Shown here: positions 1-64,000 of the stretch, in pieces
How the letters are laid out: the number at the start of each line of letters is the position of its first letter
Position numbering within the stretch: the stretch's first letter is position 1
From: a phage
Assembly (NCBI GenBank): GCA_033664045.1
Contig: GCA_033664045.1_3674.1
DNA length: 64,000 bases
Reading direction: 5' to 3' (one strand)
Notes under the pieces: model-generated
Database searches by the model: none
What the model was told of the DNA's origin: nothing
What the model saw: the letters and a program-made list of their open reading frames with translations, nothing else
Translations under genes and position numbers: made by a program

Positions 1-376
1 AAAAAAATATTTTTTCAAATGTCCGTGGCAAGATGAAGGCTATAGCCCCGCCAAGCTCTAGCAATGATGCACAATGGTTAAAGAATTTGCAAGCTAAAGA
101 TGAATTCTTGCCAAATGGTGGGTTACCTATGAAGACATCTGCCTTGGGGTGCACCTCCAAGAAGTTTGCCTGAATGCACGGTGTTGGTCCTTCAAATTCA
201 GGATCTGGTACTAAATCGTACGACAGTATCTCTGAAAATAGTTTTGAAAAAGAACCTCTTCCAGCAGAAGGCTCAACGTATGCACAATTCCCATACTTAT
301 CTTTTACTTTACCAACAAGATATTCTGCATACTCAGGGTTTGTGTAATATTTGTCGTTGGACTCTTTCTTACTCAA
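1..376 (-). CDS. N6-adenine DNA methyltransferase, gamma-class-like (partial; runs off window start)
   Basis: Manual minus-strand translation reads ...YYTNPEYAEYLVGKV...AYVEPSAGRGSF (motif I)...IGNPPFGK (motif IV NPPF) with no stop before position 1. Putative TTG start at 374-376 after GGAGG; start uncertain. Confidence 0.55.
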   Translation of the reverse strand, partial: MSKKESNDKYYTNPEYAEYLVGKVKDKYGNCAYVEPSAGRGSFSKLFSEILSYDLVPDPEFEGPTPCIQANFLEVHPKADVFIGNPPFGKNSSLACKFFNHCASLLELGGAIAFILPRTFEKIFF

Positions 377-382
377 AGTGCC

Positions 383-413
383 TCCAAAAGGAAAAGGGAG
401 GCGCAAGCCTCCC
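383..413 (-). terminator. rho-independent terminator after exonuclease gene
   Basis: GGGAGGC-gcaa-GCCTCCC stem-loop (396-413) followed on the minus strand by UUUUCCUUUU. Confidence 0.5.
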
Positions 414-421
414 TATACTTG

Positions 422-1405
422 TTAGATTATCTGAATCAGGGTGTTTTTCATCTCTTCTCGGGTACGGATGTTGTTACGATCACGAACAACAGATCCACAA
501 CCTTCGCAGCGGTATGTTTTAAATGCACTCAGCTGAGTATATGCCAAAGCTTCTTCCTCGTGAAGGTGTTCTCCACCACAGCGTGGGCAACGAACCTTTG
601 GCTCCTCGTCCTGGTAGTACAATGACATGTTTGGGTGCTGCTTAGCAAACGGGCGAGCCAGCAAATACAGTCCTTCCAGAGACAGGATATCACCAACATT
701 ATACTCCCGCATCTGCTTAAATGCCTCAAGATCACCATGGACACACTTGATCCACATTTCAAACGTGTGATCAATCAGTTTCTGTCGGGCCAGTTGGAAG
801 TATTTGCATGCATACTCCAAAGTGTTTGCATTCAAACGGAATGCCTTTTTGATCATTTTAAGGGTGTCAACATCTTTGTAGGGGCTTGTTGGAGGCAACC
901 CGTGAAATGCAAATCGTTGGTTGGCCCACCCGCAGTCAAAACCTGAATTGTGGGCTACTGCGACATCACATTTATCCAGATAATACCACAAATCCTGAAT
1001 CAATTCTAGATCATTGTGAATATCTTCATCCCACATTTTGTAATCTGGAAGAGCGCAGTCAACCACACTGGGGCTGTCTAGCCACTTACCTGCGAAAGTT
1101 AGCATATAGGGCATAACTTCAATACCACAGGTTTGAATGTTGGTCTTATAGTGCCCAAAGAACCAGCCGTTTGTTGGGGATGTCTCTGTATCATACACCC
1201 AAACTTTAGCACCTTTGTGCTCTTCAAGGAAGCGCTCCGTTGCTTCTCCTACAATCTCTGACATATTCTCTTGTGCACGTTTAAGCTGTAGTCGGATCCA
1301 GCTCTCACGTGACTCACGGCCTAAAAATTCACGAGCAATTTGTCTATTAGTGTATCCCTGTTGCTTTAGTGTTAAAATTTGCTCAAGAGTTAACTTTGTC
1401 ATCAT
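422..1405 (-). CDS. DnaQ-like (DEDD) 3'-5' exonuclease with N-terminal HTH and C-terminal Zn-ribbon
   Basis: Exo motifs VWVYDTETS, AHNSGFDCGW, YNVGDILSLEGLY; N-terminal LKQQGYTNRQIAREF HTH-like; C-terminal CPRCGG...CEGCG. Confidence 0.65.
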   Translation of the reverse strand: MMTKLTLEQILTLKQQGYTNRQIAREFLGRESRESWIRLQLKRAQENMSEIVGEATERFLEEHKGAKVWVYDTETSPTNGWFFGHYKTNIQTCGIEVMPYMLTFAGKWLDSPSVVDCALPDYKMWDEDIHNDLELIQDLWYYLDKCDVAVAHNSGFDCGWANQRFAFHGLPPTSPYKDVDTLKMIKKAFRLNANTLEYACKYFQLARQKLIDHTFEMWIKCVHGDLEAFKQMREYNVGDILSLEGLYLLARPFAKQHPNMSLYYQDEEPKVRCPRCGGEHLHEEEALAYTQLSAFKTYRCEGCGSVVRDRNNIRTREEMKNTLIQII

Positions 1406-1417
1406 CGTTAAGATTCC

Positions 1418-1639
1418 TTAGTAAAACTGAAGAATGTCTTTTAAAGCGAAGTCACGATATTCGCCCTTGTCTACATCGAAGGCACGCATCAACCACTGCT
1501 CTTCTTTATGATACTCTGTAGAGCCAAACCATAAATTAGGCTCAGTAACGCAGCGATCTGCAACAACACCTTTCCAGTTACGGTATTTCATCCTGATCAG
1601 GACTGAGTCGCAAGGATTGAATACCTTTTTCATCCCCAT
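1418..1639 (-). CDS. hypothetical protein (73 aa)
   Basis: ORF in co-directional early operon; no recognisable motif; 5' end overlaps next gene. Confidence 0.3.
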   Translation of the reverse strand: MGMKKVFNPCDSVLIRMKYRNWKGVVADRCVTEPNLWFGSTEYHKEEQWLMRAFDVDKGEYRDFALKDILQFY

Positions 1640-2183
1640 AGAAATCTCTCTCCTCAGTTTTCTTTATAAACTCCTGCATGTAGAACTCAATAGCCTCATG
1701 CTTGGTGCACTCTGGATTAATGACAAGACTGAGATCTGATTCTGCTCGTGCAATGATCGTAGCTTTAGAGCATCTCCTCAAGAACTTTGTCATATCATCT
1801 CTGTAGTTTTTGTGGAGCGGGAAGTCGCTGTAGTCTTTCTCCAGATAGTCAGCCATCCGGCGCAACGCCTCTGATAAACTGCAATCTGTATACTCGTTAC
1901 AGTATTTCATCCAGTATTTAAGCACATACCCCTCAAAGGTATTAGTGCATTGGGACAAAACACCCCTGCAACGACCAGTCAGATGATCATGATCCAAACA
2001 AGGCTTACGAAGTGGCTCGCACAAGATCGGATCAAGACCATCCTGCTCATCTGACAATTCTTTTCGAAAGTTGGCTATGTCCTTAGAATCTTTTAACCAC
2101 CCGTTATTAACGGGGGCTTTGACAGCTTTCTTTCTTATTTTACGCTTTGCGATAATCCCTCCAGATGCGCCCTGCCTATCCAA
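1578..2183 (-). CDS. recombination endonuclease VII-like (T4 gp49 family) junction resolvase
   Basis: LCEP...CLDHDHLTGRCRGVLSQCTN matches the endo VII zinc/HxDH core (T4: NHLDHDHELNGPKAGKVRGLLCNLCN). Confidence 0.7.
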   Translation of the reverse strand: MDRQGASGGIIAKRKIRKKAVKAPVNNGWLKDSKDIANFRKELSDEQDGLDPILCEPLRKPCLDHDHLTGRCRGVLSQCTNTFEGYVLKYWMKYCNEYTDCSLSEALRRMADYLEKDYSDFPLHKNYRDDMTKFLRRCSKATIIARAESDLSLVINPECTKHEAIEFYMQEFIKKTEERDFYGDEKGIQSLRLSPDQDEIP

Positions 2184-2764
2184 TAAGCATCTGCGAGATC
2201 GGCCTTACCTTGTACCAAATTGATACCATCTAGGAACCCAGGTTCAGATACTTCGCAGGCCTTAACCATCAACTTTTTATCCATTGTAACAGGTTTCTTC
2301 ACAGTATGCTCTTTACCTGTCTTTTTGTCAAGCTTTTTCTTCTCCTCAAAAGCAAGTTCTTCAGGAAGATGACTACGAGCAAACTTTTTGGCAGTTGTTG
2401 GTGTCACTGTGTGAACCTTAAACAGGCCGTCATTTTCACAATCAGCTAAAGCATCCCAAAGCATAACTTCGAGACCATAAAACAACCCAGCCAGTTCACG
2501 TGTGGCATCCCCGCGTGATCCAAAGGAAAGTCCTTCCATAACCACGGTGTCAACGCCGTGCGTGTGGATATAATATCTGACCTGTTTGCAGATCCAGTCA
2601 ATACGCTCAGCAGCTGTTGCAAAAGAAACCGTCCCTGGTTTCTTCTCTTTTGCAGATGAGCTTTGAGTTCGTAACACAACCTTATGAACAGGCTTTCCAT
2701 CGTCCCATACAACGCAAGCTGTGTGTGTCAACGACTGGTCTATGGATAATAGACGCTCTCTCAT
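2135..2764 (-). CDS. RuvC-like (RNase H fold) Holliday junction resolvase, putative
   Basis: Acidic motif order LSIDQS ... VVMEGLSFG ... ADLADAYWIGRA resembles RuvC-family catalytic residues; weaker call. Confidence 0.45.
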   Translation of the reverse strand: MRERLLSIDQSLTHTACVVWDDGKPVHKVVLRTQSSSAKEKKPGTVSFATAAERIDWICKQVRYYIHTHGVDTVVMEGLSFGSRGDATRELAGLFYGLEVMLWDALADCENDGLFKVHTVTPTTAKKFARSHLPEELAFEEKKKLDKKTGKEHTVKKPVTMDKKLMVKACEVSEPGFLDGINLVQGKADLADAYWIGRAHLEGLSQSVK

Positions 2765-3096
2765 GCTTCCTCATCCTCCGCTCCTTCATCAGGAGCATAA
2801 GCCTTATCTTTGAACAAGACGAGAGAGCAAAGCTTAACATCGGTTTCCACACTGGTGAACATGCATAACCGCTCTCCCTCAATCAGCTCACAATCCTCTT
2901 TTAAAACAGCAGACCATACACGGTCATCTGCGTAATCATCCGTGTACAGGATGTATGAAATGGTGTCATCTTCATACAACCGCCACATACCTGTGGCAAC
3001 AACGAATGTGTTTTTTGTTTTAAGTGTCCCTGTTGTATGATCATCCTCAAAAACAGCTTCCATAATTGCGTTATCTACAGCATTTTTAGTCATCAA
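2761..3096 (-). CDS. hypothetical protein (111 aa, acidic)
   Basis: ORF in operon context only. Confidence 0.35.
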   Translation of the reverse strand: MMTKNAVDNAIMEAVFEDDHTTGTLKTKNTFVVATGMWRLYEDDTISYILYTDDYADDRVWSAVLKEDCELIEGERLCMFTSVETDVKLCSLVLFKDKAYAPDEGAEDEEA

Positions 3097-4232
3097 ATTG
3101 CTCCAACATTTCTAAGAACGTTAACAAGTTTTGTTTGATCATTGAATGTTCGCTTCATATACAAACAGTCAAAAATTATACTCATCCATTGACCTACGGA
3201 AATTCTACGATCAATACCATTGAAGTCAGTATACTTAACAACACCTTTCGGGAACCACTTCTTGTACTGATCAATAATAGCCACCCACATCTCCTTTGGA
3301 GTGCTGCACTGAGACAGTAGGTAGAATGCTGAGGCATCCCCGAACTTACCCTTACCAATAAGTCCTTGATACGGCTTGATATTGTCAGCAGAGTCACCAC
3401 ACAGCATTTGGTATCCGAAGAACAGCATTCCGTAACCACCAACCTCTCCATTAGGCTTCATGAAGATGTTCCCCATACCGTTATCAATCAGCATAGGGGT
3501 TTCCCTTACAAAATCTCCCTTATCGTTTCGCATGGGATCGAACACAAGCCCCGGTAGTGTTCTTTGGTCCTTATCAATAGAGATAATAAACTTGTTGAAC
3601 TTACCTGTTTTTTGGTAGTGGTTCCAACCTTCAAATTGCTGGATAGCTAACCAGTCGTCAGCCTCGATACCGTTGATCACTTGAGCATTATACTGCTTTT
3701 GGAGATACTGTCTTGCATCTCCAAGCAGCAGTGGTCGAAGAGTATTGTTACGGTTGGCTTTGTATCTTTCCGGCATTGGAAGATCTAGTCTGAAGTTACC
3801 TGTGCCTCCCAACACCCCGATACATCGCTCTTCCGGAATACCAAGATAGTTAAGAACTGCATTAGCTTTACACTTAATTGTGTGTAAGCAGTTCTCTACA
3901 GGATCAGGGGTTTGGATATCCAAGACATCGAAATCTTCGCGTGTCCACGGAATAAACTCCTTTCCAGCCTTTTTACATGCGGCTTCACGGTTGGTATTCT
4001 CAGCTTTTAACCAACCCCCAACGGTGTTCTTCTGCCGCCCCCAGAACTCTGTTCGTGTTTTAAACACCTTCTTTCGCCCGGAGGCTTTGTGTGTTACCTC
4101 AATTGTCCTTTTTTCACAACTTGCCGCAGCTTGATATGCAACCTGGTCGAAGTCATAATAAACTATAGCGTCAGGTTCGAGAAGATCAGCAAGACAATCT
4201 ACAGATTCAATAAGTGGATATTCTCTACTCAA
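3093..4232 (-). CDS. 5'-3' exonuclease / flap endonuclease (FEN, T4 RNase H-like)
   Basis: GIEADDWLA acidic cluster, ISIDKDQ, and H3TH-like LCGDSADNIKPYQGL (compare GDxSDNIPGV of Pol I 5' exo). Confidence 0.7.
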   Translation of the reverse strand: MSREYPLIESVDCLADLLEPDAIVYYDFDQVAYQAAASCEKRTIEVTHKASGRKKVFKTRTEFWGRQKNTVGGWLKAENTNREAACKKAGKEFIPWTREDFDVLDIQTPDPVENCLHTIKCKANAVLNYLGIPEERCIGVLGGTGNFRLDLPMPERYKANRNNTLRPLLLGDARQYLQKQYNAQVINGIEADDWLAIQQFEGWNHYQKTGKFNKFIISIDKDQRTLPGLVFDPMRNDKGDFVRETPMLIDNGMGNIFMKPNGEVGGYGMLFFGYQMLCGDSADNIKPYQGLIGKGKFGDASAFYLLSQCSTPKEMWVAIIDQYKKWFPKGVVKYTDFNGIDRRISVGQWMSIIFDCLYMKRTFNDQTKLVNVLRNVGAI

Positions 4233-4533
4233 AGCCCCTCCTGTTAGTTATTCTGCAAGATGGTTGGATGCTGTAATGAAATGCATCATCACTCTCTGCA
4301 ATAAGTGACTCAACATCCCAATACTTTTCAAAAAGGAACGGATTAGACCCCCAGTGGTGGGTTATTTTCATCAAGGAGTCTGGTATCATATAACCACAGA
4401 TCTTAATTACATCACCCGGTTGAATTGTGTTTTCATGAAGGTTTTTTGCCTTCTTCAGAATCATACCTTTGTGATTCTCATTTGCATACAACTGGACGAT
4501 ATCTTTATCTTCAACAATGAAAATTTTAAGCAT
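4225..4533 (-). CDS. hypothetical protein (102 aa)
   Basis: ORF in operon context only. Confidence 0.35.
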   Translation of the reverse strand: MLKIFIVEDKDIVQLYANENHKGMILKKAKNLHENTIQPGDVIKICGYMIPDSLMKITHHWGSNPFLFEKYWDVESLIAESDDAFHYSIQPSCRITNRRGFE

Positions 4534-4592
4534 ACCTAGTTCTCCTAGTTAATAAATAGTTAACTGATAATATCAGATCAGAGACTCATTTG

Positions 4593-4886
4593 TCAAGACT
4601 TTTTAGTCTTTCTTGGAGAGCTTTTTGTTGATCTTTTTCTTTTGTGGTAAATTCCAAGTGCAGCATTTTCTTGGGCACACGTTTTAACGGTTTTTAGATC
4701 AGATCTTTCAGCTTTAGGTAGATTAAGCTCCCACCAACCCAACCAGTAAAGCTCTGATTCCGACAGCTGCTCAGATTCAGCCTTCCGATACAAGGCTTGC
4801 ATACCTCTGATGATATCGTCCAGAGGTGTATCGAATACAAAAGCTGTCTTATCGAATTTCTCTTTTACAGGTCTCTTAGCCATCAA
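4593..4886 (-). CDS. hypothetical protein (97 aa, basic C-terminus)
   Basis: ORF in operon context; lysine-rich tail. Confidence 0.35.
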   Translation of the reverse strand: MMAKRPVKEKFDKTAFVFDTPLDDIIRGMQALYRKAESEQLSESELYWLGWWELNLPKAERSDLKTVKTCAQENAALGIYHKRKRSTKSSPRKTKKS

Positions 4887-5391
4887 GGTAACCCTCTATC
4901 CACGAAAAGTCAGTCTTCCATTCTGGAACTTTACTAAGCTCACGCCACTCTGCAAAGCAGTCTCGGTAATACGCCTCTGCCATACCTTTGGTGATCTTAT
5001 TCACCTTAGCCAACTGATTAACTGCCTGAGCATACTTTCCACGGATATTTGCTAACCCAGGATGCACCGATGTGTGACAGTCTGGGCACAACGCTATCAG
5101 TCCGACAAGCCGGATCACCCCCTCCTCGAAAGTGTAAAGTTCATGACACTCCACTGGGTGTTTGCTGCCTTTACCGCCGCACACCTCACAGGTGTAGTTG
5201 GCTTCTCTATAGCACTTCTTGCGGATCTTATCCCACTCACTCTTCTTCACAGCGTTTCGTAGGTTATTATACCAAGCTGTTTCTGGGATCAGTTGCACAA
5301 TAAGCCTGCGTTCAGACTTCATTAAACGTCCGTCTTCCACGTGTTCTCCCTCATTCAAAGAAATGGGTGCGAGGGCAGGAACCTGCCTCAC
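4876..5391 (-). CDS. HNH-like zinc-binding nuclease-fold protein, putative
   Basis: CEVCGG...ECHELY...LCPDCH cysteine/histidine arrangement. Confidence 0.4.
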   Translation of the reverse strand: MRQVPALAPISLNEGEHVEDGRLMKSERRLIVQLIPETAWYNNLRNAVKKSEWDKIRKKCYREANYTCEVCGGKGSKHPVECHELYTFEEGVIRLVGLIALCPDCHTSVHPGLANIRGKYAQAVNQLAKVNKITKGMAEAYYRDCFAEWRELSKVPEWKTDFSWIEGYLDG

Positions 5392-5557
5392 CTTGTTTCA
5401 CAAGCTCGTAGAGCTCACCTTGGCTTGTCTCATAAAGGCAAATACGTTTACCATTGTCCCGATATACATCGACAAGATACGCTGTTTCACCTGCAAACAC
5501 GACACCACAGGCCAGACATGCCGCCATGAACAAAATTGCCAACAGAAAATCTTTCAT
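5351..5557 (-). CDS. small secreted/periplasmic protein (68 aa)
   Basis: N-terminal signal-peptide-like LLAILFMAACLACGVVFAGE; lies immediately downstream of endolysin. Confidence 0.4.
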   Translation of the reverse strand: MKDFLLAILFMAACLACGVVFAGETAYLVDVYRDNGKRICLYETSQGELYELVKQGEAGSCPRTHFFE

Positions 5558-5620
5558 GGTTAAACCCCCTCAAACATTTTATGAGGTGACAATACCACTT
5601 CCGTGTGGTTATGTCAATGA

Positions 5621-6091
5621 TCAATCCAGGACAACACCGCCTGCCTTTTTAAACACCTCGATCAACTTCTCAATCTTCTGTTCATGCTGACCATATCCAG
5701 CACCAGGTAACGAAGCCCAACGGGAACGGCATTTGTGGATAGCTTCGTGGATACGCCCTTCGTCAATGTCGGAGAGAGCCTTGCACTCACGGATCAGTTG
5801 CAACGCAATCTTGTCCTGACTGGCAGGGCCAAAATCTGGTAATCCTAGCTGTTTCATATAGTGTTTAGCAAACTTCTCCAAAATCTGGTAACGCCCAGCA
5901 GCGGAGGAGGTAAGTTTGGCATTTAGCTTAACGTAAACACCGGGATGCTTGCTGTAATCGCTGAACAGCTTGCCACCGACTATGACATCGTATCCCCGAT
6001 CCTTGGTAGGTTGTCTACCATTATCTGTACCTTCTGAATATGCGATCATATCCAAGAAAGCTTTTCGTTGAACGTTTTTATCAAGTTTCAT
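5621..6091 (-). CDS. endolysin, lambda R-type lytic transglycosylase
   Basis: Near-colinear similarity to lambda R as recalled: QRKAFLDMIAYSEGTDNGRQ...GYDVIVGG...AGRYQ...WASLPGAGYGQ; RBS GGAGAG 8 nt upstream. Confidence 0.9.
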   Translation of the reverse strand: MKLDKNVQRKAFLDMIAYSEGTDNGRQPTKDRGYDVIVGGKLFSDYSKHPGVYVKLNAKLTSSAAGRYQILEKFAKHYMKQLGLPDFGPASQDKIALQLIRECKALSDIDEGRIHEAIHKCRSRWASLPGAGYGQHEQKIEKLIEVFKKAGGVVLD

Positions 6092-6159
6092 TTTTCATAC
6101 TCTCCAGTTTACTCATAACTAGCCCGATCAACAACACTGCATAGTGTGGTTATGTAGGT

Positions 6160-6188
6160 GCCAATTGAAAAACCATCATTCAATTGGC
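6160..6188. promoter_or_regulatory. perfect 10-bp inverted repeat between ligase and endolysin genes
   Basis: GCCAATTGAA-n9-TTCAATTGGC; no following U-tract, so operator or RNA stem-loop is more likely than a terminator. Confidence 0.35.
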
Positions 6189-6215
6189 TACCGTTACCTA
6201 CTAAACCATCCTACA

Positions 6216-7499
6216 TCATTCCAGAACCTCCCAAGTGTCTGGGTTAACATTTCGGACGCAGATACCGACAGGGAATTGGTAGTTGTTGTCTTCTGTCCTT
6301 GCTTGGTATTTGAAGGTGACAAACTTGCCGATCATTTCCTGCATCCTGTCATAGCTACGCTCCTCGTGCGTGCCTTTCATCTTCATTTTAACAACAACAC
6401 CTTCCTTGTCAACACAGATAAGAACACCTTCATCATTCTTATCTTTCTCAACGTCAATAACTTTCACCTCTGCGTCGTTGAACTTTTTCCATTTCAATGC
6501 TTCAGATGTTCGCTGACCATACTCATACTTACCACAGAAGTTACGCATAATGGTACCTTCATATCCTTCGGACATGAATATACCAACAGATTCTTCGCAA
6601 TGATCAACTGTGTACGCAAGCTCTGCGTCAACAACCTTGATATGGTCAAGCATCAGGGTGGTAACGGTATCCTCTGCATCCATAAGATCTTTGCAGCGTC
6701 CAGACTCTGTTTCTGGATCCCACCACACCTTGTCGCTAGGAATATCAAAAATGTGATACTCCAGATCGTAGCTACAGTACCCACCGTAACGCAAATCATC
6801 ACGAACAGGCTCAACATCGACAGGAATATCTACCTTGTTGAAGTTTTTGTACGTTGATAAGCCTGCCTTAATTGCGGCATGACGGCGTTTTTTATCTGCC
6901 TCATAGTCTTTATCGATCTCGGCCTGAATCTCTTCCTGTGTGCGCCACCGTTTAGCAAGAGACACTATTTTCTGCAAAGGAAGACCATGAATGTATAGTT
7001 CCCCATCAAGTTGTTTAATCCCAGTGGTAGAATGGAAAGAACGAAGTTGCTCTAAAAGCTTTCCTTGAATAGGGTAGGACTTATTGCCACGGGAAATAAA
7101 TTTAGGCTCACCATTTTGGAAAACAACAAGCAGACGAAGGCCATCTAACTTACGCAAGATCCAGCAAGGTAATTTAAGTGCCTTGCCACGCTTCAGATAG
7201 TCATGCACCAGCATGGGTAAAAGGTCAACACCCTGCTCGCAATCTTCCATGTTTTCAACATACCCCAGACGGACTTGTTTTTCCCACTTACTGATCGCTT
7301 CCAGCTCGGCCTGTTGCTCAGCTGTAGTCTCGTTGGCACGACCTACGTTCTTAGGTGTGCATACCGTCTCTTTGTACTGCAATTTACCGTCAAGCTTGCC
7401 AAACTCTACGATAACCTTTTCGCCATCTGTAAATACTTTCCATTGCTGGTAACTTCCATCTTTATTCAGTGCGTACAGTGTTGTTTTGATCTGATGCAT
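6216..7499 (-). CDS. ATP-dependent DNA ligase
   Basis: Adenylation motif I ILRKLDGLRLL (KxDGxR) plus EGTIMR and KWKKF motifs; length suits NTase plus OB domain. Confidence 0.85.
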   Translation of the reverse strand: MHQIKTTLYALNKDGSYQQWKVFTDGEKVIVEFGKLDGKLQYKETVCTPKNVGRANETTAEQQAELEAISKWEKQVRLGYVENMEDCEQGVDLLPMLVHDYLKRGKALKLPCWILRKLDGLRLLVVFQNGEPKFISRGNKSYPIQGKLLEQLRSFHSTTGIKQLDGELYIHGLPLQKIVSLAKRWRTQEEIQAEIDKDYEADKKRRHAAIKAGLSTYKNFNKVDIPVDVEPVRDDLRYGGYCSYDLEYHIFDIPSDKVWWDPETESGRCKDLMDAEDTVTTLMLDHIKVVDAELAYTVDHCEESVGIFMSEGYEGTIMRNFCGKYEYGQRTSEALKWKKFNDAEVKVIDVEKDKNDEGVLICVDKEGVVVKMKMKGTHEERSYDRMQEMIGKFVTFKYQARTEDNNYQFPVGICVRNVNPDTWEVLE

Positions 7500-7768
7500 T
7501 ACTCGGCCTCTTCCTTAAAAATGTTAAACATCTCTTCTTTACTCATTACCAACCAGTCTCCCATAAAGTCAACTAGCCAGTCCCCCTGGTACAAGACAAG
7601 GTTACCAAACGGCTCGACAAGCTCACACATGCGACGAATATCTCTGGTCCGAACAGATGACGATGTAAACACACCTGTATCAATCCACCGTTGCAGATCA
7701 GATACTGATGAAGAGCTTCCGTCAAACTGGTGTGCTTCTACAGGTTTAGCAAGATTAAATAACGGCAT
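7499..7768 (-). CDS. hypothetical protein (89 aa)
   Basis: ORF in operon context only. Confidence 0.35.
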   Translation of the reverse strand: MPLFNLAKPVEAHQFDGSSSSVSDLQRWIDTGVFTSSSVRTRDIRRMCELVEPFGNLVLYQGDWLVDFMGDWLVMSKEEMFNIFKEEAE

Positions 7769-8084
7769 TGCAGTCCTCCTTATCTAATAGGTCTTTTATC
7801 GGGTAAACAAGCAGGTGTGGATCGTAATAATTTATAGTTTTATTCTGCCACACTATGAACTTAATTACAACTAAATTTACCACATCTTTATCTCCATGCA
7901 GTCCAACACACAGATTTGTCCATATTTTGTGGTTGAATACTTTGCTGTCGATGTAGATCTTAGTGTCAAACTTCTCCTCTATACTGCCTATGAGTTTAAC
8001 CAACTCTTTCATCTGATCCCCAAACACAGCATCGTTTTCAAGATCTCTGGAGTGCTTGTACATAACTATCTGCCTCACTTGCAT
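7755..8084 (-). CDS. hypothetical protein (109 aa)
   Basis: ORF in operon context only. Confidence 0.35.
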   Translation of the reverse strand: MQVRQIVMYKHSRDLENDAVFGDQMKELVKLIGSIEEKFDTKIYIDSKVFNHKIWTNLCVGLHGDKDVVNLVVIKFIVWQNKTINYYDPHLLVYPIKDLLDKEDCNAVI

Positions 8085-8126
8085 ACTTTCCGCAACAAGT
8101 AAAGCCGGGTAATCCCGGCTATGTTG

Positions 8127-8840
8127 TTAAATATACTCTGTTACATCCTTGAAGCTCGAAGGCTTCATGATCTTACCTTTACTGTCAAGGAATATGATAA
8201 CTTTATTACCGTTGTAGAATTCTTCCTTGGCAACAAAACCTTCATATCGACCATCAAAGCGTCGTTCAAGATCTTTAATCTCCAACTCTATGAGTTGTTC
8301 AGCAGGCATATCTGCACTGGCACCGTGTGAATACCGTAGATGGTTTACCCGTGCAAACTTGCTGTCATTCGATTTGAGAACCTTACGCATCATCCCGCAC
8401 ACATCGCCGCGAAGCTGGAACAGCAAAGCTGTTGACAACTCCGCTAAGCGGTAAGCTGACGCTCTTTGCTTGGATGTGTTTTTCGCAGCGATCAGTGTAT
8501 CATAGAACTCACCGATCTTGAACTTAAGACCTCGTGGATTATCAAACAGGTTTGACCACTTTTCGTGATTGTCATTAACAAGATAAGCTGCATAACTTGT
8601 GACAACGTGAAGATCGCAGGCCTCTTTTAGCAGGTGATCTCCACCATCACCTTTCTCCAGCTCTTCCAAAACCTCATTAAACTCTTCCTCAATGAAGCTA
8701 AGCTGTAATTCGAATGGTGTGTATGATTTTTTCACTTTAGCTGCCACACGGTTCCAGTTTTCCACCCAATTGGCAGACCAAAGGTAGTTTTCAGGCTGAG
8801 ACAGTTTTTCTAGGTTGTCGATCAGTTTAGTATTCAGCAT
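8127..8840 (-). CDS. MazG-like nucleoside triphosphate pyrophosphohydrolase, putative
   Basis: EEEFNEVLEELEKGD...LKEACDLHVV resembles the MazG ExxE...ExxD metal-binding pattern. Confidence 0.4.
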   Translation of the reverse strand: MLNTKLIDNLEKLSQPENYLWSANWVENWNRVAAKVKKSYTPFELQLSFIEEEFNEVLEELEKGDGGDHLLKEACDLHVVTSYAAYLVNDNHEKWSNLFDNPRGLKFKIGEFYDTLIAAKNTSKQRASAYRLAELSTALLFQLRGDVCGMMRKVLKSNDSKFARVNHLRYSHGASADMPAEQLIELEIKDLERRFDGRYEGFVAKEEFYNGNKVIIFLDSKGKIMKPSSFKDVTEYI

Positions 8841-8853
8841 TAAAGGTCTCCTT

Positions 8854-9615
8854 TTAAAGTTCCATAAAGTTTTCTACAGTTTCAATAAATGCTTTATCAG
8901 AGAAAGCGTCAACAGCACCGTTAAACCATACAGGGATCCCGCGATCCTCATATTGATAAAGGTCGCTACGTGAAATGCCACTTCCATCTGCACTCTGCGA
9001 ATCATACTTGTTTACAATCAGCAGTTTTGTGCCTTTACAAGTAGCAGGAAACAATTCCCAGTTAAAATTAATAACTGTGTTAGAACAACCTACCAGGATC
9101 ACCATATCATTGCTGGTAAGAGAAGTCAACAGGTCATACATGTCTGTATACTTAGGAGCAACCTCACCGAAGAACACCACATTGGGCTTAACCCAAGTAT
9201 ACTTGCCTGTATCTACCTCCGTGTATCCGATATTTTTAATTACATCATTACCTTCAGCATCTTCGTAGGTGATTTCAGGCAAATACCCGTGGACATGTAA
9301 AATATCTTCATGTTTTACACCAGCACGCTCCAGCAAATCATCTACATTGGTGGTAAGGTTGATCACACGACCAGACCAGCGGGAATACCACTCAGCGATC
9401 CGAAGATGTGCAATGTTAGGATCAACACTGCCCAGAGCTACACGACGTGCATTGTAAAAGTCATGCACCTTATAGTAGTTCTTGGCAAAGGTGTGGATGT
9501 TGCACACCTCATCGATGCTGAAATTCTCCCACATTGCAGTGCTACCAGATCGGAAAGTGGGAATACCAGATTCAGCGCTCAAACCAGCACCGGAGATAAT
9601 AATCAGTCGTCGCAT
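8854..9615 (-). CDS. sirtuin (Sir2)-like NAD-dependent deacylase/ADP-ribosyltransferase
   Basis: GAGLSAESGIPTFRS, LTTNVDDLLERAG, HVHG, VVFFGE; the usual CxxC Zn-ribbon cysteines appear absent. Confidence 0.75.
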   Translation of the reverse strand: MRRLIIISGAGLSAESGIPTFRSGSTAMWENFSIDEVCNIHTFAKNYYKVHDFYNARRVALGSVDPNIAHLRIAEWYSRWSGRVINLTTNVDDLLERAGVKHEDILHVHGYLPEITYEDAEGNDVIKNIGYTEVDTGKYTWVKPNVVFFGEVAPKYTDMYDLLTSLTSNDMVILVGCSNTVINFNWELFPATCKGTKLLIVNKYDSQSADGSGISRSDLYQYEDRGIPVWFNGAVDAFSDKAFIETVENFMEL

Positions 9616-9623
9616 AAGTGTCC

Positions 9624-9974
9624 TCAGTAGATGTTTTGTTTAATCTCTATTCCAAACTTTTTAAACGAGTCAGCTGCAAGCATGAATTTACGAGCCGCTG
9701 ATGGATTAGAAGTATGCACGAAAATCTTCACGTTGTCAACTACAGGAGGCTTACCAAATACAAATTTTTCCTCCAACATAGATAGGCAATCGTACCCTTC
9801 GAATACCTCTCCAAGGTCGTTGTCCATATGCCACTCAGAAACGCGTCTGTAGAGCTTTTTATTATCGTTAATAAAATCCATAAACTCGGAGGAATTCTTT
9901 AGCCAAATAGCGTCTTGGAGCCCATAATTTGACGGATCTCTCAAGTCATCAAGCCACACAATCAACTTCTTCAT
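9624..9974 (-). CDS. small receiver-like (Rossmannoid) domain protein, function unknown
   Basis: Conserved-position pattern LIVWLDDLRD ... HMDNDLGE ... IFVHTSNP ... K is reminiscent of a CheY-like fold. Confidence 0.3.
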   Translation of the reverse strand: MKKLIVWLDDLRDPSNYGLQDAIWLKNSSEFMDFINDNKKLYRRVSEWHMDNDLGEVFEGYDCLSMLEEKFVFGKPPVVDNVKIFVHTSNPSAARKFMLAADSFKKFGIEIKQNIY

Positions 9975-10906
9975 TGCATATAGTCCCAGTTGTGGAAATA
10001 GTAATCAAGTATCTCACGGCGTTCCTGCTCCAGGAGACAGTTCCACACGTCTTCTGTGTAATTGCTACGAATGAAGTTTACCATGCCGTAAAACTCTTCG
10101 TCAACACGTTTAAATATATCATCACCCCAAATCTTCCAAGCTTTACTCCTCATTACGGCCTTCCGTGCCAGATAGTATGGAGACTTGATCTTCAGCTGCA
10201 GATCATAAGGGTAGTAAGGCTTACGAATCATATACCCTTCACCTCTTGTTTCTGCAGCTAATTCTTTTGCATAGCTGAACGGAATTTCACGCACAGTGTG
10301 AGGACGTTTTGCACCAAGGTATTTGGCAATCCCATCTAAAGCTGCTTCTGGTAGCATTATTCCAGAATCATTATATCTGCAACCTATCAAATATGCTCCA
10401 TGATCTTCCTGAACAATATGCGGATCTGAAGGGTGACAAATTTCAAACATGAATGTCATGTTTTCATTGCCCATAACCTTCTTGATAAGATCTAAATTAC
10501 CACATTGCTCCCGGATGGTTTCCTTTGCAAGGTTACAATATGGAGAATCAAGAGATCCGGTTGTTGAGAACAATAGTTCCCCTTTATGAGATGATACCAC
10601 ACCGAGGAATCCGTTCTTTTTCTCTACCGCCGTCACAAGCTTATTGTCAGGCAGGTTGGTGGAATTTTCTCCCAAGTTAAACACTTTTGTGAAGGGCCAT
10701 GCCACAACATTTCCTTCATTACCGACAACAATGCCTCGGCACTCCAGCAAACGAGGGGACAAATGCCATAAATTGTTGTAAAATACTTTTCTGGCATATT
10801 TATAGATCTTTAACCCGAGATCTGGGTGATATCTGCTGGTTACAAGACCTTTGTCAACTAGGTCGTCTGCATTAAAATACTTCATCATACGTTCCTCATT
10901 TGTCAT
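9971..10906 (-). CDS. ATP-dependent RNA ligase-like nucleotidyltransferase (Rnl2-like)
   Basis: Motif I VEKKNGF (KxNG), motif IV EGYMIRKP (T4 Rnl2 EGYVLKP), motif V LQLKIKSP; a separate DNA ligase exists at 6216-7499. Confidence 0.6.
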   Translation of the reverse strand: MTNEERMMKYFNADDLVDKGLVTSRYHPDLGLKIYKYARKVFYNNLWHLSPRLLECRGIVVGNEGNVVAWPFTKVFNLGENSTNLPDNKLVTAVEKKNGFLGVVSSHKGELLFSTTGSLDSPYCNLAKETIREQCGNLDLIKKVMGNENMTFMFEICHPSDPHIVQEDHGAYLIGCRYNDSGIMLPEAALDGIAKYLGAKRPHTVREIPFSYAKELAAETRGEGYMIRKPYYPYDLQLKIKSPYYLARKAVMRSKAWKIWGDDIFKRVDEEFYGMVNFIRSNYTEDVWNCLLEQERREILDYYFHNWDYMQ

Positions 10907-10949
10907 TTTGTCAGCCTATCCTGCCACACAAATAACCTAGTGTCAACAC

Positions 10950-10978
10950 TTGAAATTAACAAAACAGTTAGGTATACT
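10950..10978 (+). promoter_or_regulatory. sigma70-like promoter for kinase/phosphoesterase operon
   Basis: TTGAAA-17 nt-TATACT, about 28 nt upstream of the GGAGG RBS and ATG at 11007. Confidence 0.5.
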
Positions 10979-11006
10979 ATCATTGAAATTAAAACGGAGG
11001 ATTGCT

Positions 11007-11414
11007 ATGTCTAAAATGCTATATATCGTGCGTGGTCTACCAGGGTCTGGCAAATCAACACTGGCAAATGCGCTATCTTTAGAAGGCCTGTATCCCCATT
11101 TTGAGAACGACATGTTCTGGTACGACGATGACGGCAATTACAACTGGGATGCAAGTAAAGTAACACTTGCAGCAAAATGGTGCAAAGATAACGTAGAAGA
11201 TATGATGCGTATGGGATACGACCGTATCGTGGTAAGTAATACGTTTACAAAAGAAAAATATGTGCAAGAATATATTGACATGGCAATCAGCTATGGGTAT
11301 AGTTATACCGTAATCGTGGTTGAAAACCGCCACGGTAATAAAAGCATTCATGCTTCAGACGAGGTTGTGGATCGTATGGAACGCCAACTTAAAAACTGCA
11401 TCAAACTTAAATGA
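11007..11414 (+). CDS. P-loop polynucleotide 5'-kinase-like protein
   Basis: Walker A LYIVRGLPGSGKST at N-terminus, like T4 Pnk kinase domain (GCPGSGKST); start set at ATG 11007 after GGAGG. Confidence 0.55.
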   Translation: MSKMLYIVRGLPGSGKSTLANALSLEGLYPHFENDMFWYDDDGNYNWDASKVTLAAKWCKDNVEDMMRMGYDRIVVSNTFTKEKYVQEYIDMAISYGYSYTVIVVENRHGNKSIHASDEVVDRMERQLKNCIKLK

Positions 11415-11421
11415 GGAATGT

Positions 11422-11976
11422 ATGAAATACTTTGTAACAAGCGACACACACTTTCTCCACCAGCGGGTCATGGAGTTTGAGTCATGTCAAAAACACAGAT
11501 CTCAGTATGATCACAATCTTGACAGTATGAATGCTGGAATCATCGCCGAGTGGAACTCTGTTGTGTCACCTGCAGACACTGTGTTCCACTTGGGAGATAT
11601 TGCATGCACTAATGATAAGAATATCAACAAATTGCTCCCAGATATTCTAAATATGTTGAACGGACATATTATTCTTGTTCGTGGCAACCATGACACAAGG
11701 ACGACTGTCAGAATTATGAAAGAGTTCTATCATGAGGTTGTAGATTATTACGAGCTTCGCCACAACAAGAATTTGATCTGTATGAGCCATTACCAGTTTG
11801 CAAAGTGGAACAGAAAGCCTCACGGATCAGTCCAACTGTTCGGTCATGCTCACGGAACCACACAACAGTTGTTTGGCAGGCAGTTTGATGTCGGTTGGGA
11901 TGTATGGGGGAGACTCTTACCATTAGAAGAGGCATACCGTATTGCAATGAGTTTTGATATTGACAGCAGGGAGTAA
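11422..11976 (+). CDS. calcineurin-like metallophosphoesterase (candidate end-healing phosphatase)
   Basis: Motifs SDTHF, HLGDIA, VRGNHD, FGHAHG; start set at ATG 11422 after GAGGAA. Confidence 0.6.
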   Translation: MKYFVTSDTHFLHQRVMEFESCQKHRSQYDHNLDSMNAGIIAEWNSVVSPADTVFHLGDIACTNDKNINKLLPDILNMLNGHIILVRGNHDTRTTVRIMKEFYHEVVDYYELRHNKNLICMSHYQFAKWNRKPHGSVQLFGHAHGTTQQLFGRQFDVGWDVWGRLLPLEEAYRIAMSFDIDSRE

Positions 11977-12023
11977 TCCCTGCTATTTTAAAGAAAATTG
12001 CCACACAAGGAGAATCAGGAGAT

Positions 12024-12374
12024 ATGAAAGATGGGGATAAGCTGCTATATCTTAAAGTCCCCCTTGAAATACTATCTATGTCAAAAGTTTTGAATGACAC
12101 AACTGGGGAGGTTGTTGTTCTTGACTTGTATGACAAGATCGTATACTGCTACCTGCACAACTGGTATAAGCTTGGAGGAAATTCACGCTTTACTCCAAGC
12201 ACAAGGAAAATTGCAGCAGATGTTGGGATAAAGAAAACAAAAGCAGCAGCGTGCGTTAAAACTTTAGAATGTGCAGGAGTGGTTGAAATATCCACACAAG
12301 GGAGAGGTAAAAGATGCACATTTTCCAAAGTTTTGCCACCAGAAGAAGTTATTCGAATGTCAACAACTGGTTAG
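12024..12374 (+). CDS. putative winged-helix/HTH DNA-binding protein
   Basis: STRKIAADVGIKKTKAAACVKTLECAGVVE HTH-like segment; lies directly upstream of the palindromic repeat array. Confidence 0.35.
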   Translation: MKDGDKLLYLKVPLEILSMSKVLNDTTGEVVVLDLYDKIVYCYLHNWYKLGGNSRFTPSTRKIAADVGIKKTKAAACVKTLECAGVVEISTQGRGKRCTFSKVLPPEEVIRMSTTG

Positions 12375-12446
12375 ACCAGTAAAAACTTAAATATCTGTAC
12401 TATAAGGATTCGTATGTTTTATGTTCACTATGAAACAGAGGTTAGT

Positions 12447-12536
12447 AACTGTCCGTGATACGGACACTACTGTCCGTCACGCGGACACATCTGCCCGTAA
12501 TACGGACACTAACTGTCCGTGATACGGACACATAAA
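12447..12536. repeat. four phased copies of 15-bp palindrome GTCCGT-N3-ACGGAC
   Basis: Copies at 12451-12465, 12472-12486, 12493-12507 (GCCCGT variant), 12515-12529; spacing 21-22 bp. Confidence 0.85.
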
Positions 12537-12539
12537 GAA

Positions 12540-12645
12540 TATAACTAAAATAACTAAATAATAAAAAATAAAAGATCTAGTACTTATGGTACTAAGTACA
12601 TGTACTTAACTTATGTAGAATATACTAGATCCTAAGTACCATGTT
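12540..12645. repeat. AT-rich tract with nested inverted repeats
   Basis: GTACTTA-tggtac-TAAGTAC and AGATCTAGTA...TACTAGATC around 12574-12640, preceded by an A/T-rich run. Confidence 0.7.
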
Positions 12646-12664
12646 TTAAATTTATTACTTACTA

Positions 12665-12900
12665 TGGGTAGTGTCGGCCCTTCATTGGCACTCGCCTACG
12701 AGGGGCGAGATGCCGGGCCTCCCTAGTGCACACAATAACAGAGGTGCATACATGCAGGTCTGTTAACATGTGTGGGGAGCGAAGCGGTAGCGCAGGCCAA
12801 AGGCCGAGCACTAATGTGGGCCACCGACGAAAGCTTGTCAGCGCCGTAAGGAGTCGGTTGAGAGCCTCTCGCGCGAGTTTGGATAAAGTTTATGTGTGGA
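12665..12900 (+). other. GC-rich segment, candidate structured RNA or origin-associated element
   Basis: Local GC visibly higher than flanks; nested stems GGCCC...[GGCA-CTCGCC-tacgagg-GGCGAG-a-TGCC]...GGGCC, GGCC-aaa-GGCC, CTCGCGCGAG; the overlapping ORF 12726-12941 lacks an RBS. Confidence 0.25.
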
Positions 12901-13035
12901 AACTGATAATGAGGCCCCTAAATCGCTCCACAGTTATATAAACCATACCAAGTAATGCAATCGCACCAGTTTGATAGAAAAGCTCGTTACAAAGCGATAC
13001 AGTGAGTTTTTCTATAACTTGAAGAGGAGGCAGCT

Positions 13036-13614
13036 ATGAGTTCACGCAAAGATGACCGTGAAAAGATTGCAAAACGTTATCAGAATGAAGAACAGATGGA
13101 GAAAACTTTCAAGTGGAAGCCTGGTTTCCAGCGTAATCATTCTGACGCTCGTGATCGTAAGCATCCAGACAAGTGGCTAACCCCGCCAAATGATGACATG
13201 AAGGTTGGTGATGAGAAGGAGTTGTCACCGGGGAAAGATGGCAACTACATTCGCACTAAGGAAGCTAGTCCAAAGGATGACAGCTATCTTGTAGATAAGG
13301 TTCTTGCTAGTATTGATGTAGATGTTGATACTGTACGAAACACTTTCCTTGGTTGGTATCGCACAGGGTTTTTCGACATCAAGGCTATTCGTCGTGTTTG
13401 TGATATTAAAAAGTCTGCCTACGATGATGACTCTTTACATCGAACCCTAAGACAATATTCAGAGAGATACGGTCATCCAGTTATCACTCTTGACGATATT
13501 AACGAAGTTATGTATCATGTAGAGGTTGTTGCAGGTAGGTTCGGTGATGCATATCTCGGTATTCTTTCTGCAAAGGATGAGGTAATGTTAAATAAAATTT
13601 ACTATGAACGCTGA
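13036..13614 (+). CDS. hypothetical protein (192 aa, charged N-terminus)
   Basis: ORF with RBS GAGGAGG upstream. Confidence 0.5.
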   Translation: MSSRKDDREKIAKRYQNEEQMEKTFKWKPGFQRNHSDARDRKHPDKWLTPPNDDMKVGDEKELSPGKDGNYIRTKEASPKDDSYLVDKVLASIDVDVDTVRNTFLGWYRTGFFDIKAIRRVCDIKKSAYDDDSLHRTLRQYSERYGHPVITLDDINEVMYHVEVVAGRFGDAYLGILSAKDEVMLNKIYYER

Positions 13615-13813
13615 GGAGCGCTTGATGAACAACCCGGTAGCAAAGAACTGTAATAAGTTCAACAAGTCTGCAATTCACACTGACAGGAAAAAGAGCTGGT
13701 CTCCTGACATTGACGAGGAGCTTGAGAGTTACTTTGAAGACCTGGTCACTAATGCAGATGAGGTTGCGATTAAAGAATACGCAGACAGGAAGGATAAGGC
13801 CGGAATCTGTTGA
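13604..13813 (+). CDS. hypothetical protein (69 aa)
   Basis: Overlapping ORF downstream of 13036 gene. Confidence 0.35.
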   Translation: MNAEERLMNNPVAKNCNKFNKSAIHTDRKKSWSPDIDEELESYFEDLVTNADEVAIKEYADRKDKAGIC

Positions 13814-13838
13814 CAAAAATAGTGTTACCTGATAAGAT
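13810..13838 (+). promoter_or_regulatory. sigma70-like promoter
   Basis: TTGACA-17 nt-TAAGAT. Confidence 0.5.
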
Positions 13839-13889
13839 CTGCAATATGATGTGATGCAATTTTAACTTACGAGGTCTACAGGTAATGCT

Positions 13890-14132
13890 ATGTTTAAGGT
13901 TAAGCTCGTTTTTCGTTCCATGAATGAGGATTATTTAGAAGATGAAGGTGAATTTCGTGCACTGGATGATGCAATAGATTTTGCCAACGACTTAGCTTGT
14001 ATGAATACGGGTTATGGGTTATGTTGTTGGGATGGGGGTGTTCAGATCGGTGATAGCAAGATCTTCTACTTCTACCCTGAGCCCGATAACAAACAAATTA
14101 AGTATGTTTTATTTATTTGTGCTTTACAATGA
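13890..14132 (+). CDS. hypothetical protein (80 aa)
   Basis: ORF downstream of promoter. Confidence 0.45.
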   Translation: MFKVKLVFRSMNEDYLEDEGEFRALDDAIDFANDLACMNTGYGLCCWDGGVQIGDSKIFYFYPEPDNKQIKYVLFICALQ

Positions 14133-14421
14133 GGTTGTTTTCGTGTATCATGATGAATATCCAATTTAAAGATGAATTTGATGGCTTTATCTCCGGATGC
14201 TTTGAAACAGGGTTCGGAGAAGACTGAGTTCCCCTTAGAGGGCTTGATAGTGCACCACACTTAAAATGGTAGGGGCAGCCAGCACATGACGATGTGACCC
14301 CAGCCAACCTGTAACAAGGTCGAGCCGAAGCGCGGGTAATAGGTCTCTGGTAACCCACTTGTTGGGTCTTGCTGGTTCAGGACGCTGGACAAGTCGCAGG
14401 GAATACCACCCTGCGGCGAAC

Positions 14422-14450
14422 TTGACAATCAGTATTTGCTATGATAAAAT
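14422..14450 (+). promoter_or_regulatory. consensus sigma70 promoter
   Basis: TTGACA-17 nt-TAAAAT. Confidence 0.6.
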
Positions 14451-14478
14451 CCACCTATCACGTGATAATGGAGGAAAC

Positions 14479-14817
14479 ATGGCGGATACAACTAAAAAGC
14501 GTCGCCGTAGAGGCAGACCTCTGAAAGAGGAGTCCAACGCCATTCAGCTAGAGAAGAACATCCTTGATATGAAGGAATCTTTTATAGCGATGGTTCCAGA
14601 AGCTCACAAAGTTTTAAGAGAGCTGATGTTGGACCCGAAAACCAAACAAAATATTCGTCAAAGCATTGCAGAGTATGTTCTTGATAAGGCAGACCGAATG
14701 CAGGAAGAATATGATGAGATGTTTGGTGAAGAGGAAGAGGTGGTAGTGGAAGAGGCTGAAAAACCAGCACCTTTTATGCCATTTACCACAGAAATACAGC
14801 CTGTTAGCAATAGTTAA
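14479..14817 (+). CDS. hypothetical basic/acidic protein with RGRP (AT-hook-like) motif
   Basis: Start at ATG 14479 after GGAGG; KKRRRRGRPLKEE near N-terminus, acidic C-terminal half. Confidence 0.5.
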   Translation: MADTTKKRRRRGRPLKEESNAIQLEKNILDMKESFIAMVPEAHKVLRELMLDPKTKQNIRQSIAEYVLDKADRMQEEYDEMFGEEEEVVVEEAEKPAPFMPFTTEIQPVSNS

Positions 14818-14826
14818 AATATTTTC

Positions 14827-14855
14827 TTGACAAACTTTGCTTAACAGTGTAATAT
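14827..14855 (+). promoter_or_regulatory. sigma70-like promoter preceding tRNA cluster
   Basis: TTGACA-17 nt-TAATAT about 60 nt upstream of the first tRNA. Confidence 0.55.
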
Positions 14856-14913
14856 TGTAAACATGGTCTCCCACCTTTTCTGGCGGCTAAGGTGTAAAAG
14901 AAAGCCACCCAGT

Positions 14914-14988
14914 GCCCTGTTAGCTTAGTGGATAAAGCAGCGGCCTTCTAAGCCGTTGACACTGGTTCGAGTCCAGTACGGGGTGCCA
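14914..14988 (+). tRNA. tRNA-Arg (anticodon TCT)
   Basis: Hand-folded cloverleaf: acceptor GCCCTGT/ACGGGGT with G-U pairs, anticodon loop CTTCTAA, T-loop TTCGAGT, encoded CCA. Ends approximate. Confidence 0.75.
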
Positions 14989-14992
14989 AATT

Positions 14993-15079
14993 GGGGAGTT
15001 ATCCCGTAGAGGTAGCGGTGTAGACTGTAAATCTATTGTCATTGCGACTCGGGTGGTTCGACTCCACCACTCCCCACCA
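14993..15079 (+). tRNA. tRNA-Tyr (anticodon GTA), class II with long variable arm
   Basis: Acceptor GGGGAGT/ACTCCCC, anticodon loop CTGTAAA, T-arm GGTTCGACTCC, encoded CCA; architecture parallels E. coli tRNA-Tyr. Confidence 0.8.
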
Positions 15080-15193
15080 AATTTATATTTTTAAATGTAT
15101 AAATCATACAGATAATGGCATTGATATTTATCGTCGTTTATACTAGTCACTAACTGCTCGAAAATCAGTGTCATTATCAGTATTGTTTATAAA

Positions 15194-15284
15194 AGAGGGT
15201 AGGGAGCAATGGTGCTCAAGCGGTCTTGAAAACCGTCCCGTTGAGGATGACTCGATGATGGTTCGATTCCATTACCCTCTGCCA
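15194..15284 (+). tRNA. tRNA-Ser (anticodon TGA), class II
   Basis: Acceptor AGAGGGT/ACCCTCT, anticodon stem-loop CGGTCTTGAAAACCG, long extra arm, T-arm GGTTCGATTCC, CCA. Confidence 0.75.
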
Positions 15285-15372
15285 TATTGTTGACCTTGTA
15301 ATTAAGCGAAAGCCGGAAGCAGAACCGGATTATCAAATGTTACAGTCGTCATCGCCGACTAGCAACATGGTC

Positions 15373-15481
15373 AACATACTGAGCTAGGTAAGCCCTTTGG
15401 CAAGGGCGAGGATTTTTAATCCTGAAAATAGACGAGGTAGTCGTTGAATACATAGGTGGTTCGATTCCACCGCCTAGCACC
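15373..15481 (+). tRNA. aberrant tRNA-like gene (about 107 nt), possible pseudo-tRNA
   Basis: Perfect acceptor GCTAGGT/GCCTAGC and T-arm GGTGGTTCGATTCCACC, but anticodon region AGGAT-TTTTA-ATCCT and a roughly 30-nt extra arm; CC but no encoded CCA. Confidence 0.35.
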
Positions 15482-15486
15482 TTTTT

Positions 15487-15562
15487 GCTGATGTAGCACA
15501 ATTGGTAATGCAATTGATTTGTAATCAATAGGTTGCAGGTTCAAGTCCTGCCATCAGCACCA
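15487..15562 (+). tRNA. tRNA-Thr (anticodon TGT)
   Basis: Acceptor GCTGATG/CATCAGC, anticodon stem-loop ATTGA-TTTGTAA-TCAAT, T-arm GCAGGTTCAAGTCCTGC, CCA. Confidence 0.8.
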
Positions 15563-15563
15563 A

Positions 15564-15638
15564 GGCCCTGTAGCTGGAAGGTTCAAGCAAGCGACTCATA
15601 ATCGCCAGACGGTGGTTCAATTCCACCCAGGGCCACCA
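15564..15638 (+). tRNA. tRNA-Met-type (anticodon CAT; elongator Met or Ile2 not resolved)
   Basis: Acceptor GGCCCTG/CAGGGCC fully paired, anticodon loop CTCATAA, T-arm GGTGGTTCAATTCCACC, CCA. Confidence 0.7.
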
Positions 15639-15649
15639 AATAATAAATA

Positions 15650-15726
15650 CTCCGCGTAGCTCAGCTTGGTAGAGCGCCTGATTTGGGATCAGGAGGTCGA
15701 GTGTTCGAATCACTCCGTGGAGACCA
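15650..15726 (+). tRNA. tRNA-Pro (anticodon TGG)
   Basis: Acceptor CTCCGCG/CGTGGAG, canonical D-arm GCTCAGCTTGGTAGAGC, anticodon stem-loop CCTGA-TTTGGGA-TCAGG, T-loop TTCGAAT, CCA. Confidence 0.85.
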
Positions 15727-15772
15727 CTTTCAGTTATACTTTAAACATATACAAACAAAAGGAACCTTTAAA

Positions 15773-16042
15773 ATGTATACACTTAAAATTGTAGAGCGTG
15801 TAAATCCAACCCATACCGTAGATTTTCGTGACGATTTCAATCCTCTGGCTGTAAATCTTCGAGAGTCATATCATGAACTCAGCTGCGATGCAGTGGTGGT
15901 CTTTTTTGAAGACAACTCTGAAGGGGCAGTAGCTTGTGTTGTTGATAGTGAGCAGAAGTTTTATATTTACAGAGATGTAGATGCATACTTGATGAATGAA
16001 AATGCAGTTACTGTTAGAATCATCCACCGAGTGCCTCGATAA
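15773..16042 (+). CDS. hypothetical protein (89 aa)
   Basis: Start moved to ATG 15773 because the listed ORF 15683 overlaps tRNA-Pro. Confidence 0.4.
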   Translation: MYTLKIVERVNPTHTVDFRDDFNPLAVNLRESYHELSCDAVVVFFEDNSEGAVACVVDSEQKFYIYRDVDAYLMNENAVTVRIIHRVPR

Positions 16043-16098
16043 GTATTAGTCTCCTTTTAGTTAGTTTCGATCTATTTAGGTTACTCAATTTTAACCCG

Positions 16099-16129
16099 CC
16101 CCGTTAGCTACATAGCTGCGGGGTTTTTT
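16099..16129 (+). terminator. rho-independent terminator
   Basis: CCCCG-TT-AGCTA...TAGCT-G-CGGGG hairpin followed by TTTTTT. Confidence 0.7.
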
Positions 16130-16147
16130 CGTTTCTGGAGCCTTAAA

Positions 16148-16546
16148 ATGATTTCAGTTTTAACATGGCTGAGTAGGTATAAAGGGATCATAAAAGGTTT
16201 AGTTTTTGCAGCTGCGATAGGTACAGCTTATCTTGGGGCCGTGTATTGGTTTAACTCCAAGCTTAATGATGCCTACCAGGAGGGTGTGTCAGCAACAGAG
16301 TTAAAGTGGGAACGGATCCTTGATCAGCAACAAAAGCAGGCCGACAAAATTAAAATGGGCCACGCAGAGGAGGTTAAAAACCTTGAAAAATCCCTTTCTG
16401 ACCTGCAGGATAAATTAAATATGGCTGAGAAGGCAGGTAAAGAAAAGCAGATTATTTACCTCCAATCACCTGAGGGTAAGAAGTCAACACTCCCTGATCA
16501 GCTTATAGATATTTATAATGAGAGTATTAATCAGGAGGGTCGATGA
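16148..16546 (+). CDS. i-spanin (Rz-like), putative
   Basis: N-terminal TM helix GLVFAAAIGTAYLGAVYWF followed by charged coiled-coil-like periplasmic region; 3' end overlaps next ORF in ATGA. Confidence 0.55.
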   Translation: MISVLTWLSRYKGIIKGLVFAAAIGTAYLGAVYWFNSKLNDAYQEGVSATELKWERILDQQQKQADKIKMGHAEEVKNLEKSLSDLQDKLNMAEKAGKEKQIIYLQSPEGKKSTLPDQLIDIYNESINQEGR

Positions 16547-16830
16547 GAGTTGCTGCACTGTTTATTGTGTGCTTGTTATTGTGTGGGTGTGCAACCAGCG
16601 TTGAGAGAGAATACAAGATTGACCCTCCAGATGTAGGAAGGTTGATTGTTAAACCCCCGGAAGGTGCCATGAAACCACCTGCTAAAGCTATGCCTTTGAA
16701 GAAAGGTGCGCCAGATGCAGTGAATTCTGGCATTATGAGGGATAATAATCTGTCTTGTAGCAATGATAGAGCTAAATTGATCATTTTGCAAGACTACATT
16801 AGAACACTGTTTCCAAAGGAGAGAGGTTAA
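16543..16830 (+). CDS. o-spanin (Rz1-like lipoprotein), putative
   Basis: Signal peptide with Cys-containing lipobox-like LLLCGCATS, proline-rich mature part (KPPEGAMKPPAKAMP); 4-bp overlap with i-spanin. Confidence 0.55.
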   Translation: MRVAALFIVCLLLCGCATSVEREYKIDPPDVGRLIVKPPEGAMKPPAKAMPLKKGAPDAVNSGIMRDNNLSCSNDRAKLIILQDYIRTLFPKERG

Positions 16831-17255
16831 TGTCTAAGATTTACGGACCGTGTTCTGAAAAGCAGAAGATGATCCTAGAAAACGATGCAGATATTTTGGT
16901 AATCGGCGGTGCCGCAGGGTCTGGCAAGTCGTTCCTCTTGCAGTTGATGCCACTTAAAATTATTGATGACCCCCACAGCTCTGTGGTTATGTTCCGAAGA
17001 ACAACCCCGCAGTTGGAAGGTGAGGGTGGACTATGGCCTAAAGCAGTAGCTATTTATAGTGATCTGCCTGAAAACATTAAGCCAAAGTTCAGAGAGAAGG
17101 ATCATAAGTTCATTTTTCCACGGTTTGATCCGAACACTGGTAAGTGGGATAGAAGCAAAAAGGGAGCTGTTGTAAAATACTGCCACATGGAGTATGTACA
17201 AGATAAGCTTAACCATCAGGGGCTTGAGTACACCATGGTTTGCTTCGATGAGGGT
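16830..17255 (+). CDS. terminase large subunit, exon 1 (ATPase N-terminus)
   Basis: Walker A LVIGGAAGSGKSF and Walker B MVCFDEG; frame stops at TAA 17256-17258, exactly where the intron begins. Confidence 0.8.
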
Positions 17256-17574
17256 TAATTTGTAGCTCTCGTAAAACCTCCCTAATTGCGGGGAAATCTT
17301 TATTATTGACACCACCAACCTGTTATGGTAACATAATAGAGGCTTCGAAGAGAGATCGAAGGTATGGTAACAGTGTGTTAATTTAGATAATCCGCAGCGA
17401 AGCATCCGATAGGATGAACGTTCAACGACTAGTCGAGAGACGTAGAATCAAGCGATTCGAAACGGGAGGGTAAGCGGTTGTTGTCGCTTATAAGATATAG
17501 TCTGGTCTGCATGGAGACATGCAGCTGCCTGAAAATGGCGGGGCAAGACTAGCGACCTTGCCTGAACATAAACG
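17256..17574 (+). mobile_element. group I self-splicing intron (no ORF)
   Basis: Core elements P AATTGCGGGGAAA (17284-17296), Q AATCCGCAGC (17389-17398), R GTTCAACGACTAGTC (17420-17434), S AAGATATAGTCT (17492-17503); P1 exon GAGGGU (17250-17255) pairs with GCUCUC (17265-17270) including U.G at splice site; ends with G17574. Confidence 0.75.
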
Positions 17575-17891
17575 ACACAATTCGAATGGGAGCAGATAGA
17601 CTATCTGATGTCTCGTCTGCGATCTCAGTCAAAGTATCCATCAAGAATGGTTATCAGCTGTAACCCCGATTCAGAACACATGCTTGCCAAACTGGTTAGA
17701 TGGTGGTTGGACGATGAAGGGTATCCAGATCCGGAGAAATGCGGTAAGAAAAGATATTTTATCCGACGCGACGGTGAATTTATTTGGGGAGACTCTAAGG
17801 AAGAGTTGATAGAGAAATACACCACGGTTAACGGGCTGGGTGTAGAGATCAAGCCAAGACCGTTGTCATTCTCGTTCATAGGCGCAACCAT
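17575..17891 (+). CDS. terminase large subunit, exon 2
   Basis: In-frame continuation TQFEWEQIDYLMSRL...MVISCNPD...SFSFIGATI; 3' boundary uncertain by 1-4 nt. Confidence 0.65.
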
Positions 17892-18888
17892 TAAATAATA
17901 GTGGCTTCGTGCAGAAATGCACGTCGAATAACTTCGTTAATTGCTGGAAAATCCGATTGCTAAACGGACAATCAGCAGCTATAATTACCCTTCCGAACCT
18001 GTAGTAGGGAGATGTTTGAAATGAAAAATTTAGGCTTTTTAGGCTACAATCATTATTGTGCTACATACGATGGCAGAATTTACAGTCTGTATTCTAATAA
18101 ATTCCTCCATCCTAATGTGCAGAAAAAGACTGGCTATGCTATGGTAACTTTGTGCGAGGACGGTAAAAAGTTCCAAGTGCTCGTTCACAGAGTGATTGCT
18201 ATGACTTTTGTTGATAATGATAATCCCAGCGTGAAAACTCAAGTAAATCACCTTGATGGCAATAAGTTGAATAACGCCGCATGGAACCTTGAGTGGACAA
18301 CACCTGAGGAAAACACACATCATGCTCATGAAATGGGACTTAAAAAGGACTATGTCAATAAATACAGGTCCCTAGATGATGCCACTGCTCTTGAAATATG
18401 TAGACTGTTAGAGCAAGGTGCAAGGGTAAAAGACATTTGTGAAATGTTTGGTGTCAATCAACCACTTGTAAGTGGTATAAAGAATGGCTCAGTATACCCA
18501 GATATTTCTAAAGAGTTTAACTTTAGAAAAGTGCCAACCTCTAATAGGATAAGTGAGCACAAGATAATAGGTATCTGCGAGGATCTTAGTGATAGGGTTT
18601 TGTGTGTAAATAAAATAGCTAAGAAGTGGGGCGTAAGTTTTAGTGTTGTTAAAGGAATAAAAGACCGTAAGACTTACACCTATATTTCAAACAATTACGA
18701 TTGGTAATGTAGTTCAACGACTATCCCGAGAGGGAGTAGGGCGCAAGCTTATGGCGCTCGAAAAGCGAAGCACCCTGAGATGGGTGGTGATATAGTCTAC
18801 TCTGCATGGTAACATGCAGCGGCACGTAATGGTGCGGAGGGTGGTGTTGCGACCACCTTTGAATATAAGGATTCGATAATCCTGTCTG
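17892..18888 (+). mobile_element. group I intron carrying an HNH homing endonuclease gene
   Basis: P-like AATTGCTGGAAAA (17939-17951), R GTTCAACGACTATCC (18712-18726), S GATATAGTCT (18789-18798); 3' region near-identical to intron 1 (ATATAGTCT..TCTGCATGG..ACATGCAGC); P1 CCAUU/AGUGG with U.G. Confidence 0.7.
18012..18707 (+). CDS. HNH homing endonuclease (intron-encoded)
   Basis: HNH core QVLVHRVIAMTF...VNHLDGNKLNNAAWNLEWTTPEENTHHA with C-terminal HTH-like repeats; sits between the intron Q and R elements. Confidence 0.8.
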   Translation: MFEMKNLGFLGYNHYCATYDGRIYSLYSNKFLHPNVQKKTGYAMVTLCEDGKKFQVLVHRVIAMTFVDNDNPSVKTQVNHLDGNKLNNAAWNLEWTTPEENTHHAHEMGLKKDYVNKYRSLDDATALEICRLLEQGARVKDICEMFGVNQPLVSGIKNGSVYPDISKEFNFRKVPTSNRISEHKIIGICEDLSDRVLCVNKIAKKWGVSFSVVKGIKDRKTYTYISNNYDW

Positions 18889-19675
18889 TTTGAGAGACAA
18901 CCCAGAATACCTTGCTTTCCTCGAAGGTCTACCAGAGCTGGAAAAAGCTCAGCTTCTCCATGGTAACTGGTTTGCAAAGCCTGAGGGTGCAAACTATTTT
19001 CAAAGATCTTTCCTTCGTGATGCCGATAGAGTACCCCTTGGATCAGTATCTTGCAGGGCATGGGATAAGGCAGGAACCGAGAGAACTTCCGGTAATAAAT
19101 TTCCTGACTTTACCGCCAGTGTTAAGGTAAGTAAAGATAGCGACGGATTTTATTACCTGTCAGGAGATTATTGTCCTGAAAACGTAGATGACGGGAGGTA
19201 TTCCACAGGTCTGGAAGGCAAGTTCTGTAAAAAGGCTGGTGAACGAGATGTGATCATCAGGAAACAGGCGCAGTTTGATGGTGATGATTGTATAATCGTA
19301 TTCTCTGTGGACCCCGGTCAGGCAGGTAAGAGTGAGTTCTTAACCTCATCCAGATCCTTGCTCGCAGAAGGGTTCAGGGTTGAAGAAGACCCAATGCCTT
19401 CCAACAAGTCTAAACTGACAAGGTTCTCACCTTTTGCCAATCTTGCCCAACAAGGGATGGTGAGGATTGTAAAATCCAGTTTCCATCCTGATACTCTGGA
19501 AGCATTTCTGACCGAACTTGAAAAATTCAACGGGGAAAGATCAACATTTAACAGAAAAGACGACTGGGCTGACTGTGTAGCTTCTGCAATTAATTTCCTG
19601 GAGAAAGAGGAGGTAGCACTTCCTTGTGTGATTCCATCAATCTCATCACCTTCTATGTTCAAGCGTTTTATCTAA
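18889..19675 (+). CDS. terminase large subunit, exon 3 (nuclease domain)
   Basis: (L)RDNPEYLAFLEGLPELEKAQLLHGNW then acidic nuclease motifs RAWDKAG, VDPGQAGKSEF, DDWADC; frame open only from 18869. Confidence 0.75.
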
Positions 19676-19725
19676 GTGTTGCCAATCTTAATTAGATGTG
19701 GTAGAATAGATTAATCGGAGATACT

Positions 19726-19752
19726 AGCCCTCTAACACGAGGGCTATTTTGT
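19726..19752 (+). terminator. terminator-like hairpin after terminase
   Basis: AGCCCTC-taacac-GAGGGCT followed by ATTTTGTT. Confidence 0.5.
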
Positions 19753-19777
19753 TATACTGTTTTGAGGGGTAAAGCTT

Positions 19778-21334
19778 GTGTCCAAAAAGAACCGCAGGAA
19801 ACACAACGCCACAGCCAAAACTGTGAATAAATCTGGGAACGCAGGCGCACCAACTCATAATGTTCGTATGAGTGAGATCGGTTCTGGCGCACTTTCCCAA
19901 ATTATGGCAGAATCGCAATCTATGATGGTTGAGGAATTGCGTTGGCCTCAGCTGATTGCCACAGTGGAGACTATGAAATGTGATTCCACAGTTGCTACTG
20001 CCTTAGATACAAAATATGTTTTCATCACGAAAGCATTCAATGATTTTAAGATCCTTTATAATGTTAAAAGTGAAGACTCTAAGAAAGCTGCCGAGCTTAT
20101 AGAGTATTCTTTGCGTAATTTGGCAAACCAACAAACTCTTCGGGATATTGCAAGAAGCGCAGCTACCTTTAACGAGTATGGTTTTTCACTGTTTGAGAAA
20201 GTATACCGCAGAGAAAAAGAAGGTAAATATGCCGGGATGCTCCTTATCGATAAAATTGCATTCCGACCTCAGGCCAGCCTGTCCAGATCAGAGCCGTTTG
20301 TTTTTGATAAGAATAGCAGAACACTGACAGGTATTTATCAGTCACCTAATGCATTTCTAAACACTCAGAATGCACGCTGGGCTGGACCTCTTGCTGTAAT
20401 GCCTTCAAAAGGCTTTAATGAGCCTGAAATTTTCATCCCTGCTAAAAAGCTTATGCTCATGACCCTGTCAGGAACAGAATCTAACCCTGCAGGTGTGTCA
20501 CCTATGATAGGTTGCTACAGATCTTTCCGTGAGAAAGTTCTGATTGAAAACCTTGAGGTTGTTGGCTGTTCCAAAGACCTTGGTGGCGTGCTTGAGCTGA
20601 AAATTCCTTCCAATATTTTGAACAAGGCCAGCATTGACCCGAATTCAATGGAAGGGAGAATGGTTGCAGACCTTATGCTTGACGCAGCAAACGCCCATAG
20701 TGGTGAGCAAAGTTTCTTTATACTTCCGTCTGATAGAGATAAGTCTGGTAAAGAGCTTTACTCCATGACCCTGAAGGGGGTTGACGGTATGGGTAAGCAG
20801 TATTCCACTAAAGATTTGATTGATGCCCGTAAGAAGGCGATTCTTGACCGTTTCGGTGCTGGCTTTATTAACCTCGGTAACGATAACGTTGGATCCTTCT
20901 CTCTGTCTGAGTCAAAACAGTCTATCCATGGTCATTTTGTTCAGCGTGATATAGATATTATCACTGAGGCCTTCAATAAAGATCTTATTCCACAGCTTCT
21001 GGCATTGAATGGTATCATCCTTGAAGATGATGATATGCCTAAACTGAAACCTGGTCTGATTGAAGAAGTGGACATGGAGAGCTTCTCCAAGTTTGTCCAG
21101 AGGATCGGTGCTGTAGGTTACTTGCCAAAAACTCCTGCAGTAATTAATAAGATTCTTGAAGTAGGCGGGTTTGATGAAAGATTTGACGAGGACATGGATC
21201 AGGAAGAGCTGATGAAGCTCTTGGGCCAAGACATCAGTAGGGCTGGTGATGGAATGGCTGCAGGATCTACTGGCAACGGCACTTCTAAGATATCATCAAC
21301 CAGAGATAATTCCATATCCAACATGGAAAATTAA
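19778..21334 (+). CDS. portal protein, putative
   Basis: 518-aa ORF (GTG start, RBS GAGGGG) immediately after terminase; size and position typical of portal. Confidence 0.6.
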   Translation: MSKKNRRKHNATAKTVNKSGNAGAPTHNVRMSEIGSGALSQIMAESQSMMVEELRWPQLIATVETMKCDSTVATALDTKYVFITKAFNDFKILYNVKSEDSKKAAELIEYSLRNLANQQTLRDIARSAATFNEYGFSLFEKVYRREKEGKYAGMLLIDKIAFRPQASLSRSEPFVFDKNSRTLTGIYQSPNAFLNTQNARWAGPLAVMPSKGFNEPEIFIPAKKLMLMTLSGTESNPAGVSPMIGCYRSFREKVLIENLEVVGCSKDLGGVLELKIPSNILNKASIDPNSMEGRMVADLMLDAANAHSGEQSFFILPSDRDKSGKELYSMTLKGVDGMGKQYSTKDLIDARKKAILDRFGAGFINLGNDNVGSFSLSESKQSIHGHFVQRDIDIITEAFNKDLIPQLLALNGIILEDDDMPKLKPGLIEEVDMESFSKFVQRIGAVGYLPKTPAVINKILEVGGFDERFDEDMDQEELMKLLGQDISRAGDGMAAGSTGNGTSKISSTRDNSISNMEN

Positions 21335-21354
21335 AAATTATCAACACAGGGGGG

Positions 21355-21822
21355 TTGCAAAACCTCCTTTGGCGTGATAAAATAATCCACATGGGGAATA
21401 AGATGCCACAGGAAGAAATGATTTCCTACGAAATCATCTACGAACCTGACACTAAAGATGCTCACGGTGAGTGGATGAGTAAAGACACCATCAAAAAGGC
21501 TAAAGATAACTGGGACGCAGCATACGCCGCAGGCCTAGTTTCTGAAAACCTTTTTCACTTGACCTCTACAGATGCTTTCACTATTGAAAAGACGTGGATT
21601 CAAGAAGAGTTTGATGTTGTAGTAATTGGCACTGAGCAGGTCATCAAGGCTGGCTCTTGGGTTGCTAAAGTTAAATACAATAATCCTGAATTATGGGAAG
21701 CTAAGAAGGCTGGCATTGTTGGTGGCCTAAGCATTCAGGCAACAGGTAATGTTGATGAAGAAACTGGTGAAATTACCAACGTAAACTTCGGGATCAGTGT
21801 TGTAGAAGAGGGCAATGAATAA
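21355..21822 (+). CDS. head morphogenesis protein (possible prohead protease or minor head protein)
   Basis: Position between portal and scaffold; likely true start at ATG 21403; no catalytic motif confirmed. Confidence 0.35.
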   Translation: MQNLLWRDKIIHMGNKMPQEEMISYEIIYEPDTKDAHGEWMSKDTIKKAKDNWDAAYAAGLVSENLFHLTSTDAFTIEKTWIQEEFDVVVIGTEQVIKAGSWVAKVKYNNPELWEAKKAGIVGGLSIQATGNVDEETGEITNVNFGISVVEEGNE

Positions 21823-22799
21823 TGTCTGAAAAAACGATTACTATTAAAGAGAAGGGGATTGCCCTGTGCCATAAGGCGCAAGGCTATAGCGCTAACAACA
21901 GACCTGTATCTCTTTTGATGAAGAGTGATCTTAAGCCTGAGCAGTTAACAGACGATATTGTTAAGGCACTTCGCCAAGTTACTGTGGAGCTTAGTTTTGA
22001 AGAATACCTGCGTCGTTTCTTCGATATGTGGTATGATGATGCTAAAGCACTTGCACACATGCTTGGTTTTGAGATTGAAGAGGAGGCTTGGGCTAAAGAG
22101 CATCCTGATTGGGAATGGGCGCAAGCTGACGCAGAGTCTTGTATTGCATGGCTGGAAGAGCGTTGTGATAACGTGACCATTCATAAAGCTGCAAAAGAAG
22201 GTAAGCAGCTTAGTGTGGTAGATCAGTACAGCCTGTTAAAAACACAACAGATTTTTGAACAAGTAACCGCTGATCTCTTCGATAAAGAAGGGAACCTGAT
22301 CAAGGCGGTACAGGAACCTGCTGAGGTGGATAAAACTACCGAGGTGGATGATATTGCAAAATCCGCAAATACCGAGGAGAATCCGGTGGACGTAACCAAA
22401 ACTAAAGAGTATCTGGATCTGCTGAAGCAAGTAGAAGAGCTGAAAGCAACCCAGAGTAAAGCTGAAGAAATTATCAAGGCCCAGGTTGAAGTTGAAAAAG
22501 CTAAAATGCTGACTAAGGCTCAAGCTTTAAGCTTTGTTGGTGAAGAAGATCACGCAACCCTGGTTGACTTCATGCTGGAAAAAGCTAACGAACCTATCGT
22601 AGCTATGCTGGAGAAAGCTCAAGCAAAAATTGAAGAGCTGGAAGCAGAGGTGCATAAAACTAAAGAAGAGTTTGCCACCACTGAACATGGTAATGATGGC
22701 GAACCTGTTGTGGATGATATTGCAAAATCCGCAGAAGAAATTCTTGCTGAAAACGTTGCAAAAGCACTTGCTCGTGCACGTGCAGAATCTAACAAATAA
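21822..22799 (+). CDS. scaffolding protein, putative
   Basis: Acidic, alanine/glutamate-rich, coiled-coil-like; internal duplicated VDDIAKSA segment; lies before head genes. Confidence 0.55.
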   Translation: MSEKTITIKEKGIALCHKAQGYSANNRPVSLLMKSDLKPEQLTDDIVKALRQVTVELSFEEYLRRFFDMWYDDAKALAHMLGFEIEEEAWAKEHPDWEWAQADAESCIAWLEERCDNVTIHKAAKEGKQLSVVDQYSLLKTQQIFEQVTADLFDKEGNLIKAVQEPAEVDKTTEVDDIAKSANTEENPVDVTKTKEYLDLLKQVEELKATQSKAEEIIKAQVEVEKAKMLTKAQALSFVGEEDHATLVDFMLEKANEPIVAMLEKAQAKIEELEAEVHKTKEEFATTEHGNDGEPVVDDIAKSAEEILAENVAKALARARAESNK

Positions 22800-22819
22800 G
22801 ACATTAACGGGGGAAATAA

Positions 22820-23209
22820 ATGATTACCGCTCAATATTCTGATATCGTGCTCGGCAAAGTCGATTCTAGCGATGCTGGCTACAATTTTAAAGAGATGGAA
22901 ATTACACTGACAGAGCACCATCATGCTGGTACTGTTGTAACAAAAACTGGCACTATCGCTAACGATGATGGCTCAGACGTTTATGGTGTTCTTGTAGACC
23001 GAGCTCTGGTAAAAGATGCAGGAAAAGTTCATCTTGCTGAGCCTCTGCAAACAGGTCAGAAATATAAACTGGTTGTTGCAGTTCACGGTGTTACCTTTGC
23101 AAAAGATAAGCTGCTAGGGTCTAACGGTGAAGCAGCTAAGCAGGCTGTTCTTGAAAAGCTGGAAGCTCTGGGCAACAAAGTTCACGTCCAGACTCTTGGT
23201 GAAGAGTAA
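22820..23209 (+). CDS. head decoration protein (lambda gpD-like), putative
   Basis: About 130 aa, immediately upstream of major capsid gene, as in lambda D-E. Confidence 0.5.
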   Translation: MITAQYSDIVLGKVDSSDAGYNFKEMEITLTEHHHAGTVVTKTGTIANDDGSDVYGVLVDRALVKDAGKVHLAEPLQTGQKYKLVVAVHGVTFAKDKLLGSNGEAAKQAVLEKLEALGNKVHVQTLGEE

Positions 23210-23256
23210 GTCCTAAATTGTTCGGGAAATATTTAAGTTTTACTTTGGAGAAATAA

Positions 23257-24267
23257 ATGATTACTCGTAAAGATGAATTTGGCATTGTTGATTTAGGTGC
23301 TACTCTGGACCTTGTTCCGCGTCAATTCCGCCTGATTACTGGTATGGATCTGTTCGAAACCCGTCTCGGCACCTCAACAATTGCTCAGATTGAGCGTGTT
23401 GATGAAGTTGTAACCGACATTCCGGCACGCCGTCGTGGTGGTGAGCGTAACTACGTTGGTAGTGAACGTGCTCAGGTTAAAAACCTGAACATCCCGTTCT
23501 TCCCTCTGGACAAAGGCATCACCGCAGCAGATGTTCAGAACTTCCGTCGTTACTTCACCCCTGATGCTCCGAAAACTGTTCAGGATGTAGTAACCCGCGT
23601 TGTTCGCCGTATCCGTGTTTCTCATGAAGCACTGCGTGAGAAGGCGCTGTTCCAGGCTATTCTGGGTAAATCCTATGCACCTGGCGACACAACCTGTCAG
23701 TATGACTACTACACTCTGTGGGGTGTTTCTCAGAAGTCTGTTGAGATTGACCCTGCAAAAGCAGATCAGGATCCGATGGAGGTTCTGGAAGAAGCTCGTC
23801 TGCACATCGCGCTGCAAGCTGGCGATAACGCAGCTGGCTATCGTATTGTAGCCCTGTGCTCACCAGAGTTCTTCAGTGCTATTACCCATCATCCTCTGGT
23901 AGAACTGGCATACACCTATTACGGCTCTGCTCAGGAACCTCTGCGTCGCCGTCTGGGTGCTGGCGGTCAAGACAGCGTATACCGTGTGTTTGAGCATAAA
24001 GGTATCACCTTTATCGAAGATATCTCTGGCAATATTCCTAAGAAAGAGGCTCGCATCCTGCCGATGGGTATTGATCAGATGTTCCAGCTGCACTTTGCTC
24101 CGGCAGACGATGTTAACGAAGCAAACACTCCAGCACAGGAACTGTACATGTGGTACAAACACTCTGCATACCTGCGTGAAGAGAAGATTGAATCTGAAAC
24201 TTCTATGCTGGCAGTTAACACCCGCCCAGAGCTGGTTGTTAAAGTAACTCTGAAAAACGGTGGCTAA
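23257..24267 (+). CDS. major capsid protein (lambda gpE-like family)
   Basis: 336 aa (lambda E 341 aa); codon choice looks strongly biased toward high-expression codons; strong terminator follows. Confidence 0.7.
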   Translation: MITRKDEFGIVDLGATLDLVPRQFRLITGMDLFETRLGTSTIAQIERVDEVVTDIPARRRGGERNYVGSERAQVKNLNIPFFPLDKGITAADVQNFRRYFTPDAPKTVQDVVTRVVRRIRVSHEALREKALFQAILGKSYAPGDTTCQYDYYTLWGVSQKSVEIDPAKADQDPMEVLEEARLHIALQAGDNAAGYRIVALCSPEFFSAITHHPLVELAYTYYGSAQEPLRRRLGAGGQDSVYRVFEHKGITFIEDISGNIPKKEARILPMGIDQMFQLHFAPADDVNEANTPAQELYMWYKHSAYLREEKIESETSMLAVNTRPELVVKVTLKNGG

Positions 24268-24291
24268 TCACTAAGGTGATTCATCCCATAT

Positions 24292-24320
24292 GGGGAGGGG
24301 GTTCTCCCCTCCCCTTTTTT
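24292..24320 (+). terminator. strong rho-independent terminator after capsid gene
   Basis: GGGGAGGGG-gttct-CCCCTCCCC followed by TTTTTT. Confidence 0.85.
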
Positions 24321-24348
24321 ATTTATTAGGGTTTAACAGGAGTGTCCC

Positions 24349-25176
24349 GTGAAGAGAGCCGTATATCCAGTTGAGTATGATCCTCTATTAAGAGTTTTCA
24401 ACAATCAGTTAAGTTTTTATCAATTTTTAGCACAATATAACCCAGAAATCAATGTTGGTTTATCAGCCCTGCTGCCACCAACAGAATTCGTTATCGGCAG
24501 TGTTCACTATCCGTGCAGAACGATTGTAGACTTCTTCGAGAAGATTGCAAAACATACAGGCCTGCCAATTGATACTGGTATTTCAACTATCCGTATGGGT
24601 GTTATTCTTCTGTTCTTCACAGAGAACCTTGATGAAAGCACTTTAACACTGCAAAGCGGGGATGTCAATATCACACTCACTCCGTCAGTGTTTAAAGAGG
24701 TAGATGCTGCTTTCCAAGTTTCCGTGGCAGAGGGCCATTTATGGGACCCTGTAGGGATGCCTAAAAAAGTGACCATAAACGATGAGCAATGCAACATTGT
24801 TTATGAAGAAGATACCCAAACTTTCACCATTGAGTGGCCTAAGAAACGTTCTCAGGTTGTAAATCTTGGACTGGTCTCTACGATAGCTCCACCGCCTGAA
24901 CCAGAGCCAGAGCCGCCTGTAGGTCCTACTGAACCTGGTGGTGACGGTGAAGTTACTGTAGCAGATCCTCAAGATGTGACTGTATCCTCTTCCTCATTTG
25001 TAGCCATTGAGAATAAGGATGAAATCCTTAAACAGGCTGCAGCTCTTAACAACGAAGATGACAAAAGTGGTTCAAAAGATGCACTCCAAACCTTCGCTAA
25101 AGAGTACGGTGTTACCTTAAGTAAGGCAAAAACTTTCCAAAATATGATGAAAGATTTTGAGGATGCACTGGCATAA
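24349..25176 (+). CDS. hypothetical structural protein with PEPEPEP linker
   Basis: GTG-start ORF; proline/glutamate linker APPPEPEPEPPVGPTEPGG. Confidence 0.5.
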   Translation: MKRAVYPVEYDPLLRVFNNQLSFYQFLAQYNPEINVGLSALLPPTEFVIGSVHYPCRTIVDFFEKIAKHTGLPIDTGISTIRMGVILLFFTENLDESTLTLQSGDVNITLTPSVFKEVDAAFQVSVAEGHLWDPVGMPKKVTINDEQCNIVYEEDTQTFTIEWPKKRSQVVNLGLVSTIAPPPEPEPEPPVGPTEPGGDGEVTVADPQDVTVSSSSFVAIENKDEILKQAAALNNEDDKSGSKDALQTFAKEYGVTLSKAKTFQNMMKDFEDALA

Positions 25177-25235
25177 TTTTGTTAAGGCCCCTTCCAAATC
25201 AGGAATGGGGCTTTATTTTTACGAGGTATTTTCAA

Positions 25236-25856
25236 ATGGCATGGTATGAAGATGAAGAGATTATCCCGTCACCGCCTAACCATGATGGTGTAGTCGATAC
25301 CCCAGAAGAACCACCAAAAGAAGATCCTGTGCCTCCGGAACCTGATCCAGACCAACCTCTTATTGATATTATGAGGTTATTGCTTGGCAATGTTGATGAG
25401 GAAACACTCCCTGATAAGGTAATTAAAACATTCCTTGACATGGAGAAGCTGAAACTAAATTATCCGGCAGATCCTGATAAGCTGCCCCTGCTTAAGTACA
25501 ATGTGCTTGTGCAGCTTGTGCGGTGGCTGATGATGCAGGAAGTGTCCAGTGGTAATGCAAGTATAACTTCCCGTCTGGAAAAAATAGGTGATGAGACCAT
25601 AGAGATTCGTGGTGGATCTTCCTACGCCCAATGGAAGGATTTCCTTGATTGGCTGCTGGCACACCCAGACTATGTAGATTCTGAGCTAGATGCTTACAGC
25701 AGAATGATTATCATTGGTGGTGTTCGTGTAGACGAAGGAATTCGGGTTAAATTTAATGAAAACAGCAACGGACCGTTCGATGTCCAAGGGATTACACCTA
25801 TCAGTGGTCTAAATAACCAACCTCCTCGCCACCCAAGACGCAAACGCAGTTTTTAA
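25236..25856 (+). CDS. hypothetical virion protein (head-tail joining region)
   Basis: Start set at ATG 25236 within listed ORF 25179; proline-rich N-terminus. Confidence 0.45.
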   Translation: MAWYEDEEIIPSPPNHDGVVDTPEEPPKEDPVPPEPDPDQPLIDIMRLLLGNVDEETLPDKVIKTFLDMEKLKLNYPADPDKLPLLKYNVLVQLVRWLMMQEVSSGNASITSRLEKIGDETIEIRGGSSYAQWKDFLDWLLAHPDYVDSELDAYSRMIIIGGVRVDEGIRVKFNENSNGPFDVQGITPISGLNNQPPRHPRRKRSF

Positions 25857-25862
25857 AAATTG

Positions 25863-25891
25863 TTGCTTTTGATGTATCTTTGTGGTAAAAT
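25863..25891 (+). promoter_or_regulatory. sigma70-like promoter with extended -10
   Basis: TTGCTT-17 nt-TAAAAT with TGG just upstream of -10 (TGGTAAAATAC). Confidence 0.5.
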
Positions 25892-25909
25892 ACATTAGTG
25901 AGGGATATA

Positions 25910-26368
25910 ATGCTAAAGGTTAAATGTCAAACAAGGTTCAACCTAAAGCGTTTAGATCGCTTCTACAAAGAACTTGTGAGACTTGAAAGTAAAACAATAA
26001 CCTACGGCTTTTATGACGAACCTCACCCGTCAGGCTTAAATATGGCAACATTGGCAGCCATTCACAACTTCGGTTGGAACGGGCTGCCTGTTCGCAATTT
26101 CATGGAGACAGCCTTTGCATTTCACAGCACTCAACTGCAGACCTTGACAGAAAAATTGTTGAGAGCTATGGCCAGGGGATCAAGTGCAGAGGCTATTCTT
26201 AAGCAGATGGGGGACACAGGGGCCAAAGCTATCCAGTTTGTTATTGAGGCTGGACAGTTTAGTAATCCTACTGTTAGTGAGCAGTGGGCACAAGAAAAGG
26301 GCTTCAACGAGGCTATGCGGCATTACGATGTGCTGCTTGAATCTGCAACCTTTAAAATCGGACAGTAA
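25910..26368 (+). CDS. hypothetical virion assembly protein
   Basis: ATG 25910 after GAGGG and promoter; head-tail connector neighbourhood. Confidence 0.5.
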   Translation: MLKVKCQTRFNLKRLDRFYKELVRLESKTITYGFYDEPHPSGLNMATLAAIHNFGWNGLPVRNFMETAFAFHSTQLQTLTEKLLRAMARGSSAEAILKQMGDTGAKAIQFVIEAGQFSNPTVSEQWAQEKGFNEAMRHYDVLLESATFKIGQ

Positions 26369-26384
26369 AAAATAAGGGGGTTGA

Positions 26385-26810
26385 GTGGCAGCAGGTTATA
26401 AGCTGATAGGAAAGAACAGACTAATACCTCGTAAAACATTCAAAGGTCGCCATAGAGTGTATAACAAAACAGTTGGTGGCCCTTTTGCCAACGAGGGGTT
26501 AGAACTTGAGTATGAAGAGTTTGATGTCTTAGAGTGTGTTGTGCAGCCGTTGACAGGAAGGGCAGCTAAAGATTACTCCTCTCAAATAAACCCTGAAGGT
26601 GACAGACAGTACGAGGCTTTTACAGTTTACTCCTCAACCAAGTTGTATAGTCCTGACGAAGGAACATATGCAATGGCTGACCAAATTCAGCTGCCTGACA
26701 TCCGTGGTGACTTGAAATGGTTTACCGTTTTAAAATGCGATGCATATGTTACCTCTGGTGGTGGGAGATATAGATTTTTTGTGGTAGAAGAGCCTGAAGG
26801 AGAGAACTGA
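26385..26810 (+). CDS. hypothetical head-tail connector/completion protein
   Basis: GTG start after AAGGGGG; gene order. Confidence 0.45.
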   Translation: MAAGYKLIGKNRLIPRKTFKGRHRVYNKTVGGPFANEGLELEYEEFDVLECVVQPLTGRAAKDYSSQINPEGDRQYEAFTVYSSTKLYSPDEGTYAMADQIQLPDIRGDLKWFTVLKCDAYVTSGGGRYRFFVVEEPEGEN

Positions 26811-27361
26811 TGGAAGCTTTCGAAAAAGTTTTTTCTGATCTTGAAACAACCATTGCTAAGCTCGTCAAGGTTGCCACAGGAAGAACTGTAGTTCTGGCAG
26901 AAAGCTCTACCATACCGAAGCCGGAAGGTGAGTTTGTACTTTTACAAACCTTGGCGATCAATCCCACCACTTGGGAAGATAATGAGTTTCAAGATGCGGA
27001 GGGTAATGCTTACGTAACACACAGTTACACTGTTACTTATCTGTTAACAGCTTATCGTGGCAGGGCATATGCTGCACTTAGCAGAGTATTGCAAGCAATA
27101 AACCTTCCAATGTTTTATGACAAGTATTTCCCTCTGGGATCGTGCTTTGCCTACTCTAACAATTCAACAATTTCACCTCAAAGAGTGCCGTTGAATAAGC
27201 AGACGTATGAAAATAGAGCCACTGTGATGCTGACATTTAACGTAAGGTTTGTTGAAACAGACATTGGGGCTTTTGAGGATCTTGAGGGAATTAAGGCTGA
27301 AATAACCACACACTTCCCTTCACCCAATTCTGGTAAAGCGGTTACAGACAGTGGTCAGTAA
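26810..27361 (+). CDS. hypothetical tail completion protein
   Basis: ORF with overlapping stop/start; gene order. Confidence 0.45.
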   Translation: MEAFEKVFSDLETTIAKLVKVATGRTVVLAESSTIPKPEGEFVLLQTLAINPTTWEDNEFQDAEGNAYVTHSYTVTYLLTAYRGRAYAALSRVLQAINLPMFYDKYFPLGSCFAYSNNSTISPQRVPLNKQTYENRATVMLTFNVRFVETDIGAFEDLEGIKAEITTHFPSPNSGKAVTDSGQ

Positions 27362-27433
27362 TCGTTATAATTGTGTAGTGTAATGATTACACTGCGTGTT
27401 TGATATCCGTGCACAGATATTAAGAGGAAACAA

Positions 27434-28810
27434 ATGCCATATTTAGATAAAGTGGTAGATGTTACAGTTAACCTCGGAACCCAGCCTATTGACACTGTAG
27501 GTTTCGAAACTCCCCTGTTCATCGCTATCCACAACAACTTTACTGAGCGAGCTCGCGTGTATGCAGAGCTGGATCAGATGGTGGAAGATGGTTTCGCACA
27601 AGGCTCTGCAGCGTATGAGTTTGCAGCAAAAGCTTTTGGTGGTGTATTCCCTCCACAATACGTTATGATCGGCAGACAGGCCAAAGAAAAGACAACTGTA
27701 GATTTTAAAGGTATTGCTGCCGCAGCTGATACCGATGTCGTAATGACTATTGCAAAAGGTGGCTACAATACTTCTCTGATAGTGCCTATCTCTGGTGGAA
27801 CAGGTGCAACTCAGATTGCAGAGTCGATGAAGACTAAAATTGAAGCAGATGATAGCTTGAACGATATCACTGTAGAGGCTTCTGAAGGTGTTCTCACCAT
27901 CACTGGTGACTGTACTGTTGGTTACCATACTGGTAACTATACAATCAAAAATATCGCCAATGCTGAAAAACCTTCTACAGTAGTTGATAAGATCAATGCT
28001 GAGCGTGACAATTGGTACTTCCTGTGCCATGAAGACCACACCGACATTGAAGCATGTGCTAAGTGGGCTCAGGCTAACTACAAGCTGCATGTCTACTCTA
28101 CTGCAGAAGATGTGACGGGTAAAGATAATAACATCGCCACCAAACTGATGGCTGCACAATATGACAGTGTCGGCATGTACGATCCTCGTGCAGATAAGGA
28201 CTTCCCGGAGGGTGGTATCATAGGTGCTATGGCATCCAACGATCCGTCTTACGGCGACAGCTTGCACTTAAAACAGATGCCAGGTGTGATTGCACCATCT
28301 CTGACTTTAACTCAGCGTATGGCTATTTGGGAAAACCACGTTAACTTCTATAGAATGATTAACGGTGTTGGCGCTTTCTGGGAAGGTAAGTGTGCTTCAG
28401 GTCAGTATGCAGACGCTATTCGTTTTGCACACTGGATCAAGTTCAGATCTGAAGAGTCCATGTTTGGGTACATGCATCGCCGCTCCAATATGGGTTTAAG
28501 CATGAAGATGTCTGATGATGATCTTCCGGTTATTAAGTCTGTTCTGATGAACAACCCGATCAACACTGGCATTAAGAATGGTGCGATCCTGACAGGTTTT
28601 GACGAAGACAATAATGTATTCTACGACCCGATCATCACAGTTCCTAAACGTGCAGAAATCCCAACTAATCAGTTGGCTGCTCGTGTTCTGGAAGGTGTGA
28701 AAGTAGAACTGGTGTATAATAACGCCCTGCACTTCGTTCGTATCCGGATCAACGTCCTTCTGGACAAAGTTGGTTCTAAATCCACCAATGCTGTTGCAAT
28801 GACTGAATAA
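27434..28810 (+). CDS. tail sheath protein, putative (alternative: large major tail protein)
   Basis: 458-aa abundant-looking protein followed by a 157-aa ORF, then chaperone pair and tape measure (sheath-tube-chaperone-TMP order). Confidence 0.45.
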   Translation: MPYLDKVVDVTVNLGTQPIDTVGFETPLFIAIHNNFTERARVYAELDQMVEDGFAQGSAAYEFAAKAFGGVFPPQYVMIGRQAKEKTTVDFKGIAAAADTDVVMTIAKGGYNTSLIVPISGGTGATQIAESMKTKIEADDSLNDITVEASEGVLTITGDCTVGYHTGNYTIKNIANAEKPSTVVDKINAERDNWYFLCHEDHTDIEACAKWAQANYKLHVYSTAEDVTGKDNNIATKLMAAQYDSVGMYDPRADKDFPEGGIIGAMASNDPSYGDSLHLKQMPGVIAPSLTLTQRMAIWENHVNFYRMINGVGAFWEGKCASGQYADAIRFAHWIKFRSEESMFGYMHRRSNMGLSMKMSDDDLPVIKSVLMNNPINTGIKNGAILTGFDEDNNVFYDPIITVPKRAEIPTNQLAARVLEGVKVELVYNNALHFVRIRINVLLDKVGSKSTNAVAMTE

Positions 28811-28820
28811 GGAAGCCTAG

Positions 28821-29294
28821 ATGGAAACTCAAATTTTAACTCCTTATGCGTATGACCCTAAAAAGGTCAAACTGTATCTGATGCAGCAGCGTGTCACTGG
28901 CTTCGCTGCTGACACCAAGATCGTTGTTTCAAGAAACGAAGACAACATCTACCCTCACGTTGGTGTGGATGGCGAAATGTCTGCGGCCCTGTCTCGTAAC
29001 CAATCTGGTGTTATGACTGTATCTTTGCAGAACACTTCTGTATGGAACGCTTACCTTTCTGACTGGCAGAAACAGGCATCGATTACTGGCCTGGTATTCT
29101 TCCCGGTTCTGCTGGAAGGTAGCCAGGGCCCTGGTATTTCCACAATCGGTTGGATCCAGAAACAGCCTGATCTGACTTACGGAACCGAAGTAGGTCAACT
29201 GGACTGGGATATCGGTATTCTGGATGCATGGCTCAACCGTGATAACATCACTGGTGCTCTTACTGGCCTCGCAGGTCTTGCAGGTATTATCTAA
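28821..29294 (+). CDS. tail tube protein, putative
   Basis: 157-aa ORF between putative sheath and chaperones. Confidence 0.45.
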   Translation: METQILTPYAYDPKKVKLYLMQQRVTGFAADTKIVVSRNEDNIYPHVGVDGEMSAALSRNQSGVMTVSLQNTSVWNAYLSDWQKQASITGLVFFPVLLEGSQGPGISTIGWIQKQPDLTYGTEVGQLDWDIGILDAWLNRDNITGALTGLAGLAGII

Positions 29295-29384
29295 GGGCAC
29301 ACTTTATCATAAGCCTCACCTTCGGGTGGGGCTTTTTGCTTTTATGGTTTTGGCACATACTCTTGAATTGCTTGAAAGGTTAAA

Positions 29385-29413
29385 TTGACAATGCACTATA
29401 ATCATGGTAAAAT
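29385..29413 (+). promoter_or_regulatory. consensus sigma70 promoter with extended -10
   Basis: TTGACA-17 nt-TAAAAT (TGGTAAAATAC). Confidence 0.55.
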
Positions 29414-29456
29414 ACACAAATATGGTGCACAACATGACTAATAAGGATGCTATAAA

Positions 29457-29930
29457 ATGGCTATAAACTTTAGACCTACAACAGAGATTGATTTAGCAGG
29501 GCACAACTTTGTGATCACCCATTGGGGACCGATGAAAGCAATGAAAAACATGCCTAAAATCGGTAAGATTGTGGCTGTCCCGCTAGGTGCTATCGGTGGA
29601 TCTATTATCTCAGGCGGTCAGAATATGGCAGAGGTCCTTCCTACTGCTCTGGCTTACCTGTTCCAAGAACTTGATGATAACTCTATTGAAGAGCTATTTA
29701 AAATCTTGTTCGAAGATATTACCGTAGATGGTGTGGATAAGCTTAACCCGGATGTTGTGTTTGCGGGGCATCTGCTGGAGATGATTAAGCTGGCAGGTAA
29801 GGTTCTGGAGGTTAACTACGGCTGTTTTTTCACACAAGACGGTTTAGGAAGCCTTCTGGAGATGTTACAGCAGATGGGTATGATTCAGCAGGTGAACAAC
29901 CTGGATCAGACTCCGGAAGAGCAGGAATAA
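29457..29930 (+). CDS. tail assembly chaperone (G-like, zero-frame product)
   Basis: Position immediately upstream of tape measure; contains slippery heptamer near its 3' end. Confidence 0.65.
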   Translation: MAINFRPTTEIDLAGHNFVITHWGPMKAMKNMPKIGKIVAVPLGAIGGSIISGGQNMAEVLPTALAYLFQELDDNSIEELFKILFEDITVDGVDKLNPDVVFAGHLLEMIKLAGKVLEVNYGCFFTQDGLGSLLEMLQQMGMIQQVNNLDQTPEEQE

Positions 29931-30190
29931 GCAAGGTTGTTGTGAGGGCCAGTGAGTGGGCAGCCAAGAACAGTTCACTCAACTGGTTCGACTTTCTTTG
30001 GTGCAGGGTGCTCAAGAATTTCAAAGGGGAAAATTTTGAATCGCTAAATCTTGCAGATATGGCGTATTTCCTGAAGCTCTGTGAGTATCTTGATATCGAA
30101 GAATTCCTAGATACCGTCCAAAACAGGGAAATGGAGCGGGAGCAGAAGGCTGCCGCAGCTGCTGCGAAAGCTAAGCGCAGGAGAGGATAA
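29825..30190 (+). CDS. tail assembly chaperone -1 frameshift extension (GT-like fusion with 29457-29831)
   Basis: Zero-frame C TGT TTT TTC gives heptamer U UUU UUC at 29825-29831; the -1 frame is open from there to the stop at 30190. Confidence 0.6.
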   Translation, partial: FFHTRRFRKPSGDVTADGYDSAGEQPGSDSGRAGISKVVVRASEWAAKNSSLNWFDFLWCRVLKNFKGENFESLNLADMAYFLKLCEYLDIEEFLDTVQNREMEREQKAAAAAAKAKRRRG

Positions 30191-30244
30191 TCTAAGGGCC
30201 GGATTCCTTTTCTGGGATCTGGCCCTTTTTATTATGAGGAAACC

Positions 30245-32584
30245 ATGGCTACAAACAAAATAGTTGCCACAACAGTCAACAAGATTGGCTTTGAGATAGA
30301 GAACTCCTCCTACAAAAAAGCTGTAGAGAAAATTCGCAGTATTGGGAGGGAGTTCAGGAAACTGGGCGAGGATTTTAACTCAGCCAACCCCATGAGTAGA
30401 TGGCAGGCGGTAGCTGTTAAAACCCAGCAGACAATGCAGCGGGTTGCCAGACAGCAATCTCAGGCAAATGCTAAGCTGCACAGGGAGAGTGTAGCACAGG
30501 CCAAGAAAGAGGCTGCAGTAAGGGCTGCAATAGAACGTAGGGAGAATGCGAGACGTAAACAAGCTGTAGGTAATCTTACCGCTAAAAATCCAGAAATGGC
30601 TAGGATGCGTAAGTTCTACCAGCAGCAAGCTAAAGAGGCCAAAAAGGCTGCCAAATCTGCACCAGTGTCTTACGGTGGTTATAAGGCACCTAAGGCAAGA
30701 GTTCTGGCTAATGCCAAATCTTTCAAATATATCCCCGGTAACCCTAATATGGGTGGTGTGGCTTCCGACCCTAACCTTGTGAAAGCTCAGACAGCTGCTA
30801 TGAATCGTTATCATAGACAGCTAAGAAGAGACAGTAAAGCTGGTATGGATAATAAGCTTATGTCTGATCGTGAGGCAAGGAGAACCCACCTCTACAACTC
30901 TGCGATAAGACTTTCTGCCAAGTATGGAGCCGGATTCCGTGGAAGCTTGCCAGGATACTCAGAGTTAGAGTCCAGATTTGCTCGCGGGGAGATGAAAAAG
31001 TCAACCTTTAACGCCCACCTGTCAGCTCTGCAGTCCGGATTTAAAAGCGCCACCAGCCAAACGCTTACACTGGGTGATGCCATGAGAGACTTACGTAGAT
31101 CTGTTATTAATGCAACAGCTGCGTATACGGCTTTCTCTGGATTTACTGCTGTGAACAGATCTGGTCACATGATGGAGGGGGCAAGTGCTGCTCTTACTGC
31201 TGTTACTGGAGATCCAAACAAAGCCAACAGTGAGGTTGCGTTTGTCCAGCAAGAGGCTATGCGTCTTGGTTTTGATCTCAAATCTGGTCTTCAAGGTTAC
31301 GCCCAGATGGCGGTAAACGCCAAAAACCAGATGACAAATCAAGAGGTGCACGAGCTATTCTCTGCATACTCACAGTATGCTGCTGCTTACGGTGCCGATG
31401 AGGTAAAATACCAGCGTGGTATCATGGCAATCCAGCAAATGCTTGGTAAAGGACAGGTAATGTCCGAAGAACTGAAGCAACAACTTGCTGAAGCATTGCC
31501 TGGTGCATATGAACCTTTTATCAAGGCCACCAAAGAGGCTTTTGGTCTTTCTGAACTATCCATGGATCAGTTCATGGACATGATGAAGAAAGGTGAGGTT
31601 AAGACAGCCAAGATCATGAAGTATGTGGCTAAGTACATGAACGAGGCATCTGCAGCTGGTTATGAAAGAATGCAGAAGTCTAACGTACTGGCAGAAAACA
31701 GACTGAAAACCTTCATCGAACTGTCTCGTCAGAAACTATTCACCCGTTGGGCTGATGAACTAACAGAGTTCTATTATACACTGATTCGCACTGGTGAGAC
31801 TTTGCAATTTGTGTGGGATGCCTCTGGTGATTTTGTTAGCGGTTTTGTGAGAGGTCTCAACTGGGTAGTTGGTGAACTAAACAATACCATAGTCAAGATC
31901 CGCATGTTTTTCCTTGAATGGGGGATTAAATGGGGATTCATAACAGCTAAGACGAAGGAATATTCTGAAGAGCTTAATGACACCTTTAGCTATGCTAAAT
32001 GGGCAGGGTTTGCTGCTGCCATCATGCTGGTAGTGAACGCCCTGACAAAAGGTTTTGTCATGGCATCTATGCTTGTAAAAACCTTCAAATTCCTTAGTTC
32101 TATAAGAGGTGCAGCTGGAGCAGCAGGTGCAGGTGCAGCTACCACAGAAGGATCTGGTGGTGGTGCGGCAGGAAAAGGGGGAGGTGGCCTCAAGACACCT
32201 GGTGGTAAAGTTGGCCTGCTTGGTAAGCTTGGTATTATCGGTACAATATTAAGCGCCGGGGAGTTATTTAATGACCGTTTCAACCCACTGAGTGAGAGAA
32301 ATCAGCAACTGGATACTATCAGTGATATGATTCGCAAAGATATCATATCTGGAGGTAACGGGTTTGTTGATCCTTTGGACACCTTACCGGGAGGGACTCT
32401 TCCGTTGCCAGGTGGCCCTGGTTTTGCTTCTCAATTAAGAACTATGGAAATGCTCCCTTTAGAGATTAGTGATGGTAAAATCACGATTTCAATAGATGAG
32501 GGTGAGTTTAGCAAAATACTTGATGCAAAACTTGAGTGGGAGAACAACAAGGATATTAACTTTATGTCAACAGATCTTTGGTAA
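30245..32584 (+). CDS. tail tape measure protein
   Basis: 779 aa, long alpha-helical basic N-terminus, central IMAIQQMLGKGQVMSEELKQQLAEALPGAYEPF motif, glycine-rich and hydrophobic C-terminal segments. Confidence 0.85.
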   Translation: MATNKIVATTVNKIGFEIENSSYKKAVEKIRSIGREFRKLGEDFNSANPMSRWQAVAVKTQQTMQRVARQQSQANAKLHRESVAQAKKEAAVRAAIERRENARRKQAVGNLTAKNPEMARMRKFYQQQAKEAKKAAKSAPVSYGGYKAPKARVLANAKSFKYIPGNPNMGGVASDPNLVKAQTAAMNRYHRQLRRDSKAGMDNKLMSDREARRTHLYNSAIRLSAKYGAGFRGSLPGYSELESRFARGEMKKSTFNAHLSALQSGFKSATSQTLTLGDAMRDLRRSVINATAAYTAFSGFTAVNRSGHMMEGASAALTAVTGDPNKANSEVAFVQQEAMRLGFDLKSGLQGYAQMAVNAKNQMTNQEVHELFSAYSQYAAAYGADEVKYQRGIMAIQQMLGKGQVMSEELKQQLAEALPGAYEPFIKATKEAFGLSELSMDQFMDMMKKGEVKTAKIMKYVAKYMNEASAAGYERMQKSNVLAENRLKTFIELSRQKLFTRWADELTEFYYTLIRTGETLQFVWDASGDFVSGFVRGLNWVVGELNNTIVKIRMFFLEWGIKWGFITAKTKEYSEELNDTFSYAKWAGFAAAIMLVVNALTKGFVMASMLVKTFKFLSSIRGAAGAAGAGAATTEGSGGGAAGKGGGGLKTPGGKVGLLGKLGIIGTILSAGELFNDRFNPLSERNQQLDTISDMIRKDIISGGNGFVDPLDTLPGGTLPLPGGPGFASQLRTMEMLPLEISDGKITISIDEGEFSKILDAKLEWENNKDINFMSTDLW

Positions 32585-32597
32585 TAAGCAGCACACA

Positions 32598-32620
32598 GGG
32601 GGCTCCGGCCCCCTTTATTT
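32598..32620 (+). terminator. rho-independent terminator after tape measure gene
   Basis: GGGGGC-tccg-GCCCCC followed by TTTATTTT. Confidence 0.7.
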
Positions 32621-32628
32621 TATCGGTG

Positions 32629-32657
32629 TTGTAAAAACGGCTATTTTATGATACAAT
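32629..32657 (+). promoter_or_regulatory. sigma70-like promoter
   Basis: TTGTAA-17 nt-TACAAT. Confidence 0.45.
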
Positions 32658-32690
32658 ATTTAGATGGTATCGGAGTGTCCTGGAGAGGTT

Positions 32691-33575
32691 ATGCCAAGCA
32701 ATATAGTTGATGAAAAAGACCTGTACAAGCCTCAAGAGGTTAAATCTCCAAAGGCTGAAAAGGCAGAGCAGCAAACTGAAAGCGATGTAAAGTACACTAT
32801 GTTTGTCAGTGGTCTTAACTATGGTGGTCGCAATACGGAGATGAAGGGTAAAAACTTTACTAACGATCTTGCCATCATCTTCGATCAGATTGAGAATTAC
32901 TCTTTCAAACATTCTGTTGATAAGACTGATTTTGCGGTGGAAGATAAATCTACCCTGTCAGACCACGCTGTAATTAAAGATGGTGTATTTTCTTTTACTG
33001 GTAGGGTAAATACATCACCACATATAATCTATGAGCAAAACTACATTGACAGGAATACTGACTCTAAAAACCCTGCAGCATCTATGCGACCGGGCGCTGC
33101 ACTGGAGGCTTTGACTGAGATTATCAATAAACGACAGTTGGTTTCTTTGGTTACCGAAGAGAGACTTCTTGAGAACTACATTATAACCAGCCTTTCTGCC
33201 AGCAAGTCTGTTGGTGAAGGTGCTGCAATGGTTTTTGATGTAGAACTTACAGAGTTCCGCACATTCTACTTGAACAAGGTAGTTAATGCAACTGTATACA
33301 GCAATCCTAAGAAAGTAGGCAAGACCCAACAAAAAGGTGCTGTCAACGACTGTAAGAATGGTAGTAACGTAGGTAACAAGAGGGACACAGGAGCATTCGC
33401 AGACACAGCATCCACAAATGCTGCAGAGGAGTGGCAGCCATACAAATCTATGATGTGGACAGATGAAAACGGTGTTACCCAATCGGCTGCGGATTGGTAT
33501 TATCAGGAATATGGAAGACCTTCTACCATAGTCCCATCTGAGCAGGGGAACTACAACAAAGTTAACGGGAAATAA
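32691..33575 (+). CDS. tail/baseplate protein, hypothetical
   Basis: ATG 32691 after GGAGAGG (listed ORF starts 32664); downstream of TMP. Confidence 0.45.
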   Translation: MPSNIVDEKDLYKPQEVKSPKAEKAEQQTESDVKYTMFVSGLNYGGRNTEMKGKNFTNDLAIIFDQIENYSFKHSVDKTDFAVEDKSTLSDHAVIKDGVFSFTGRVNTSPHIIYEQNYIDRNTDSKNPAASMRPGAALEALTEIINKRQLVSLVTEERLLENYIITSLSASKSVGEGAAMVFDVELTEFRTFYLNKVVNATVYSNPKKVGKTQQKGAVNDCKNGSNVGNKRDTGAFADTASTNAAEEWQPYKSMMWTDENGVTQSAADWYYQEYGRPSTIVPSEQGNYNKVNGK

Positions 33576-33587
33576 GGGGAGCGTATA

Positions 33588-33968
33588 ATGGAGCTTAAAG
33601 ATTGGTGCATAATCACCTTTGTGTGGGACATTGACGGCTTTCCTGATCAAACCATGCGTGTTGTTTTAGACAATGAAACGTATGAAATGCGTATGCAATG
33701 GAATGAGAGGGATGAGTCCTGGTGGTTATCTCTTGGTCCAGTAGGTGACAGCCCTTTAGTAACCAGAAAAGTAACAGCTTGTCAAGATATTTTAGACGGA
33801 CTGCATTACAGAGATGATTTACCGAAAGGTAGACTGATGGCGCTGTCGTTTAAAGACGATCAATATTGGGGCAGGGTTGGAAGATATAACCTTGGGGCGA
33901 GATCTGAGCTACAACTTGTATACGGCACCCCAGTTGATCTTTACAAGGAACAGCAAGGGTTAGAATAA
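33588..33968 (+). CDS. hypothetical tail/baseplate protein (126 aa)
   Basis: Tightly packed after previous gene. Confidence 0.45.
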   Translation: MELKDWCIITFVWDIDGFPDQTMRVVLDNETYEMRMQWNERDESWWLSLGPVGDSPLVTRKVTACQDILDGLHYRDDLPKGRLMALSFKDDQYWGRVGRYNLGARSELQLVYGTPVDLYKEQQGLE

Positions 33969-34972
33969 TGGCAGAGTACAGACGTAGAACATGGCGATTA
34001 TTGTTTGGTCGTCCTGTAGAACATGGCGGTAAATCAAAAACCAATATCCCAAAATCTGTTGAAAAGAAAGGGGAGAGTGATTCCGGAGTTTATGAAGTTA
34101 GCTCAGACACTGGTGCTGCCAATATAGAGTTTGACATACAAAAGGACAATACCAAAGAGCCAAACAAAGGTTATGTGACAGTTTACAACCTGTCTGACGA
34201 TACAGTTAACTATTTGGATATGCATCAGGCTGATGCCCTTGCAGTTATGTTTGAAGCTGGCTATGATAATGAGAACCAGTTGATATTCTCTGGAACTGTA
34301 GAGTTTGTTGAAGACAGGTGGGAAGGTCCGACCAGAAAAACTAAGTTCATCTTTGGGGATGGCACTGAGAACATCATTAAGTGCCAAAGCACAAGATCTT
34401 ATCAGAAAGGCACACCTCTGAACTCTGTGCTTAATGACCTACTGAAGGATATGAACTTGCCAAAAGGTAGGGTTGTTGGTTTTGGAAACCAGACTTTGCA
34501 ATACTCTATGGCTTTCTCTGGAAACACTGCAGAGAACCTCCGCAGGTTTGCAAGGCTGACCAACTCAACATTTAGCGTTCAGGATGGGGCTTTGTATTGG
34601 ACCAAGGTTGGAAAAAGGTTCAAAGACTCTGTGTTTGAAATAAGTGCAGAGTCTGGGATGCACGGATCTCCTACCCCTAAAAACCCAGAACCTGCTAAAA
34701 AACGAAAAGCTAAAGCTGCTGCCAAAGGTGGTTCGACATCTAAAAAGAAAAAGAAAAACCCGAGAGAGGATGTTGGCCTTACTGTAACCACATGCCTTAA
34801 CGGAGCTATCCTCCCAGAGTCCACCATTTATCTTAAAAGCAAGCAATATACAGGCTTCTATAAAGTGATCACGGTGCATCATAAGGGCACCATAGAAGGT
34901 GGTGATTACACTACAGAGCTTGGCCTTGGAGAAACAGTGGGTGGAGTTGTTGACAAAACTGAGGAGGTATAA
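33968..34972 (+). CDS. baseplate hub-like protein, putative
   Basis: 334 aa with lysine-rich internal linker; position before spike-like protein. Confidence 0.35.
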   Translation: MAEYRRRTWRLLFGRPVEHGGKSKTNIPKSVEKKGESDSGVYEVSSDTGAANIEFDIQKDNTKEPNKGYVTVYNLSDDTVNYLDMHQADALAVMFEAGYDNENQLIFSGTVEFVEDRWEGPTRKTKFIFGDGTENIIKCQSTRSYQKGTPLNSVLNDLLKDMNLPKGRVVGFGNQTLQYSMAFSGNTAENLRRFARLTNSTFSVQDGALYWTKVGKRFKDSVFEISAESGMHGSPTPKNPEPAKKRKAKAAAKGGSTSKKKKKNPREDVGLTVTTCLNGAILPESTIYLKSKQYTGFYKVITVHHKGTIEGGDYTTELGLGETVGGVVDKTEEV

Positions 34973-35649
34973 TGGCAATAAATAGGAAAGATGCTGCTGT
35001 AAGATCCTTCATAGAAAAAATAATGAGGGACTACCACACCAGTATCAGGGCCAGAGTTGTCAGTGTAGACTACAGTATCCCTTCTGCAGCCGTGCAGCCA
35101 ATAGCTGAAACCACGTTTGATGACGGGGATGTAGAGAGATACCCTCTTATCTATGACGTTCCAATTCAGGTGATGTCTGCAAACAGCGGAAAGGCAAGGT
35201 TAACACTCCCTATTAAGGCTGGAGATGTTGTAGGATTGCAGTTTTCAGAGAGAAATGAAAACAATAACGACGATCAACAAACTCACGGTCTGTTTCCGGG
35301 GTGGGCAATAACCTCTGTTCATTCAGACTCAAACGCTTTACAGATCGATCCTGATAACGTAGAGTTATGGAATGATAGGGTTTATTTTAAACTGACACCT
35401 TCTGGAGATTTTGAGCTTCAAACACCTGGTGGGACACTACGGTGCGACAGCAGCGGGGAGTTTTCTTTCACTAACGGGGCTGCCAATTTGCGAGCTGCTG
35501 TGGATGGAAATATCAGAATGAATGGTGCCACAATAGACCCATCTGGTAGAATTATAACTGCTGCTGGCGTGGATTTGGATTCATTCTATGCAGAATATAA
35601 AGGTCATACCCACTCTTGTCCTGATGGCGAGACAAGTGGACCGCACTAA
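34972..35649 (+). CDS. baseplate spike protein (gpV/gp5 N-terminal OB-fold-like), putative
   Basis: N-terminus ...HTSIRARVVSVDYS...ARLTLPIKAGDVVGLQF pattern typical of spike OB domain. Confidence 0.45.
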   Translation: MAINRKDAAVRSFIEKIMRDYHTSIRARVVSVDYSIPSAAVQPIAETTFDDGDVERYPLIYDVPIQVMSANSGKARLTLPIKAGDVVGLQFSERNENNNDDQQTHGLFPGWAITSVHSDSNALQIDPDNVELWNDRVYFKLTPSGDFELQTPGGTLRCDSSGEFSFTNGAANLRAAVDGNIRMNGATIDPSGRIITAAGVDLDSFYAEYKGHTHSCPDGETSGPH

Positions 35650-35661
35650 TAGAGGGCTTTC

Positions 35662-36378
35662 ATGGCTACGCTTTATAGTGATATATTGATGGACCCACAG
35701 ACAGGCGATTTGGCGATAGACAAAGGTCTTGAGTTGATAGATTCAAACCAGGTAAGTCTGCGCCAGCGCTTGTGGATGAGGTTTAATACGTGGAAGGGGA
35801 GCTGGTACTTTGACGAGCTGTTTGGCTTCCCTTATATGGACTTTCTCAGCAAGAAGGTCATGAAGACTGTTCTTGATAACAAGATCATGGAAGTAGCAAG
35901 ACAAGAGCCGGATGTGCTAAACATCATAAACTTCCAGTCTACCATGGATCGAAGATCGAGAACATACCAAGCGTTCTTTGAGGTTGTTACCAAAGAGAAC
36001 GAGATTGTAAGGCTGGCTTTCGTAGGTCTTGATCAGTTCACATACCCACAGCCTGATTCTGGGACAACCTCTCTCTGTGATGATGAGGGTTGGATTAAGT
36101 GGGCTAATAAACTGTACTATCTGATCAACTTCAGATTACCTAGAACCGGAGATGCCACATGGTGGAACCAGTATGCTGGTCCTGAGATGGAAAACCCGAT
36201 CCCTGTAGGTTCTCTGTTGACTCAGGATAAAGATCTGCTGATGACCGAGGCAGAACAAACCATTAACCGCAATACCTGGACGCTTGCTCCAGATGAGCGC
36301 GAATACTCTGGTGTTATTGCTACCTCTAATGATGAGGCTATTGCCAACCAGTCTGGTCGTGCTATTGATGTTAACTAA
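35662..36378 (+). CDS. baseplate protein, putative
   Basis: N-terminal MDPQTGDLAIDKGLELIDSNQVSLRQRLWMRF resembles small baseplate-family signatures. Confidence 0.35.
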   Translation: MATLYSDILMDPQTGDLAIDKGLELIDSNQVSLRQRLWMRFNTWKGSWYFDELFGFPYMDFLSKKVMKTVLDNKIMEVARQEPDVLNIINFQSTMDRRSRTYQAFFEVVTKENEIVRLAFVGLDQFTYPQPDSGTTSLCDDEGWIKWANKLYYLINFRLPRTGDATWWNQYAGPEMENPIPVGSLLTQDKDLLMTEAEQTINRNTWTLAPDEREYSGVIATSNDEAIANQSGRAIDVN

Positions 36379-36387
36379 GGAGAAATC

Positions 36388-37056
36388 ATGGCTGTAGCTT
36401 ATCCTACAATACCAATTCCAGATCTTGAAGATGCAGAAACAGTCCTGAGTGATGACTTCTTGGTTGTCAACCAGACTGATGGGACAAGAAAGGCTAAGAT
36501 TGACGATGTTGTCAACGATCTTAGCATTACTAAGATAGTCTATTTCACAGAGGGTGGTTATCTTAAGAGCAAGAAGGACTTTGCTTATGACCCAGAAACT
36601 AAGCGCTACTACACGTGGAACGGGGATTATCCTAAAATAATCCTCCCAGACTCCACTGTAGAGGGTGCTGGAGGTGTGTCTGCAAATGCCTGGTCTGTTT
36701 TTGGTGAGCTTGCTGCAACTTCTTCTGGTAGAATAGTTGATTACGGATCTATCGGTGGTCAGCTTGATATGGATCTTGAAGTTGCGGATACCTTTAAGGT
36801 TCGACTAACTTCAAATACCACAATCTCTTTTGAAAATCAAACAGAAGGTCTTGAAGGGGTGGCGAGAACTATAACCGTATGCATTACTCAGACCTCTGGC
36901 GGCAACAAAGTCTATTGGCCTGGTAATGTTAAATGGTCCTACGGAAGAGATCCTATCCTAACATTTACAGCTGGTGCAACAGACATTTTCAAGTTGGAAA
37001 CCTACGACAACGGGTTAACTTGGTACGGAGCACTGATTATCGCAGGAGCTATCTAA
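36388..37056 (+). CDS. tail fibre/spike anchor-domain protein
   Basis: About 100 N-terminal residues align with the N-terminus of the 39691 fibre (DD.LVV.Q.D.TR.KI.DVV ... EGG.L...DFAY ... W.G..P). Confidence 0.5.
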   Translation: MAVAYPTIPIPDLEDAETVLSDDFLVVNQTDGTRKAKIDDVVNDLSITKIVYFTEGGYLKSKKDFAYDPETKRYYTWNGDYPKIILPDSTVEGAGGVSANAWSVFGELAATSSGRIVDYGSIGGQLDMDLEVADTFKVRLTSNTTISFENQTEGLEGVARTITVCITQTSGGNKVYWPGNVKWSYGRDPILTFTAGATDIFKLETYDNGLTWYGALIIAGAI

Positions 37057-37057
37057 G

Positions 37058-39655
37058 ATGCGTATTCAACACAACATTGATAACGTATTTCAGATGATTG
37101 AGGGGCACAGGAAGTGCCTCGATAACAACACAGGTATTACCAATACCCCTACACAAAATAAGCTAGTAAACCCTGATGGTCTTATAGCTGCAGGGTGGGC
37201 AGGTAATAAGATAAATAATGATTGGGCAATGCATGAGTCCCAAGCTGTGTTGATTCTGGGATACATTGAAGCATACAGGGCATCGAAAAGCGATTTCTAT
37301 CTGGATAGGGCAAAAGATGCTTGGGAAGCTTACAATAGTCATCTTCTGGGTGCATATGCAGTAGAAAGTAAAATGCAAAGATTGTCCCACTACCCACTAT
37401 CCACAGATGGGGTTCCATCACATGGTGGGTTTAAAGATGTAGTGGTGTCTTTTACCAACGGTAGAGGAAAAATCCCAGCTGGATCTCCGACATGGGGTGA
37501 ATACCTAGACAAGGCATTCCAAGCGTATAACGGTGTGCTAGGAAGAAACACTGTAGACTCTGATGTTTACGGCGGCACAGATGCTAACCCAAATTGGACA
37601 ACATCTGGATTAAGTTGGTGGGTTGAGTGGTATATAGCATGGGATGGTAACCGCTATTGGGCCAACGGTAGCATAGCAGACAGTGGTCATACGTCGGCAG
37701 AGTTCGGCACAATCCAACTGCAGGATAAGGGTGTTACAGGCAGCCATAAGGTAACCTACTGTGTGAGATTGCCACAAGAGCAGGGTGGTTCAGTGATACC
37801 TGCTGGATCCCCTGTAATTGTAAATCCTATAAATGTGGTTGCAGACAATCAAGCCCCAGAGTTGGGCGGGGAAGAAATGTGGTGTGACGCTTGTTATCAA
37901 CTCTACACCTTAACAGGTGAGGAAAAGTATTACACAGCGTTTAAGCAGTCTTACAACAAGCTGCTTAATTTCAGCGATATAAATGCCTACGACAAACTGT
38001 TTAGAAAGACCACGTTAATTAAGGCACCGTTCACAGATGGTACTTGTCTCGTCGCAGGAACAGTTCCTGTCATGAGCAGGGACAGTGACGGGTATATCAA
38101 TTTTAGAATGAACGCACGTCAGCCTTGCGAAATAATTCAAAAAGGGACTACATACAAGATAGGCAGAGATGCTGAAATTGTTATGAATTTCGGAGGAGAA
38201 GGGGTTCTGTTCCAGCCACACTTCATCCTTAATGATGGTAACAATAACAAAAAACAGTATAGGATAGGGGTCCCTTTTGGAGGGTCAGAGGTAACAGAGA
38301 CAGTTGCCAAGGTTACTGATTTCGTAGAGGTGGTTGGTAAAGACGGTAATCCGTATCTCTTGCCAAAAGAGGAAAACATTGCCGTAAGCGGTGGCGCTAG
38401 TGTTAGTATGCAGTATGATACCGACATTTATAACCACTCCGACAACTTCACCCGTTGCAACATAGCAAGAGGCAAGGTAACTTTCAATTTTGGAAGAGAG
38501 ATTTCTTTAAACTCAGTAACTTATCGCTCAGATGATGAGATGGTAAGGGCCAAATTCCTTGACAAAGACCGTTGGTTATGGTATGCTGATCTATATGCCA
38601 CTAACGGACAATGGGTAACAGAAACTCTTACCCTAGGTGATTTTAAACTAGACCCAACACAACCTCATCACACAGAAGATGAGATTAAACCTTTCTTTGC
38701 TAATCCTAAAGGAATTACCTCTGTAGATTTCAGTCTGAGCGACAGGCAGATAGGCAATGGCTTGTTCGATCTGTATTGCGTCAACACGCTGCCGCAATTT
38801 TATGTTGCAGATAGGGATGCTTATCTGATCTGGTTTAGTGTATGGATGGCAAGTAAGACAGAATCAACAGCCAAAGTTGGTGATTGCTATGTCAGAAACT
38901 ACAAGCAAGGTGCATACAGGTACACACCGGGTGTATTCCCTGCCGGAAAGGTGATAGATAAGGAAAACTATCTCTTAGAGGAAAAGCCAAATTGGCCCTA
39001 CCCTGGCATGCAATACCCAGCAGTCTACTGCATGGGTGCAGAAAACATAGATCGCCATAGGTTGTCAAATACAATAGGCTTTCTGTATGATGCTCAAGTC
39101 TGGTATAATAATACATTTAAGACAGAGGGTCCAGTTGCCTCACGTTATGTATGGCAGAGAGGTAATGAGGGGTTGACTGGTTGGTGGGAGATGGTAGATA
39201 ACTCTAAACTCCAATCAAGAGCCTTTGTTGCTGCGTGCCGCACACTGTACGAGCTTAAGAAACATAAAGAACCTGTTGACGAAAGACTGTTCCTGTTCTG
39301 CCAGAAATGGGCATGGTTCCTCAACAGATTCCAGTCATCTCATTCAGGAAATCTGCCTACAGACTTTAACACCTCTGGGGGATATTCTTATCAAGACAGA
39401 GGGGACAGGATGTGGGTGGTAGGTGAATGGCTTGCAGGTTGCTGCTGGCTAGGTCTGTGCGGGTATTCAGAGACAATACCTCAAATAGATATTGTTGTAG
39501 AAGCCTGCGTGAAGCTACTGCAAAAGCACCACTTCATCAATGGGGATAATGTTTTAAACGGCTGCTGGGCAGTTTCTGATCCGGTGGGCTATCACTCTGG
39601 CGAAATCCTTCGCGGTCTGGGCCTTTATGCTCAATACCGTGGATTGTACCTTTAA
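37058..39655 (+). CDS. large tail-associated protein, possible polysaccharide depolymerase
   Basis: 865 aa; segment WAMHESQAVLILGYIEAYRASKSDFYLDRAKDAWEAY is reminiscent of alpha/alpha-barrel glycoside hydrolases; enzymatic call is weak. Confidence 0.3.
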   Translation: MRIQHNIDNVFQMIEGHRKCLDNNTGITNTPTQNKLVNPDGLIAAGWAGNKINNDWAMHESQAVLILGYIEAYRASKSDFYLDRAKDAWEAYNSHLLGAYAVESKMQRLSHYPLSTDGVPSHGGFKDVVVSFTNGRGKIPAGSPTWGEYLDKAFQAYNGVLGRNTVDSDVYGGTDANPNWTTSGLSWWVEWYIAWDGNRYWANGSIADSGHTSAEFGTIQLQDKGVTGSHKVTYCVRLPQEQGGSVIPAGSPVIVNPINVVADNQAPELGGEEMWCDACYQLYTLTGEEKYYTAFKQSYNKLLNFSDINAYDKLFRKTTLIKAPFTDGTCLVAGTVPVMSRDSDGYINFRMNARQPCEIIQKGTTYKIGRDAEIVMNFGGEGVLFQPHFILNDGNNNKKQYRIGVPFGGSEVTETVAKVTDFVEVVGKDGNPYLLPKEENIAVSGGASVSMQYDTDIYNHSDNFTRCNIARGKVTFNFGREISLNSVTYRSDDEMVRAKFLDKDRWLWYADLYATNGQWVTETLTLGDFKLDPTQPHHTEDEIKPFFANPKGITSVDFSLSDRQIGNGLFDLYCVNTLPQFYVADRDAYLIWFSVWMASKTESTAKVGDCYVRNYKQGAYRYTPGVFPAGKVIDKENYLLEEKPNWPYPGMQYPAVYCMGAENIDRHRLSNTIGFLYDAQVWYNNTFKTEGPVASRYVWQRGNEGLTGWWEMVDNSKLQSRAFVAACRTLYELKKHKEPVDERLFLFCQKWAWFLNRFQSSHSGNLPTDFNTSGGYSYQDRGDRMWVVGEWLAGCCWLGLCGYSETIPQIDIVVEACVKLLQKHHFINGDNVLNGCWAVSDPVGYHSGEILRGLGLYAQYRGLYL

Positions 39656-39659
39656 CATA

Positions 39660-39679
39660 GGGGGCTGTTTGCCCCCTTT
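39660..39679 (+). terminator. terminator-like hairpin
   Basis: GGGGGC-tgttt-GCCCCC followed by TTTC (short U-tract). Confidence 0.45.
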
Positions 39680-39690
39680 CAGGAGAAAGA

Positions 39691-42600
39691 ATGGCTGATA
39701 TTAAAGTTGTCAGAATTGAATCTCTTCCTGCCACTACCGCAGTGACAGAGGATGATTACCTGGTTGTTCAACAACCAGACCTGACCCGTCGTGTAAAAAT
39801 TGGCGATGTTGTCCATGTGGATGGGACTGTTTCTCATGTAATCTCCTTTAAGGAAGGTGGTAAGTTAAACGGCCCAATGGATTTTGCCTACTTCGAAGAG
39901 GAAGACCTCTACCTGCGTTGGAAAGGCGAATTTCCACACACTGTTCCTGCACTGTCTTCACCATACTCCGATGGCGGGATTACTGACGCTGCATGGATGG
40001 TATATACAGATCCGTCCTTAAGGGAGGAGCTGGAATCTACCATTGGCGCATCTATGATCATGACAGCCGAAGGGCAGTCTGTCCAGGATGTGATGGATGT
40101 TACTGTTCAGACAGCTAACGATGCTAAAGCGCTTGCACAGCGTGTAGATTTTGGTACAGTGCACACTGTAGGTGATGTTATCCACCTCGATAACTTTGTT
40201 GGCCCTGCAGTTATTGAAGAGGGAAGAACCACCAACTATCCTTCTGTAGCAGCTGGTGAAAAATTTCTGAACGGTGTGGTATCTCGTCGTGATACTACAA
40301 CTGTTGATGGTATTTTCCGTGGCGCTACCTCCGGAGCAATGTATACCATCGCAGTAACCAACGGTGTAGCGACAACAAAAAGAATAGCACTTCGTGATGA
40401 ATTTAAACGCCTGGAGGCAAACAACCCAACAAGAACAGTTATCCGTGCTGGAGATGATTTAAACACGGCAGGGTACTTGCAGCTTGATGCAACAGGTCGT
40501 TGGGGTATGTGGAACCAACAAACAGCTTCTTGGCAACCTCTTGCTATAGAGCAAGGCGGTACAGGGGCCAGAGATGCCGCTGGAGTCCGTATCAATATCG
40601 GGGCTTTCTATAAGCAACGTGCAGCCCTTGAGCCAAATTTCAATATCAATAATTTGACTGGTAATCAGGATGGTGTATACTACCAGCCGATGACTGCTTA
40701 TGCAACTGAGGCAAATGGTTACCCTGCAGGTTCTGGTGCTGGTCACTTGATTGTTTGGCAGAACAATGCTAACGGCGGTACAGGTTGTCGTCAGGAATAC
40801 TATCCATTCTCTAACGTAGATGTTTGGTATTTGAGAACCTATCAGGCCAACACAAATCAGTGGACTGCATGGCAGCCGATGGTCAGACCTCGTAACGATG
40901 ATACCTTCAGATCTCATATTGGCCTTGGTAAAAACAACTCGCCAGCCTTCGGGCACCTTTACCTAGCTCAATACTCGGGAGATGTTAAATCGGCCTCAGG
41001 TATTCTCCATGGAGATAAATATAATACTGACGGTGTCCTTGAGCATGGATATAGGATCTATTCTGAGGTAAGAAACGACAATAAGGCTTGGTTGACAATC
41101 CACCTGCACAAAGGCGCAAAAGGATCTGAAACTCATAGATATTTAGGCTTCCGTGAGGATGGGGTCTTAGATTGTCCTAAATATATGCAGGTTGGTGATC
41201 TGAACGGTCAGCTGGCAAACTGGGGACTTGGAGAATGGATCCGCAGTTCAGGAGCAGAAAGAGGTTTCTGGGGATCTAAGAAAGCCGCCAAGATGGTTGT
41301 CTGGGATGGTGGGATGGACGAATCCGGTAACGGCACTCTGGAATGGGGTGTTTATAACAACCGGAAGGCCAAGTGGGAACCTTTACCTCAAGCCGCAGGT
41401 GGTACTGGGGCTACAACTTTAGCAGATGCTCAGAATCTGTTCAAAGTCCCTATAGCAGCAGGTGTGAAAGACTTCTTAACACTGCCAAGAACCGCAGGGA
41501 TGGAAGATGGGAAATACTACCCAATCATCGTTAGAACAGATCCGTATTACGCCCCTTCGACAGGTACAGATATTACCATAGTTACCAGATCGTCATCTGG
41601 AAATGACCCTATGAACTGTGCGACCTTACAGTGTCACTATAGAACTGGTGGTTGGACAGACAGAGGAGACTCTTTCTACGGGGTAGTAAATTTCTACCAG
41701 AATGAAAAAGCACTTCTTGGGATGGTTGCTCCAACAAGGGGTAAACAAGAATATGTTGCTTTCTATGTGGAGGCTCGTGCCTTCCCTGTCAGCATATACG
41801 CAAGTAGAAATGTTATCGAAGTGTTTACCAGAGAGCAAGATTACCAGGTTGGCTCTGTAACAGACAATCAGGATGGGGTTAAGTTCGTTGCACCTCTTCA
41901 GTCAGCAGATTTGAATCTTGCTGTTCTAGGAGATAACAACACCAATACCAGACCTATTGTTGACTTCAAAGGTACTTCAGGGTTCTACACTGGCGGCGGC
42001 ACACAGTGGCACTATATAGGCACTGCTGAACGCTATGCTGTGATGAGCAAAATGAATATGCCAAAAGTCGAGCTATGGGCAGACGGTCTTGACTATTTGT
42101 GCTACGGCAGTCCTAGAAAGGCGTTATTCTCTAATGCAGGATTCCAGTGTGCATCAGATGGGACAGAGGATCTGACTAACGGTACGTTTACCTCTAAATG
42201 CGGTAATGGTGCTGGTCTCAAAGGTCAGGCAGAGTTCAGATCTACTCCGGAAGCGGGTCAAGTTATTGTTCGCGATGTTGTAGGCACAGCTCATAGATTC
42301 TACAACTTCAACAAGGATGGTACTTTCTCAGCTCCTGGCGGTTTTGTATGTCATACTGGTGCAGACTGGAACAACCAGTTTGGGCCTAACAACCCTTCTA
42401 AAATAATGGCAGGCAATGTCAACGGACCTGAAGGATCGATGGTTGTTGGTGGGTTGTCTGTGGCGTTTTCTGGAAACTATGCCTTCCAAATGGCTGGTCG
42501 CCTTGATCAGTTATATACCAGATCTATCGAGGGTGGTAACCATAGGGCATGGAACAAGGTTATACAGCACAGAGGACAGGGTCTTGGGACAAACGACCTT

Positions 42601-43491
42601 AACGACTACAAAGGAGATAGGGAGGGTTTTTATCATCAGGAGGCCAATGCTCAAGCCGCACTTGATAAAAACTACCCATGCTCCCAGGCAGGTACTCTCG
42701 TTGTCTACAGAAACTATGCCAACGTTCCAGAGAGTTGCGTACAGGAATATACAACATATCTTGGAGAAAAATTCCTGCGTTATGGAACAACGATAGGTGG
42801 TGTTTTCACATGGGGCCATTGGCAGCAGCTTGGTGGTAAGGGTATCACTCTAAAAACTCAAGGATCCAATCTTGAACCGGAGTTCACAATACACACGGGT
42901 GGTGGGACGGATGTTACCAACACTTCCAACATGCCTTCTAATACAGGCAGGTTGTACTATTGGGGCAATGGCGCAGATAGGAAGAATGTGCTGGAGTTTC
43001 AGATAAGTGATAACTCAACAGTCGCCAGTTGGGTATTCCACTGTGGCGCTAAGACAGATGAGGCTAAATCAAGATATTTTGCTGTCAACGGTACGGTAGA
43101 ATGTACTACTGTTAGCCAAAGTTCCGATAGGGACCTGAAGGATAACATAGAGGTCATACCTAACGCTCTGGAAGCAATTAGAAAAATGAAAGGCTATACC
43201 TACACCTTGAAAGAGAATGGTATGCCTTATGCAGGCGTGATTGCTCAAGAGGTTATGGAAGCATTGCCAGAGGCAGTAGGATCTTTCGTGAAAAGGAAGG
43301 AAATAGAAGGTCCTACTCAAGACGGTATTCCTCTGATGACCGAGGAAAGGTTCTATAACGTTGACTACGCAGCTGTAACAGGCTTGCTTGTCCAGGTTTG
43401 CAGGGAACAGGACGATAAAATAACCGCCCTTGAGGAGCAGGTTAAAAAATTGACAGAGGTTGTTACTGGATTGCAAGAGAAACTGAAGTAA
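39691..43491 (+). CDS. tail fibre/spike with C-terminal intramolecular chaperone (peptidase S74-like) domain
   Basis: C-terminus SDRDLKDNIEVIPNALEAIRKMKGYTYTLKENGMPYAGVIAQEVMEALPEAV matches the endosialidase-type autoproteolytic chaperone signature; N-terminal anchor shared with 36388 protein. Confidence 0.75.
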   Translation: MADIKVVRIESLPATTAVTEDDYLVVQQPDLTRRVKIGDVVHVDGTVSHVISFKEGGKLNGPMDFAYFEEEDLYLRWKGEFPHTVPALSSPYSDGGITDAAWMVYTDPSLREELESTIGASMIMTAEGQSVQDVMDVTVQTANDAKALAQRVDFGTVHTVGDVIHLDNFVGPAVIEEGRTTNYPSVAAGEKFLNGVVSRRDTTTVDGIFRGATSGAMYTIAVTNGVATTKRIALRDEFKRLEANNPTRTVIRAGDDLNTAGYLQLDATGRWGMWNQQTASWQPLAIEQGGTGARDAAGVRINIGAFYKQRAALEPNFNINNLTGNQDGVYYQPMTAYATEANGYPAGSGAGHLIVWQNNANGGTGCRQEYYPFSNVDVWYLRTYQANTNQWTAWQPMVRPRNDDTFRSHIGLGKNNSPAFGHLYLAQYSGDVKSASGILHGDKYNTDGVLEHGYRIYSEVRNDNKAWLTIHLHKGAKGSETHRYLGFREDGVLDCPKYMQVGDLNGQLANWGLGEWIRSSGAERGFWGSKKAAKMVVWDGGMDESGNGTLEWGVYNNRKAKWEPLPQAAGGTGATTLADAQNLFKVPIAAGVKDFLTLPRTAGMEDGKYYPIIVRTDPYYAPSTGTDITIVTRSSSGNDPMNCATLQCHYRTGGWTDRGDSFYGVVNFYQNEKALLGMVAPTRGKQEYVAFYVEARAFPVSIYASRNVIEVFTREQDYQVGSVTDNQDGVKFVAPLQSADLNLAVLGDNNTNTRPIVDFKGTSGFYTGGGTQWHYIGTAERYAVMSKMNMPKVELWADGLDYLCYGSPRKALFSNAGFQCASDGTEDLTNGTFTSKCGNGAGLKGQAEFRSTPEAGQVIVRDVVGTAHRFYNFNKDGTFSAPGGFVCHTGADWNNQFGPNNPSKIMAGNVNGPEGSMVVGGLSVAFSGNYAFQMAGRLDQLYTRSIEGGNHRAWNKVIQHRGQGLGTNDLNDYKGDREGFYHQEANAQAALDKNYPCSQAGTLVVYRNYANVPESCVQEYTTYLGEKFLRYGTTIGGVFTWGHWQQLGGKGITLKTQGSNLEPEFTIHTGGGTDVTNTSNMPSNTGRLYYWGNGADRKNVLEFQISDNSTVASWVFHCGAKTDEAKSRYFAVNGTVECTTVSQSSDRDLKDNIEVIPNALEAIRKMKGYTYTLKENGMPYAGVIAQEVMEALPEAVGSFVKRKEIEGPTQDGIPLMTEERFYNVDYAAVTGLLVQVCREQDDKITALEEQVKKLTEVVTGLQEKLK

Positions 43492-43496
43492 CTGTT

Positions 43497-43525
43497 TTGC
43501 CCTCGCTTCGGCGGGGGCTTTTTGT
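43497..43525 (+). terminator. rho-independent terminator
   Basis: GCCCTCGC-ttcg-GCGGGGGC followed by TTTTTGTTT. Confidence 0.7.
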
Positions 43526-43530
43526 TTGTA

Positions 43531-43559
43531 TTGCGTATTAACTCAAAATCTGGTAAAAT
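43531..43559 (+). promoter_or_regulatory. sigma70-like promoter with extended -10
   Basis: TTGCGT-17 nt-TAAAAT (TGGTAAAATAA). Confidence 0.5.
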
Positions 43560-43590
43560 AACTATCATGATTGTTTAACCAGGAGGCACA

Positions 43591-44181
43591 ATGTTTTTAT
43601 GGGAAAGGCCTAGATACCTTCCAGATATTAGATTGGAGCTGCTGGCAGATATTGTTACGTTTAAAAGTCCGTTTACAGGTAAAACGCAAAAAGTAACCTA
43701 TGCCACACCTAACTGGAAAGGCACTTTGACGGTTTCCAATATCAGCGAGTCACAGTTGCTAGAGCTTAAGAGCTTTGTTGATCAGGTGTATAGAGATGGA
43801 AACATCTTTCTTATTAAAACTTACGGTCACTCAGTTACAGCTAATGAGCCAATCGCCCTTGGGCCTACTGGTAACGACGATTTTTTGAAGACGGTTGGGT
43901 GGGAGCCAAACAGAGACATAGCCAGAGCTGGGGATAAAATATCTGTCAATGATGAATTGAAAGTGGTAACAGCTCCAGTGCGTAGCGATGGTGTTGGGTC
44001 TGCTGTTATAAGCATATCTCCAAGACTTAGAAAACCTATTGCCGCAGGGGACACTATGAAGATAATAACTCAATCCCCGAAGGGTAGGTTTCATATCAGA
44101 GATATTTATAAAATTAAGCAAAAAGTTGATGCTATGCAAAAAGGTGATAATATAGTTATCAACTTCTTTGAGGATTTCTAA
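43591..44181 (+). CDS. minor tail/distal tail protein, hypothetical
   Basis: 196-aa ORF after promoter, precedes large fibre-like protein. Confidence 0.4.
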   Translation: MFLWERPRYLPDIRLELLADIVTFKSPFTGKTQKVTYATPNWKGTLTVSNISESQLLELKSFVDQVYRDGNIFLIKTYGHSVTANEPIALGPTGNDDFLKTVGWEPNRDIARAGDKISVNDELKVVTAPVRSDGVGSAVISISPRLRKPIAAGDTMKIITQSPKGRFHIRDIYKIKQKVDAMQKGDNIVINFFEDF

Positions 44182-44182
44182 G

Positions 44183-44734
44183 ATGATCAGAGCGCCATTA
44201 GATAATTTATTTCTTGAAAAGCTGGAGCTTGATGGTGTTGAGATCTTAATTGCTGCAAAGCTGGAGCTACCGACAGGAACTGTCAGGGTGTGCTCAGGCA
44301 CTGGTGTTGTAGTAATTGAGGGGCAACATTTTATAGGGATAGGTGGATCAGCAACATTAACTGCTGTGTCTGAGAAAGATGCCACCAACTTCGGATCTGT
44401 GGTAGCGACATTGAACGGGTTTGATCCTAAGTATGTGGGTGATCTACTGAAGACGGAGTATTCTGGGTGTCGTGCCACGTTGTACATTACCGCTATGGAG
44501 AATGGTCTACCTGTTACAACCAATGGCTTGTTTGACGGCCTTATAACAGATATGGCTATTCAGACGGGTGAGAATAGTGCTTTGTCCATATCCATCTCTT
44601 CCATCTTCAACAGTTGGTTAAGAGGTTTTCCTTATCGGTACACAGAGGAAAGCCATAGCTCAAGAAACGATAATGACAGATTTTTTAAATATGTGGATCA
44701 GGTGGCGAGTCGCCCGATCATTTGGGAGGTTTAA
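44183..44734 (+). CDS. minor tail protein, hypothetical
   Basis: Start set at ATG 44183 (listed ORF 44168). Confidence 0.4.
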   Translation: MIRAPLDNLFLEKLELDGVEILIAAKLELPTGTVRVCSGTGVVVIEGQHFIGIGGSATLTAVSEKDATNFGSVVATLNGFDPKYVGDLLKTEYSGCRATLYITAMENGLPVTTNGLFDGLITDMAIQTGENSALSISISSIFNSWLRGFPYRYTEESHSSRNDNDRFFKYVDQVASRPIIWEV

Positions 44735-45159
44735 TGAGCACACACCCTCGTTTAGTGGATTGGCAAGAAAGATTGTGGAAAGTATTTGACGAAGAGGCCA
44801 CCATACCTTTTGAATGGGGATTCCACGATTGTTGCACCTTTGCAGCTAAGTGTGTTGATGCCCAATACGGAACAGATTTTCTTTCTAACTTCGAAGGAAC
44901 GTATAAAACAGAGTTGGAAAGCAAAAGATGGTGCATGCTTCGTTTCAAAACTACACACCTGCCTACTATTTTTGATCTCTTTTTGACTCGACTGGATACT
45001 CCTAAACAGGTTCAGCGTGGCGATATTGTTATTTTCGAAGGTCTGAACGGCCTCACCGCTGGTGTGTTCTGGAACAACCAGATTTGGGCGAAAGGTAATA
45101 AAGGGATCTTTACGTTCGATATGAAAGATTCTATCGTTGTTGATGTCTGGAGGTATTAA
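44734..45159 (+). CDS. NlpC/P60-like (tail assembly K-like) protein, putative
   Basis: FEWGFHDCCTFAAKCVD cysteine motif; start at ATG 44734 after GGAGG. Confidence 0.35.
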   Translation: MSTHPRLVDWQERLWKVFDEEATIPFEWGFHDCCTFAAKCVDAQYGTDFLSNFEGTYKTELESKRWCMLRFKTTHLPTIFDLFLTRLDTPKQVQRGDIVIFEGLNGLTAGVFWNNQIWAKGNKGIFTFDMKDSIVVDVWRY

Positions 45160-48100
45160 TGCCAATTGCAATGATTGATAACATCGTTGCTTCTGCAAGA
45201 TCTTCAAGTTATGACTGGAACGCATCCAAGGCAGCTCTGGCTGACAGCCTGAACACTGTTACCACCAGAACTCTGGATAAGATTTTTGAGGGCAACAAAT
45301 CTTACAGAAGTCAGCAAGATAGACAAAAGCTTCTCAGATCTTCTGCTGCACCTTGCTCTGTAGTGTATGGGAAGACACGCACATCCGGATTGCTTGCGTT
45401 TTTGGAGCAGGATAGAGACAGAACTCTCCACTGTGCTATTGTTCTTGCCAATCACCCTCTGGAAGGTATAGAAGATATACTTATCGACGGTAACCCTATT
45501 TCCTCGTATGGGGATTTGGTATCGTGGGAGCTACATAACGACAGAAAAACATCTGATCCTTTCATGGGGACACACTGCCCATCGTGGTCACCAGACATGA
45601 TAGGTAGAGGGATCAGTTGGCTACGTGCCAGTTTCAAGTTTGACCCTAACAAGTTTCCTTTTGGGTTGCCAAACGTTACACTCGTCAAGGTTGGTAAAAA
45701 ATGCTATGATCCTCGCATCAGTAAAGAGGTGTATACCAATAACGCTGCCTTGGTGATCTTAGACTATTTAAGAACGTACCTTAAATGTCCTGACGAAACC
45801 ATCAACTGGGAGTCCTTCAAGGAGGCTGCCAACATATGCGACGAGGCGGTAAAAAACGCTGACGGAACCAGTGAGCGACGTTACACCATTAACGGTGAGT
45901 TTGACATGGATGAGGTCCCCGCAAGTATTATGGCAGAAATGCTGAAAGCTTGCGGTGCAGACCTTAGTTATGTTGCTGGTAAGTATGGTTTGCTGGTTGG
46001 TGCATACTATGGTCCGGCAACAATGACATTGAGTGAGGACTGTGTCTGTGGTGAGGTTAAGATCTATCCGGAAGCCTCGTTTGACAAAAGATCCAACACA
46101 ATAACTGGCAGATTCACTAGTCCGACCAAAGGGTATTCTGAAACAGATTTTCCATCAGTGTTTGTCCCAGAGTGGATAGAGAAGGATGGAGAAAGAAAGA
46201 TAATCGATATAGACTACCGCTTTGTTACCAGTCCTTATCAAGCTCAACGTGTTTCTGCAATCTTCCTAAGACGTGCCAGAGCTGGCAGGATTATTGAAGT
46301 CACCTGCAATATGCGAGGTTTTAAATTTAAACCTGGTCGTTACGTTACAATGGACCTCCCAAGTATTGGTATAGTGGGCCAAGAAATGAGGGTTCTTGAA
46401 TGGGAGTTCACCAAAAAGGGCGGTGTCAAGGTAAAACTTCGTCAAGATGCTAAAGAGTGGAATGATGCCACAGGGCAACTTCCGGATTCTGGCGATGTAG
46501 ATATTCCGATATCTCCATCTGGTGTAGCTCAACCGCAAAACTTCAGATATTCCGTTCTCCAAGCTGGAGAAGTAACTCACGGTGTTTTGGCTTGGGACAA
46601 CGTTGGGACTTACGCTCAAAATATTGTGCAGGTAAGAAAGAACGGAGAGATTGTTTGGACAGCACAGACAGTTGAGCAGTTTGTCCGTGTTGAAGGCTTG
46701 ACCAAAGGGTCATACACAGCAACCGTGGTTGCAACATCCTATAAAGGTGGTGTATCTCCAGAAGCGTACTGTGAGTTTAACATTCAGGCACCTGAAGCTC
46801 CGGTTTCTGTAGAGGTTAAGCAAGGATACTTTGCTATCACCTTGATTCCGCATAGTAGGGATTTAGCAAGTGTTAGCACCCAGTATGACTTTTGGACATC
46901 TGGTATGACAAGGTTGCCAGACACCAGTGATGCAACCGTTACTTCAAACGCCACCCGTATGGGTGTTGGTTCAACTTGGACATCTGAAGGACTGCAGAAC
47001 GATAAGGTTTATTATTGGTATATTCGAACCACAAACGCTTTTGGTAGCTCTCAGTTTGTAGAATGCGCTGCACGCTGCTACACCTCTATAGAGGATTTGA
47101 TGCCTCAGATAGATGCCGAATTCAAAAAGACAGAAACTTATAAAGAGTTGATGAGCACTTTGGATTCCTCTATTGAAGAGGTTGAAAATCGTGTCACAGA
47201 ACTTAACAGGTACATGGAGGGTAGGGTAGATGAAGCGTTCCAGCAGCTTGGTGACAGAATAGGTGCGGTAGTTACAGAAACAACTCAGAAGTTTGAAGAT
47301 GTCAATGGTAACATTACAGCGCTGGATAGGAAACTTGTTGCTGCACAGAACAAATTCACCAACGACCTGAACACTGAAAGTGGCAGACTGGCATCTCTAA
47401 TCGAGACAACCAATAAAGCAACCACTGATCTTCTGAACAAAAAGACAGAGGCTTTAGATGAGAAATTGGTTGCCGCCAAAGGTGAGCTGGTAGAGCAGAT
47501 AGAGGGAGTTGAGAGCGGGTATTTAGCCGGAGATAAAACTCTGGATGGTAAGATCAATACTCAGAGAACAGAACTTGACGCAAGTATCTTGAGCACTAAC
47601 CAATCCACTGTAGATCTTTTGAACAGGACATCTGAAACTCTGGATCAAAAGATTAGTCAGACAAACGCGACGGTATCTAAAAACTATACCACCCTTGACG
47701 GCAAGATAACTACCGCAAAAACTGACCTCAACACCTTGATTGCCAATACCAACAAGGCCACCACTGACTTGCTGAATCAGAAAACATCTGCACTGTCAGA
47801 GCAGATAACTTCTGCACGTGGGGAGATTTCTACCAATAAGCAAGCGATTGATGCTTTGGATGGAAAACTGACCTCCACAAAAACAGCGCTGGATGCTACA
47901 ATTTCCGATACCAACAAAGCCACTGTGGACCTTATCAACGGCACAGCGTCAGCTATTCGTCAAGAACTTGCTGTTGCTAAGCAGGAGATCATGGATGATG
48001 TTGGGGATGTGTCTGAGATCAGGGCTGCAGTAGCTACAACATCTAAGGCTGTGACCGACTTAGAGGGTAAAGTAAATGCTCAATGGGGCACAAAAATACA

Positions 48101-48998
48101 GGTAGACTCCGCAGGGAATAAATATGTTGCAGGTATTCAGTTGGGGATGGAAGGGTCTGGAGGCCAAGTTCAATCCTACTTCATGGTTAGTGCAAACAAT
48201 TTTGCGGTATACAACCCTGGCAATGGAACAGCAACCCTTGCTTTCGCAATCAAGAACAACCAAGCATTCTTGAAAGACGCTTTTATAGAGAATGGCACGA
48301 TCTCCTCTGCCAAGATCGCACAAGAAATCTCGTCAAACAACTACGATGGCAACGGGTACCATAAATACGGTTGGTATATTAACAAGAACGGGCACGCCCA
48401 ATTTATGGATGTGTGGGTGAAAGGCAACATCAACGCTAGTTCTGGTAACTTCACAGGGGCAGTTAACGCCACAAGTGGTACCTTCCGTGGGGATGTTTAT
48501 GCCAATAATGGTAGCTTTAGGGGCACCATAGATGCAACCGGAGGTACCTTCCGTGGTCGTGTGGAAGCTTCTGTTATCCGCGCTAACCAGTTCGAAGGTG
48601 CAATTGTTGCACACAGAACTTACGGGGATTGTGCTCCAGTATATAACTCCCAGCAAAGGGTTTGCCGTTGGAGGTGGAGATACGTAGATAACGTTTCAGG
48701 TCAGGGTAAGAACGTAACATTCTTCTTTAAACTGAATGGTACTCTTGCCAGCTCCCAACTGAATGCATGGATAGCTGGTCATCAGATCCTTGCTGGCAAG
48801 AAGTATTTTAACGACAACAACGGTATGTGTGCGGTAGGGATAACAGGTCTGGGTGAACAAACTATAGATATTGTTATCGAGATCTACACACCATGGTCAA
48901 CGTCTTCTGTAACAGGGGTCGCAATATCCTGTCCTACTGTTGTGGTAAGCCGTTCTAACTCAAGCTTCCAGGGACCTTGGAACGAGTCTCACGACTAA
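45159..48998 (+). CDS. large central fibre/host-specificity-like protein with coiled-coil repeat array and C-terminal beta-helix-like repeats
   Basis: 1279 aa; FN3-like segment; repeated T..NKATTDLLN.KT.AL motif across about 47.3-48.0 kb; C-terminal SGNFTGAVNATSGTFRGDVYANNGSFRGTIDATGGTFRG repeats. Confidence 0.55.
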   Translation: MPIAMIDNIVASARSSSYDWNASKAALADSLNTVTTRTLDKIFEGNKSYRSQQDRQKLLRSSAAPCSVVYGKTRTSGLLAFLEQDRDRTLHCAIVLANHPLEGIEDILIDGNPISSYGDLVSWELHNDRKTSDPFMGTHCPSWSPDMIGRGISWLRASFKFDPNKFPFGLPNVTLVKVGKKCYDPRISKEVYTNNAALVILDYLRTYLKCPDETINWESFKEAANICDEAVKNADGTSERRYTINGEFDMDEVPASIMAEMLKACGADLSYVAGKYGLLVGAYYGPATMTLSEDCVCGEVKIYPEASFDKRSNTITGRFTSPTKGYSETDFPSVFVPEWIEKDGERKIIDIDYRFVTSPYQAQRVSAIFLRRARAGRIIEVTCNMRGFKFKPGRYVTMDLPSIGIVGQEMRVLEWEFTKKGGVKVKLRQDAKEWNDATGQLPDSGDVDIPISPSGVAQPQNFRYSVLQAGEVTHGVLAWDNVGTYAQNIVQVRKNGEIVWTAQTVEQFVRVEGLTKGSYTATVVATSYKGGVSPEAYCEFNIQAPEAPVSVEVKQGYFAITLIPHSRDLASVSTQYDFWTSGMTRLPDTSDATVTSNATRMGVGSTWTSEGLQNDKVYYWYIRTTNAFGSSQFVECAARCYTSIEDLMPQIDAEFKKTETYKELMSTLDSSIEEVENRVTELNRYMEGRVDEAFQQLGDRIGAVVTETTQKFEDVNGNITALDRKLVAAQNKFTNDLNTESGRLASLIETTNKATTDLLNKKTEALDEKLVAAKGELVEQIEGVESGYLAGDKTLDGKINTQRTELDASILSTNQSTVDLLNRTSETLDQKISQTNATVSKNYTTLDGKITTAKTDLNTLIANTNKATTDLLNQKTSALSEQITSARGEISTNKQAIDALDGKLTSTKTALDATISDTNKATVDLINGTASAIRQELAVAKQEIMDDVGDVSEIRAAVATTSKAVTDLEGKVNAQWGTKIQVDSAGNKYVAGIQLGMEGSGGQVQSYFMVSANNFAVYNPGNGTATLAFAIKNNQAFLKDAFIENGTISSAKIAQEISSNNYDGNGYHKYGWYINKNGHAQFMDVWVKGNINASSGNFTGAVNATSGTFRGDVYANNGSFRGTIDATGGTFRGRVEASVIRANQFEGAIVAHRTYGDCAPVYNSQQRVCRWRWRYVDNVSGQGKNVTFFFKLNGTLASSQLNAWIAGHQILAGKKYFNDNNGMCAVGITGLGEQTIDIVIEIYTPWSTSSVTGVAISCPTVVVSRSNSSFQGPWNESHD

Positions 48999-49005
48999 CC
49001 TTTAA

Positions 49006-49032
49006 AGCCCCGCTTCGGCGGGGTTTATTTTT
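49006..49032 (+). terminator. rho-independent terminator
   Basis: GCCCCGC-ttcg-GCGGGG followed by TTTATTTTT. Confidence 0.75.
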
Positions 49033-49041
49033 ATGCTCAGA

Positions 49042-49070
49042 TTGACTATTGTTACAAAATTTGGTAAAAT
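49042..49070 (+). promoter_or_regulatory. sigma70-like promoter with extended -10
   Basis: TTGACT-17 nt-TAAAAT (TGGTAAAATAC). Confidence 0.55.
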
Positions 49071-49103
49071 ACCTTGTAGAGATTTTCATACCGGAGGAGT
49101 GAC

Positions 49104-50594
49104 GTGGCTAAGTATGGATTGACAGAGGCTGGTTTCGTTATACCAACCCTAAATGACCTAATCGTTGAAACTAAGCAAAGCCTGATCCGTGCTTTTGGCG
49201 AAAACTTCAACGTACAGAGTAACTCCGTTGCAGATAAGCTGACCACTATCTTCAACGAGCGAGAGTATCAACTTATTCTTATGGCAGCATCTGTATACGC
49301 ATCACAGACGCTGTATGGGGCAGAGGGTATTTACCTGGATGAGCTTCTTGGAAGACAGGGTATTTACCGAAGAGGCCGTTCTAAATCATCAGGTACCTGC
49401 CAGTTGACAATCAACACAACTGTGCCGTACAATATGATTTATGATTCCAAAACTTATACGCTGGACAGTGGCAACTTTGTTCTTAGCAACGATGTGCAAG
49501 TAGCAGGGAATCTTATTGCTCACAGAATAAATGCTCCAGACCTAAGGATTGGTAAATACAACTTTCAAATTACCAACCAGACAGATGGGAGTATCAAAAC
49601 AAAAAGTCTGGTTTTAACAGATAAGTCTCTGGACTCTTCTGATTTGCCAAGCTTTTACGGAGAGATTAAGCAATTCATTGTCGATAATACAACCCTGTTG
49701 AACGACGATTTGATTCAGATTGATATGTTGACAGGAACGTTGTGGATAGGGTACAATTCGAATCTTGATCAAGTTGGACTTAACAGTAGGGTAGATTTCA
49801 GAGTATCTCCGATTGTAGGGGAAAGAACTATCACACTGGATGTTATCGCTAACGAGGCTGGTGAGCTGTCAAGAGAGGCAGAAACCGTGACAACAATGTC
49901 ACCTACTCCCAGTGGATTTATCAAGCTTACCAACCGAGAAAGATTCAATGAGGGCAGGGATGTTGAGAAAGACTCAGAGTATCGCTTAAGAGCTTCCAGC
50001 ACAAAACAGTTAACATCTAAGGCTACTCGTCCTGCAATCCTTAGTGCTGTAAGCGAGGTGAAAGGTGTTGAGAAAGTGAGAGTGTTCTCCAACAACACCG
50101 ATAAAACTGATGCTAAAGGTATACCTCCTTACAAGTTCCAAGTGGTTGTGTTTGGTGGTGCAACGGAGGACATTTGCCAAGCACTTTACCAAACTATAGC
50201 CTGTACGAACAGGACTTATGGTAATATTTTCTACGATGTCACTACATCTGACGGTCAAACTGAAAGAATTTATTACTCCAAGGCAAATACCTACCGCCTA
50301 GATGTAAGAATTACCTATTCCGGAGCTGCTCTTTCCACAACCGAAAAAGATGCCATTGTAGAGGCTCTTTTGCAGGTTGTTAACGGACTGGATGTTGCAG
50401 ATACGTTGTACAATATCCAATTGGTCGGTGCTGCATCTGCTGCTGTGTCGATAGGCAGATTTAATAGACTGGTAATTCAAGTTAAACCCGTAGGAGCTTC
50501 TGATGAAGCTTATACTACAAACGATATTGTTGCGAACATGACCGAGGTGTTTGACCTCGACGAAAGTAATATAACTTTCCAACAAACTATTTAA
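49104..50594 (+). CDS. baseplate J-like protein
   Basis: N-terminal MAKYGLTEAGFVIPTLNDLI...AEGIYLDELLGRQGIYRRG and C-terminal YKFQVVVFGG pattern typical of baseplate J/gp6-like proteins; GTG start after GGAGGAG. Confidence 0.55.
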   Translation: MAKYGLTEAGFVIPTLNDLIVETKQSLIRAFGENFNVQSNSVADKLTTIFNEREYQLILMAASVYASQTLYGAEGIYLDELLGRQGIYRRGRSKSSGTCQLTINTTVPYNMIYDSKTYTLDSGNFVLSNDVQVAGNLIAHRINAPDLRIGKYNFQITNQTDGSIKTKSLVLTDKSLDSSDLPSFYGEIKQFIVDNTTLLNDDLIQIDMLTGTLWIGYNSNLDQVGLNSRVDFRVSPIVGERTITLDVIANEAGELSREAETVTTMSPTPSGFIKLTNRERFNEGRDVEKDSEYRLRASSTKQLTSKATRPAILSAVSEVKGVEKVRVFSNNTDKTDAKGIPPYKFQVVVFGGATEDICQALYQTIACTNRTYGNIFYDVTTSDGQTERIYYSKANTYRLDVRITYSGAALSTTEKDAIVEALLQVVNGLDVADTLYNIQLVGAASAAVSIGRFNRLVIQVKPVGASDEAYTTNDIVANMTEVFDLDESNITFQQTI

Positions 50595-50605
50595 GGCGGC
50601 GAGAT

Positions 50606-51292
50606 ATGGCAGAGATTAAGTCGGATGTTAACCACATCCACACTCTGCCAGATTTTGTTCAGGGAGGTCTTGACTACCTGCCTGGAGATTTTCTGGCTGA
50701 GAAGGTTAATTTAGTCACATTCTTAACCGTATACCTTAAAAGGTTGGAGGATGTTGATAAGATGCTGGTAGGTTTGGCTGAAGGAAGATTGCTTAACAAT
50801 GCCAGCGGAAGATACCTTGACGAAGTTGGTAATCAACTTGGTATTCTTAGGAATGGACTTTCAGATGCTGATTTTCGTGCCACACTAATTATTCAGCAGG
50901 CCGCAGCATCAAGGGGCGGGACTCGCGAAGATGTCATCTCCACCTTGCGACAATTGTTCGGAAGAGACAATTTCGATACGTGGAAAGGAGACAACTTCAG
51001 GTTTGACATAAATATTAGAAAAACTTGCTTTGACATATTGCAGTCTATCGATCAGATCTTAGATATGCTGCCATTGCCTTGTCATTTGCGTCTTACAGAA
51101 TCGCAAGGGCAAGCTTTTGGTTTTGAAGGGGACTCTACAGCTCTTGGCTTCGGATCAGTGTGGGAAGAAAACCAATTCGGAGTTGGTGGGCTGGCTACTT
51201 TGCTATATGTTCCTGACGTAAGACCTGATTGGGACACCACAACCATTTATTGTGAAAGTATTACAGTAAACGCAACTAGACAGGAGGGTTAA
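50606..51292 (+). CDS. baseplate/tail fibre-proximal protein (gpI-like?), hypothetical
   Basis: Gene order after J-like protein. Confidence 0.35.
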   Translation: MAEIKSDVNHIHTLPDFVQGGLDYLPGDFLAEKVNLVTFLTVYLKRLEDVDKMLVGLAEGRLLNNASGRYLDEVGNQLGILRNGLSDADFRATLIIQQAAASRGGTREDVISTLRQLFGRDNFDTWKGDNFRFDINIRKTCFDILQSIDQILDMLPLPCHLRLTESQGQAFGFEGDSTALGFGSVWEENQFGVGGLATLLYVPDVRPDWDTTTIYCESITVNATRQEG

Positions 51293-53364
51293 TGGCAACA
51301 GCTGTTTTTAAACCTTACCGTGATTACTCTACAATGGCTGCACAGTTTCATTACCGAACAGTTCAGGATACTGCCGTTCCTGGTAGGGATTATAATCATG
51401 TTGAGGGCGATGTAACTATCCCAATTGGGGCAACCAGTATTGAAATCCCAGTGGAAATTGTTGACAAATTACCCAACAGGTTACCAAGAAGCTTCTTTAT
51501 GGAGTTTTCATCAAAATCTCAAGGGGTGATGATTGGGACACAAAGGGCAAAATGCACAATAGTTTCAGATGAGAATCTTGACAGGATATCTTGGGATACT
51601 GTTGAGGAGAGAATGTTTCACCCAAGATATTGGGTTACAACCACCCAGCAGACTGAAAGTACCTGTATTGTTGCAGATGACAACTGTTGTATTAACCGTT
51701 TAGTGTCAAGAACATATGGAGGTATGGCTGGGTGCATTTGGGAAACAGTTGACAAGTATGACCATTTCGGTATTGGGTTTGATGATCACTATGAGATGAG
51801 AAACACCAAGCTTTGGTTCAGAATGTCAATAACCAATGCCAGCAACTTCTCCACTCCTGAAAAGATGATTATGACTGTAGACCTTGTTGATGGCACAATC
51901 ATCTATGTTCCTTTAGCTCAATATGCTGTCAGCATCTCAGAGGATAAGAATGTTGCAGAGATTCATATTGATTTCGAGGACTGCGTCGGGATGGATCAGA
52001 ACAACAACATGATGGGTGTTGATCCTCGACAGGTGAGAAGGATTTTAATACCGCTTATGCCTAAAGATTGGGTAAGTAATAGCACAGACCCGAGAACGGA
52101 AAATGTAGAGTGCGAGTTGCGCTTAGACCTGCTTCAGCCAGACACAGGTTGGAAAATGATGCAACTTAACAATATTCAGGTTAAAGAGCACGACGTTGGG
52201 ATCTGCACCGCATATGACGATATGTGGAACGTATCTCCTTTAAGGGTGTTGAACAATATCAAGCGTCTGGGCTATACCGGAACCATAAACCATTATGTTG
52301 GTATGAGTCATTATTATGACTACACATGGTCAGGAACCCAATGGTCTATAAACAGAACAGGGGCGCTAAACGCTGCAGCTTATAAATGGCATGATGATTT
52401 TATGTACAATGCCAAACGACATAACTTCGACGTTATGCAGTCTGTAAGTTTTGAGCTTTACAGCGATGCCTGTCCGTTGGAATGGACCCAAAGAGACTGG
52501 AACGATAACTACGCTAAAACAGGGTATACACCTTGTAGCTACCTCCTGTCTCCAACCATTGAAGAGGGTATGAATTTCCTTACGGCAGTATTTAAGAATT
52601 TTGCATCAGCCGCTATGAGAAACAACCTGCCAGTGATTATGCAGATTGGTGAACCGTGGTGGTGGTTCAATACCGATACTCGTAAGCCTTGTATTTATGA
52701 TTACCCTACAAAACAGGCGTTTTATGATGAGACAGGCGAGTATGCATTAGATATTGGGACTATTGACGATCCTAAAACTGGCGGTGTTTACGACAAGTAT
52801 GTAGCATTTTGTCGTGGTAAGCTTGGCGCTCGTATTGCGGCTATTTCAAAGGCAATAAAAGCACACGCTGCATCAGCTCAGATGACAGCTTTGCTGTTTT
52901 TCCCAACCATTATGGAAACCGAGCTTACGCAAAAGCTGAACCTTGCTGACCAATATAAAAAGGAAGCAGGTGCTCTTGATTTCTTCTGCACTGAGTGCTA
53001 CGATTGGGTGATGCAGGGAGGTATTGAAAAGGCAAAAGAGTCTGTAAACATACCTATCGTTAAGTTAGGTTGGCAACCGTCTGAAATACAATACCTTGCA
53101 GGGTTCGTTCCTAGTAAAGAGCTTGCTCCGGTATATGGCTACGACCCAACCAGGAATTACCAAGAATTTTTATGGAGATGTATCTGCGGGAACATGGCAA
53201 CCATAGAGTATAGATACCCTGAGGTAAAACAGTATGTGTGGGCATACCCGCAAGTAATGTCTGACAGCATCACTGTTACCGCTAGGGATTCTACCGTGCT
53301 TCATATGGGGCAGGTTGCTCTGAAAGGGTATGTAGAAGATGTTGTCCCGCCAGACTTCTCATAA
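51292..53364 (+). CDS. virion protein with N-terminal Calx-beta-like domain
   Basis: HYRTVQDTAVPGRDYNHVEGDVTIPIGATSIEIPVEIVDKLP resembles Calx-beta; large cysteine/tryptophan-rich C-terminal domain of unknown function. Confidence 0.4.
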   Translation: MATAVFKPYRDYSTMAAQFHYRTVQDTAVPGRDYNHVEGDVTIPIGATSIEIPVEIVDKLPNRLPRSFFMEFSSKSQGVMIGTQRAKCTIVSDENLDRISWDTVEERMFHPRYWVTTTQQTESTCIVADDNCCINRLVSRTYGGMAGCIWETVDKYDHFGIGFDDHYEMRNTKLWFRMSITNASNFSTPEKMIMTVDLVDGTIIYVPLAQYAVSISEDKNVAEIHIDFEDCVGMDQNNNMMGVDPRQVRRILIPLMPKDWVSNSTDPRTENVECELRLDLLQPDTGWKMMQLNNIQVKEHDVGICTAYDDMWNVSPLRVLNNIKRLGYTGTINHYVGMSHYYDYTWSGTQWSINRTGALNAAAYKWHDDFMYNAKRHNFDVMQSVSFELYSDACPLEWTQRDWNDNYAKTGYTPCSYLLSPTIEEGMNFLTAVFKNFASAAMRNNLPVIMQIGEPWWWFNTDTRKPCIYDYPTKQAFYDETGEYALDIGTIDDPKTGGVYDKYVAFCRGKLGARIAAISKAIKAHAASAQMTALLFFPTIMETELTQKLNLADQYKKEAGALDFFCTECYDWVMQGGIEKAKESVNIPIVKLGWQPSEIQYLAGFVPSKELAPVYGYDPTRNYQEFLWRCICGNMATIEYRYPEVKQYVWAYPQVMSDSITVTARDSTVLHMGQVALKGYVEDVVPPDFS

Positions 53365-53376
53365 TCAGGAGATAAA

Positions 53377-54417
53377 ATGTCAAAACCTAGTTTTCCATTA
53401 GAGATTTGGGCAGAGGAGGATCAGGTTCTGCCTAACACCCACAGACAGAACAGGCTACGCCCGATTGATGATTTGTGGAGAAAAGGTTGGGATCTTGGTC
53501 AAAAGCCATCCTGTGAAGAACTTAACTATATTTTCAATATGCTCGGGACTTGGGCAAAATACATTGCTGACGAGCAGATCCCCGCTCAAGAAGGCCGCTA
53601 TCTGGTACGTGATAATAACTTGAGTGATCTTTTGAACATCCCTGTTGCCCGTAGAAACCTTGGAATTATTACTAAGGAAGAGGCAGACGCCAGGTATGTA
53701 AAAGTTACAGGTGATACAATGACAGGCCCATTGGGTTTGCAACGTATCAACTTTAAAGCTGCCGAGACAGATAAGGCTTGGATAGAGACAACTATTGGCC
53801 CAGATAAGACAACTCTCGACTTTGGGTTAAGTGATAATATTGGGGCGTTTGATGATGGTGGCACCTCTACAGTAGATGCGTTCCGTTGGAGATTTCAGCC
53901 AACTCAGCCGGACATTAACCCAGAGTTCACTTTGATGTATCTGAACGCAATCACGGCTAATCGTGCGTTGTTGAAAGTGGTGGGCAATGTTGAAGTTGTT
54001 GATAACATGCGATGTAATAACCTCACCATTAGCAGCACAGCAACATTCACCAACTGCAATGTAGCTAGTCAGTTGACGGCTGGGTCAGTATATGTCAATG
54101 GCGGTGCAAGTTGTGACAGTATGGTTGTAAGAAGCCAGCATTGTGTTGTCGGTAACAGAAATGTGGTGCGCTCTGTGAATGGAGTGACGGCTAACGGCAA
54201 CGGAGATGTAACGATCACCATCCCGCAGACAGGTGTACAGGATATCAGAATCGGCGCAAGACTTGTTGATGGTGTTTCTGAATCTCCAGTTCGCAACGGC
54301 TACGTTGTCACAGGTTGGCATTTTGGTGATAAAAAAGAGATGCGTGGTTCAACCTACTGGGCAGGGCCTTTACAGAAACTTGTAAATGGTCAATGGATCA
54401 CTGTTAATTATGCGTAG
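53377..54417 (+). CDS. tail fibre protein (paralog A)
   Basis: ARRNLGI and GDTMTGPLGLQRI fibre-repeat motifs; C-terminus LQKLVNGQWITVNYA shared with 55432 paralog. Confidence 0.7.
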   Translation: MSKPSFPLEIWAEEDQVLPNTHRQNRLRPIDDLWRKGWDLGQKPSCEELNYIFNMLGTWAKYIADEQIPAQEGRYLVRDNNLSDLLNIPVARRNLGIITKEEADARYVKVTGDTMTGPLGLQRINFKAAETDKAWIETTIGPDKTTLDFGLSDNIGAFDDGGTSTVDAFRWRFQPTQPDINPEFTLMYLNAITANRALLKVVGNVEVVDNMRCNNLTISSTATFTNCNVASQLTAGSVYVNGGASCDSMVVRSQHCVVGNRNVVRSVNGVTANGNGDVTITIPQTGVQDIRIGARLVDGVSESPVRNGYVVTGWHFGDKKEMRGSTYWAGPLQKLVNGQWITVNYA

Positions 54418-54431
54418 ATCGGAGGACTAGT

Positions 54432-55016
54432 ATGAAAATACTTCAAGAGTTTAAGCTTTACCAACCGGGATCTGGCGAATACCACGCCAACAAGGAAACC
54501 AAGGAGCTGACCCCTCAAGAGGTTGAGGATTACACTGCATACACCGGGTATTTTTTACGTAATGATGATGGCGATTGGTATGTGCAGTCACGAACATTAC
54601 GACAAGAAAATCCGGGTTGTATCTTCCTCCTTGTTGACGAGAAGGGTATTCTTAAGACATCTACAGAAGAACCTGATGCCTTGTGGCCTGCTCCGGGTCT
54701 TCGTGTGGTTATCGCCAAAAAAGAAGAGGTACCAGAAAACATTATGCTCCACCACGACGCTTTGCGTTTAGTTGGTGATGAATTTGTCACAGACAATGAA
54801 TTCTTTGTTCAACAGGCAGAGGGTGTCATAGAGACAGAACTTGCTTGGGCTACTGCTAGAATTGGTGCCTATCAAGACATGATTGACCTTGAATACGATC
54901 TTACTGATGACCAAAAACGCAACATCAGAGATTTGAAAATGTACAGGGTAAAACTTCTTGAAATAGATACATCTAAAGCCCCTGACATTTTCTTCCCGGA
55001 ACGACCTACCCTCTAA
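54432..55016 (+). CDS. tail fibre assembly protein (Tfa-like chaperone)
   Basis: C-terminal YRVKLLEIDTSKAPDIFFPERP matches the Tfa signature; immediately follows a fibre gene. Confidence 0.65.
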   Translation: MKILQEFKLYQPGSGEYHANKETKELTPQEVEDYTAYTGYFLRNDDGDWYVQSRTLRQENPGCIFLLVDEKGILKTSTEEPDALWPAPGLRVVIAKKEEVPENIMLHHDALRLVGDEFVTDNEFFVQQAEGVIETELAWATARIGAYQDMIDLEYDLTDDQKRNIRDLKMYRVKLLEIDTSKAPDIFFPERPTL

Positions 55017-55027
55017 GAGGAGGTGTT

Positions 55028-55342
55028 GTGGAGTTGGATTTGGCGGCATTGTACGGTATCTGCATGGGTACCGTTGTCCCGATCTGTGTATGGGCTTTCA
55101 ACCAGTGGCACACCAAATGGAAAGGCATTTCCAAGAGGTTGGATGAACTGGAGAAAGACCTCATCTTAGTGAAAAACAGTATGGTTACAAAAGATAAACT
55201 TGATTCCGTTATCGAGACCCGGTTAAGCAAGCTAGAGGCCGATATTAACGACCTTAAGCAGGATGTCAGGACAGATGTCTCCGGTATCCGAGCTGATGTA
55301 CAAAAGATTTTGCACATGCTTGTAGAGCATAGTAAAAGGTAA
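55028..55342 (+). CDS. small membrane/coiled-coil protein (candidate holin or antiholin, or fibre chaperone)
   Basis: N-terminal TM segment LAALYGICMGTVVPICVWAF followed by coiled-coil-like charged region. Confidence 0.3.
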   Translation: MELDLAALYGICMGTVVPICVWAFNQWHTKWKGISKRLDELEKDLILVKNSMVTKDKLDSVIETRLSKLEADINDLKQDVRTDVSGIRADVQKILHMLVEHSKR

Positions 55343-55431
55343 ACAAAGGTCAGAACGGAAAGGACTCCGTTCTTGCATTTTGTTCTCTAAAGTGTTAAAA
55401 TAGTCCTAAGGAATTTTCTCAGGAGAACGCG

Positions 55432-56475
55432 ATGACTAAACCAGTTATCCCTCTTGATATTTGGGCCAATCAGGATGTTGTGCTTGAAAATACGGGAGAA
55501 TTGAATAAGTCCCAACCAAAAAAAGAAGAGAGATTGAAAGGTTGGGATATGACACAAAGAGTGGCATGTGAAGTTGTTAACTTTGAACTTCACATGCTTT
55601 CTGCGTGGTTAAAGCATTTAACAGAAGATGTTGTCCCAGGATGGGATAATAGATTCTTAAGGGTCACTAATAATCTGGCAGACGTTCCAGACAAAGCTGC
55701 TGCACGTCAAGTTCTCAATGTATACTCGCCTGAAGAAATGGATGACCTTTATGTTGACAAGGCTGGAGACACAATGATCCAGACTCAAACTTTAGGTCTT
55801 CAAAGAATCGAGTTTGCATCCGCGTCAACAGACAATGCGGCGATATACACCACCATAACTCCAGACAAGACGACAATGGATTTCTGGATTATGGACAACA
55901 TCGGTGGTGCTGACGGCACAGATCTTGATGATCCTTCTCACCAAATAGACGGGTTCCGTTGGAGATTTCAACCTTCTGGTGGGCAGCCTGTGTTTTCGGC
56001 TATGAAGCTCAATGCTATAACTGCCAACCGTGCAAGACTGGCTATCCAAGGGAATCTTGAATGCAACGATGCAAAAAGTTCCTCTGCAAATGCCAATTCG
56101 GTCACGATACCAAGAGCCGCTGTTAACGGACAACAATCCTGCGGAAGCGCTCAAATAGGTGGAAGAGTAGATTGTAACGATAAAACCGCCAGAGGTCAAT
56201 ATGCAACAGTTGGTGGAAGAAACGTGGTCCGCAGGGTAAATGGTAGTAGCGCAGACAGTAGTGGTAACCTTACTATTCCTATGCCTAGTAGGGGTGTTGA
56301 AGATGTAAGGATAGCAAACCGTTTCAGAACCACCTACAGAGAATCAAGAGTATACCCTGGGCATGTAATGTGCTCCGGCAATTACGCCTATAAACACCCG
56401 TATCAGGGCGACTATTGGACTGGAGCTATTCAAAAATTTGTAAACGGTCAATGGATCACCATATCTTATGCTTAA
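55432..56475 (+). CDS. tail fibre protein (paralog B)
   Basis: GDTMIQTQTLGLQRIEF motif and conserved C-terminus IQKFVNGQWITISYA; colinear with 53377 but diverged centrally. Confidence 0.7.
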   Translation: MTKPVIPLDIWANQDVVLENTGELNKSQPKKEERLKGWDMTQRVACEVVNFELHMLSAWLKHLTEDVVPGWDNRFLRVTNNLADVPDKAAARQVLNVYSPEEMDDLYVDKAGDTMIQTQTLGLQRIEFASASTDNAAIYTTITPDKTTMDFWIMDNIGGADGTDLDDPSHQIDGFRWRFQPSGGQPVFSAMKLNAITANRARLAIQGNLECNDAKSSSANANSVTIPRAAVNGQQSCGSAQIGGRVDCNDKTARGQYATVGGRNVVRRVNGSSADSSGNLTIPMPSRGVEDVRIANRFRTTYRESRVYPGHVMCSGNYAYKHPYQGDYWTGAIQKFVNGQWITISYA

Positions 56476-56484
56476 AGAGGGTAA

Positions 56485-56751
56485 ATGAAATTAACTCAGT
56501 TTTTATGGGGACTGGTTGCAGCATCTGATGACCCTACAAAAGTGTCCCAATCTAAGCTATGGTCAAACATAGGCATGGCAGTGATGACTGGGGTTTTTAT
56601 TCATATGGGGTACAATGATACGCTTCCTGAATGGTATGCGTGGATATACGCACCTTCAGTAGCCTGCCCCCAGCTTATTAGCAAATTCATCTCGCTCCGG
56701 TGGGGTTGCCAGCACCCTGACCACGTTAAAAACGAAGAGCAAAAAGCTTAA
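56485..56751 (+). CDS. small two-TM protein, candidate holin
   Basis: Two hydrophobic segments (LTQFLWGLVAAS; NIGMAVMTGVFIHMG) and charged C-terminus KNEEQKA. Confidence 0.3.
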   Translation: MKLTQFLWGLVAASDDPTKVSQSKLWSNIGMAVMTGVFIHMGYNDTLPEWYAWIYAPSVACPQLISKFISLRWGCQHPDHVKNEEQKA

Positions 56752-56760
56752 GGAGAAATC

Positions 56761-58506
56761 ATGGCGCAAGACATGACAAGCTTCGAGCAGGCGGTAGATC
56801 AAGTAATTGTTGATTCTGAACGTTTGCACTTGATTGTCAACGGTAACGCTGTGGATGAAGTTGTCGTAGAGGATGGGACCACCATCCCTACGGTACGAAA
56901 AGCCATGCTTGACACCCTTTATTTTAAAACGCCACCAATCCCTTGGGCGTATGGTGCATCCACAACAGTTTTTAACCAGTTGTATGAGTTTAAAGGGGAT
57001 ACAGGCCCTCAGTGGTGGTACGCCCCAGCAGCATCAAAATCTAACCCGGTTAGGATGCCAGCAGATCCTTCACAATCTCCGAACTGGAGATTATATACCG
57101 ATTCTGCAGTAATGGCAAAATACTACGCAAAACTTAACAGCCCAAGATTCGAAGGTGACCCGCGAGTACCTACACCTCCAATGGACGATAAGTCCGAGTC
57201 TATAGCAAACACAGAGTTTGTTGTGGACTATGTGGATAGCATATTTAAAGCCATGGAGGGGATGAAAGTTACTGTAGGGTCTTTGGTGGTAAAAGGTCTT
57301 ACAGAACTTGCTAACACCATAGTTGGTGGCACCCTTACCTTACACGGGCCTGTTAATGGAGCGGATTCTACTGCACGCTTCAGGAACCTAATCCTTACTG
57401 CAAATACTTCTACACTGACTTTTGCGTGGAGCGATCCTAAGCATGCAGACTGGAGAAGCACAGAGCTGCAACCTCATGAAGTAGCCACCCACAGAGTTAT
57501 AGCTGACACTATAACTTCTGGGAAACCAGTGGCTAATAACAACGATGTGCATTTTGATGGTCTAGGTAATAACTTTTTTGACTACGTGTACATTCGTGGT
57601 AATGCCATGAAGGCAGCAACCGAACCGACATTGCAGGTTGATGGGACCACCAGGGTTAAGAACCTTGAGGTGACAGGTACCGTTACAGGGATAACCTACT
57701 CTGTAGATGGCACCATGATCTACCCTAGCTATATTGAAAGCACGGGAGATGCACTGATCAATGGAGATTTAGAGGTTGGCGGATCTATAGTCATTCGTGG
57801 CACAGCATCCGTCCAGAACATATCTTTAAATACTCTGCGGGTGAATGAGCGTGCCACTTTTGAAGGAGAAGGGCTTACAGCCAACAAAGGTGCAATTACC
57901 GAGCTGACAACCACTACTCTAACTGCAACAACTGCAAACTCTGAAAACTGCAACGTTACCCGAAACTTGCAGGTAAATGGAGATGTTAGTTTAAACGCAG
58001 CAGGGACGGGCACCACCTACCTTCACAACCTTGAAATATCCGGCACAGTGACTGGGTGGCTGCCAGACTTCTCTAATGTCAACTTTGTTTGTAATGGCAT
58101 TAACTCCAGCGGTAAGATAACCACCTCTCAAGAAATTGAGGCGGGTAAAACCATTACTGCCCCTACTTTCCACGCAGGAAAGGTAGATTTTGATTTAGAG
58201 GAGGTTGACGCGTCCAGTGGGACATGGACACCTAACGGGCAGGCCAGTATGTATGTTGTCCACGCTAAAGGGGATTTTACAATAGGTCAGTGGCCTGGGA
58301 CATCAGCGGAAGATAAACCTTATCCATTCACTGCAGTTATCTATGTCATTCAGGATGCTGTAGGTCACAACGTGACTTTGCACGATAAGTATGCTATCCT
58401 GTCGGCAACACCTGTTATTAACAACAAGGCTAACAGTGTTACCTTGCTGCAATTAACGTATTGTGGTGTTGGTGATATCGTAGACGTAGTAATTGCACAA
58501 CGTTAA
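56761..58506 (+). CDS. tail fibre/spike protein
   Basis: 581 aa, threonine/glycine/asparagine-rich beta-type repeats typical of fibre shafts. Confidence 0.5.
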   Translation: MAQDMTSFEQAVDQVIVDSERLHLIVNGNAVDEVVVEDGTTIPTVRKAMLDTLYFKTPPIPWAYGASTTVFNQLYEFKGDTGPQWWYAPAASKSNPVRMPADPSQSPNWRLYTDSAVMAKYYAKLNSPRFEGDPRVPTPPMDDKSESIANTEFVVDYVDSIFKAMEGMKVTVGSLVVKGLTELANTIVGGTLTLHGPVNGADSTARFRNLILTANTSTLTFAWSDPKHADWRSTELQPHEVATHRVIADTITSGKPVANNNDVHFDGLGNNFFDYVYIRGNAMKAATEPTLQVDGTTRVKNLEVTGTVTGITYSVDGTMIYPSYIESTGDALINGDLEVGGSIVIRGTASVQNISLNTLRVNERATFEGEGLTANKGAITELTTTTLTATTANSENCNVTRNLQVNGDVSLNAAGTGTTYLHNLEISGTVTGWLPDFSNVNFVCNGINSSGKITTSQEIEAGKTITAPTFHAGKVDFDLEEVDASSGTWTPNGQASMYVVHAKGDFTIGQWPGTSAEDKPYPFTAVIYVIQDAVGHNVTLHDKYAILSATPVINNKANSVTLLQLTYCGVGDIVDVVIAQR

Positions 58507-58515
58507 TATATCTAA

Positions 58516-58540
58516 CCGCTCCTGACGGGGCGGTTTTCTT
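58516..58540 (+). terminator. rho-independent terminator
   Basis: CCGCTCC-tgac-GGGGCGG followed by TTTTCTT. Confidence 0.65.
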
Positions 58541-58554
58541 ATCTGGAGAACACA

Positions 58555-61500
58555 ATGCTTCCAATCCCTTTGCTAAAACTTGGTCGTCATTTCCTCGATA
58601 AGAGGGGTGGAATTAAGGAACTTGCTGTTCTGTCATACCCAATAGACAACAGTGATGGCACAAGCACTACAGTACCCTATGTAAATAGCTTAGCTATACT
58701 TTTTGATGATGGTCAACTTAATATCACGGGCTATAACAGGTTCGGAGAGTGCCGCACTGGGGATCTTGACACGATAAACTACCCCAACGAGGCTGCCTGG
58801 AACGTTGATCATGTGTGGAGAGCAGACCGCGCGTTTGTGATCCGAACTTTTGATAACCAGTTTTTCTACATCGGCTGCACTGCAGGGCTTATCGGGTCTG
58901 ATGCTGCAGGCGGTAATGATGTTTGTGTAAGAGAGTGGACACCTCTCCCTGAACAGATTGTTAAAGGGTTGCACCTTGACACACACCCAGAGCGCCTTGT
59001 TGAGGTGATGGGTGGTATTAACAACACTATTTGGGTTATTGCAGAGGCAGAAGGCACTGGCATACTGAATCTGTATGGATCTGGTAACAACACCTACGGA
59101 TCTTTGCATGTAGATAAAAACCAGCATGCAACTCCTGTAAAGATTGGTGAAACATCGGAAAATCCTGAAACAGGTCCTTGGAAAAACCCAAGCATCAACT
59201 GCGAGGTGCATGACAACTCTGTTATTTTCGGCGGTCCTAGAGGTTTCTGGATTGCTGGATACGACTTTCTGAGAAACAACAGTAGAAACGACCTTGTTTG
59301 GCCTCCTGTGCAGATTACTCGTAACGATTTGAGAGGCATTCCTGCAGATGAGGAGTGGAAAGGGTTTATGTGTGGTCCTAACGGGGCAATAATTGCCACA
59401 CAGAGGATGCACAAACCCAATGACCAGCAGCTTGTTAACGTATTCTACGGGCAAGACGTCTGGGGAGATGACACATGGCGTTCCTTAAATATCACCTACA
59501 CTCATGAGGTGATAATGGCTCGTGGATACGGCACAAGTGGCATTTTCTTCAATAATGGCACTAAGCAGTATCGTGGATTCTCTCGCAACTTGTGTAATGA
59601 TATTGGTGCACAATCTGCAAACAATAGCCCTAGGGCTAATTTTATTCACTATCAGGCTCTGGCTACGGCTAAATACGTCGAGCAACGTCTGCCAGTTAGC
59701 TGGACAGAGAGTGTTTATTTCCAAGGCATCCACAGAGAAGGTTTCTTAGGGACCTTTACTGTTGTTAATGGCAAACTTTGGTGGTCAGGCATCCCAAGGG
59801 GGAGTTTTGCAGGCTCTAACAACCTGTTTGGCGGCAGACTTAATAGTCAGGGGTTCACAGAGGTTCCTGAGAATTGGTATAAAAATGTCCCGGTAGACAG
59901 TTGGGGTGTTGATGATATTTTCGACGTTAACGGTGTTAGCAGCGTTAGCAATATTTACATTGGTGACACGGTCAAGATGAAATTGAAGCCTCAGCCAGAG
60001 GGAGCTACGTTCATTATTGACAAGATTGAACTGGTAAATGCTGCAGGTACGGTTGTTACAGATGCAAATTACCAATTCTCCACCAACTGGAACCACGGCG
60101 GGGCCAACGAGGTTGTTGTTACCCAGTATAACAGAAATGTTAACAGACGTGGCCTGTACTCTGTAAAAATAACCTATCATGACAAGCATGGCACAGGCAG
60201 AACCCATACGACAAGAACTTTGAACTGGAACACCATAGTTCCTGCGTATCCGTCCAACGGCAAGTGGCATACTGTCGGTAGAAACAAACAGTTCCATGTC
60301 AACGATACTGTATACTTCGGGCTTAACGCAGCTCAACCTGTTGTAGAAGGCGATACATCGTATATGGTACGACTCCATAGAATGGATGCCGGGTCTGTAA
60401 CCTACGATGTGACTCAAGAGATCTACGATCAGAGACGTACTACGTATGACAATGTTGTGAAAACACAAGCCTTGTGGGAGTTCAACCCTAACGGCAGAGG
60501 CGGTAAAATGTTGCAGGTCAACGAGCAAAACGGAACATCGTTGACTGTCCATGAGCATCCAGATCCTTGGCCTGATCCTGGAAAACCTAACTCTGGTGCT
60601 CGTACACTGAAAATTGTCAGCCATGATGCAGGATATTTCGGAATACGCTGGGAAGCTACAGTAAGATATGCCGACGGGACAACAAACAACATAGGGATTA
60701 CACTTGGCGGCACTAGTGAAGATAACTCACTGAAAATTGCCTACACCCCTAGAGGCATCTCTATTGACAATATGGATGTTGTTCGCAACGGTTACGGCGA
60801 TGTGAATGTCAAAGTTACTCTTGGCGAACATCTTGGTGGGGAAAGGATCATCATGTATGCCTTTGATCATGACCCTCGCACCAACGGAACCTATGCAGAC
60901 CAGGCGTGGAGTTACCTGATAAGCGCACCTGAGCCAAATACTAAAGAATTCTACTACGGTATGAAGCGAGATGTGTGCAAGAAAACAGGGACACATGACT
61001 GGATTGCGATCTGTGTTAAAGATGAACGCACCGCTTGGAACGAGCCTGTTAACAGATGGTTCATAGGTATTCCCACCCGAAGTGATAAATACGTTGAAGA
61101 ATATATTGTGTGCATGGGCGGCACCAACCTTAATATGTGTTGGAACGAGGATGCAAACAACAAATACTCTGATTATGACTATATGCGGGACTATTCTTGC
61201 AATCAGTGGTTTAACCAACCTGGATATGCTGATCGACAGGCAAGAGTGAATCCTGCAATCTTCACAGATACTCAGGTTTTCTTGACAAAACAGGCTAACG
61301 AGGTTCAGACCTTCAAGAACAAATATGACCCTAACAAGTGGTTTTATAACTGTTATGGCGCATTTTTCTGGGGCCCAGGGGAACTACCTGGTGGTGGGTC
61401 TTGCTTCGAGGCTGCAACTTACGCCAGTGACAGATTCATGGGGCAGGTCAAGAAGTACAAGATAATTCCAGGGCCTGAAACTTTGGGTAATGCTGTTGAT

Positions 61501-64000
61501 CCTTACATCATCATGACCGTACTAAGATCGAACATGGACGGAACATCCATATCTATGCAGGTTCCGATAACAAACGGCTACAAGCGTGTTGTGATGATCA
61601 TTAAGTGCGACTTAATAGGTAAGCAAGTTCTTGCAGAAAACGGAACCTCAACACATTTATTTGAGACTGCTCTGCACTATCAGTTTGCTGATTCACCTTT
61701 TGCAGGGGATAAGAGAATATCAGATACAGACACTGCGCGGTGCAAAAAATTTATGCTTGGCGGCGGATGGTGGTGGTATGAATTTGATTTAACAGACAAA
61801 TTCACCGACACATCTAAAGTGGTGACAGGACTTCGTCTAGACCTGGGTGAGAACATGCATAAAAGTGTTTGTGATGGCACCTACGGTGATCCTACGGTAT
61901 ACTTGAAGTATGTCTCTTTTGAGCACCCTGAAGATGTTGTTTATGGTCCAAAACTGAGGCTGTTTGGCAATTGGATTGCTAAAGACAGAGAAGGGATGGG
62001 TAGGAAGGTAAGAGGCTTCTTGGTCGATGCTGGCACAGAGGATATGCTGGTGAATGCGGTGTGGCCTGAATTACCGGGAACTCAGTGGGACAATTCTGCT
62101 AAGTCTATAAACTGGTTCAATATCCACAGAGCTATGTGGGCAACTAACTGCTATCTGTGGAAAGAGTTGAATGACGGCGCTTTCGGGTTTACTGGTGGCA
62201 GAAGAATGGCAATCATTTGCTGGACAACGCTGCAGAGATGTTATGACCATGACTATGAGATTGGAGGCAGGGCATGGAAAAATATAAGGGATAGAATCAT
62301 AACTAACTTTGCAGATCCTAACGGTGGCGGGGCGTATGGTTTCGACTGCAGCAGGCTTATCCATTTGAACGGATCTTCGGCCTATAAGAAAGAAGGCTAC
62401 TCTGGGTCCATGATTGAATGGGGCTTGGTAAAAGATTCTCGTGTGTTGATGGGTCAGCAACTTGCTGCTGCAATAGGACCGAACGCAGTACAATCTGTTA
62501 AACCAGCATGGTTCGATATCCCATTATGGTCCTCTGGAACACCAGGAACTGCTGCAATCAACCCTACCACTGGGGATCTGGAAATCTCCTGGGAGGACCT
62601 GAAGCAGGTCGGTGGCTGGGATAAGACAGGGTACCAGGTGCAATGGTGGAGATCTGACGGATCGTTAGCGGCTGATGAGTTTGTTAGGGACAATTTCTAC
62701 ACTATGTCCTCTGCAAAAGCACAGCAATTATTTGGTCAGGCAACTCCGTCAACGATCACCATGTCTATGTGCTGTAAAGACAACAGGACTGGAGCTTTGG
62801 GACCAAGGGTTGCTAAGGTTTTCTCAGGTATTAAATGGAATCTTCCTGTTCAAAGTGTTGCATGGAAGCAAATAGGTGATAACAAGCTGCTGGTTACCCC
62901 TGCTTGTCAGTTCAACGCAACTCTTAACGTTGATCCTGCTGTTGCGGCAAACTCAGCTAAAGCTTCTGACTTCTCTGTGTCTAACGCTGCTATGGCAGAT
63001 GTGAGGAAGATTGACACACTGAACGCCAGAATTACCTGTAAAAACACTTATGGTACATTCCAGATCATCAACAACTTCACAGATACTGATTCTAAGGTAG
63101 TGAGGACAGCAAGCCAGACTCTGAGTTTAGGAACTCTGGCATACTCTGCCCTAATCACTGAACAGTCCTCTACCCTTCAGGGTGGGGGTGTTGGTAAGTT
63201 GATCACAACCCCTGTGTGGAAGCCAAATGAGTGGGTTGTATTCGATTTGACTGTGGACTTCTCCAGTGATAATAACTGGACATGGGTAAGGAATTGCTTG
63301 TCACAGTTGATGGGCGGTCCAAGCTCCATTAGCGATAGTCACGACTCTACTGACCCGAGCGTGTTCCAGGTGGGTAAAACTCACCCAGAGACTGGAGAAA
63401 CGTTGCCTGACAGGAAGTATGCTTTGGTTTGCATCTCCAACGGCAAGGCAGATGTCACATTCTCAGGCACACACGCTTATAACGGTACATATAACTTCTC
63501 AAGGAAGTATAGTCTCAAAGCAGGTAACATTATAGACGAGGTTGGTGTGCTGTATAATCCGGGCAACGGCATAGGGATTGTGGGCGGTAAACTGCAGATG
63601 CAGGAACCTTCTATCACCCCTTCCAACGTATCCGGGATTAGAAAGACTTGGGAAAGTAGTAATACCAACATTGCAACAGTGGATGCCACCACAGGGCTGG
63701 TAACATTTAAAGCTACTGGGAATGTCACCATAAAGTTTGTAGTTACAGATGATGCAGGCCGCAAAACGTCTTCAACATCGTTTACTGTCAGGCAGATGGC
63801 ACCTCAGTGGTTTATTTGGGAAGGAAATCCTCTTGACGGGGCTTATCCTAGACCTGCAGGAACGTCCAATATGAGGGTCTTTACCGGTCCGGTCATGAAC
63901 AATCCGACCACAACCACCAACCCTACATTTTTTGGTGCTTACATACCTGAAATTATTGGCCTACCAAGGAACCAGATACAACTGCTTTTCGGAGCAGGTG
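58555..64000 (+). CDS. giant virion-surface protein (>1800 aa, partial) with Ig-like (Big_2-type) domain
   Basis: ATG 58555 after GGAGA; hand translation found no in-frame stop to the window end; near 63.6 kb reads ISGIRKTWESSNTNIATVDATTGLVTFKATGNVTIKFVVTDDAGRKTSSTSF, an Ig-like pattern. Confidence 0.6.
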   Translation, partial: MLPIPLLKLGRHFLDKRGGIKELAVLSYPIDNSDGTSTTVPYVNSLAILFDDGQLNITGYNRFGECRTGDLDTINYPNEAAWNVDHVWRADRAFVIRTFDNQFFYIGCTAGLIGSDAAGGNDVCVREWTPLPEQIVKGLHLDTHPERLVEVMGGINNTIWVIAEAEGTGILNLYGSGNNTYGSLHVDKNQHATPVKIGETSENPETGPWKNPSINCEVHDNSVIFGGPRGFWIAGYDFLRNNSRNDLVWPPVQITRNDLRGIPADEEWKGFMCGPNGAIIATQRMHKPNDQQLVNVFYGQDVWGDDTWRSLNITYTHEVIMARGYGTSGIFFNNGTKQYRGFSRNLCNDIGAQSANNSPRANFIHYQALATAKYVEQRLPVSWTESVYFQGIHREGFLGTFTVVNGKLWWSGIPRGSFAGSNNLFGGRLNSQGFTEVPENWYKNVPVDSWGVDDIFDVNGVSSVSNIYIGDTVKMKLKPQPEGATFIIDKIELVNAAGTVVTDANYQFSTNWNHGGANEVVVTQYNRNVNRRGLYSVKITYHDKHGTGRTHTTRTLNWNTIVPAYPSNGKWHTVGRNKQFHVNDTVYFGLNAAQPVVEGDTSYMVRLHRMDAGSVTYDVTQEIYDQRRTTYDNVVKTQALWEFNPNGRGGKMLQVNEQNGTSLTVHEHPDPWPDPGKPNSGARTLKIVSHDAGYFGIRWEATVRYADGTTNNIGITLGGTSEDNSLKIAYTPRGISIDNMDVVRNGYGDVNVKVTLGEHLGGERIIMYAFDHDPRTNGTYADQAWSYLISAPEPNTKEFYYGMKRDVCKKTGTHDWIAICVKDERTAWNEPVNRWFIGIPTRSDKYVEEYIVCMGGTNLNMCWNEDANNKYSDYDYMRDYSCNQWFNQPGYADRQARVNPAIFTDTQVFLTKQANEVQTFKNKYDPNKWFYNCYGAFFWGPGELPGGGSCFEAATYASDRFMGQVKKYKIIPGPETLGNAVDPYIIMTVLRSNMDGTSISMQVPITNGYKRVVMIIKCDLIGKQVLAENGTSTHLFETALHYQFADSPFAGDKRISDTDTARCKKFMLGGGWWWYEFDLTDKFTDTSKVVTGLRLDLGENMHKSVCDGTYGDPTVYLKYVSFEHPEDVVYGPKLRLFGNWIAKDREGMGRKVRGFLVDAGTEDMLVNAVWPELPGTQWDNSAKSINWFNIHRAMWATNCYLWKELNDGAFGFTGGRRMAIICWTTLQRCYDHDYEIGGRAWKNIRDRIITNFADPNGGGAYGFDCSRLIHLNGSSAYKKEGYSGSMIEWGLVKDSRVLMGQQLAAAIGPNAVQSVKPAWFDIPLWSSGTPGTAAINPTTGDLEISWEDLKQVGGWDKTGYQVQWWRSDGSLAADEFVRDNFYTMSSAKAQQLFGQATPSTITMSMCCKDNRTGALGPRVAKVFSGIKWNLPVQSVAWKQIGDNKLLVTPACQFNATLNVDPAVAANSAKASDFSVSNAAMADVRKIDTLNARITCKNTYGTFQIINNFTDTDSKVVRTASQTLSLGTLAYSALITEQSSTLQGGGVGKLITTPVWKPNEWVVFDLTVDFSSDNNWTWVRNCLSQLMGGPSSISDSHDSTDPSVFQVGKTHPETGETLPDRKYALVCISNGKADVTFSGTHAYNGTYNFSRKYSLKAGNIIDEVGVLYNPGNGIGIVGGKLQMQEPSITPSNVSGIRKTWESSNTNIATVDATTGLVTFKATGNVTIKFVVTDDAGRKTSSTSFTVRQMAPQWFIWEGNPLDGAYPRPAGTSNMRVFTGPVMNNPTTTTNPTFFGAYIPEIIGLPRNQIQLLFGAG

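Follow-up and report, generated by a model that had tools for sequence, protein, structure and literature searches.

The window analysed here, a 64,000-nt stretch of DNA, represents a Vequintavirus (rV5-like myophage) with ~97% nucleotide identity to >100 GenBank records. Its minus strand carries an array of genes that abut or overlap one another, in the order orf102, FEN-type nuclease, orf111, RuvC-like protein, endonuclease VII (EndoVII), WYL mini-protein and a 3'-5' exonuclease consisting of a helix-turn-helix (HTH), a DEDDy exonuclease domain and a zinc ribbon. All ORFs that the initial annotation had named were found on this strand at their assigned positions, as members of the claimed families. 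As these ORFs are long and conserved in many divergent phages, at amino acid identities down to about 30-50%, they are not chance ORFs. The array probably represents a single tightly packed, co-transcribed operon, as it is predicted to be bracketed by a promoter-like site (4596-4567) and a terminator-like hairpin (414-395). The sigma-70-like promoter candidate (4567..4596, minus strand; TTGACA, 18 nt, TATTAT, with a TG) lies upstream of the first gene and shows 11/12 consensus matches; this is a consensus match only, in a region where the promoter count is not above the shuffled expectation. The intrinsic-terminator-like hairpin (395..414, minus strand; 8 bp stem with 6 G-C pairs followed by a T-rich tail), likewise a consensus match only, is located 8 nt past the exonuclease stop codon.

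An HNH endonuclease gene (4876..5391, minus strand; phrog_5200 at 3.5e-72), located outside the range covered initially, has orthologues with 40-58% identity at the same position, immediately upstream of FEN, in ~18 loci; given this conserved position, it is likely a fifth nuclease of the cassette. The block had also been described as flanked by a DNA ligase and a methyltransferase. While the identity of the upstream ATP-dependent DNA ligase (6216..7499, minus strand; PF01068 and PF14743; phrog_114 at 2.8e-83) was confirmed, five genes and 2 kb separate it from the block, and the N6-adenine DNA methyltransferase (1..376, minus strand; MaxTheCat annotation) is represented only by its N-terminal 125 codons, which run off the window edge. 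This fragment itself gave only a weak Eco57I-methylase match; a full-length orthologue matches the phrog_799 DNA methyltransferase at 3.3e-13. Nucleotide metabolism genes follow directly downstream on the same strand and encode a dNMP kinase, thymidylate synthase and ribonucleotide reductases of classes I and III. A phage recombinase was not found adjoining the block; the neighbouring P-loop protein is the dNMP kinase.

The first gene of the array, orf102 (4225..4533, minus strand; phrog_14449), encodes a small protein, is restricted to close Vequintavirus relatives and was present in only one of the compared loci (L005); no other support was found for the "transposase" label of phrog_14449. 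The following gene (3093..4232, minus strand) encodes a 379-aa protein that, judged by its sequence, belongs to the T5 D15, T4 RNase H and Pol I 5'-nuclease superfamily, consistent with its proposed identity as a FEN-type 5'-3' exonuclease or flap endonuclease. It matches the phrog_107 exonuclease at 4.6e-71, and its family profile matches PDB 9l56 (1.7e-6) as well as Taq 5' nuclease and T5 exonuclease structures, placing it alongside T5 D15, T4 RNase H, T7 gp6 and the Pol I 5' nuclease. The protein itself is too divergent for a match in Pfam or NCBIfam searches; distant homologues carry PF02739 and PF01367. Residues D27, D29, E190, D192, D193, D220, D222, D280 and D283 are invariant in the family alignment, and these include the metal-binding motifs E-x-D-D, D-K-D and D-x-x-D of the superfamily. 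Compared to T5 exonuclease, the phage protein is ~90 residues longer and has extra sequence inserted after the first acidic cluster and before the F-R..Y-K-x-x-R motif. The adjacent orf111 (2761..3096, minus strand; phrog_7583), between the FEN and RuvC-like genes, encodes a small protein conserved in ~12 related loci, for which a Pfam search gave no match.

The candidate RuvC-like Holliday junction resolvase (2135..2764, minus strand; 209 aa) matches phrog_159 ("RuvC-like Holliday junction resolvase") at 3.3e-39, and its AF2 model (pLDDT 92) retrieved only RuvC structures among its 13 best Foldseek matches in the PDB (4ld0, 6.6e-8, TM 0.74 target-normalised), including RuvC of the lactococcal phage bIL67. 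The RuvC assignment is thus supported by an RNase-H-like fold that RuvC resolvases of E. coli, Thermus, phage bIL67 and poxviruses (A22) have in common. Loss of the RuvC catalytic residues would have spoken against this assignment; the alignment shows the D-E-D-D tetrad to be kept, with E77, D189 and D192 invariant and D9 conserved in >=90% of sequences, along with a C-terminal D-x-x-D-A motif. As for the phage and poxvirus RuvC enzymes, a RuvAB partner is absent. The protein differs from known RuvC resolvases in that it shows no Pfam match of its own, RuvC (PF02075) being reached only by short distant homologues (P0030, P0032), and in that it co-exists with EndoVII. Compared to the short forms, it also carries a lineage-specific basic beta-hairpin insertion of ~30 residues (approx. 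residues 131-162).

The second resolvase, a T4 gp49-type EndoVII (1578..2183, minus strand; 201 aa), matches Pfam Endonuclease_7 (PF02945) above the cutoff (2.1e-7) and the T4 endonuclease VII structure 1e7d (2.5e-4; residues 59-167 aligned to T4 35-147), as well as gp49 of RB69 and KVP40, in agreement with its initial classification. The 1e7d match covers the catalytic and C-terminal parts, i.e., the beta-beta-alpha-metal motif as well as the helical C-terminal portion of T4 gp49. The catalytic motif is intact, with D64, H65, H67 and N81, the equivalents of T4 D40, H41, H43 and N62, invariant in rV5-like EndoVII. On the other hand, the alignment shows S77 and T80 in place of the T4 zinc ligands C58 and C61, and no invariant cysteine was found in the alignment of rV5-like orthologues; the structural zinc site thus appears to have been lost in this lineage, which is mildly unusual and means that stability and activity should not be assumed. 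The phage protein also has ~30 extra basic N-terminal residues as compared to T4 gp49, and its cleavage of junctions is a prediction. Between the EndoVII and exonuclease genes, orf73 (1418..1639, minus strand; phrog_3715), found in at least 17 loci, encodes a WYL-domain (Sm/SH3-like) mini-protein; WYL (PF13280) was matched by 9/10 orthologues (best 1.4e-5), and the window protein itself was sub-threshold (0.029). The presence of a stand-alone WYL-domain gene within the operon is mildly unusual.

The last gene of the array (422..1405, minus strand) encodes a three-domain 3'-5' exonuclease of 327 aa that matches phrog_403 ("DNA polymerase exonuclease subunit") at 1.7e-110. Its putative N-terminal HTH (1271..1393, residues ~5-45; HTH_38 at 0.034, Sleeping Beauty PAI HTH at 0.03) lies in a region of three helices (7-15, 20-28 and 31-62), and HTH_23, HTH_38 and HTH_SB were matched by 9/42, 5/42 and 2/42 homologues, respectively. 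In the DEDDy domain (641..1210, residues ~66-255), D72, E74, H152, D157, Y235 and D239 are invariant among the 42 homologues, so that the DEDD residues expected of such an enzyme are retained, and 36/42 homologues match RNase_H_2 (PF13482). The C-terminal Cys4 zinc ribbon (470..604, residues ~268-312) includes a three-stranded beta element (residues 281-312) and four cysteines (C273, C276, C300 and C303) invariant in the same homologues; several zinc-ribbon Pfam families matched this region, all below threshold. The description of this protein as DnaQ-like thus held at the level of the DEDD superfamily but not for DnaQ (pol III epsilon) proper. While the family profile matches epsilon at 1.3e-6 from the Exo II to the Exo III region, epsilon is a DEDDh enzyme without HTH or zinc ribbon whereas the window protein is DEDDy (Y235-x3-D239), NCBIfam epsilon models score far below cutoff (26 vs 196 bits), and the closest relatives are family-B polymerase exonuclease domains, which represent the best PDB folds, and YprB/RNase_H_2 proteins, with the YprB-like protein of phage LKA1 as best viral structural match (1.7e-29). 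Nor is the domain fusion a local novelty; the exonuclease plus Cys4-ribbon core is found in thousands of YprB/RNase_H_2 and PolB-exo-like (PF10108) phage proteins (3,452 clusters at 50% identity; 1,536 phage records), including phrog_403, phiKMV-like LKA1, phiNV3 gp23, ICP1 gp189 and mycobacteriophage "DnaQ-like" proteins. An N-terminal HTH is often, but variably, added to this core, many family members lacking it or having other N-termini. In the literature library that was searched, no functional study of any member of this family was found.

Comparison with related phages revealed RuvC and EndoVII together in a conserved order (FEN, RuvC, EndoVII, exonuclease) in 22 of 37 related IMG/VR loci, with amino acid identities as low as about 30-45%. 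In the phiKMV-like podophage phiNV3, FEN, EndoVII and exonuclease directly follow the DNA polymerase, gp23 thus occupying the same place after EndoVII as the window exonuclease. More distant loci (L015, L026, L027, L036-L038) show a RuvC-like gene linked to FEN with no EndoVII nearby. The rV5 genome paper does not discuss the nucleases of this block. A comparative study of jumbo phages (PMC7824862) reported a "nearly complementary pattern" of EndoVII and RuvC, against which the pairing found here is indeed atypical, as had been suggested.

Considering the intact catalytic residues in these families, the operon structure, the conserved synteny and the biology of relatives, we favour, with a probability of roughly 70%, the interpretation that the block is one operon of enzymes that process DNA structures during and after replication, maturing and debranching phage DNA before headful packaging. 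Speaking against it are the lack of a phage recombinase adjoining the block and the missing T4 zinc ligands of EndoVII, and the promoter and terminator that bracket the array are consensus matches only. Judging from the enzyme families, the FEN-type nuclease would strip RNA primers and 5' flaps off Okazaki fragments, and the nearby ligase would close the resulting nicks. In the related Certrevirus CB7, the genome shows circular permutation as in T4, and the CB7 report cites a role of T4 EndoVII in removal of branched DNA for packaging (PMC7344957). A circularly permuted, headful-packaged genome, as proposed for the present phage, would replicate via recombination-dependent branched concatemers, in which EndoVII and a dimer of the RuvC-like protein may cleave four-way and other branched junctions to yield linear DNA for terminase packaging. 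The stand-alone exonuclease could trim 3' ends, 3' flaps and mismatched termini made by the other nucleases, with its HTH and zinc ribbon as putative DNA- or partner-binding modules and the small WYL protein as a candidate single-stranded-DNA-binding accessory.

A possible, if tentative, alternative is that Holliday junction resolution is the task of just one of the two "resolvases" and that its partner has taken on another role; EndoVII, lacking zinc, might target mismatches or heteroduplex loops or serve as a packaging-coupled debrancher, or the RuvC-like protein, which bears a basic hairpin, might work together with the adjacent FEN on forks or flaps. Stable co-retention of two enzymes that are nearly complementary in jumbo phages (PMC7824862) suggests non-overlapping roles, and the loss of zinc ligands in this EndoVII lineage, the distant loci that link RuvC-like and FEN genes with no EndoVII nearby, and the mismatch-repair and packaging roles of T4 EndoVII cited in PMC7344957 are consistent with such a division. 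Both proteins, however, have complete catalytic motifs of the junction-resolvase type, and phage resolvases are, according to PMC3864405, generally promiscuous, so that their roles may overlap.

It is rather unlikely that these nucleases mainly degrade the host chromosome for nucleotide salvage, a role that would be compatible with DNA maturation, as FEN, RuvC and EndoVII are structure-specific rather than bulk nucleases and members of the exonuclease family are also found in temperate mycobacteriophages, which should spare host DNA. Models for host-DNA degradation are T7 gp3 (endonuclease I) and gp6 (exonuclease) as well as T4 DexA. The nucleotide metabolism genes directly downstream would fit salvage, as may, by analogy, the presence of the FEN, EndoVII and exonuclease trio in a phiKMV-like phage (Autographiviridae) where T7 has its host-DNA-degrading nucleases.

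A proofreading role, as initially proposed for the 327-aa exonuclease, appears improbable. Such a trans-acting subunit of the phage DNA polymerase would agree with the RefSeq/PHROG name of phrog_403, with similarity (5e-9) to the exonuclease portion of phrog_17, a polymerase family, and with the family-B-like fold, but the phage's own T7-like family-A polymerase keeps Exo I D-x-E, Exo II N..D and the Asp of Exo III, all of which are invariant in 4 orthologues with identities as low as 62%. Moreover, the exonuclease gene of MaxTheCat lies ~50 kb from the polymerase gene on the opposite strand, and the temperate mycobacteriophage Mozy, in whose non-structural arm no polymerase is annotated, carries a homologue next to its lysis genes. 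Finally, the nearby HNH gene and the "transposase-like" label of orf102 in some records notwithstanding, it is highly improbable that these genes represent selfish homing elements or weapons against host defence instead of core DNA-metabolism genes, as they keep their place and order in dozens of divergent phages, unlike the patchy pattern of homing genes.

Overall, the nuclease families and the atypical resolvase pairing described in the initial annotation stand, while the exonuclease is not DnaQ proper, its fusion is not a local novelty and a proofreading role is unlikely. The block is the standard DNA-cutting and -trimming gene cluster of rV5-like E. coli phages; most of its genes already have names in GenBank or PHROGs and nothing in it is new. 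As it is already present, and mostly annotated, in >100 sequenced phages, it is largely ordinary, the mildly unusual feature being that two different junction-cutting enzymes are kept side by side in what is a conserved operon for core DNA metabolism in a well-known phage subfamily, partly common to phiKMV-like phages.

The first 8 kb of the window matched more than 100 phage records over its full length at 96.7-97.7% identity; almost all of these records belong to Vequintavirus, i.e., the rV5-like E. coli myophages, and an identical gene set in identical order is found in annotated records (e.g., MaxTheCat and navn). As judged by these near-identical records and the matching gene order, the region is thus a well-sampled piece of a known phage genus. 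Twenty unannotated "Campylobacter phage" records (MG065646, MG065647, MG065654 and others) also showed ~97% identity to E. coli rV5-like phages over this region; probably either their host label is wrong or coliphage contaminated the preparations.

All genes of the block are located on the minus strand and abut or overlap. In transcription order, they comprise a DNA ligase (6216-7499), a lysozyme (5621-6091), a 68-aa ORF, an HNH endonuclease (4876-5391; phrog_5200), the small ORFs orf97 and orf102 (the latter at 4225-4533), the FEN-like nuclease (3093-4232), orf111 (2761-3096), the RuvC-like protein (2135-2764; 209 aa), endonuclease VII (EndoVII; 1578-2183; 201 aa), orf73 (1418-1639; 73 aa), the exonuclease (422-1405; 327 aa) and, last, the 5' part of an adenine methyltransferase gene that leaves the window. 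A candidate promoter (4596-4567) that agrees with the consensus at 11 of 12 positions and carries TG, and a terminator-like hairpin (414-395; G+C-rich with a T-rich tail), both identified by consensus match only, flank the seven-gene array from orf102 through the exonuclease. Genes located 3' of this putative operon encode the methyltransferase, a dNMP kinase, thymidylate synthase and ribonucleotide reductases; the possibility that a neighboring "P-loop NTPase" rounds out a recombination module as a Sak4/RecA-type recombinase was rejected, as the protein is the dNMP kinase. Searches for repeats and RNA families in positions 1-8200 found nothing notable.

The lysozyme, presumably a lambda-R-type enzyme, had no Pfam match at E 0.01. 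It shows 52% identity to its counterpart in the closest IMG/VR relative (locus L005) as compared to 87-98% for the flanking genes, suggesting a swapped, mosaic endolysin within the DNA-metabolism block. Elsewhere in the window, the plus strand carries a five-tRNA cluster (14914-15723; Rfam RF00005; one tRNA is marginal, with 29.9 bits) and a group I intron (17246-17524; Rfam RF00028, 84 bits), which probably corresponds to the interrupted terminase gene of the rV5 genome paper (PMC3606486).

For both the FEN-type and the RuvC-like proteins, single-sequence PDB searches were uninformative, and family profiles or structure prediction were required. The FEN-type protein had no match in Pfam (PF02739, PF01367), NCBIfam or the single-sequence PDB search; homologues with 30-36% identity to it carry PF02739 and PF01367, and a profile built from 27 sequences matched the 5'-3' exonuclease 9l56 in the PDB at 1.7e-6 and also reached Taq 5' nuclease, T5 exonuclease and ExoIX. 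In the FEN superfamily, two metal ions are bound by the motifs E-x-D-D, D-K-D and D-x-x-D together with N-terminal Asp residues. All three motifs are invariant here and align with those of 9l56, and residues D27, D29, E190, D192, D193, D220, D222, D280 and D283 are invariant among the 27 homologues. The profile matches to known structures and the invariant acidic clusters support the initial annotation of this gene as a FEN-type 5'-3' exonuclease.

The RuvC-like protein had no match in Pfam (including PF02075) or NCBIfam and yielded only noise in the single-sequence PDB search; it matched phrog_159 ("RuvC-like Holliday junction resolvase") at 3.3e-39, and PF02075 was found in the homologue search only in two distant short homologues (P0030 and P0032). 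As the family profile reached RuvC among PDB sequences only at E 0.45, the assignment was decided by a fold search with the AF2 model (pLDDT 92). The best 13 Foldseek matches in the PDB were all RuvC structures (E 6.6e-8 to 1e-4; target-normalised TM 0.70-0.78), representing Thermus, Deinococcus, Pseudomonas, phage bIL67 and E. coli. The catalytic acidic tetrad of E. coli RuvC consists of D7, E66, D138 and D141; all 25 homologues of the window protein share E77, D189 and D192, and at least 90% of them have D9; D9 and E77 align with catalytic positions of Deinococcus RuvC, and the C-terminal motif reads D-L-A-D-A. The protein is thus predicted to have an RNase-H-like RuvC fold with D9, E77, D189 and D192 kept, and as no loss of catalytic residues was seen, the RuvC-like assignment holds. 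Compared to the short forms, it has a basic insertion of ~30 residues that is predicted to form a beta-hairpin.

EndoVII was identified by Pfam (PF02945, 31.2 bits; cutoff 23.6) and by alignment of residues 59-167 with the T4 structure 1e7d (2.5e-4), and it also matches gp49 of RB69 and KVP40. The alignment runs from the H-L-D-H-D-H motif into the C-terminal helices and covers T4 residues 85-147, with an invariant Y-L in the "TYLKSDY" helix, so that a C-terminal helical dimerisation domain may be present. In T4 EndoVII, catalysis depends on D40, H41, H43, N62 and E65, of which the first four correspond to D64, H65, H67 and N81, which are invariant in 20 orthologues, and E84, at the T4 E65 position, is present in the window protein and most orthologues. 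The profile score, the alignment and the kept catalytic residues leave the endonuclease VII assignment secure. T4 EndoVII also has a structural zinc bound by C23, C26, C58 and C61, and here the two proteins differ: S77 and T80 stand at the positions of T4 C58 and C61 in the alignment, and the 20 rV5-like orthologues have no invariant cysteine, while their catalytic residues stay invariant. Judged by this alignment, the T4 zinc ligands are not kept in the rV5-like lineage. The EndoVII of locus L025, a related viral locus, retains both CxxC pairs, and that of phage phiNV3 retains the first pair and one cysteine of the second. A frameshift fusion of EndoVII with orf73 (62-nt overlap) was considered and rejected, as orthologous loci do not conserve the overlap.

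The exonuclease matched phrog_403 over its full length (1.7e-110). Residues D72, E74, H152, D157, Y235 and D239 as well as C273, C276, C300 and C303 are invariant in 42 homologues, and the DEDDy set (D72, E74, D157, Y235 and D239) with the four cysteines identifies the protein, at the level of sequence, as a DEDDy enzyme with a Cys4 ribbon. Its profile reached the DNA polymerase III epsilon subunit (1.3e-6), PolC, Cas2-DEDDh, archaeal PolB and the Sleeping Beauty HTH; among viral models the nearest was a YprB-like protein of the phiKMV-like phage LKA1 (1.7e-29). Pfam matches among the 42 homologues were to PF13482 (36), RNase_T (28), two families of PolB exonucleases (13 and 10) and several HTH families; the window protein itself had no PF13482 match at E 0.1. 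The enzyme had been described as a DnaQ-like 3'-5' exonuclease, which is accurate as to the DEDD superfamily and the residues kept, but not as to DnaQ proper: NCBIfam polymerase III epsilon models scored 26 bits (cutoff 196), the general-acid residue is Tyr rather than the His of DEDDh enzymes, and the nearest PDB folds to the AF2 model (pLDDT 92) were exonuclease domains of family-B polymerases. Similarly, the HTH-exonuclease-Zn-ribbon architecture is present but not unusual. The family comprises 3,452 representative clusters (50% identity; E up to 1e-3), mostly of ~250-330 aa and spanning exonuclease and ribbon. Members were found in 1,536 phage records; 557 of these are mycobacteriophages, and phiKMV-like Pseudomonas phages and ICP1 are also among them. 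From the sequences of so large a family, what was termed a fusion is the standard exonuclease-ribbon architecture, with the HTH as a common but optional N-terminal addition. A literature search found no functional study of the exonuclease-zinc-ribbon family.

To compare related phages, IMG/VR was scanned with the RuvC-like profile, and HMMs for each of the four proteins were then run on the resulting loci. Of 37 loci, 22 (on contigs of 115-150 kb) keep the order FEN, RuvC, EndoVII, exonuclease, which persists at amino acid identities down to ~30-45%. More distant loci carry FEN and RuvC only, or RuvC alone. The phiKMV-like phage phiNV3 encodes, in order, a polymerase, a hypothetical protein, FEN, EndoVII and the exonuclease, with RuvC absent, and ICP1 has FEN (gp176) and the exonuclease with neither resolvase nearby; gp177, next to gp176, was tested as a RuvC-like candidate and rejected. 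In six loci distant from rV5 (L015, L026, L027 and L036-L038), the RuvC-like gene lies 1-2 kb downstream of the FEN-type gene and EndoVII is absent nearby, so that the FEN-RuvC linkage may be older than the full cassette. The HNH gene occupies the same position just upstream of FEN in ~18 divergent loci, which suggests that it behaves as a core gene and not as a sporadic homing endonuclease. Conserved in all full loci, orf73 is annotated as "hypothetical" everywhere; nine of ten orthologues match the Pfam WYL family (PF13280; best 1.4e-5), the window protein scores below cutoff (0.029), and a profile search of PDB sequences gave only noise. We regard orf73 as a candidate stand-alone WYL mini-protein in a nuclease operon.

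The pairing of two resolvases had been called unusual, which is fair given that EndoVII-type and RuvC-type resolvases have been described as "nearly complementary" in jumbo phages (PMC7824862). In the scheme we propose, lagging-strand maturation would fall to the FEN nuclease and ligase, and trimming of 3' ends to the DEDDy exonuclease; EndoVII and the RuvC-like protein would clear four-way and other branches from intermediates of recombination-dependent replication so that headful packaging could proceed. Support for branch clearing comes from the related phage CB7, which is circularly permuted like T4, and from T4 itself, where EndoVII debranches DNA for packaging (PMC7344957). Salvage of host DNA by the same nucleases is an unlikely explanation, although one that is compatible with branch clearing.

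Even less probable is that the exonuclease acts in trans as a proofreader of the phage DNA polymerase, proofreading being a role raised in the initial annotation. The phage's own polymerase, encoded outside the window, is a T7-like family-A enzyme (PMC3606486) with an N-terminus that keeps D-x-E, H-N..Y-D and E-D, invariant in four orthologues at identities of at least 62%; this motif test is weak, with four sequences and no evident canonical Exo III tyrosine. In MaxTheCat, where the polymerase (23371-26424 of locus L004) is annotated as joined from ORFs of 809 aa and 118 aa, Exo III reads R-V-F-E-D as compared to Y-N-V-Q-D in T7, and the canonical tyrosine seems absent. Also against proofreading, the exonuclease gene of MaxTheCat lies ~50 kb from the polymerase gene on the opposite strand, and in the temperate mycobacteriophage Mozy, whose non-structural arm has no annotated polymerase, a homologue adjoins the lysis genes. 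The polymerase-subunit name given to the exonuclease in most GenBank records of rV5-like phages is not supported by the present evidence.

Returning to branch clearing, the lost zinc site of EndoVII, the hairpin of the RuvC-like protein and the FEN-RuvC linkage in distant lineages would fit a division of labor between the resolvases. It is possible, with a probability that we put at roughly 0.2, that in Vequintavirinae a zinc-less EndoVII and a FEN-tied, hairpin-bearing RuvC-like enzyme divide the work within a "branched-DNA clearing machine", in which the WYL mini-protein would sense ssDNA and the HTH-DEDDy protein would trim ends. Overall, the observation of a dense nuclease block is confirmed and its family assignments are correct, but novelty is low; the genes of the block occur in hundreds of public genomes and are mostly annotated, and the exonuclease belongs to a large family of known architecture. 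The RuvC-like gene is named "hypothetical" or "RNaseH" in most rV5-like GenBank records, and a literature search found no functional work on the rV5 genes, phiKMV-like exonucleases or ICP1 gp189. The value of these results is chiefly one of annotation, and neither the co-retention of the resolvases nor the exonuclease family changes the current view of phage DNA metabolism. That EndoVII and RuvC are stably retained together nevertheless provides a natural system for studying a virus's need for two resolvases, and the division of labor, if true, would represent a substrate specialization described for no phage.

What the first reader, a model, noticed from the sequence alone, without database searches (positions are those of the whole stretch)
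5351..6188. Lambda R-type endolysin isolated from holin and spanins, with a small secreted protein downstream and a perfect palindrome upstream
The endolysin is unambiguous but lies in the early minus-strand block with no adjacent holin. Immediately downstream is a 68-aa ORF with a signal-peptide-like N-terminus, which might be a periplasmic regulator, a lysozyme-inhibitor-like protein or a spanin-type component. Upstream is a perfect 10-bp inverted repeat GCCAATTGAA-n9-TTCAATTGGC with no U-tract. The spanin pair is 10 kb away at 16148-16830.
Basis: partly seen in the sequence, partly recalled or inferred. Interest (0 to 1): 0.5.

Follow-up and report, generated by a model that had tools for sequence, protein, structure and literature searches.

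The report
rV5-type endolysin and secreted miniprotein neighbour
This is the already described lysis-enzyme locus of rV5-like E. coli phages; the small gene next to it encodes an independently transcribed, secreted 46-residue protein of unknown role, and the upstream palindrome lies in the remains of a lost membrane-protein gene.

Summary
The window is a Vequintavirus (rV5-like myophage), about 97% identical to more than 100 sequenced phages.

- **Endolysin (5621-6091, minus strand):** a lambda R-type enzyme (E 6e-57 to PDB 1AM7) with no export signal.
- **Known layout:** its separation from the spanins (16148-16830) and from any holin was reported for rV5 in 2013 and for later relatives.
- **68-aa ORF (rV5 ORF90):** a real gene for a Sec-exported, signal-peptidase-cleaved, two-cysteine periplasmic miniprotein. 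It has its own sigma-70 promoter (rV5 P090).
- **Family:** about 40 members, all from Vequintavirinae-type phages or 120-150 kb contigs. It also occurs in genera with no endolysin nearby.
- **No coupling to the endolysin:** its variants assort freely with three interchangeable endolysin alleles. It is not a spanin or a holin, and probably not a dedicated endolysin partner.
- **Palindrome:** it lies in the decayed 5' end of a multi-pass membrane-protein gene that is intact in one metagenomic relative. It is eroded in other viable phages, has variable arm spacing and no U-tract.

The locus is ordinary and largely known. The only open question is what the miniprotein does.

The parts
5621..6091 (-). 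Soluble lambda R-type (GH104-like) endolysin, 156 aa; counterpart of rV5 gp89
   Evidence: E 6.4e-57 to PDB 1AM7 over residues 4-154, SEGT catalytic motif kept. phrog_90 endolysin. No N-terminal hydrophobic segment. Annotated endolysin/lysozyme in more than 100 relatives.
5351..5557 (-). 68-aa precursor of a secreted miniprotein (rV5 ORF90, phrog_4641). Signal peptide = codons 1-22 (5492-5557); mature 46 aa = 5354-5491
   Evidence: Alignments A1 and A4 show a variable N-terminal hydrophobic region, a conserved AxA-type cleavage site, and a conserved mature part with 2 invariant Cys. Codon differences in the mature part are mostly synonymous (9:0; 6-15 against 0-2), while in the signal part non-synonymous differences equal or exceed synonymous ones in most comparisons. 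AF2 pLDDT 78.8: one helix plus four beta strands.
5589..5617 (-). Sigma-70-type promoter for the small ORF (TTGACA-17-TATTGT with TG extension); equals rV5 P090
   Evidence: Promoter scan. The same element is present in L005, L011, L012-15, L023 and L024. In other genera the equivalent site holds an intrinsic terminator followed by TTGACA/TTGACT-16-17-TATAAT or TATGCT. Listed as P090 in rV5 Table S4.
6160..6188 (.). Perfect 10-bp inverted repeat with a 9-nt spacer, inside the former 5' end of a lost membrane-protein gene
   Evidence: The 3' arm corresponds to codons F-Q-L-A of the relic. Variants in relatives: loop of 8-10 nt; folding energy from -18 down to -5 kcal/mol.
6081..6215 (-). Ligase-endolysin spacer: deletion relic of a multi-pass membrane-protein gene. 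5' remnant about 6152-6215; 3' remnant about 6081-6141, in frame as ..AVLLIGLVMSKLESMKNET*
   Evidence: Alignment to the intact 164-aa ORF of L011 (3955-4449), which overlaps the endolysin start. The C-terminus of that ORF is homologous to the mEp554 protein up to residue 163. Longer relics are seen in FV3, C11, FFH2, JEP1 and HMD-6.
6216..7499 (-). ATP-dependent DNA ligase, the gene upstream of the endolysin
   Evidence: Pfam DNA_ligase_A_M and DNA_ligase_OB_2; annotation in relatives.
4876..5340 (-). HNH endonuclease gene downstream of the small ORF
   Evidence: phrog_5200, 3.5e-72. Annotated in relatives. 40-51% identical homologues sit at the same relative place in distant genera.
16148..16546 (+). 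i-spanin (132 aa, N-terminal membrane segment)
   Evidence: phrog_4297 Rz-like spanin, 1.4e-49. Member of the rV5 spanin family in Kongari 2018.
16543..16830 (+). o-spanin (95 aa, lipobox LCGC); its start overlaps the i-spanin stop
   Evidence: phrog_1267, 1.3e-22; sequence.

Best explanation
The region is the standard endolysin locus of rV5-like (Vequintavirus) myophages. Its three features sit together by position, not as a functional unit.

1. Endolysin. The enzyme is a cytoplasmic lambda R-type lytic transglycosylase that needs a holin encoded elsewhere. rV5 ORF129, a published candidate, lies outside this window. The gene is the last one in the ligase transcription unit. It behaves as an exchangeable module: three allele classes (156, 157-159 and 165 aa; 46-69% identical) occur in otherwise near-identical flanks. 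Allele B is sometimes accompanied by an HNH endonuclease gene directly upstream.

2. Small ORF. The 68-aa ORF starts its own sigma-70 transcription unit. It encodes a Sec-exported precursor that signal peptidase I probably cleaves after VFA22. This releases a 46-residue, acidic, beta-rich periplasmic miniprotein with one probable disulfide. The family is confined to Vequintavirinae and is older than the link with the endolysin. Inferred, not shown: it acts early in the periplasm on a target shared across the subfamily, for example in envelope protection or superinfection exclusion, rather than in the holin-endolysin-spanin pathway.

3. Palindrome. It lies in the decayed 5' end of a multi-pass membrane-protein gene. 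It is at most a dispensable RNA hairpin.
For: Identity of the locus:
- 97% DNA identity to more than 100 Vequintavirus genomes.
- rV5 tables list gp89 lysin, the unannotated ORF90 and promoter P090.

Endolysin:
-.
- Allele classes and free assortment with small-protein types I, II and III.
- Allele C is found in 20 GenBank relatives.
- An HNH gene lies upstream of allele B in HMD-6, L007 and L013, and is truncated in JEP1.

Miniprotein:
- In 39 of 39 members the -1 residue is A, S or G. In 38 of 39 the -3 residue is small or aliphatic.
- Mature parts are 43-48 aa with exactly 2 Cys.
- Selection pattern: mature part conserved, signal part free to vary.
- Own promoter. In SSBI34, L016 and A73 the gene follows an intrinsic terminator and a near-consensus promoter.
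- No lambda R-type endolysin within 4-10 kb in six distant loci.
- An exhaustive HMMER search found 26 representatives. All but three weak hits (118, 512 and 2015 aa, matched only in short stretches) are stand-alone proteins of 65-91 aa.

Relic and palindrome:
-.
- Erosion of the hairpin in FFH2 (-8 kcal/mol) and C11 (-5 kcal/mol), with no compensating changes; loop of 8-10 nt.

Other lysis genes:
- rV5 ORF129 and the SleB-like gp2 have no counterpart in the window.
Against: - The endolysin-small ORF pair stays adjacent in four gene contexts, including one where the flanking genes are rearranged. That is what functional linkage would also produce.
- No experiment or dedicated predictor (SignalP, LipoP) was available. 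Export and cleavage are inferred from sequence patterns only.
- Nothing bears directly on the miniprotein's function. Fold searches were uninformative.
- Different hairpins occur just after the ligase stop in L008 (GTGCACA-ATA-TGTGCAC) and L011 (GCCCGTT-TTTC-AACGGGC). This could mean that a stem-loop at this spot is selected.
- The intact membrane-protein gene is known from a single metagenomic contig.
Confidence: 0.7

Rival explanations
1. The 68-aa protein is a periplasmic lysis regulator functionally coupled to the endolysin locus. It could be an antiholin in the manner of T4 RI, or an inhibitor of a muralytic enzyme that prevents early wall damage.
For: - Adjacency to the endolysin is kept in four contexts.
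- It is periplasmic and probably expressed early.
- rV5-like phages carry rIIA/rIIB and a Sec-exported SleB-like hydrolase that would need restraint in the periplasm.
- No holin or antiholin is firmly identified in this group.
Against: - Small-protein variants and endolysin alleles assort independently. For example, the small protein is 100% identical next to an endolysin only 52% identical.
- Distant genera keep the gene with no endolysin nearby.
- The endolysin is cytoplasmic until the holin fires, so a periplasmic partner is not obviously needed.
- There is no sequence or fold similarity to RI, Spackle, Ivy or PliC-type proteins.
Confidence: 0.17
2. The 68-aa protein is the missing holin or pinholin, or another membrane-anchored lysis protein. 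In this reading the N-terminal hydrophobic segment is an uncleaved transmembrane anchor.
For: - It is a small protein with one strongly hydrophobic segment directly next to the endolysin.
- Several depositors annotate it 'putative membrane protein'.
- The holin of this phage group is unidentified.
Against: - The hydrophobic segment is the least conserved part, in both sequence and length (19-40 aa). It always ends in an AxA-type cleavage motif.
- Non-synonymous changes concentrate there.
- The C-terminal part is acidic and beta-rich, not a basic tail.
- The gene has a sigma-70 promoter of the kind found throughout the early region.
Confidence: 0.04
3. The palindrome is a functional element. 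It could be an operator for a dimeric DNA-binding protein, or an RNA stem-loop that ends, processes or stabilises the ligase transcript or tunes endolysin translation.
For: - Perfect 10+10 bp repeat in a 124-nt spacer; -17.1 kcal/mol, z -5.7.
- Kept intact in FV3, JEP1 and HMD-6 and nearly intact in rV5.
- Unrelated hairpins occupy the same position in L008 and L011.
- T4 gene e is a precedent for hairpin control of an endolysin gene placed among early genes (from my own knowledge: McPheeters 1986).
Against: - No U-tract, and it is not in the rV5 terminator list.
- Arm spacing varies from 8 to 10 nt, which does not suit a dimeric operator.
- One or two pairs are broken without compensation in the FFH2 group and in C11, which are viable isolates.
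- It is unique in the window, so it is not part of a regulon.
- One such repeat per 64 kb is expected by chance.
- It lies 69 nt upstream of the endolysin start codon (6160 vs 6091) and about 60 nt from the RBS, so it cannot mask it.
- There is no Rfam match.
Confidence: 0.2
4. The 68-aa protein is an outer-membrane lipoprotein, either an o-spanin-like component or an Llp/Cor-type receptor blocker.
For: In the window protein the signal region contains MAAC and LAC, which look weakly like a lipobox.
Against: - Lipobox-like strings occur in only 6 of 39 members. The type II variants (L005, L012-14) have no cysteine in the signal region at all.
- A genuine spanin pair exists.
- The family spans phages reported to use different receptors (flagella or LPS), which argues against a receptor-specific blocker.
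Confidence: 0.02

Closest known systems
Phage rV5 gp89 (lysin), ORF90 and promoter P090 (Kropinski et al. 2013, PMC3606486)
   Same: This is the same locus in the type phage. The order is ligase, lysin (156 aa), a 68-aa ORF, then HNH. A promoter is predicted directly upstream of ORF90. The holin is proposed to lie elsewhere (ORF129), as in T4.
   Different: The window is a different isolate lineage (about 94% identical in the spacer, with a 10-bp rather than 9-bp stem). ORF90 was left without any annotation in that paper. The signal-peptide reading, the family definition and the relic origin of the spacer are added here.
Lambda R endolysin (lytic transglycosylase; PDB 1AM7, 3D3D)
   Same: Full-length homology (E about 1e-57), the SEGT catalytic motif, similar size, and no secretion signal.
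   Different: Lambda R lies in an S-R-Rz/Rz1 cassette expressed from the late promoter. Here the gene is alone at the end of a DNA-metabolism gene block. The spanins are 10 kb away on the other strand and no holin is adjacent.
The dispersed lysis genes of phage T4 (e, t, rI, spanins)
   Same: The endolysin gene lies among early or middle genes, far from the holin and spanins. rV5-likes also carry rIIA/rIIB.
   Different: The enzymes are unrelated (T4 E is a GH24 muramidase). The T4-type late transcription factors gp33/45/55 are absent from rV5. No RI or T homologue is known.
T4 Spackle (gp61.3) and T4 RI: small early periplasmic phage proteins
   Same: These are functional analogues only. Like them, the miniprotein is short, probably made early from a host-type promoter, and carries an N-terminal export signal.
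   Different: There is no sequence or fold similarity. The predicted fold here is four beta strands with a disulfide, whereas Spackle and RI are helical (from my own knowledge). The function here is untested.
Co-conversion of flanking genes by homing endonucleases in T-even phages (Seg and Tev enzymes)
   Same: An HNH gene sits directly upstream of one endolysin allele class. It travels with that allele into otherwise unrelated backgrounds (HMD-6 against L013: HNH 87% identical, endolysin 88% identical).
   Different: Homing activity was not shown. Alleles A and C are also exchanged without any endonuclease gene present.

Membership tests
Lambda R-type (GH104) endolysin | Full-length sequence homology to lambda R | tested here: met
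   E 6.4e-57 to 1AM7, residues 4-154 aligned. phrog_90 2e-56. The Pfam-A copy used gave no hit, although the 2013 paper cites PF00959.
Lambda R-type (GH104) endolysin | Catalytic glutamate in the SEGT motif | tested here: met
   AYSEGTD aligns with lambda AWSEGTD. The Glu is invariant across alleles A and B and kept in allele C (AEGT).
Lambda R-type (GH104) endolysin | Soluble, with no signal or SAR segment, and therefore dependent on a holin | tested here: met
   Highest 19-residue hydropathy in the N-terminal 30 windows is -0.31; the whole-protein maximum is 0.42.
Lambda R-type (GH104) endolysin | Lytic transglycosylase activity | not testable with these tools
   Requires an enzyme assay.
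Sec signal peptide cleaved by signal peptidase I | A positively charged N-terminal region, a hydrophobic core, and small residues at -3 and -1 | tested here: met
   Across 39 members: hydrophobic cores of 11-28 residues; -1 is A, S or G in 39 of 39; -3 is A, S, V, T or C in 38 of 39. Net charge of the N-terminal region is 0 in the window protein (K2, D3) and +1 to +3 in most others.
Sec signal peptide cleaved by signal peptidase I | Export and cleavage shown, or called by a trained predictor | not testable with these tools
   SignalP and LipoP were not available, and there are no experimental data.
o-spanin / bacterial lipoprotein | A conserved lipobox with an invariant Cys at +1 | tested here: not met
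   Lipobox-like strings occur in 6 of 39 members; most members have no Cys in the signal region.
o-spanin / bacterial lipoprotein | Paired with, or embedded in, an i-spanin gene | tested here: not met
   The neighbours are the endolysin and HNH genes. The true pair is at 16148-16830.
Holin | Conserved transmembrane segment(s) and a charged, usually basic, cytoplasmic C-terminus | tested here: not met
   The hydrophobic segment is hypervariable and is followed by a cleavage motif. The C-terminal 46 residues have 8 acidic and 5 basic residues (sequence).
Intrinsic (rho-independent) terminator | A GC-rich stem directly followed by a U-tract | tested here: not met
   The stem is 40% GC and is followed by ACCTACATAACC. 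The scan did not call it. All 20 rV5 terminators in Table S4 have a T-rich run (ranging from ATTTT to TATCTTTT) after the stem.
VUT / YhhQ-type transporter (proposed origin of the spacer relic) | A match to the family profile | tested here: inconclusive
   The intact L011 ORF has 5-6 hydrophobic segments and matches phrog_4899 (unknown function) at 1.4e-12. It has no Pfam or NCBIfam hit. Only depositors' labels on homologues 25-32% identical say 'VUT family'.

The most novel reading that the evidence does not exclude
The 46-residue periplasmic miniprotein (the rV5 ORF90 family) may be a new kind of early phage effector that restrains a muralytic enzyme in the periplasm. One possible target is the phage's own Sec-exported SleB-like hydrolase (rV5 gp2), which is conserved across the same subfamily. 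Another is the tail lysozyme of superinfecting phages. Alternatively it could act as an RI-like antiholin and so set lysis timing in a phage group whose holin is still unknown.
Probability: 0.15. Interest if true: 0.5.

Novelty: already known. Interest (0 to 1): 0.2.

Why it matters
It matters little as it stands. The layout has been published for rV5 and its relatives, and the window is about 97% identical to many sequenced phages.

The useful results are clarifications:
- The small neighbour is a secreted miniprotein with its own promoter. It is not a spanin, a holin or a co-evolving endolysin partner.
- The palindrome sits in a gene relic.
- The endolysin is a freely exchanged module.

If the miniprotein proved to control wall-degrading enzymes or lysis timing, it would help explain how rV5-like therapeutic and typing phages lyse cells when no holin has been firmly identified.

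Tried and rejected
- **Pfam-A and NCBIfam** on the endolysin, the small ORF and the L011 membrane ORF gave nothing. For the endolysin this reflects the library copy used, since PDB and PHROGs give strong hits.
- **Rfam** on 4800-6600 gave only a chance lncRNA hit.
- **IMG/VR pattern scan** for the ligase 3' end returned only the contig already in hand, so spacer variants were taken from GenBank records.
- **Literature search** for Vequintavirinae transcriptomics found nothing usable.
- **Repeated regulatory motif.** I tested whether the palindrome arm recurs in the window; it does not.
- **Holin remnant.** I considered that the spacer relic was a lost holin. The intact gene in L011 overlaps the endolysin start in holin fashion, but it has 5-6 hydrophobic segments. 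Its homologues in mEp021-like and T1-like phages lie away from any annotated lysis gene (next to a methyltransferase gene or among hypothetical ORFs). The idea is left open but judged unlikely.
- **Cassette boundary.** I considered that the exact 12-mer flanking the endolysin gene marks a cassette boundary. It is not conserved upstream in JEP1 or HMD-6, so this is unresolved and may be chance.
- **Internal promoter.** I considered the TTGACA-16-TAAAAT site inside the ligase gene as the endolysin promoter. It is absent where the ligase allele or the upstream gene differs, so this is unproven.
Full report
**What the window is.** The 1.6 kb around the finding is 96.5-97.6% identical to over 90 Escherichia phages of the genus Vequintavirus (rV5-like myophages). 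Annotated relatives give the same gene order on this strand: DNA ligase, endolysin, a 68-aa hypothetical or 'putative membrane' protein, HNH endonuclease, two small ORFs, then a 5'-3' exonuclease. The window runs opposite to the rV5 reference record.

**Checking the observation.**
- ORF 5621-6091 (minus strand) is a clear homologue of lambda endolysin R. It scores E 6.4e-57 to PDB 1AM7 across residues 4-154, with the SEGT catalytic motif kept, and matches phrog_90.
- The endolysin has no N-terminal hydrophobic segment. It is therefore a soluble enzyme that needs a hole-forming holin.
- The Pfam copy used here gave no hit. That is a limit of the library, not evidence against the call.
- ORF 5351-5557 (minus strand) encodes 68 aa with a strongly hydrophobic N-terminus.
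- The perfect repeat GCCAATTGAA-n9-TTCAATTGGC is at 6160-6188. It is unique in the window and has no T-run after it.
- The spanin pair at 16148-16546 and 16543-16830 (plus strand) is confirmed by PHROGs and belongs to the published rV5 spanin family.
- The gene on the other side of the endolysin is the ligase, so no holin is adjacent.

**This layout is already published.**
- The rV5 genome paper describes gp89 as the lysin. It found no holin homologue and proposed the 78-aa, two-TMD ORF129, 22 kb away, as a holin separated from the lysin 'as in T4'.
- Its tables list ORF90 (68 aa, no annotation) and a promoter P090 directly upstream of it.
- Later genome notes for LL12 and Gotham say the holin could not be identified.
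- The CB7 paper notes that the spanins sit beside the terminase gene. It also notes that a signal-peptide-bearing SleB-like hydrolase is conserved across the subfamily.
- rV5 ORF129 and the SleB-like gp2 have no counterpart in this window.

**The 68-aa ORF is a real gene for a secreted miniprotein.**
- Word-indexed and profile searches gathered 39 non-fragment family members. An exhaustive HMMER scan of 1.84 billion representatives found only 26. All but three weak hits (118, 512 and 2015 aa, matched only in short stretches) are stand-alone proteins of 65-91 aa.
- In the alignment the N-terminal part varies freely in sequence and length (19-40 residues). It always ends in a signal-peptidase-type motif: -1 is A, S or G in 39 of 39, and -3 is small or aliphatic in 38 of 39.
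- The following 43-48 residues are well conserved and contain exactly two cysteines, both invariant.
- Codon comparisons show the matching selection pattern. In the mature part, synonymous differences greatly outnumber non-synonymous ones (9:0 against L011; 6-15 against 0-2 among type II variants). In the signal part, non-synonymous differences equal or exceed synonymous ones in most comparisons.
- Lipobox-like strings occur in only 6 of 39 members, so this is not a lipoprotein or o-spanin family.
- A hypervariable hydrophobic segment followed by a cleavage site, plus an acidic C-terminal domain, also argues against a holin.
- AlphaFold (pLDDT 78.8) predicts a signal helix and four beta strands. 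No informative structural relative was found.

**The small gene is transcribed on its own.**
- A TTGACA-17-TATTGT element with a TG extension lies between the endolysin stop and the small ORF. This is rV5 P090.
- The same element occurs in L011, JEP1 and HMD-6. In the sister lineage (L005, L012-15) it reads TTGACA-17-TATACT.
- In three distant loci (Salmonella phage SSBI34, Escherichia phage A73 and the metagenomic contig L016) the homologue is preceded by a canonical intrinsic terminator and a near-consensus sigma-70 promoter. It is therefore the first gene of a transcription unit there.

**The link with the endolysin is positional.**
- The pair is adjacent in four contexts:
  1. the window type;
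  2. L011, which has an extra membrane-protein gene upstream of the endolysin;
  3. L008-10, which have a 55-nt spacer;
  4. a sister lineage in which the pair follows exonuclease and phosphoesterase genes.
- In six loci from more distant phages the small gene sits in the same ligase-to-exonuclease block. No lambda R-type endolysin lies within 4-10 kb.
- Endolysin alleles fall into three classes:
  - A: 156 aa (window, rV5, L008, L012);
  - B: 157-159 aa (L005, L013, JEP1, HMD-6);
  - C: 165 aa (L011 and 20 GenBank Vequintaviruses).
- The classes are 46-69% identical to one another. They combine freely with the three small-protein types.
- The clearest case is L011. Its small protein is 100% identical to the window's, and its HNH (97%), exonuclease (98%) and ligase (93%) are close to the window's, but its endolysin is only 52% identical.
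- A specific binding partner would be expected to co-vary, and this one does not.
- Allele B is often preceded by an HNH endonuclease gene (HMD-6, L007, L013; truncated in JEP1). This fits spread of the allele by endonuclease-driven co-conversion. That step is inference.

**The spacer and its palindrome.**
- In L011 a 164-aa ORF with 5-6 hydrophobic segments fills the ligase-endolysin gap. It overlaps the endolysin start (ATGA).
- The window's 124-nt spacer aligns to the first ~45 nt of that ORF (plus the short stretch between the ligase stop and its start codon) and to its last 55 or so nt. It still reads in frame as MMVFQLAPT* and ..AVLLIGLVMSKLESMKNET*.
- The ORF's C-terminus is homologous to a protein of mEp554 up to residue 163. 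The window therefore carries a deletion relic, not the ancestral state.
- FV3, C11, FFH2, JEP1 and HMD-6 keep longer relics.
- Homologues are labelled 'VUT family' by some depositors, but no profile confirmed this.
- The palindrome's 3' arm is the F-Q-L-A codons of the relic.
- Among relatives the loop is 8, 9 or 10 nt. rV5 has a 9-bp stem. FFH2 has one unpaired position and C11 two, with no compensating change. Predicted stability falls from about -18 to -5 kcal/mol.
- The palindrome is not in the rV5 terminator list, has no Rfam match, and is not repeated elsewhere.
- One such repeat per 64 kb is expected by chance.
- The only point in its favour is that unrelated hairpins sit just after the ligase stop in L008 and L011. 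I rate a function, most plausibly an RNA stem-loop, at about 0.2.

**How it most likely works.**
- Shown:
  - the identity and solubility of the endolysin;
  - the coding status, signal-peptide pattern and narrow distribution of the small protein;
  - the conserved promoter motif;
  - the independent assortment of endolysin and small-protein variants;
  - the relic origin of the spacer.
- Inferred: the endolysin is made from the ligase transcription unit and waits in the cytoplasm for a holin encoded elsewhere. The small protein is made early from host-type promoter P090, exported by Sec, cleaved after VFA22 and oxidised to a disulfide-bonded periplasmic peptide.
- Speculative: it acts on a target common to the whole subfamily, in envelope protection or superinfection exclusion. 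A role as a restraint on the exported SleB-like hydrolase, or as an antiholin, cannot be excluded.

**Verdict.** The spanin-type suggestion is rejected, and the idea of a regulator specific to this endolysin is unlikely. Interest is low. The one open question is what the ORF90 miniprotein does.

Noticed in passing
window 55028-55342 (+): A 104-aa ORF with one N-terminal membrane segment and a coiled-coil-like C-terminus (phrog_5345, unknown; rV5 ORF31 'membrane protein, 1 TMD'). It lies between tail-fibre genes, a position that recalls the T4 t and T7 17.5 holin genes. It is an untested holin candidate inside this window.
   Followed up: partly
L011 3955-4449 (IMGVR_UViG_3300010279_000001): An intact 164-aa multi-pass membrane-protein gene lies between ligase and endolysin and overlaps the endolysin start. 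It was found only in this metagenomic Vequintavirus; none of the GenBank Vequintaviruses has it. Its closest homologues (about 36% identity) are in mEp021-like phages.
   Followed up: partly
window 5621-6091; L023 1987-2753; L024 1989-3181; L011 4439-4936: The endolysin gene is a polymorphic hot spot within the genus. Three allele classes (46-69% identical) occur in flanks that are at least 95% identical. Allele B comes with a full (HMD-6) or truncated (JEP1) HNH endonuclease gene inserted exactly between the ribosome-binding site and the endolysin start.
   Followed up: partly
window 6144-6155 and 5603-5614 (-): The exact 12-mer ACATAACCACAC occurs in both spacers flanking the endolysin gene. 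The downstream copy is part of promoter P090. The naive chance of this is about 5e-4, but the upstream copy is not conserved in JEP1 or HMD-6. Unexplained.
   Followed up: partly
window 6385-6412 (-): A near-consensus promoter-like site (TTGACA-16-TAAAAT with TGT before the -10 hexamer) lies inside the 3' end of the ligase gene, about 300 nt upstream of the endolysin. It resembles the rV5 'late' motif TggTAaAAtA. It is absent where the ligase allele or the upstream gene differs.
   Followed up: partly
window 12446-12531: Four tandem 21-22-nt repeats (TAACTGTCCGTGATACGGACAC), each with a small internal palindrome, lie in a stretch with no obvious gene. They may be iterons or binding sites.
   Followed up: no
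window 55564-55597: The only other perfect inverted repeat of at least 10 bp with a short loop in the window. It has 12-bp arms and a 10-nt loop, and lies just downstream of the 104-aa membrane ORF.
   Followed up: no
window 4876-5340 (-): The HNH endonuclease gene next to the small ORF has 40-51% identical homologues at the same relative position, just upstream of the exonuclease gene, in distant Vequintavirinae. It looks like a fixed core gene rather than a mobile homing endonuclease.
   Followed up: partly
GenBank MG0656xx records matched: About 19 records named 'Campylobacter phage' are roughly 97% identical to E. coli Vequintaviruses; the one opened (C11, MG065652) is marked UNVERIFIED. 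The host labels are probably wrong.
   Followed up: no
rV5 NC_011041 1980-2480 (outside the window): rV5-like phages carry a second wall hydrolase (Hydrolase_2, SleB-like) with a cleavable-looking signal peptide, next to rIIA. RefSeq also labels it 'endolysin'. How an exported hydrolase is kept harmless until lysis is not explained in the papers read here.
   Followed up: partly

Follow-up and report, generated by a model that had tools for sequence, protein, structure and literature searches.

The locus analysed here has already been published as a prediction in its entirety, Sir2, cREC and MazG proteins included. By comparative genomics, Iyer, Burroughs, Anantharaman & Aravind (2022, Viruses 14:1977; PMC9503650, section 3.7.3) described a sirtuin-centred phage RNA-repair neighbourhood, type 2, with Escherichia phage V5 and Proteus phage Mydo as prototypes, and suggested that the sirtuin acts in the manner of Tpt1. 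The V5 type belongs to the same genus as our phage and has the same genes: a sirtuin, a T4-like tRNA ligase, cREC, a nucleotide kinase, a pyrophosphatase of the MazG superfamily and a calcineurin-like phosphoesterase. We independently confirmed the arrangement in Mydo. Our literature searches found no biochemical or genetic study of any cassette protein.

Better characterized systems supply points of comparison. Phage T4 Pnkp and Rnl1, which counter the PrrC anticodon nuclease, provide the same three chemical activities as our locus; the ligases share a family (PF09511) and the kinase belongs to the P-loop clade of T4 Pnk. Unlike in T4 Pnkp, kinase and phosphatase are separate proteins here, and the latter is a metallophosphoesterase rather than a HAD (DxDxT) phosphatase. 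Bacterial Pnkp systems (Clostridium thermocellum CthPnkp; Capnocytophaga Pnkp1-Rnl-Hen1) also combine kinase, metallophosphoesterase and ligase, although as single polypeptides, with another type of ligase and a Hen1 methyltransferase partner, whose gene the phage cassette lacks. T4 Rnl1 seals tRNA ends once CthPnkp has healed them (PMC1920235). That 3' healing falls to a metallophosphoesterase is not new, since CthPnkp already does so. Finally, fungal and plant Trl1 and the 2'-phosphotransferase Tpt1 resemble the locus in the fold of the ligase and in that an NAD+-using enzyme is encoded beside our ligase. The cassette, however, has neither a 2H cyclic phosphodiesterase domain nor a Tpt1/KptA homologue, and a sirtuin takes the place of the NAD+ enzyme, with any activity on RNA being entirely hypothetical.

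The window (the whole 64,000-nucleotide stretch of phage DNA that was analysed) comes from a Vequintavirus, an rV5-like coliphage, and is 96-97% identical to published genomes. The relevant features are:

6216-7499: DNA ligase (profile match)
8103..8120, both strands: GC-rich palindromic hairpin directly after the NTP pyrophosphatase stop (7-bp stem, 6 GC pairs)
8127..8840, minus strand: all-alpha NTP pyrophosphohydrolase (MazG/HisE/dimeric dUTPase superfamily), 237 aa, on family-level and structural evidence
8854..9615, minus strand: class III-like sirtuin without zinc-ribbon cysteines, 253 aa (PF02146, SIR2, 4.5e-28)
9624..9974, minus strand: cREC (cyclic-phosphate processing receiver) domain protein, 116 aa (PF20274, cREC_REC, 1.3e-14)
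9971..10906, minus strand: Rnl1/Trl1-type ATP-dependent RNA ligase (PF09511, RNA_lig_T4_1, 6.6e-15; PHROG 562, 2.6e-66)
10950..10978, plus strand: candidate sigma-70-like promoter upstream of the kinase, within the divergent spacer: TTGAAA-17-TATACT (a match to the consensus only, 10/12)
11007..11414, plus strand: candidate stand-alone P-loop polynucleotide 5'-kinase, 135 aa (AAA_33, 7.6e-10; PHROG 505 polynucleotide kinase, 6.6e-10)
11422..11976, plus strand: calcineurin-like binuclear metallophosphoesterase, 184 aa (PF00149, Metallophos, 6.4e-07, and PF12850; PHROG 547, 9e-52)
14914..15726, plus strand: phage tRNA cluster of 5-7 genes (ARAGORN, Rfam)

All six open reading frames lie where the preliminary description placed them, every motif it quoted was found, and ligase and kinase are indeed transcribed divergently, across a 100-bp spacer. 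Profile searches put five of the six proteins above curated Pfam cut-offs; the exception is the NTP pyrophosphatase-like protein, which has no Pfam match above cut-off. The leftward genes are tightly packed: the last 4 nt of the ligase gene are also the first 4 nt of cREC, followed by gaps of 8 nt before the sirtuin and 13 nt before the pyrophosphatase. The hairpin at 8103..8120 possibly marks the end of this leftward unit, as a putative terminator, given its weak T-run. Relative to the system of Iyer et al., the genes of Vequintavirus have been reordered so that they form two divergent units. The phage's own tRNA set, also reported previously, begins 2.9 kb beyond the phosphoesterase gene and is context outside the cassette proper. 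Its members are Arg-UCU, Tyr-GUA, Ser-UGA, Lys-UUU-like, Thr-UGU, Met-CAU and Pro-UGG; the Lys-UUU-like gene is aberrant, at 99 nt.

We favour, with somewhat better than even confidence, the reading that the region encodes a healing-and-sealing system for RNA, most likely tRNA, with three separate enzymes as its conserved core. The ligase is 311 aa long if it starts at ATG 10906. The start is probably ATG 10885/10888 (about 304 aa), with GAGGA upstream, as in the JES2013 annotation. It carries KKNG (aa 96-99; 10610-10621), EGYMIRK (aa 223-229; 10220-10240) and KIK (aa 239-241; 10184-10192), with Lys96 the predicted adenylylation site. The 'Rnl2-like' label first given to it has to be replaced by Rnl1/Trl1-type, on the evidence of PF09511, of a family profile whose sole PDB match is T4 Rnl1 (5.6e-13) and of an AF2 model (pLDDT 89) for which the best Foldseek matches are Trl1-LIG, Rnl3 and T4 Rnl1 at about 1e-12, against about 1e-5 for Rnl2. 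Identity as a DNA ligase or capping enzyme was rejected on the Pfam, profile and structure matches. The protein is nevertheless not a T4 RnlA equivalog (39 bits; cut-off 242 bits) and ends in a helical tail of ~65 aa, compared with the ~120-aa tRNA-specificity domain of T4 Rnl1. Because most of that domain is missing, tRNA is a candidate substrate only.

The kinase starts at ATG 11007, preceded by GGAGG; the program-called start, TTG 10950, was rejected because it sits within the promoter-like -35 box. GLPGSGKST lies at 11034-11060, and Lys16 and Asp35 are invariant. Profile comparison with the PDB assigns the protein to the polynucleotide/tRNA kinase clade: its nearest solved relatives are PSTK (9e-9), Pnkp1 (6e-8), T4 Pnk (1e-7) and the CthPnkp kinase domain (4e-7), and on this basis a dNMP kinase was rejected. 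One observation counts against the pathway: the alignment of kinase homologues has no obvious counterpart of T4 Pnk Arg38, which we take to be a functionally relevant site.

In the phosphoesterase (start ATG 11422), the metal-ligand motifs DTHF (11443-11454), GD (11593-11598), GNHD (11683-11694) and GHAHG (11842-11856) are all invariant in the family alignment. It is a candidate 2',3'-cyclic phosphodiesterase/3'-phosphatase. The nearest solved structure is the uncharacterised aq_1665 (1xm7, 1.3e-23), a family unlike the phosphatase of bacterial Pnkp; since searching solved structures with the phosphoesterase profile brought up neither a Pnkp nor a lambda-phosphatase-type phosphatase, action on RNA ends is an assumption. 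In all three enzymes the catalytic motifs are intact and invariant over about 20 diverse homologues each.

Synteny separates the core from its neighbours. We collected 85 loci with a ligase homologue and grouped them at 70% identity into 43 lineages. Taking the ligase as reference, the kinase is no more than 3 kb away in 36 of these and the phosphoesterase likewise in 36, far outside this phage genus, whereas for seven control neighbours from the window the figure is 0-4. Among 62 loci in which the ligase has 3 kb or more of sequence on either side, 48 contain both genes, and the two Vequintavirus loci are the only ones that are not co-directional. Moreover, about 11 IMG/VR loci from metagenomic phages encode kinase-ligase fusions as single ORFs of 418-421 aa (e.g. 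L046, 420 aa), and PHROG 8238 matches the kinase at its N-terminal and the ligase at its C-terminal position. Sequence, structure-prediction and synteny evidence thus agree with the originally suggested T4-like pathway of separate kinase, phosphoesterase and ligase. The sirtuin (4/43 lineages), cREC (3/43) and pyrophosphatase (2-4/43) occur near the ligase no more often than hypothetical control neighbours (4/43), as expected from shared ancestry alone, and accompany it in the Vequintavirinae-like lineage only. Our ligase-centred survey therefore weights the genes oppositely to Iyer et al., who centre on the sirtuin and call the phosphoesterase 'occasional'.

These counts bear on the main competing explanation, that the six genes form one NAD+-dependent pathway of the yeast/plant style (Iyer et al. 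2022), which we regard as unlikely, if the most serious of the alternatives. Here cREC (or the phosphoesterase) would open the cyclic phosphate to a 2'-phosphate; kinase and Rnl1/Trl1-like ligase would seal the break and leave that phosphate at the junction; the sirtuin would move it to NAD+, as Tpt1/KptA does; and NTP pyrophosphatase and phosphoesterase would clear the ADP-ribose cyclic phosphate by-products. The close packing of the four leftward genes, with a hairpin at their end, suits this scheme, as does a ligase model that fits fungal Trl1 ligase domains as well as T4 Rnl1. A single mutation in CthPnkp yields 2'-PO4 ends that require yeast tRNA ligase (PMC1920235), and in Mydo and PAK_P1 the cassette has genes of NAD+ salvage at its flanks, namely NAMPT and PRPP synthetase.

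The sirtuin itself argues both ways. The initial sirtuin-like call is borne out by its SIR2 profile match and by its closest solved relatives, E. coli CobB (3e-21) and SIRT5, although it scores under the CobB equivalog cut-offs. It keeps GAGLS, FYNARR, TTNVDD, HVHG and FGE, and the CxxC pair is absent from every aligned phage homologue, so that the clade has lost the zinc ribbon, which helps form the peptide cleft, yet retains the NAD+ site and YxxR, the anion-binding motif of class III sirtuins. A member of the clade from a T5-like phage, which has no Rnl1 in the vicinity, is encoded 400 bp away from a HAD_SAK_2 'RNA repair' phosphatase, a context that links it to RNA-end chemistry. On the other hand, homologues occur in 1012 phage records, many T5-like, and the ligase homologue was not seen in the genera listed for these T5-like carriers; the Phapecoctavirus sirtuin is about 33 kb away from ligase and cREC; and no sirtuin is known to act on an RNA 2'-phosphate. 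The pyrophosphatase fits poorly as well: the earlier 'MazG-like' label holds for the superfamily, but its structurally closest relatives are dimeric dUTPases.

Less probable still is a role in the phage's own RNA metabolism (tRNA maturation/quality control or self-inflicted cuts) instead of counter-defence. The proximity of the tRNA cluster and its aberrant Lys gene would be in keeping with this, and so would cREC homologues embedded in the tRNA clusters of two unrelated phages, Proteus phage 2 and Yersinia phage fHe-Yen9-03. However, ARAGORN and Rfam found no intron-containing tRNA needing ligation, and, to our knowledge, counter-defence against PrrC (cited in PMC9503650) is the sole experimentally established role of the homologous T4 enzymes. 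Very improbable, lastly, is a DNA role, in which kinase and phosphoesterase would prepare 3'-phosphate and 5'-OH DNA ends for the ATP-dependent DNA ligase, a gene no more than 8 kb away from the RNA ligase in 15/43 lineages, while the RNA ligase would be incidental or mainly a T4 gp63-like tail-fibre attachment factor. The two genes track the RNA ligase far more closely than they do the DNA ligase (12/43 at 3 kb or less), the kinase fusions are with the former and not the latter, the weak match of the phosphoesterase to PdeM, a ligase-associated DNA-damage phosphoesterase (4.7e-4), is far under its cut-off, and the many 'RNA ligase and tail attachment protein' annotations were carried over from T4.

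In the three-enzyme repair system that we favour, a host ribonuclease cut would leave a 2',3'-cyclic phosphate and a 5'-OH. The kinase would phosphorylate the 5'-OH, the phosphoesterase would strip off the cyclic or terminal phosphate and so leave a 3'-OH, and the ligase, adenylylated at Lys96, would then join the ends, in the order that we infer. In function this would equal the pathway of T4 Pnkp and Rnl1, except that the 3' end would be healed by the chemistry of bacterial Pnkp. Translationally coupled to the ligase, cREC would probably be an accessory enzyme that opens the cyclic phosphate. The receiver family first proposed for it stands, now narrowed to the cREC domain; it adjoins the ligase in Vequintavirinae-like and Phapecoctavirus phages, and independent contexts (in Proteus phage Privateer, RtcB at a distance of 2.5 kb; elsewhere, the tRNA clusters above) tie it to RNA-end chemistry. 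The zinc-less sirtuin and the pyrophosphatase are co-transcribed here, yet lie outside the conserved core and are only candidate participants. For the phage, tRNA repair as counter-defence is plausible, and the breaks to be mended may be those made by anticodon nucleases.

A kinase, a metallophosphoesterase and an Rnl1-type RNA ligase form the core of a predicted RNA repair system. In the window they lie beside three accessory genes and about 3 kb from a tRNA cluster:

8103-8120, GC-rich hairpin, 3' of the last leftward gene
8127-8840, minus strand, probable NTP pyrophosphatase (NTP-PPase)
8854-9615, minus strand, sirtuin (Sir2)
9624-9974, minus strand, receiver-like protein of the cREC family
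9971-10906, minus strand, RNA ligase
11007-11414, plus strand, P-loop kinase
11422-11976, plus strand, metallophosphoesterase
14914-15726, tRNA cluster

All six cassette ORFs claimed in the preliminary description are present, every sequence motif that it quoted is found at the expected position, and the profile checks we ran place five of the proteins above curated Pfam cut-offs (SIR2, cREC_REC, RNA_lig_T4_1, AAA_33 and Metallophos). The GC skew switches sign between 10 and 12 kb of the window, and genes to the left of the switch are all on the minus strand while those to the right are all on the plus strand. Because gene strands agree with the skew, two transcription arms diverge here, one headed by the ligase and the other by the kinase. 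Little space separates the four leftward cassette genes: ligase stop and cREC start overlap, and gaps of 8 and 13 nt follow. A search of the spacer for a sigma-70 promoter of the leftward unit gave none that was convincing; by eye, a perfect TTGACA is paired with a poor -10 element. On the other arm, the true kinase start is ATG 11007, with GGAGG upstream. An earlier start at TTG 10950 was rejected because this TTG belongs to a promoter-like TTGAAA-17-TATACT. The phosphoesterase starts at ATG 11422, and the ligase probably at ATG 10885/10888, with GAGGA upstream, as in the annotation of phage JES2013.

More than 100 sequenced coliphages of the rV5-like group (Vequintavirus; JES2013, BP9, Murica and others) share 96-97% identity with the whole of region 8127-11976. 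Eighteen unannotated GenBank records (MG0656xx), named 'Campylobacter phage' with C. jejuni as host, are also 96-97% identical across the cassette, and these entries look mislabelled or contaminated. Just downstream of the hairpin are two hypothetical genes without a Pfam match (7499-8084, minus strand), which encode small proteins of 89 and 109 aa. Next to them is a 427-aa ATP-dependent DNA ligase (6216-7499, minus strand), whose Pfam match covers only the last ~140 residues (the end of the adenylation domain and the OB fold); its first ~280 residues match no family. Further along, at about 16.5-18 kb of the window, the terminase large subunit is annotated in JES2013 as two CDSs separated by an endonuclease VII gene (L001:14412-15853), which suggests an intervening mobile element or an intron-like insertion.

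The ligase had been labelled Rnl2-like, and this label has to be replaced: Pfam, PHROG, a family profile and Foldseek all make it Rnl1-type. It scores 56.0 bits against PF09511 (RNA_lig_T4_1; cut-off 28.3) and 2.6e-66 against PHROG 562, the T4 gp63/Rnl1 family. Single-sequence phmmer searches of the PDB with the ligase, the kinase and the NTP-PPase returned nothing useful, and family profiles were used instead. A profile of 20 diverse ligase homologues (A1), run against the whole PDB, retrieved T4 Rnl1 as its sole match (5.6e-13) and no Rnl2 chain. Nucleotidyltransferase motifs I, III, IV and V are invariant in the 20 homologues (K96-N-G99, FEIC with E155, E223-G224 and K239/K241, respectively). 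T4 Rnl1 depends on an Rnl1-specific upstream arginine and Lys-x-Phe element, with R54, K75 and F77 all essential. In the HMMER alignment, R57, K74, F76, K96 and G99 of the window ligase stand opposite R54, K75, F77, K99 and G102 of T4 Rnl1. Foldseek, run on a confident AlphaFold model (pLDDT 89), found fungal Trl1 ligase domains, archaeal Rnl3 and T4 Rnl1 at ~1e-12, with T4 Rnl2 at 1.5e-5 to 1e-4. Apart from this ligase model, one further structure model, from a shallow alignment of homologous proteins, was of moderate quality. An Rnl2 identity was rejected on the profile result, the weaker Foldseek scores and the position of the motif I lysine at residue 96, not near the N terminus. Pfam assignment and Foldseek likewise agree on an RNA ligase, as had been proposed, and rule out a DNA ligase or a capping enzyme. 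The protein is nevertheless not an equivalog of T4 RnlA (TIGR02308, 39.3 bits against a cut-off of 242). Its alignment to 2c5u ends at residue 249/375, and whereas T4 Rnl1 carries a tRNA-specificity domain, the window ligase has in its model a helical tail only, of ~65 residues (helices 243-306, past motif V).

The kinase carries the Walker A motif GLPGSGKST, and K16 and D35, the latter 19 residues on, are invariant in 20 homologues; D35 stands opposite the Asp of the Pnkp1 'NRD' motif, in the region of the catalytic Asp. Searched against the PDB, a profile of these homologues (A2) retrieved, in order, the tRNA kinase PSTK, Capnocytophaga Pnkp1, T4 Pnk, the kinase domain of CthPnkp and mammalian PNKP. 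Judged by these relatives and motifs, the protein belongs to the polynucleotide 5'-kinase clade of P-loop kinases. A dNMP kinase was considered and rejected: matches to dNMP and thymidylate kinases are marginal and limited to the P-loop (PHROG thymidylate kinase, 7.7e-4), so this objection to a repair kinase fails. T4 Pnkp fuses its kinase to a HAD (DxDxT) 3'-phosphatase, whereas the window kinase is a single domain of 135 aa, and profile searches for a HAD domain in the six cassette proteins found none.

That a metallophosphoesterase stands where T4 has its HAD phosphatase was borne out by the two-metal motifs, all of which are present: D8/H10, D59, N89/H90, H123 and H142/H144 do not vary among 20 homologues, and the protein scores 30.4 bits against PF00149 (cut-off 21.5). 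Among solved structures, the family profile (A3) finds the uncharacterised Aquifex protein aq_1665 nearest (1xm7, 1.3e-23), followed by GpdQ-like phosphohydrolases with E-values up to 0.01; it retrieved no structure of the Pnkp or lambda-phosphatase type. The phosphoesterase is related to the healing domain of CthPnkp at the level of the superfamily, as an analogue, and is not its orthologue. In the proposed pathway, 3' healing would proceed by metallophosphoesterase chemistry of the bacterial-Pnkp kind. There is a precedent: tRNA ends healed by CthPnkp were sealed by T4 Rnl1 (PMC1920235).

Co-conservation was surveyed in 85 loci with a ligase homologue, taken from annotated phages and IMG/VR, in which grouping of the ligases at 70% identity gave 43 lineages. 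Six-frame ORFs of these loci were searched with the cassette proteins and, as controls, with seven neighbours from the window.

Lineages (of 43) with a homologue near the RNA ligase
Kinase: 36 within 3 kb
Phosphoesterase: 36 within 3 kb
Sir2: 4 within 3 kb
cREC: 3 within 3 kb
NTP-PPase: 2 within 3 kb, 4 within 8 kb
Control neighbours: 0-4 within 3 kb

The expectation that the cassette would be co-conserved in related phages thus holds for the kinase and the phosphoesterase, and fails for Sir2, cREC and the NTP-PPase, which stay at control level. Kinase and phosphoesterase are both present in 48 of the 62 loci that extend at least 3 kb to each side of the ligase. Iyer et al. (2022; PMC9503650), who predicted a sirtuin-centred RNA repair neighbourhood with phage V5 as prototype, called the phosphoesterase 'occasional', in contrast to its frequency here. 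A paper on Pakpunavirus noted the kinase and ligases and overlooked the phosphoesterase. For the 89- and 109-aa genes, the lineages in which they accompany the ligase (4/43) are those of Sir2, cREC and the NTP-PPase, the background level of synteny for this phage group.

In about 11 metagenomic loci, kinase and ligase form a single protein of 418-421 aa, with the kinase N-terminal and the Rnl1-like ligase C-terminal (among them the comparison loci L040, L043, L045-L048, L050, L051, L056 and L057; e.g. L046:6917-8176). PHROG 8238 has the same kinase-to-ligase layout, and in the loci listed no phosphoesterase homologue was found within 8 kb. The fusions lend indirect support to a predicted transfer of NTP phosphate by the kinase to RNA 5'-OH ends. 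Where at least 3 kb is available on both sides of the ligase, the genes are co-directional in all lineages except Vequintavirus, typically in the order phosphoesterase-ligase-(cREC)-kinase. The divergent layout of the window thus reflects a local rearrangement. A ligase homologue is present in 796 phage records.

The receiver-like small protein can be placed specifically in cREC, a family assigned to the processing of cyclic phosphates: it scores 55.1 bits against PF20274 (cut-off 27) and conserves the WLDDLRDP motif, with its receiver-like acidic pair after strand 1, and it has no histidine-kinase partner. Hydrolysis of cyclic phosphate is predicted for the family, whose enzyme activity is uncharacterised (PMC9503650, PMC7824862), and an earlier survey of jumbo phages had already tied cREC to RNA ligases (PMC7824862). 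Its linkage to the ligase is lineage-restricted, and the contexts in which it occurs are Rnl1, RtcB and tRNA clusters. Proteus phage Privateer has a cREC gene at a distance of 2.5 kb from an RtcB ligase and tRNAs. In Proteus phage 2 (L091:4926-5273) and Yersinia jumbo phage fHe-Yen9-03 (L090:5004-5366) the homologue sits between tRNA genes of large clusters, with no RNA ligase annotated within the 10-kb stretch examined around either. All homologues found were stand-alone proteins of ~113-120 aa, without informative fusions. These independent contexts point to tRNA or RNA-end biology, and cREC would be a probable helper in repair. For the protein described as MazG-like, membership of the all-alpha NTP pyrophosphohydrolase superfamily is probable; its predicted fold is dimeric-dUTPase-like, and it has no Pfam match above cut-off.

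The sirtuin is what it was said to be, matching PF02146 at 4.5e-28 with the NAD+ motifs GAGLS and TTNVDD and the catalytic His of HVHG kept. The nearest solved proteins are E. coli CobB (1s5p, 3e-21) and SIRT5 (~3e-21), and the FYNxRR motif is retained. It falls below both CobB deacylase equivalog cut-offs (123 bits against 243 for NF001753, 104 against 320 for NF040867). None of the four zinc-ribbon cysteines is found in the window sirtuin or in seven homologues from four phage groups (none between the catalytic His and FGE), in the aligned segment where CobB has them. PADLOC defence models gave no match to the ligase, cREC, Sir2 or NTP-PPase, and only weak matches to generic regions of the kinase and phosphoesterase; by sequence, then, a defence-type SIR2 NADase was rejected. 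There are 1012 phage records with a sirtuin homologue, many from T5-like phages. One T5-like phage has the gene within 400 bp of a phosphatase of the HAD_SAK_2 type ('Swiss-army-knife RNA repair'), and in Phapecoctavirus it lies ~33 kb from ligase and cREC, amid unannotated genes. Elsewhere an NAD+ salvage pair, NAMPT and ribose-phosphate pyrophosphokinase, is found beside the ligase/kinase cassette: ~3 kb from the ligase in Proteus phage Mydo (L003:1554-4101), and directly after the kinase in Pseudomonas phage PAK_P1 (L004:8326-11164), where the sirtuin is absent.

Iyer et al. proposed, as a prediction, a KptA-like role for the sirtuin (PMC9503650). In this integrated model the sirtuin uses NAD+ to resolve a 2'-phosphate junction. 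The model is attractive because the ligase, in its structural model, appears as Trl1-like as Rnl1-like, because the sirtuin has lost the zinc module of the peptide cleft, and because a single mutation turns CthPnkp to a 2'-PO4 product (PMC1920235). However, across the 43 lineages the comparative evidence for the sirtuin is no greater than shared ancestry would give, and we consider the integrated model unlikely. It is similarly doubtful that the zinc-less CobB/SIRT5-like protein is a non-homologous analogue of Tpt1/KptA, removing the RNA-junction 2'-phosphate with NAD+, and not a protein deacylase. On that reading the phosphate would sit in the YxxR anion pocket that the protein keeps, and the cassette would be a phage version of fungal and plant tRNA-splicing chemistry laid over a T4-like repair core. 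A literature search found no experiments on the cassette or on a phage sirtuin in RNA repair, and we infer the substrates and biological role of the cassette proteins.

There are three minor alternatives to tRNA repair by the trio. The first is processing of the phage's own tRNAs. Independently of this alternative, two genes stand out in the tRNA cluster, for which JES2013 annotates only four tRNAs. One (15194-15284, plus strand) is tRNA-Ser(UGA) by ARAGORN, was missed by the general Rfam tRNA model at gathering threshold and scores 41 bits with the tRNA-Sec model (cut-off 47); it is probably an ordinary class II tRNA with a long variable arm. The other (99 nt, 15383-15481, plus strand) is 'tRNA-??? 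(atcc)' by ARAGORN and scores 31 bits with the Rfam tRNA model (cut-off 29). Its 7-nt anticodon loop reads UUUUUAA (anticodon UUU, Lys), its anticodon stem is shortened to 4 bp, and its variable arm carries an insertion of 26 nt; the gene folds into a cloverleaf that has an additional arm (z = -3.8). This gene is 95-100% conserved in about 120 Vequintavirus records, labelled tRNA-Lys, tRNA-OTHER, tRNA-TERM or not at all. Since tRNA-Lys(UUU) is what PrrC classically cleaves, the aberrant copy could serve as a nuclease-resistant bypass beside the repair cassette.

The second is repair of DNA ends with the adjacent DNA ligase, which in the survey stood above the control genes (12/43 lineages within 3 kb of the RNA ligase, 15/43 within 8 kb); the kinase and phosphoesterase are far more frequent partners. 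The third, a tail-fibre role like that of gp63, echoes the records of the rV5-like relatives, where the genes are labelled 'RNA ligase (and tail attachment protein)', 'Sir2', 'nucleotide pyrophosphohydrolase', 'ATPase' and 'phosphoesterase'.

The observation is real and was read correctly in outline, and as a prediction it had been published before. No new system comes with the window: sequenced genomes reach 96-97% identity to this phage, and its neighbourhood is in print. What is added here is the Rnl1 assignment, in place of Rnl2, with a structural model; the kinase-ligase fusions; the zinc-less state of the sirtuin clade, seen in every phage homologue aligned; the predicted dimeric-dUTPase-like fold of the 'MazG' protein; and counts that make the kinase and phosphoesterase, not the sirtuin, the conserved partners. 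If true, the action of a sirtuin on an RNA 2'-phosphate, published in 2022 as a prediction, would give a heavily studied family a new enzymatic activity.

Cleavage of tRNA is widespread as a bacterial anti-phage strategy, as in PrrC, RloC, PARIS, Retron-Eco7 and the collateral cleavage by Cas13a. To our knowledge, T4 Pnkp/Rnl1 is the only experimentally established phage repair answer. The trio is spread over many phage lineages, with hosts that include Escherichia, Klebsiella, Pseudomonas and Vibrio. Should the trio act as predicted, counter-defence of this kind would be common and would bear on the host range of phages used in therapy, such as rV5-like and Pakpunavirus phages.
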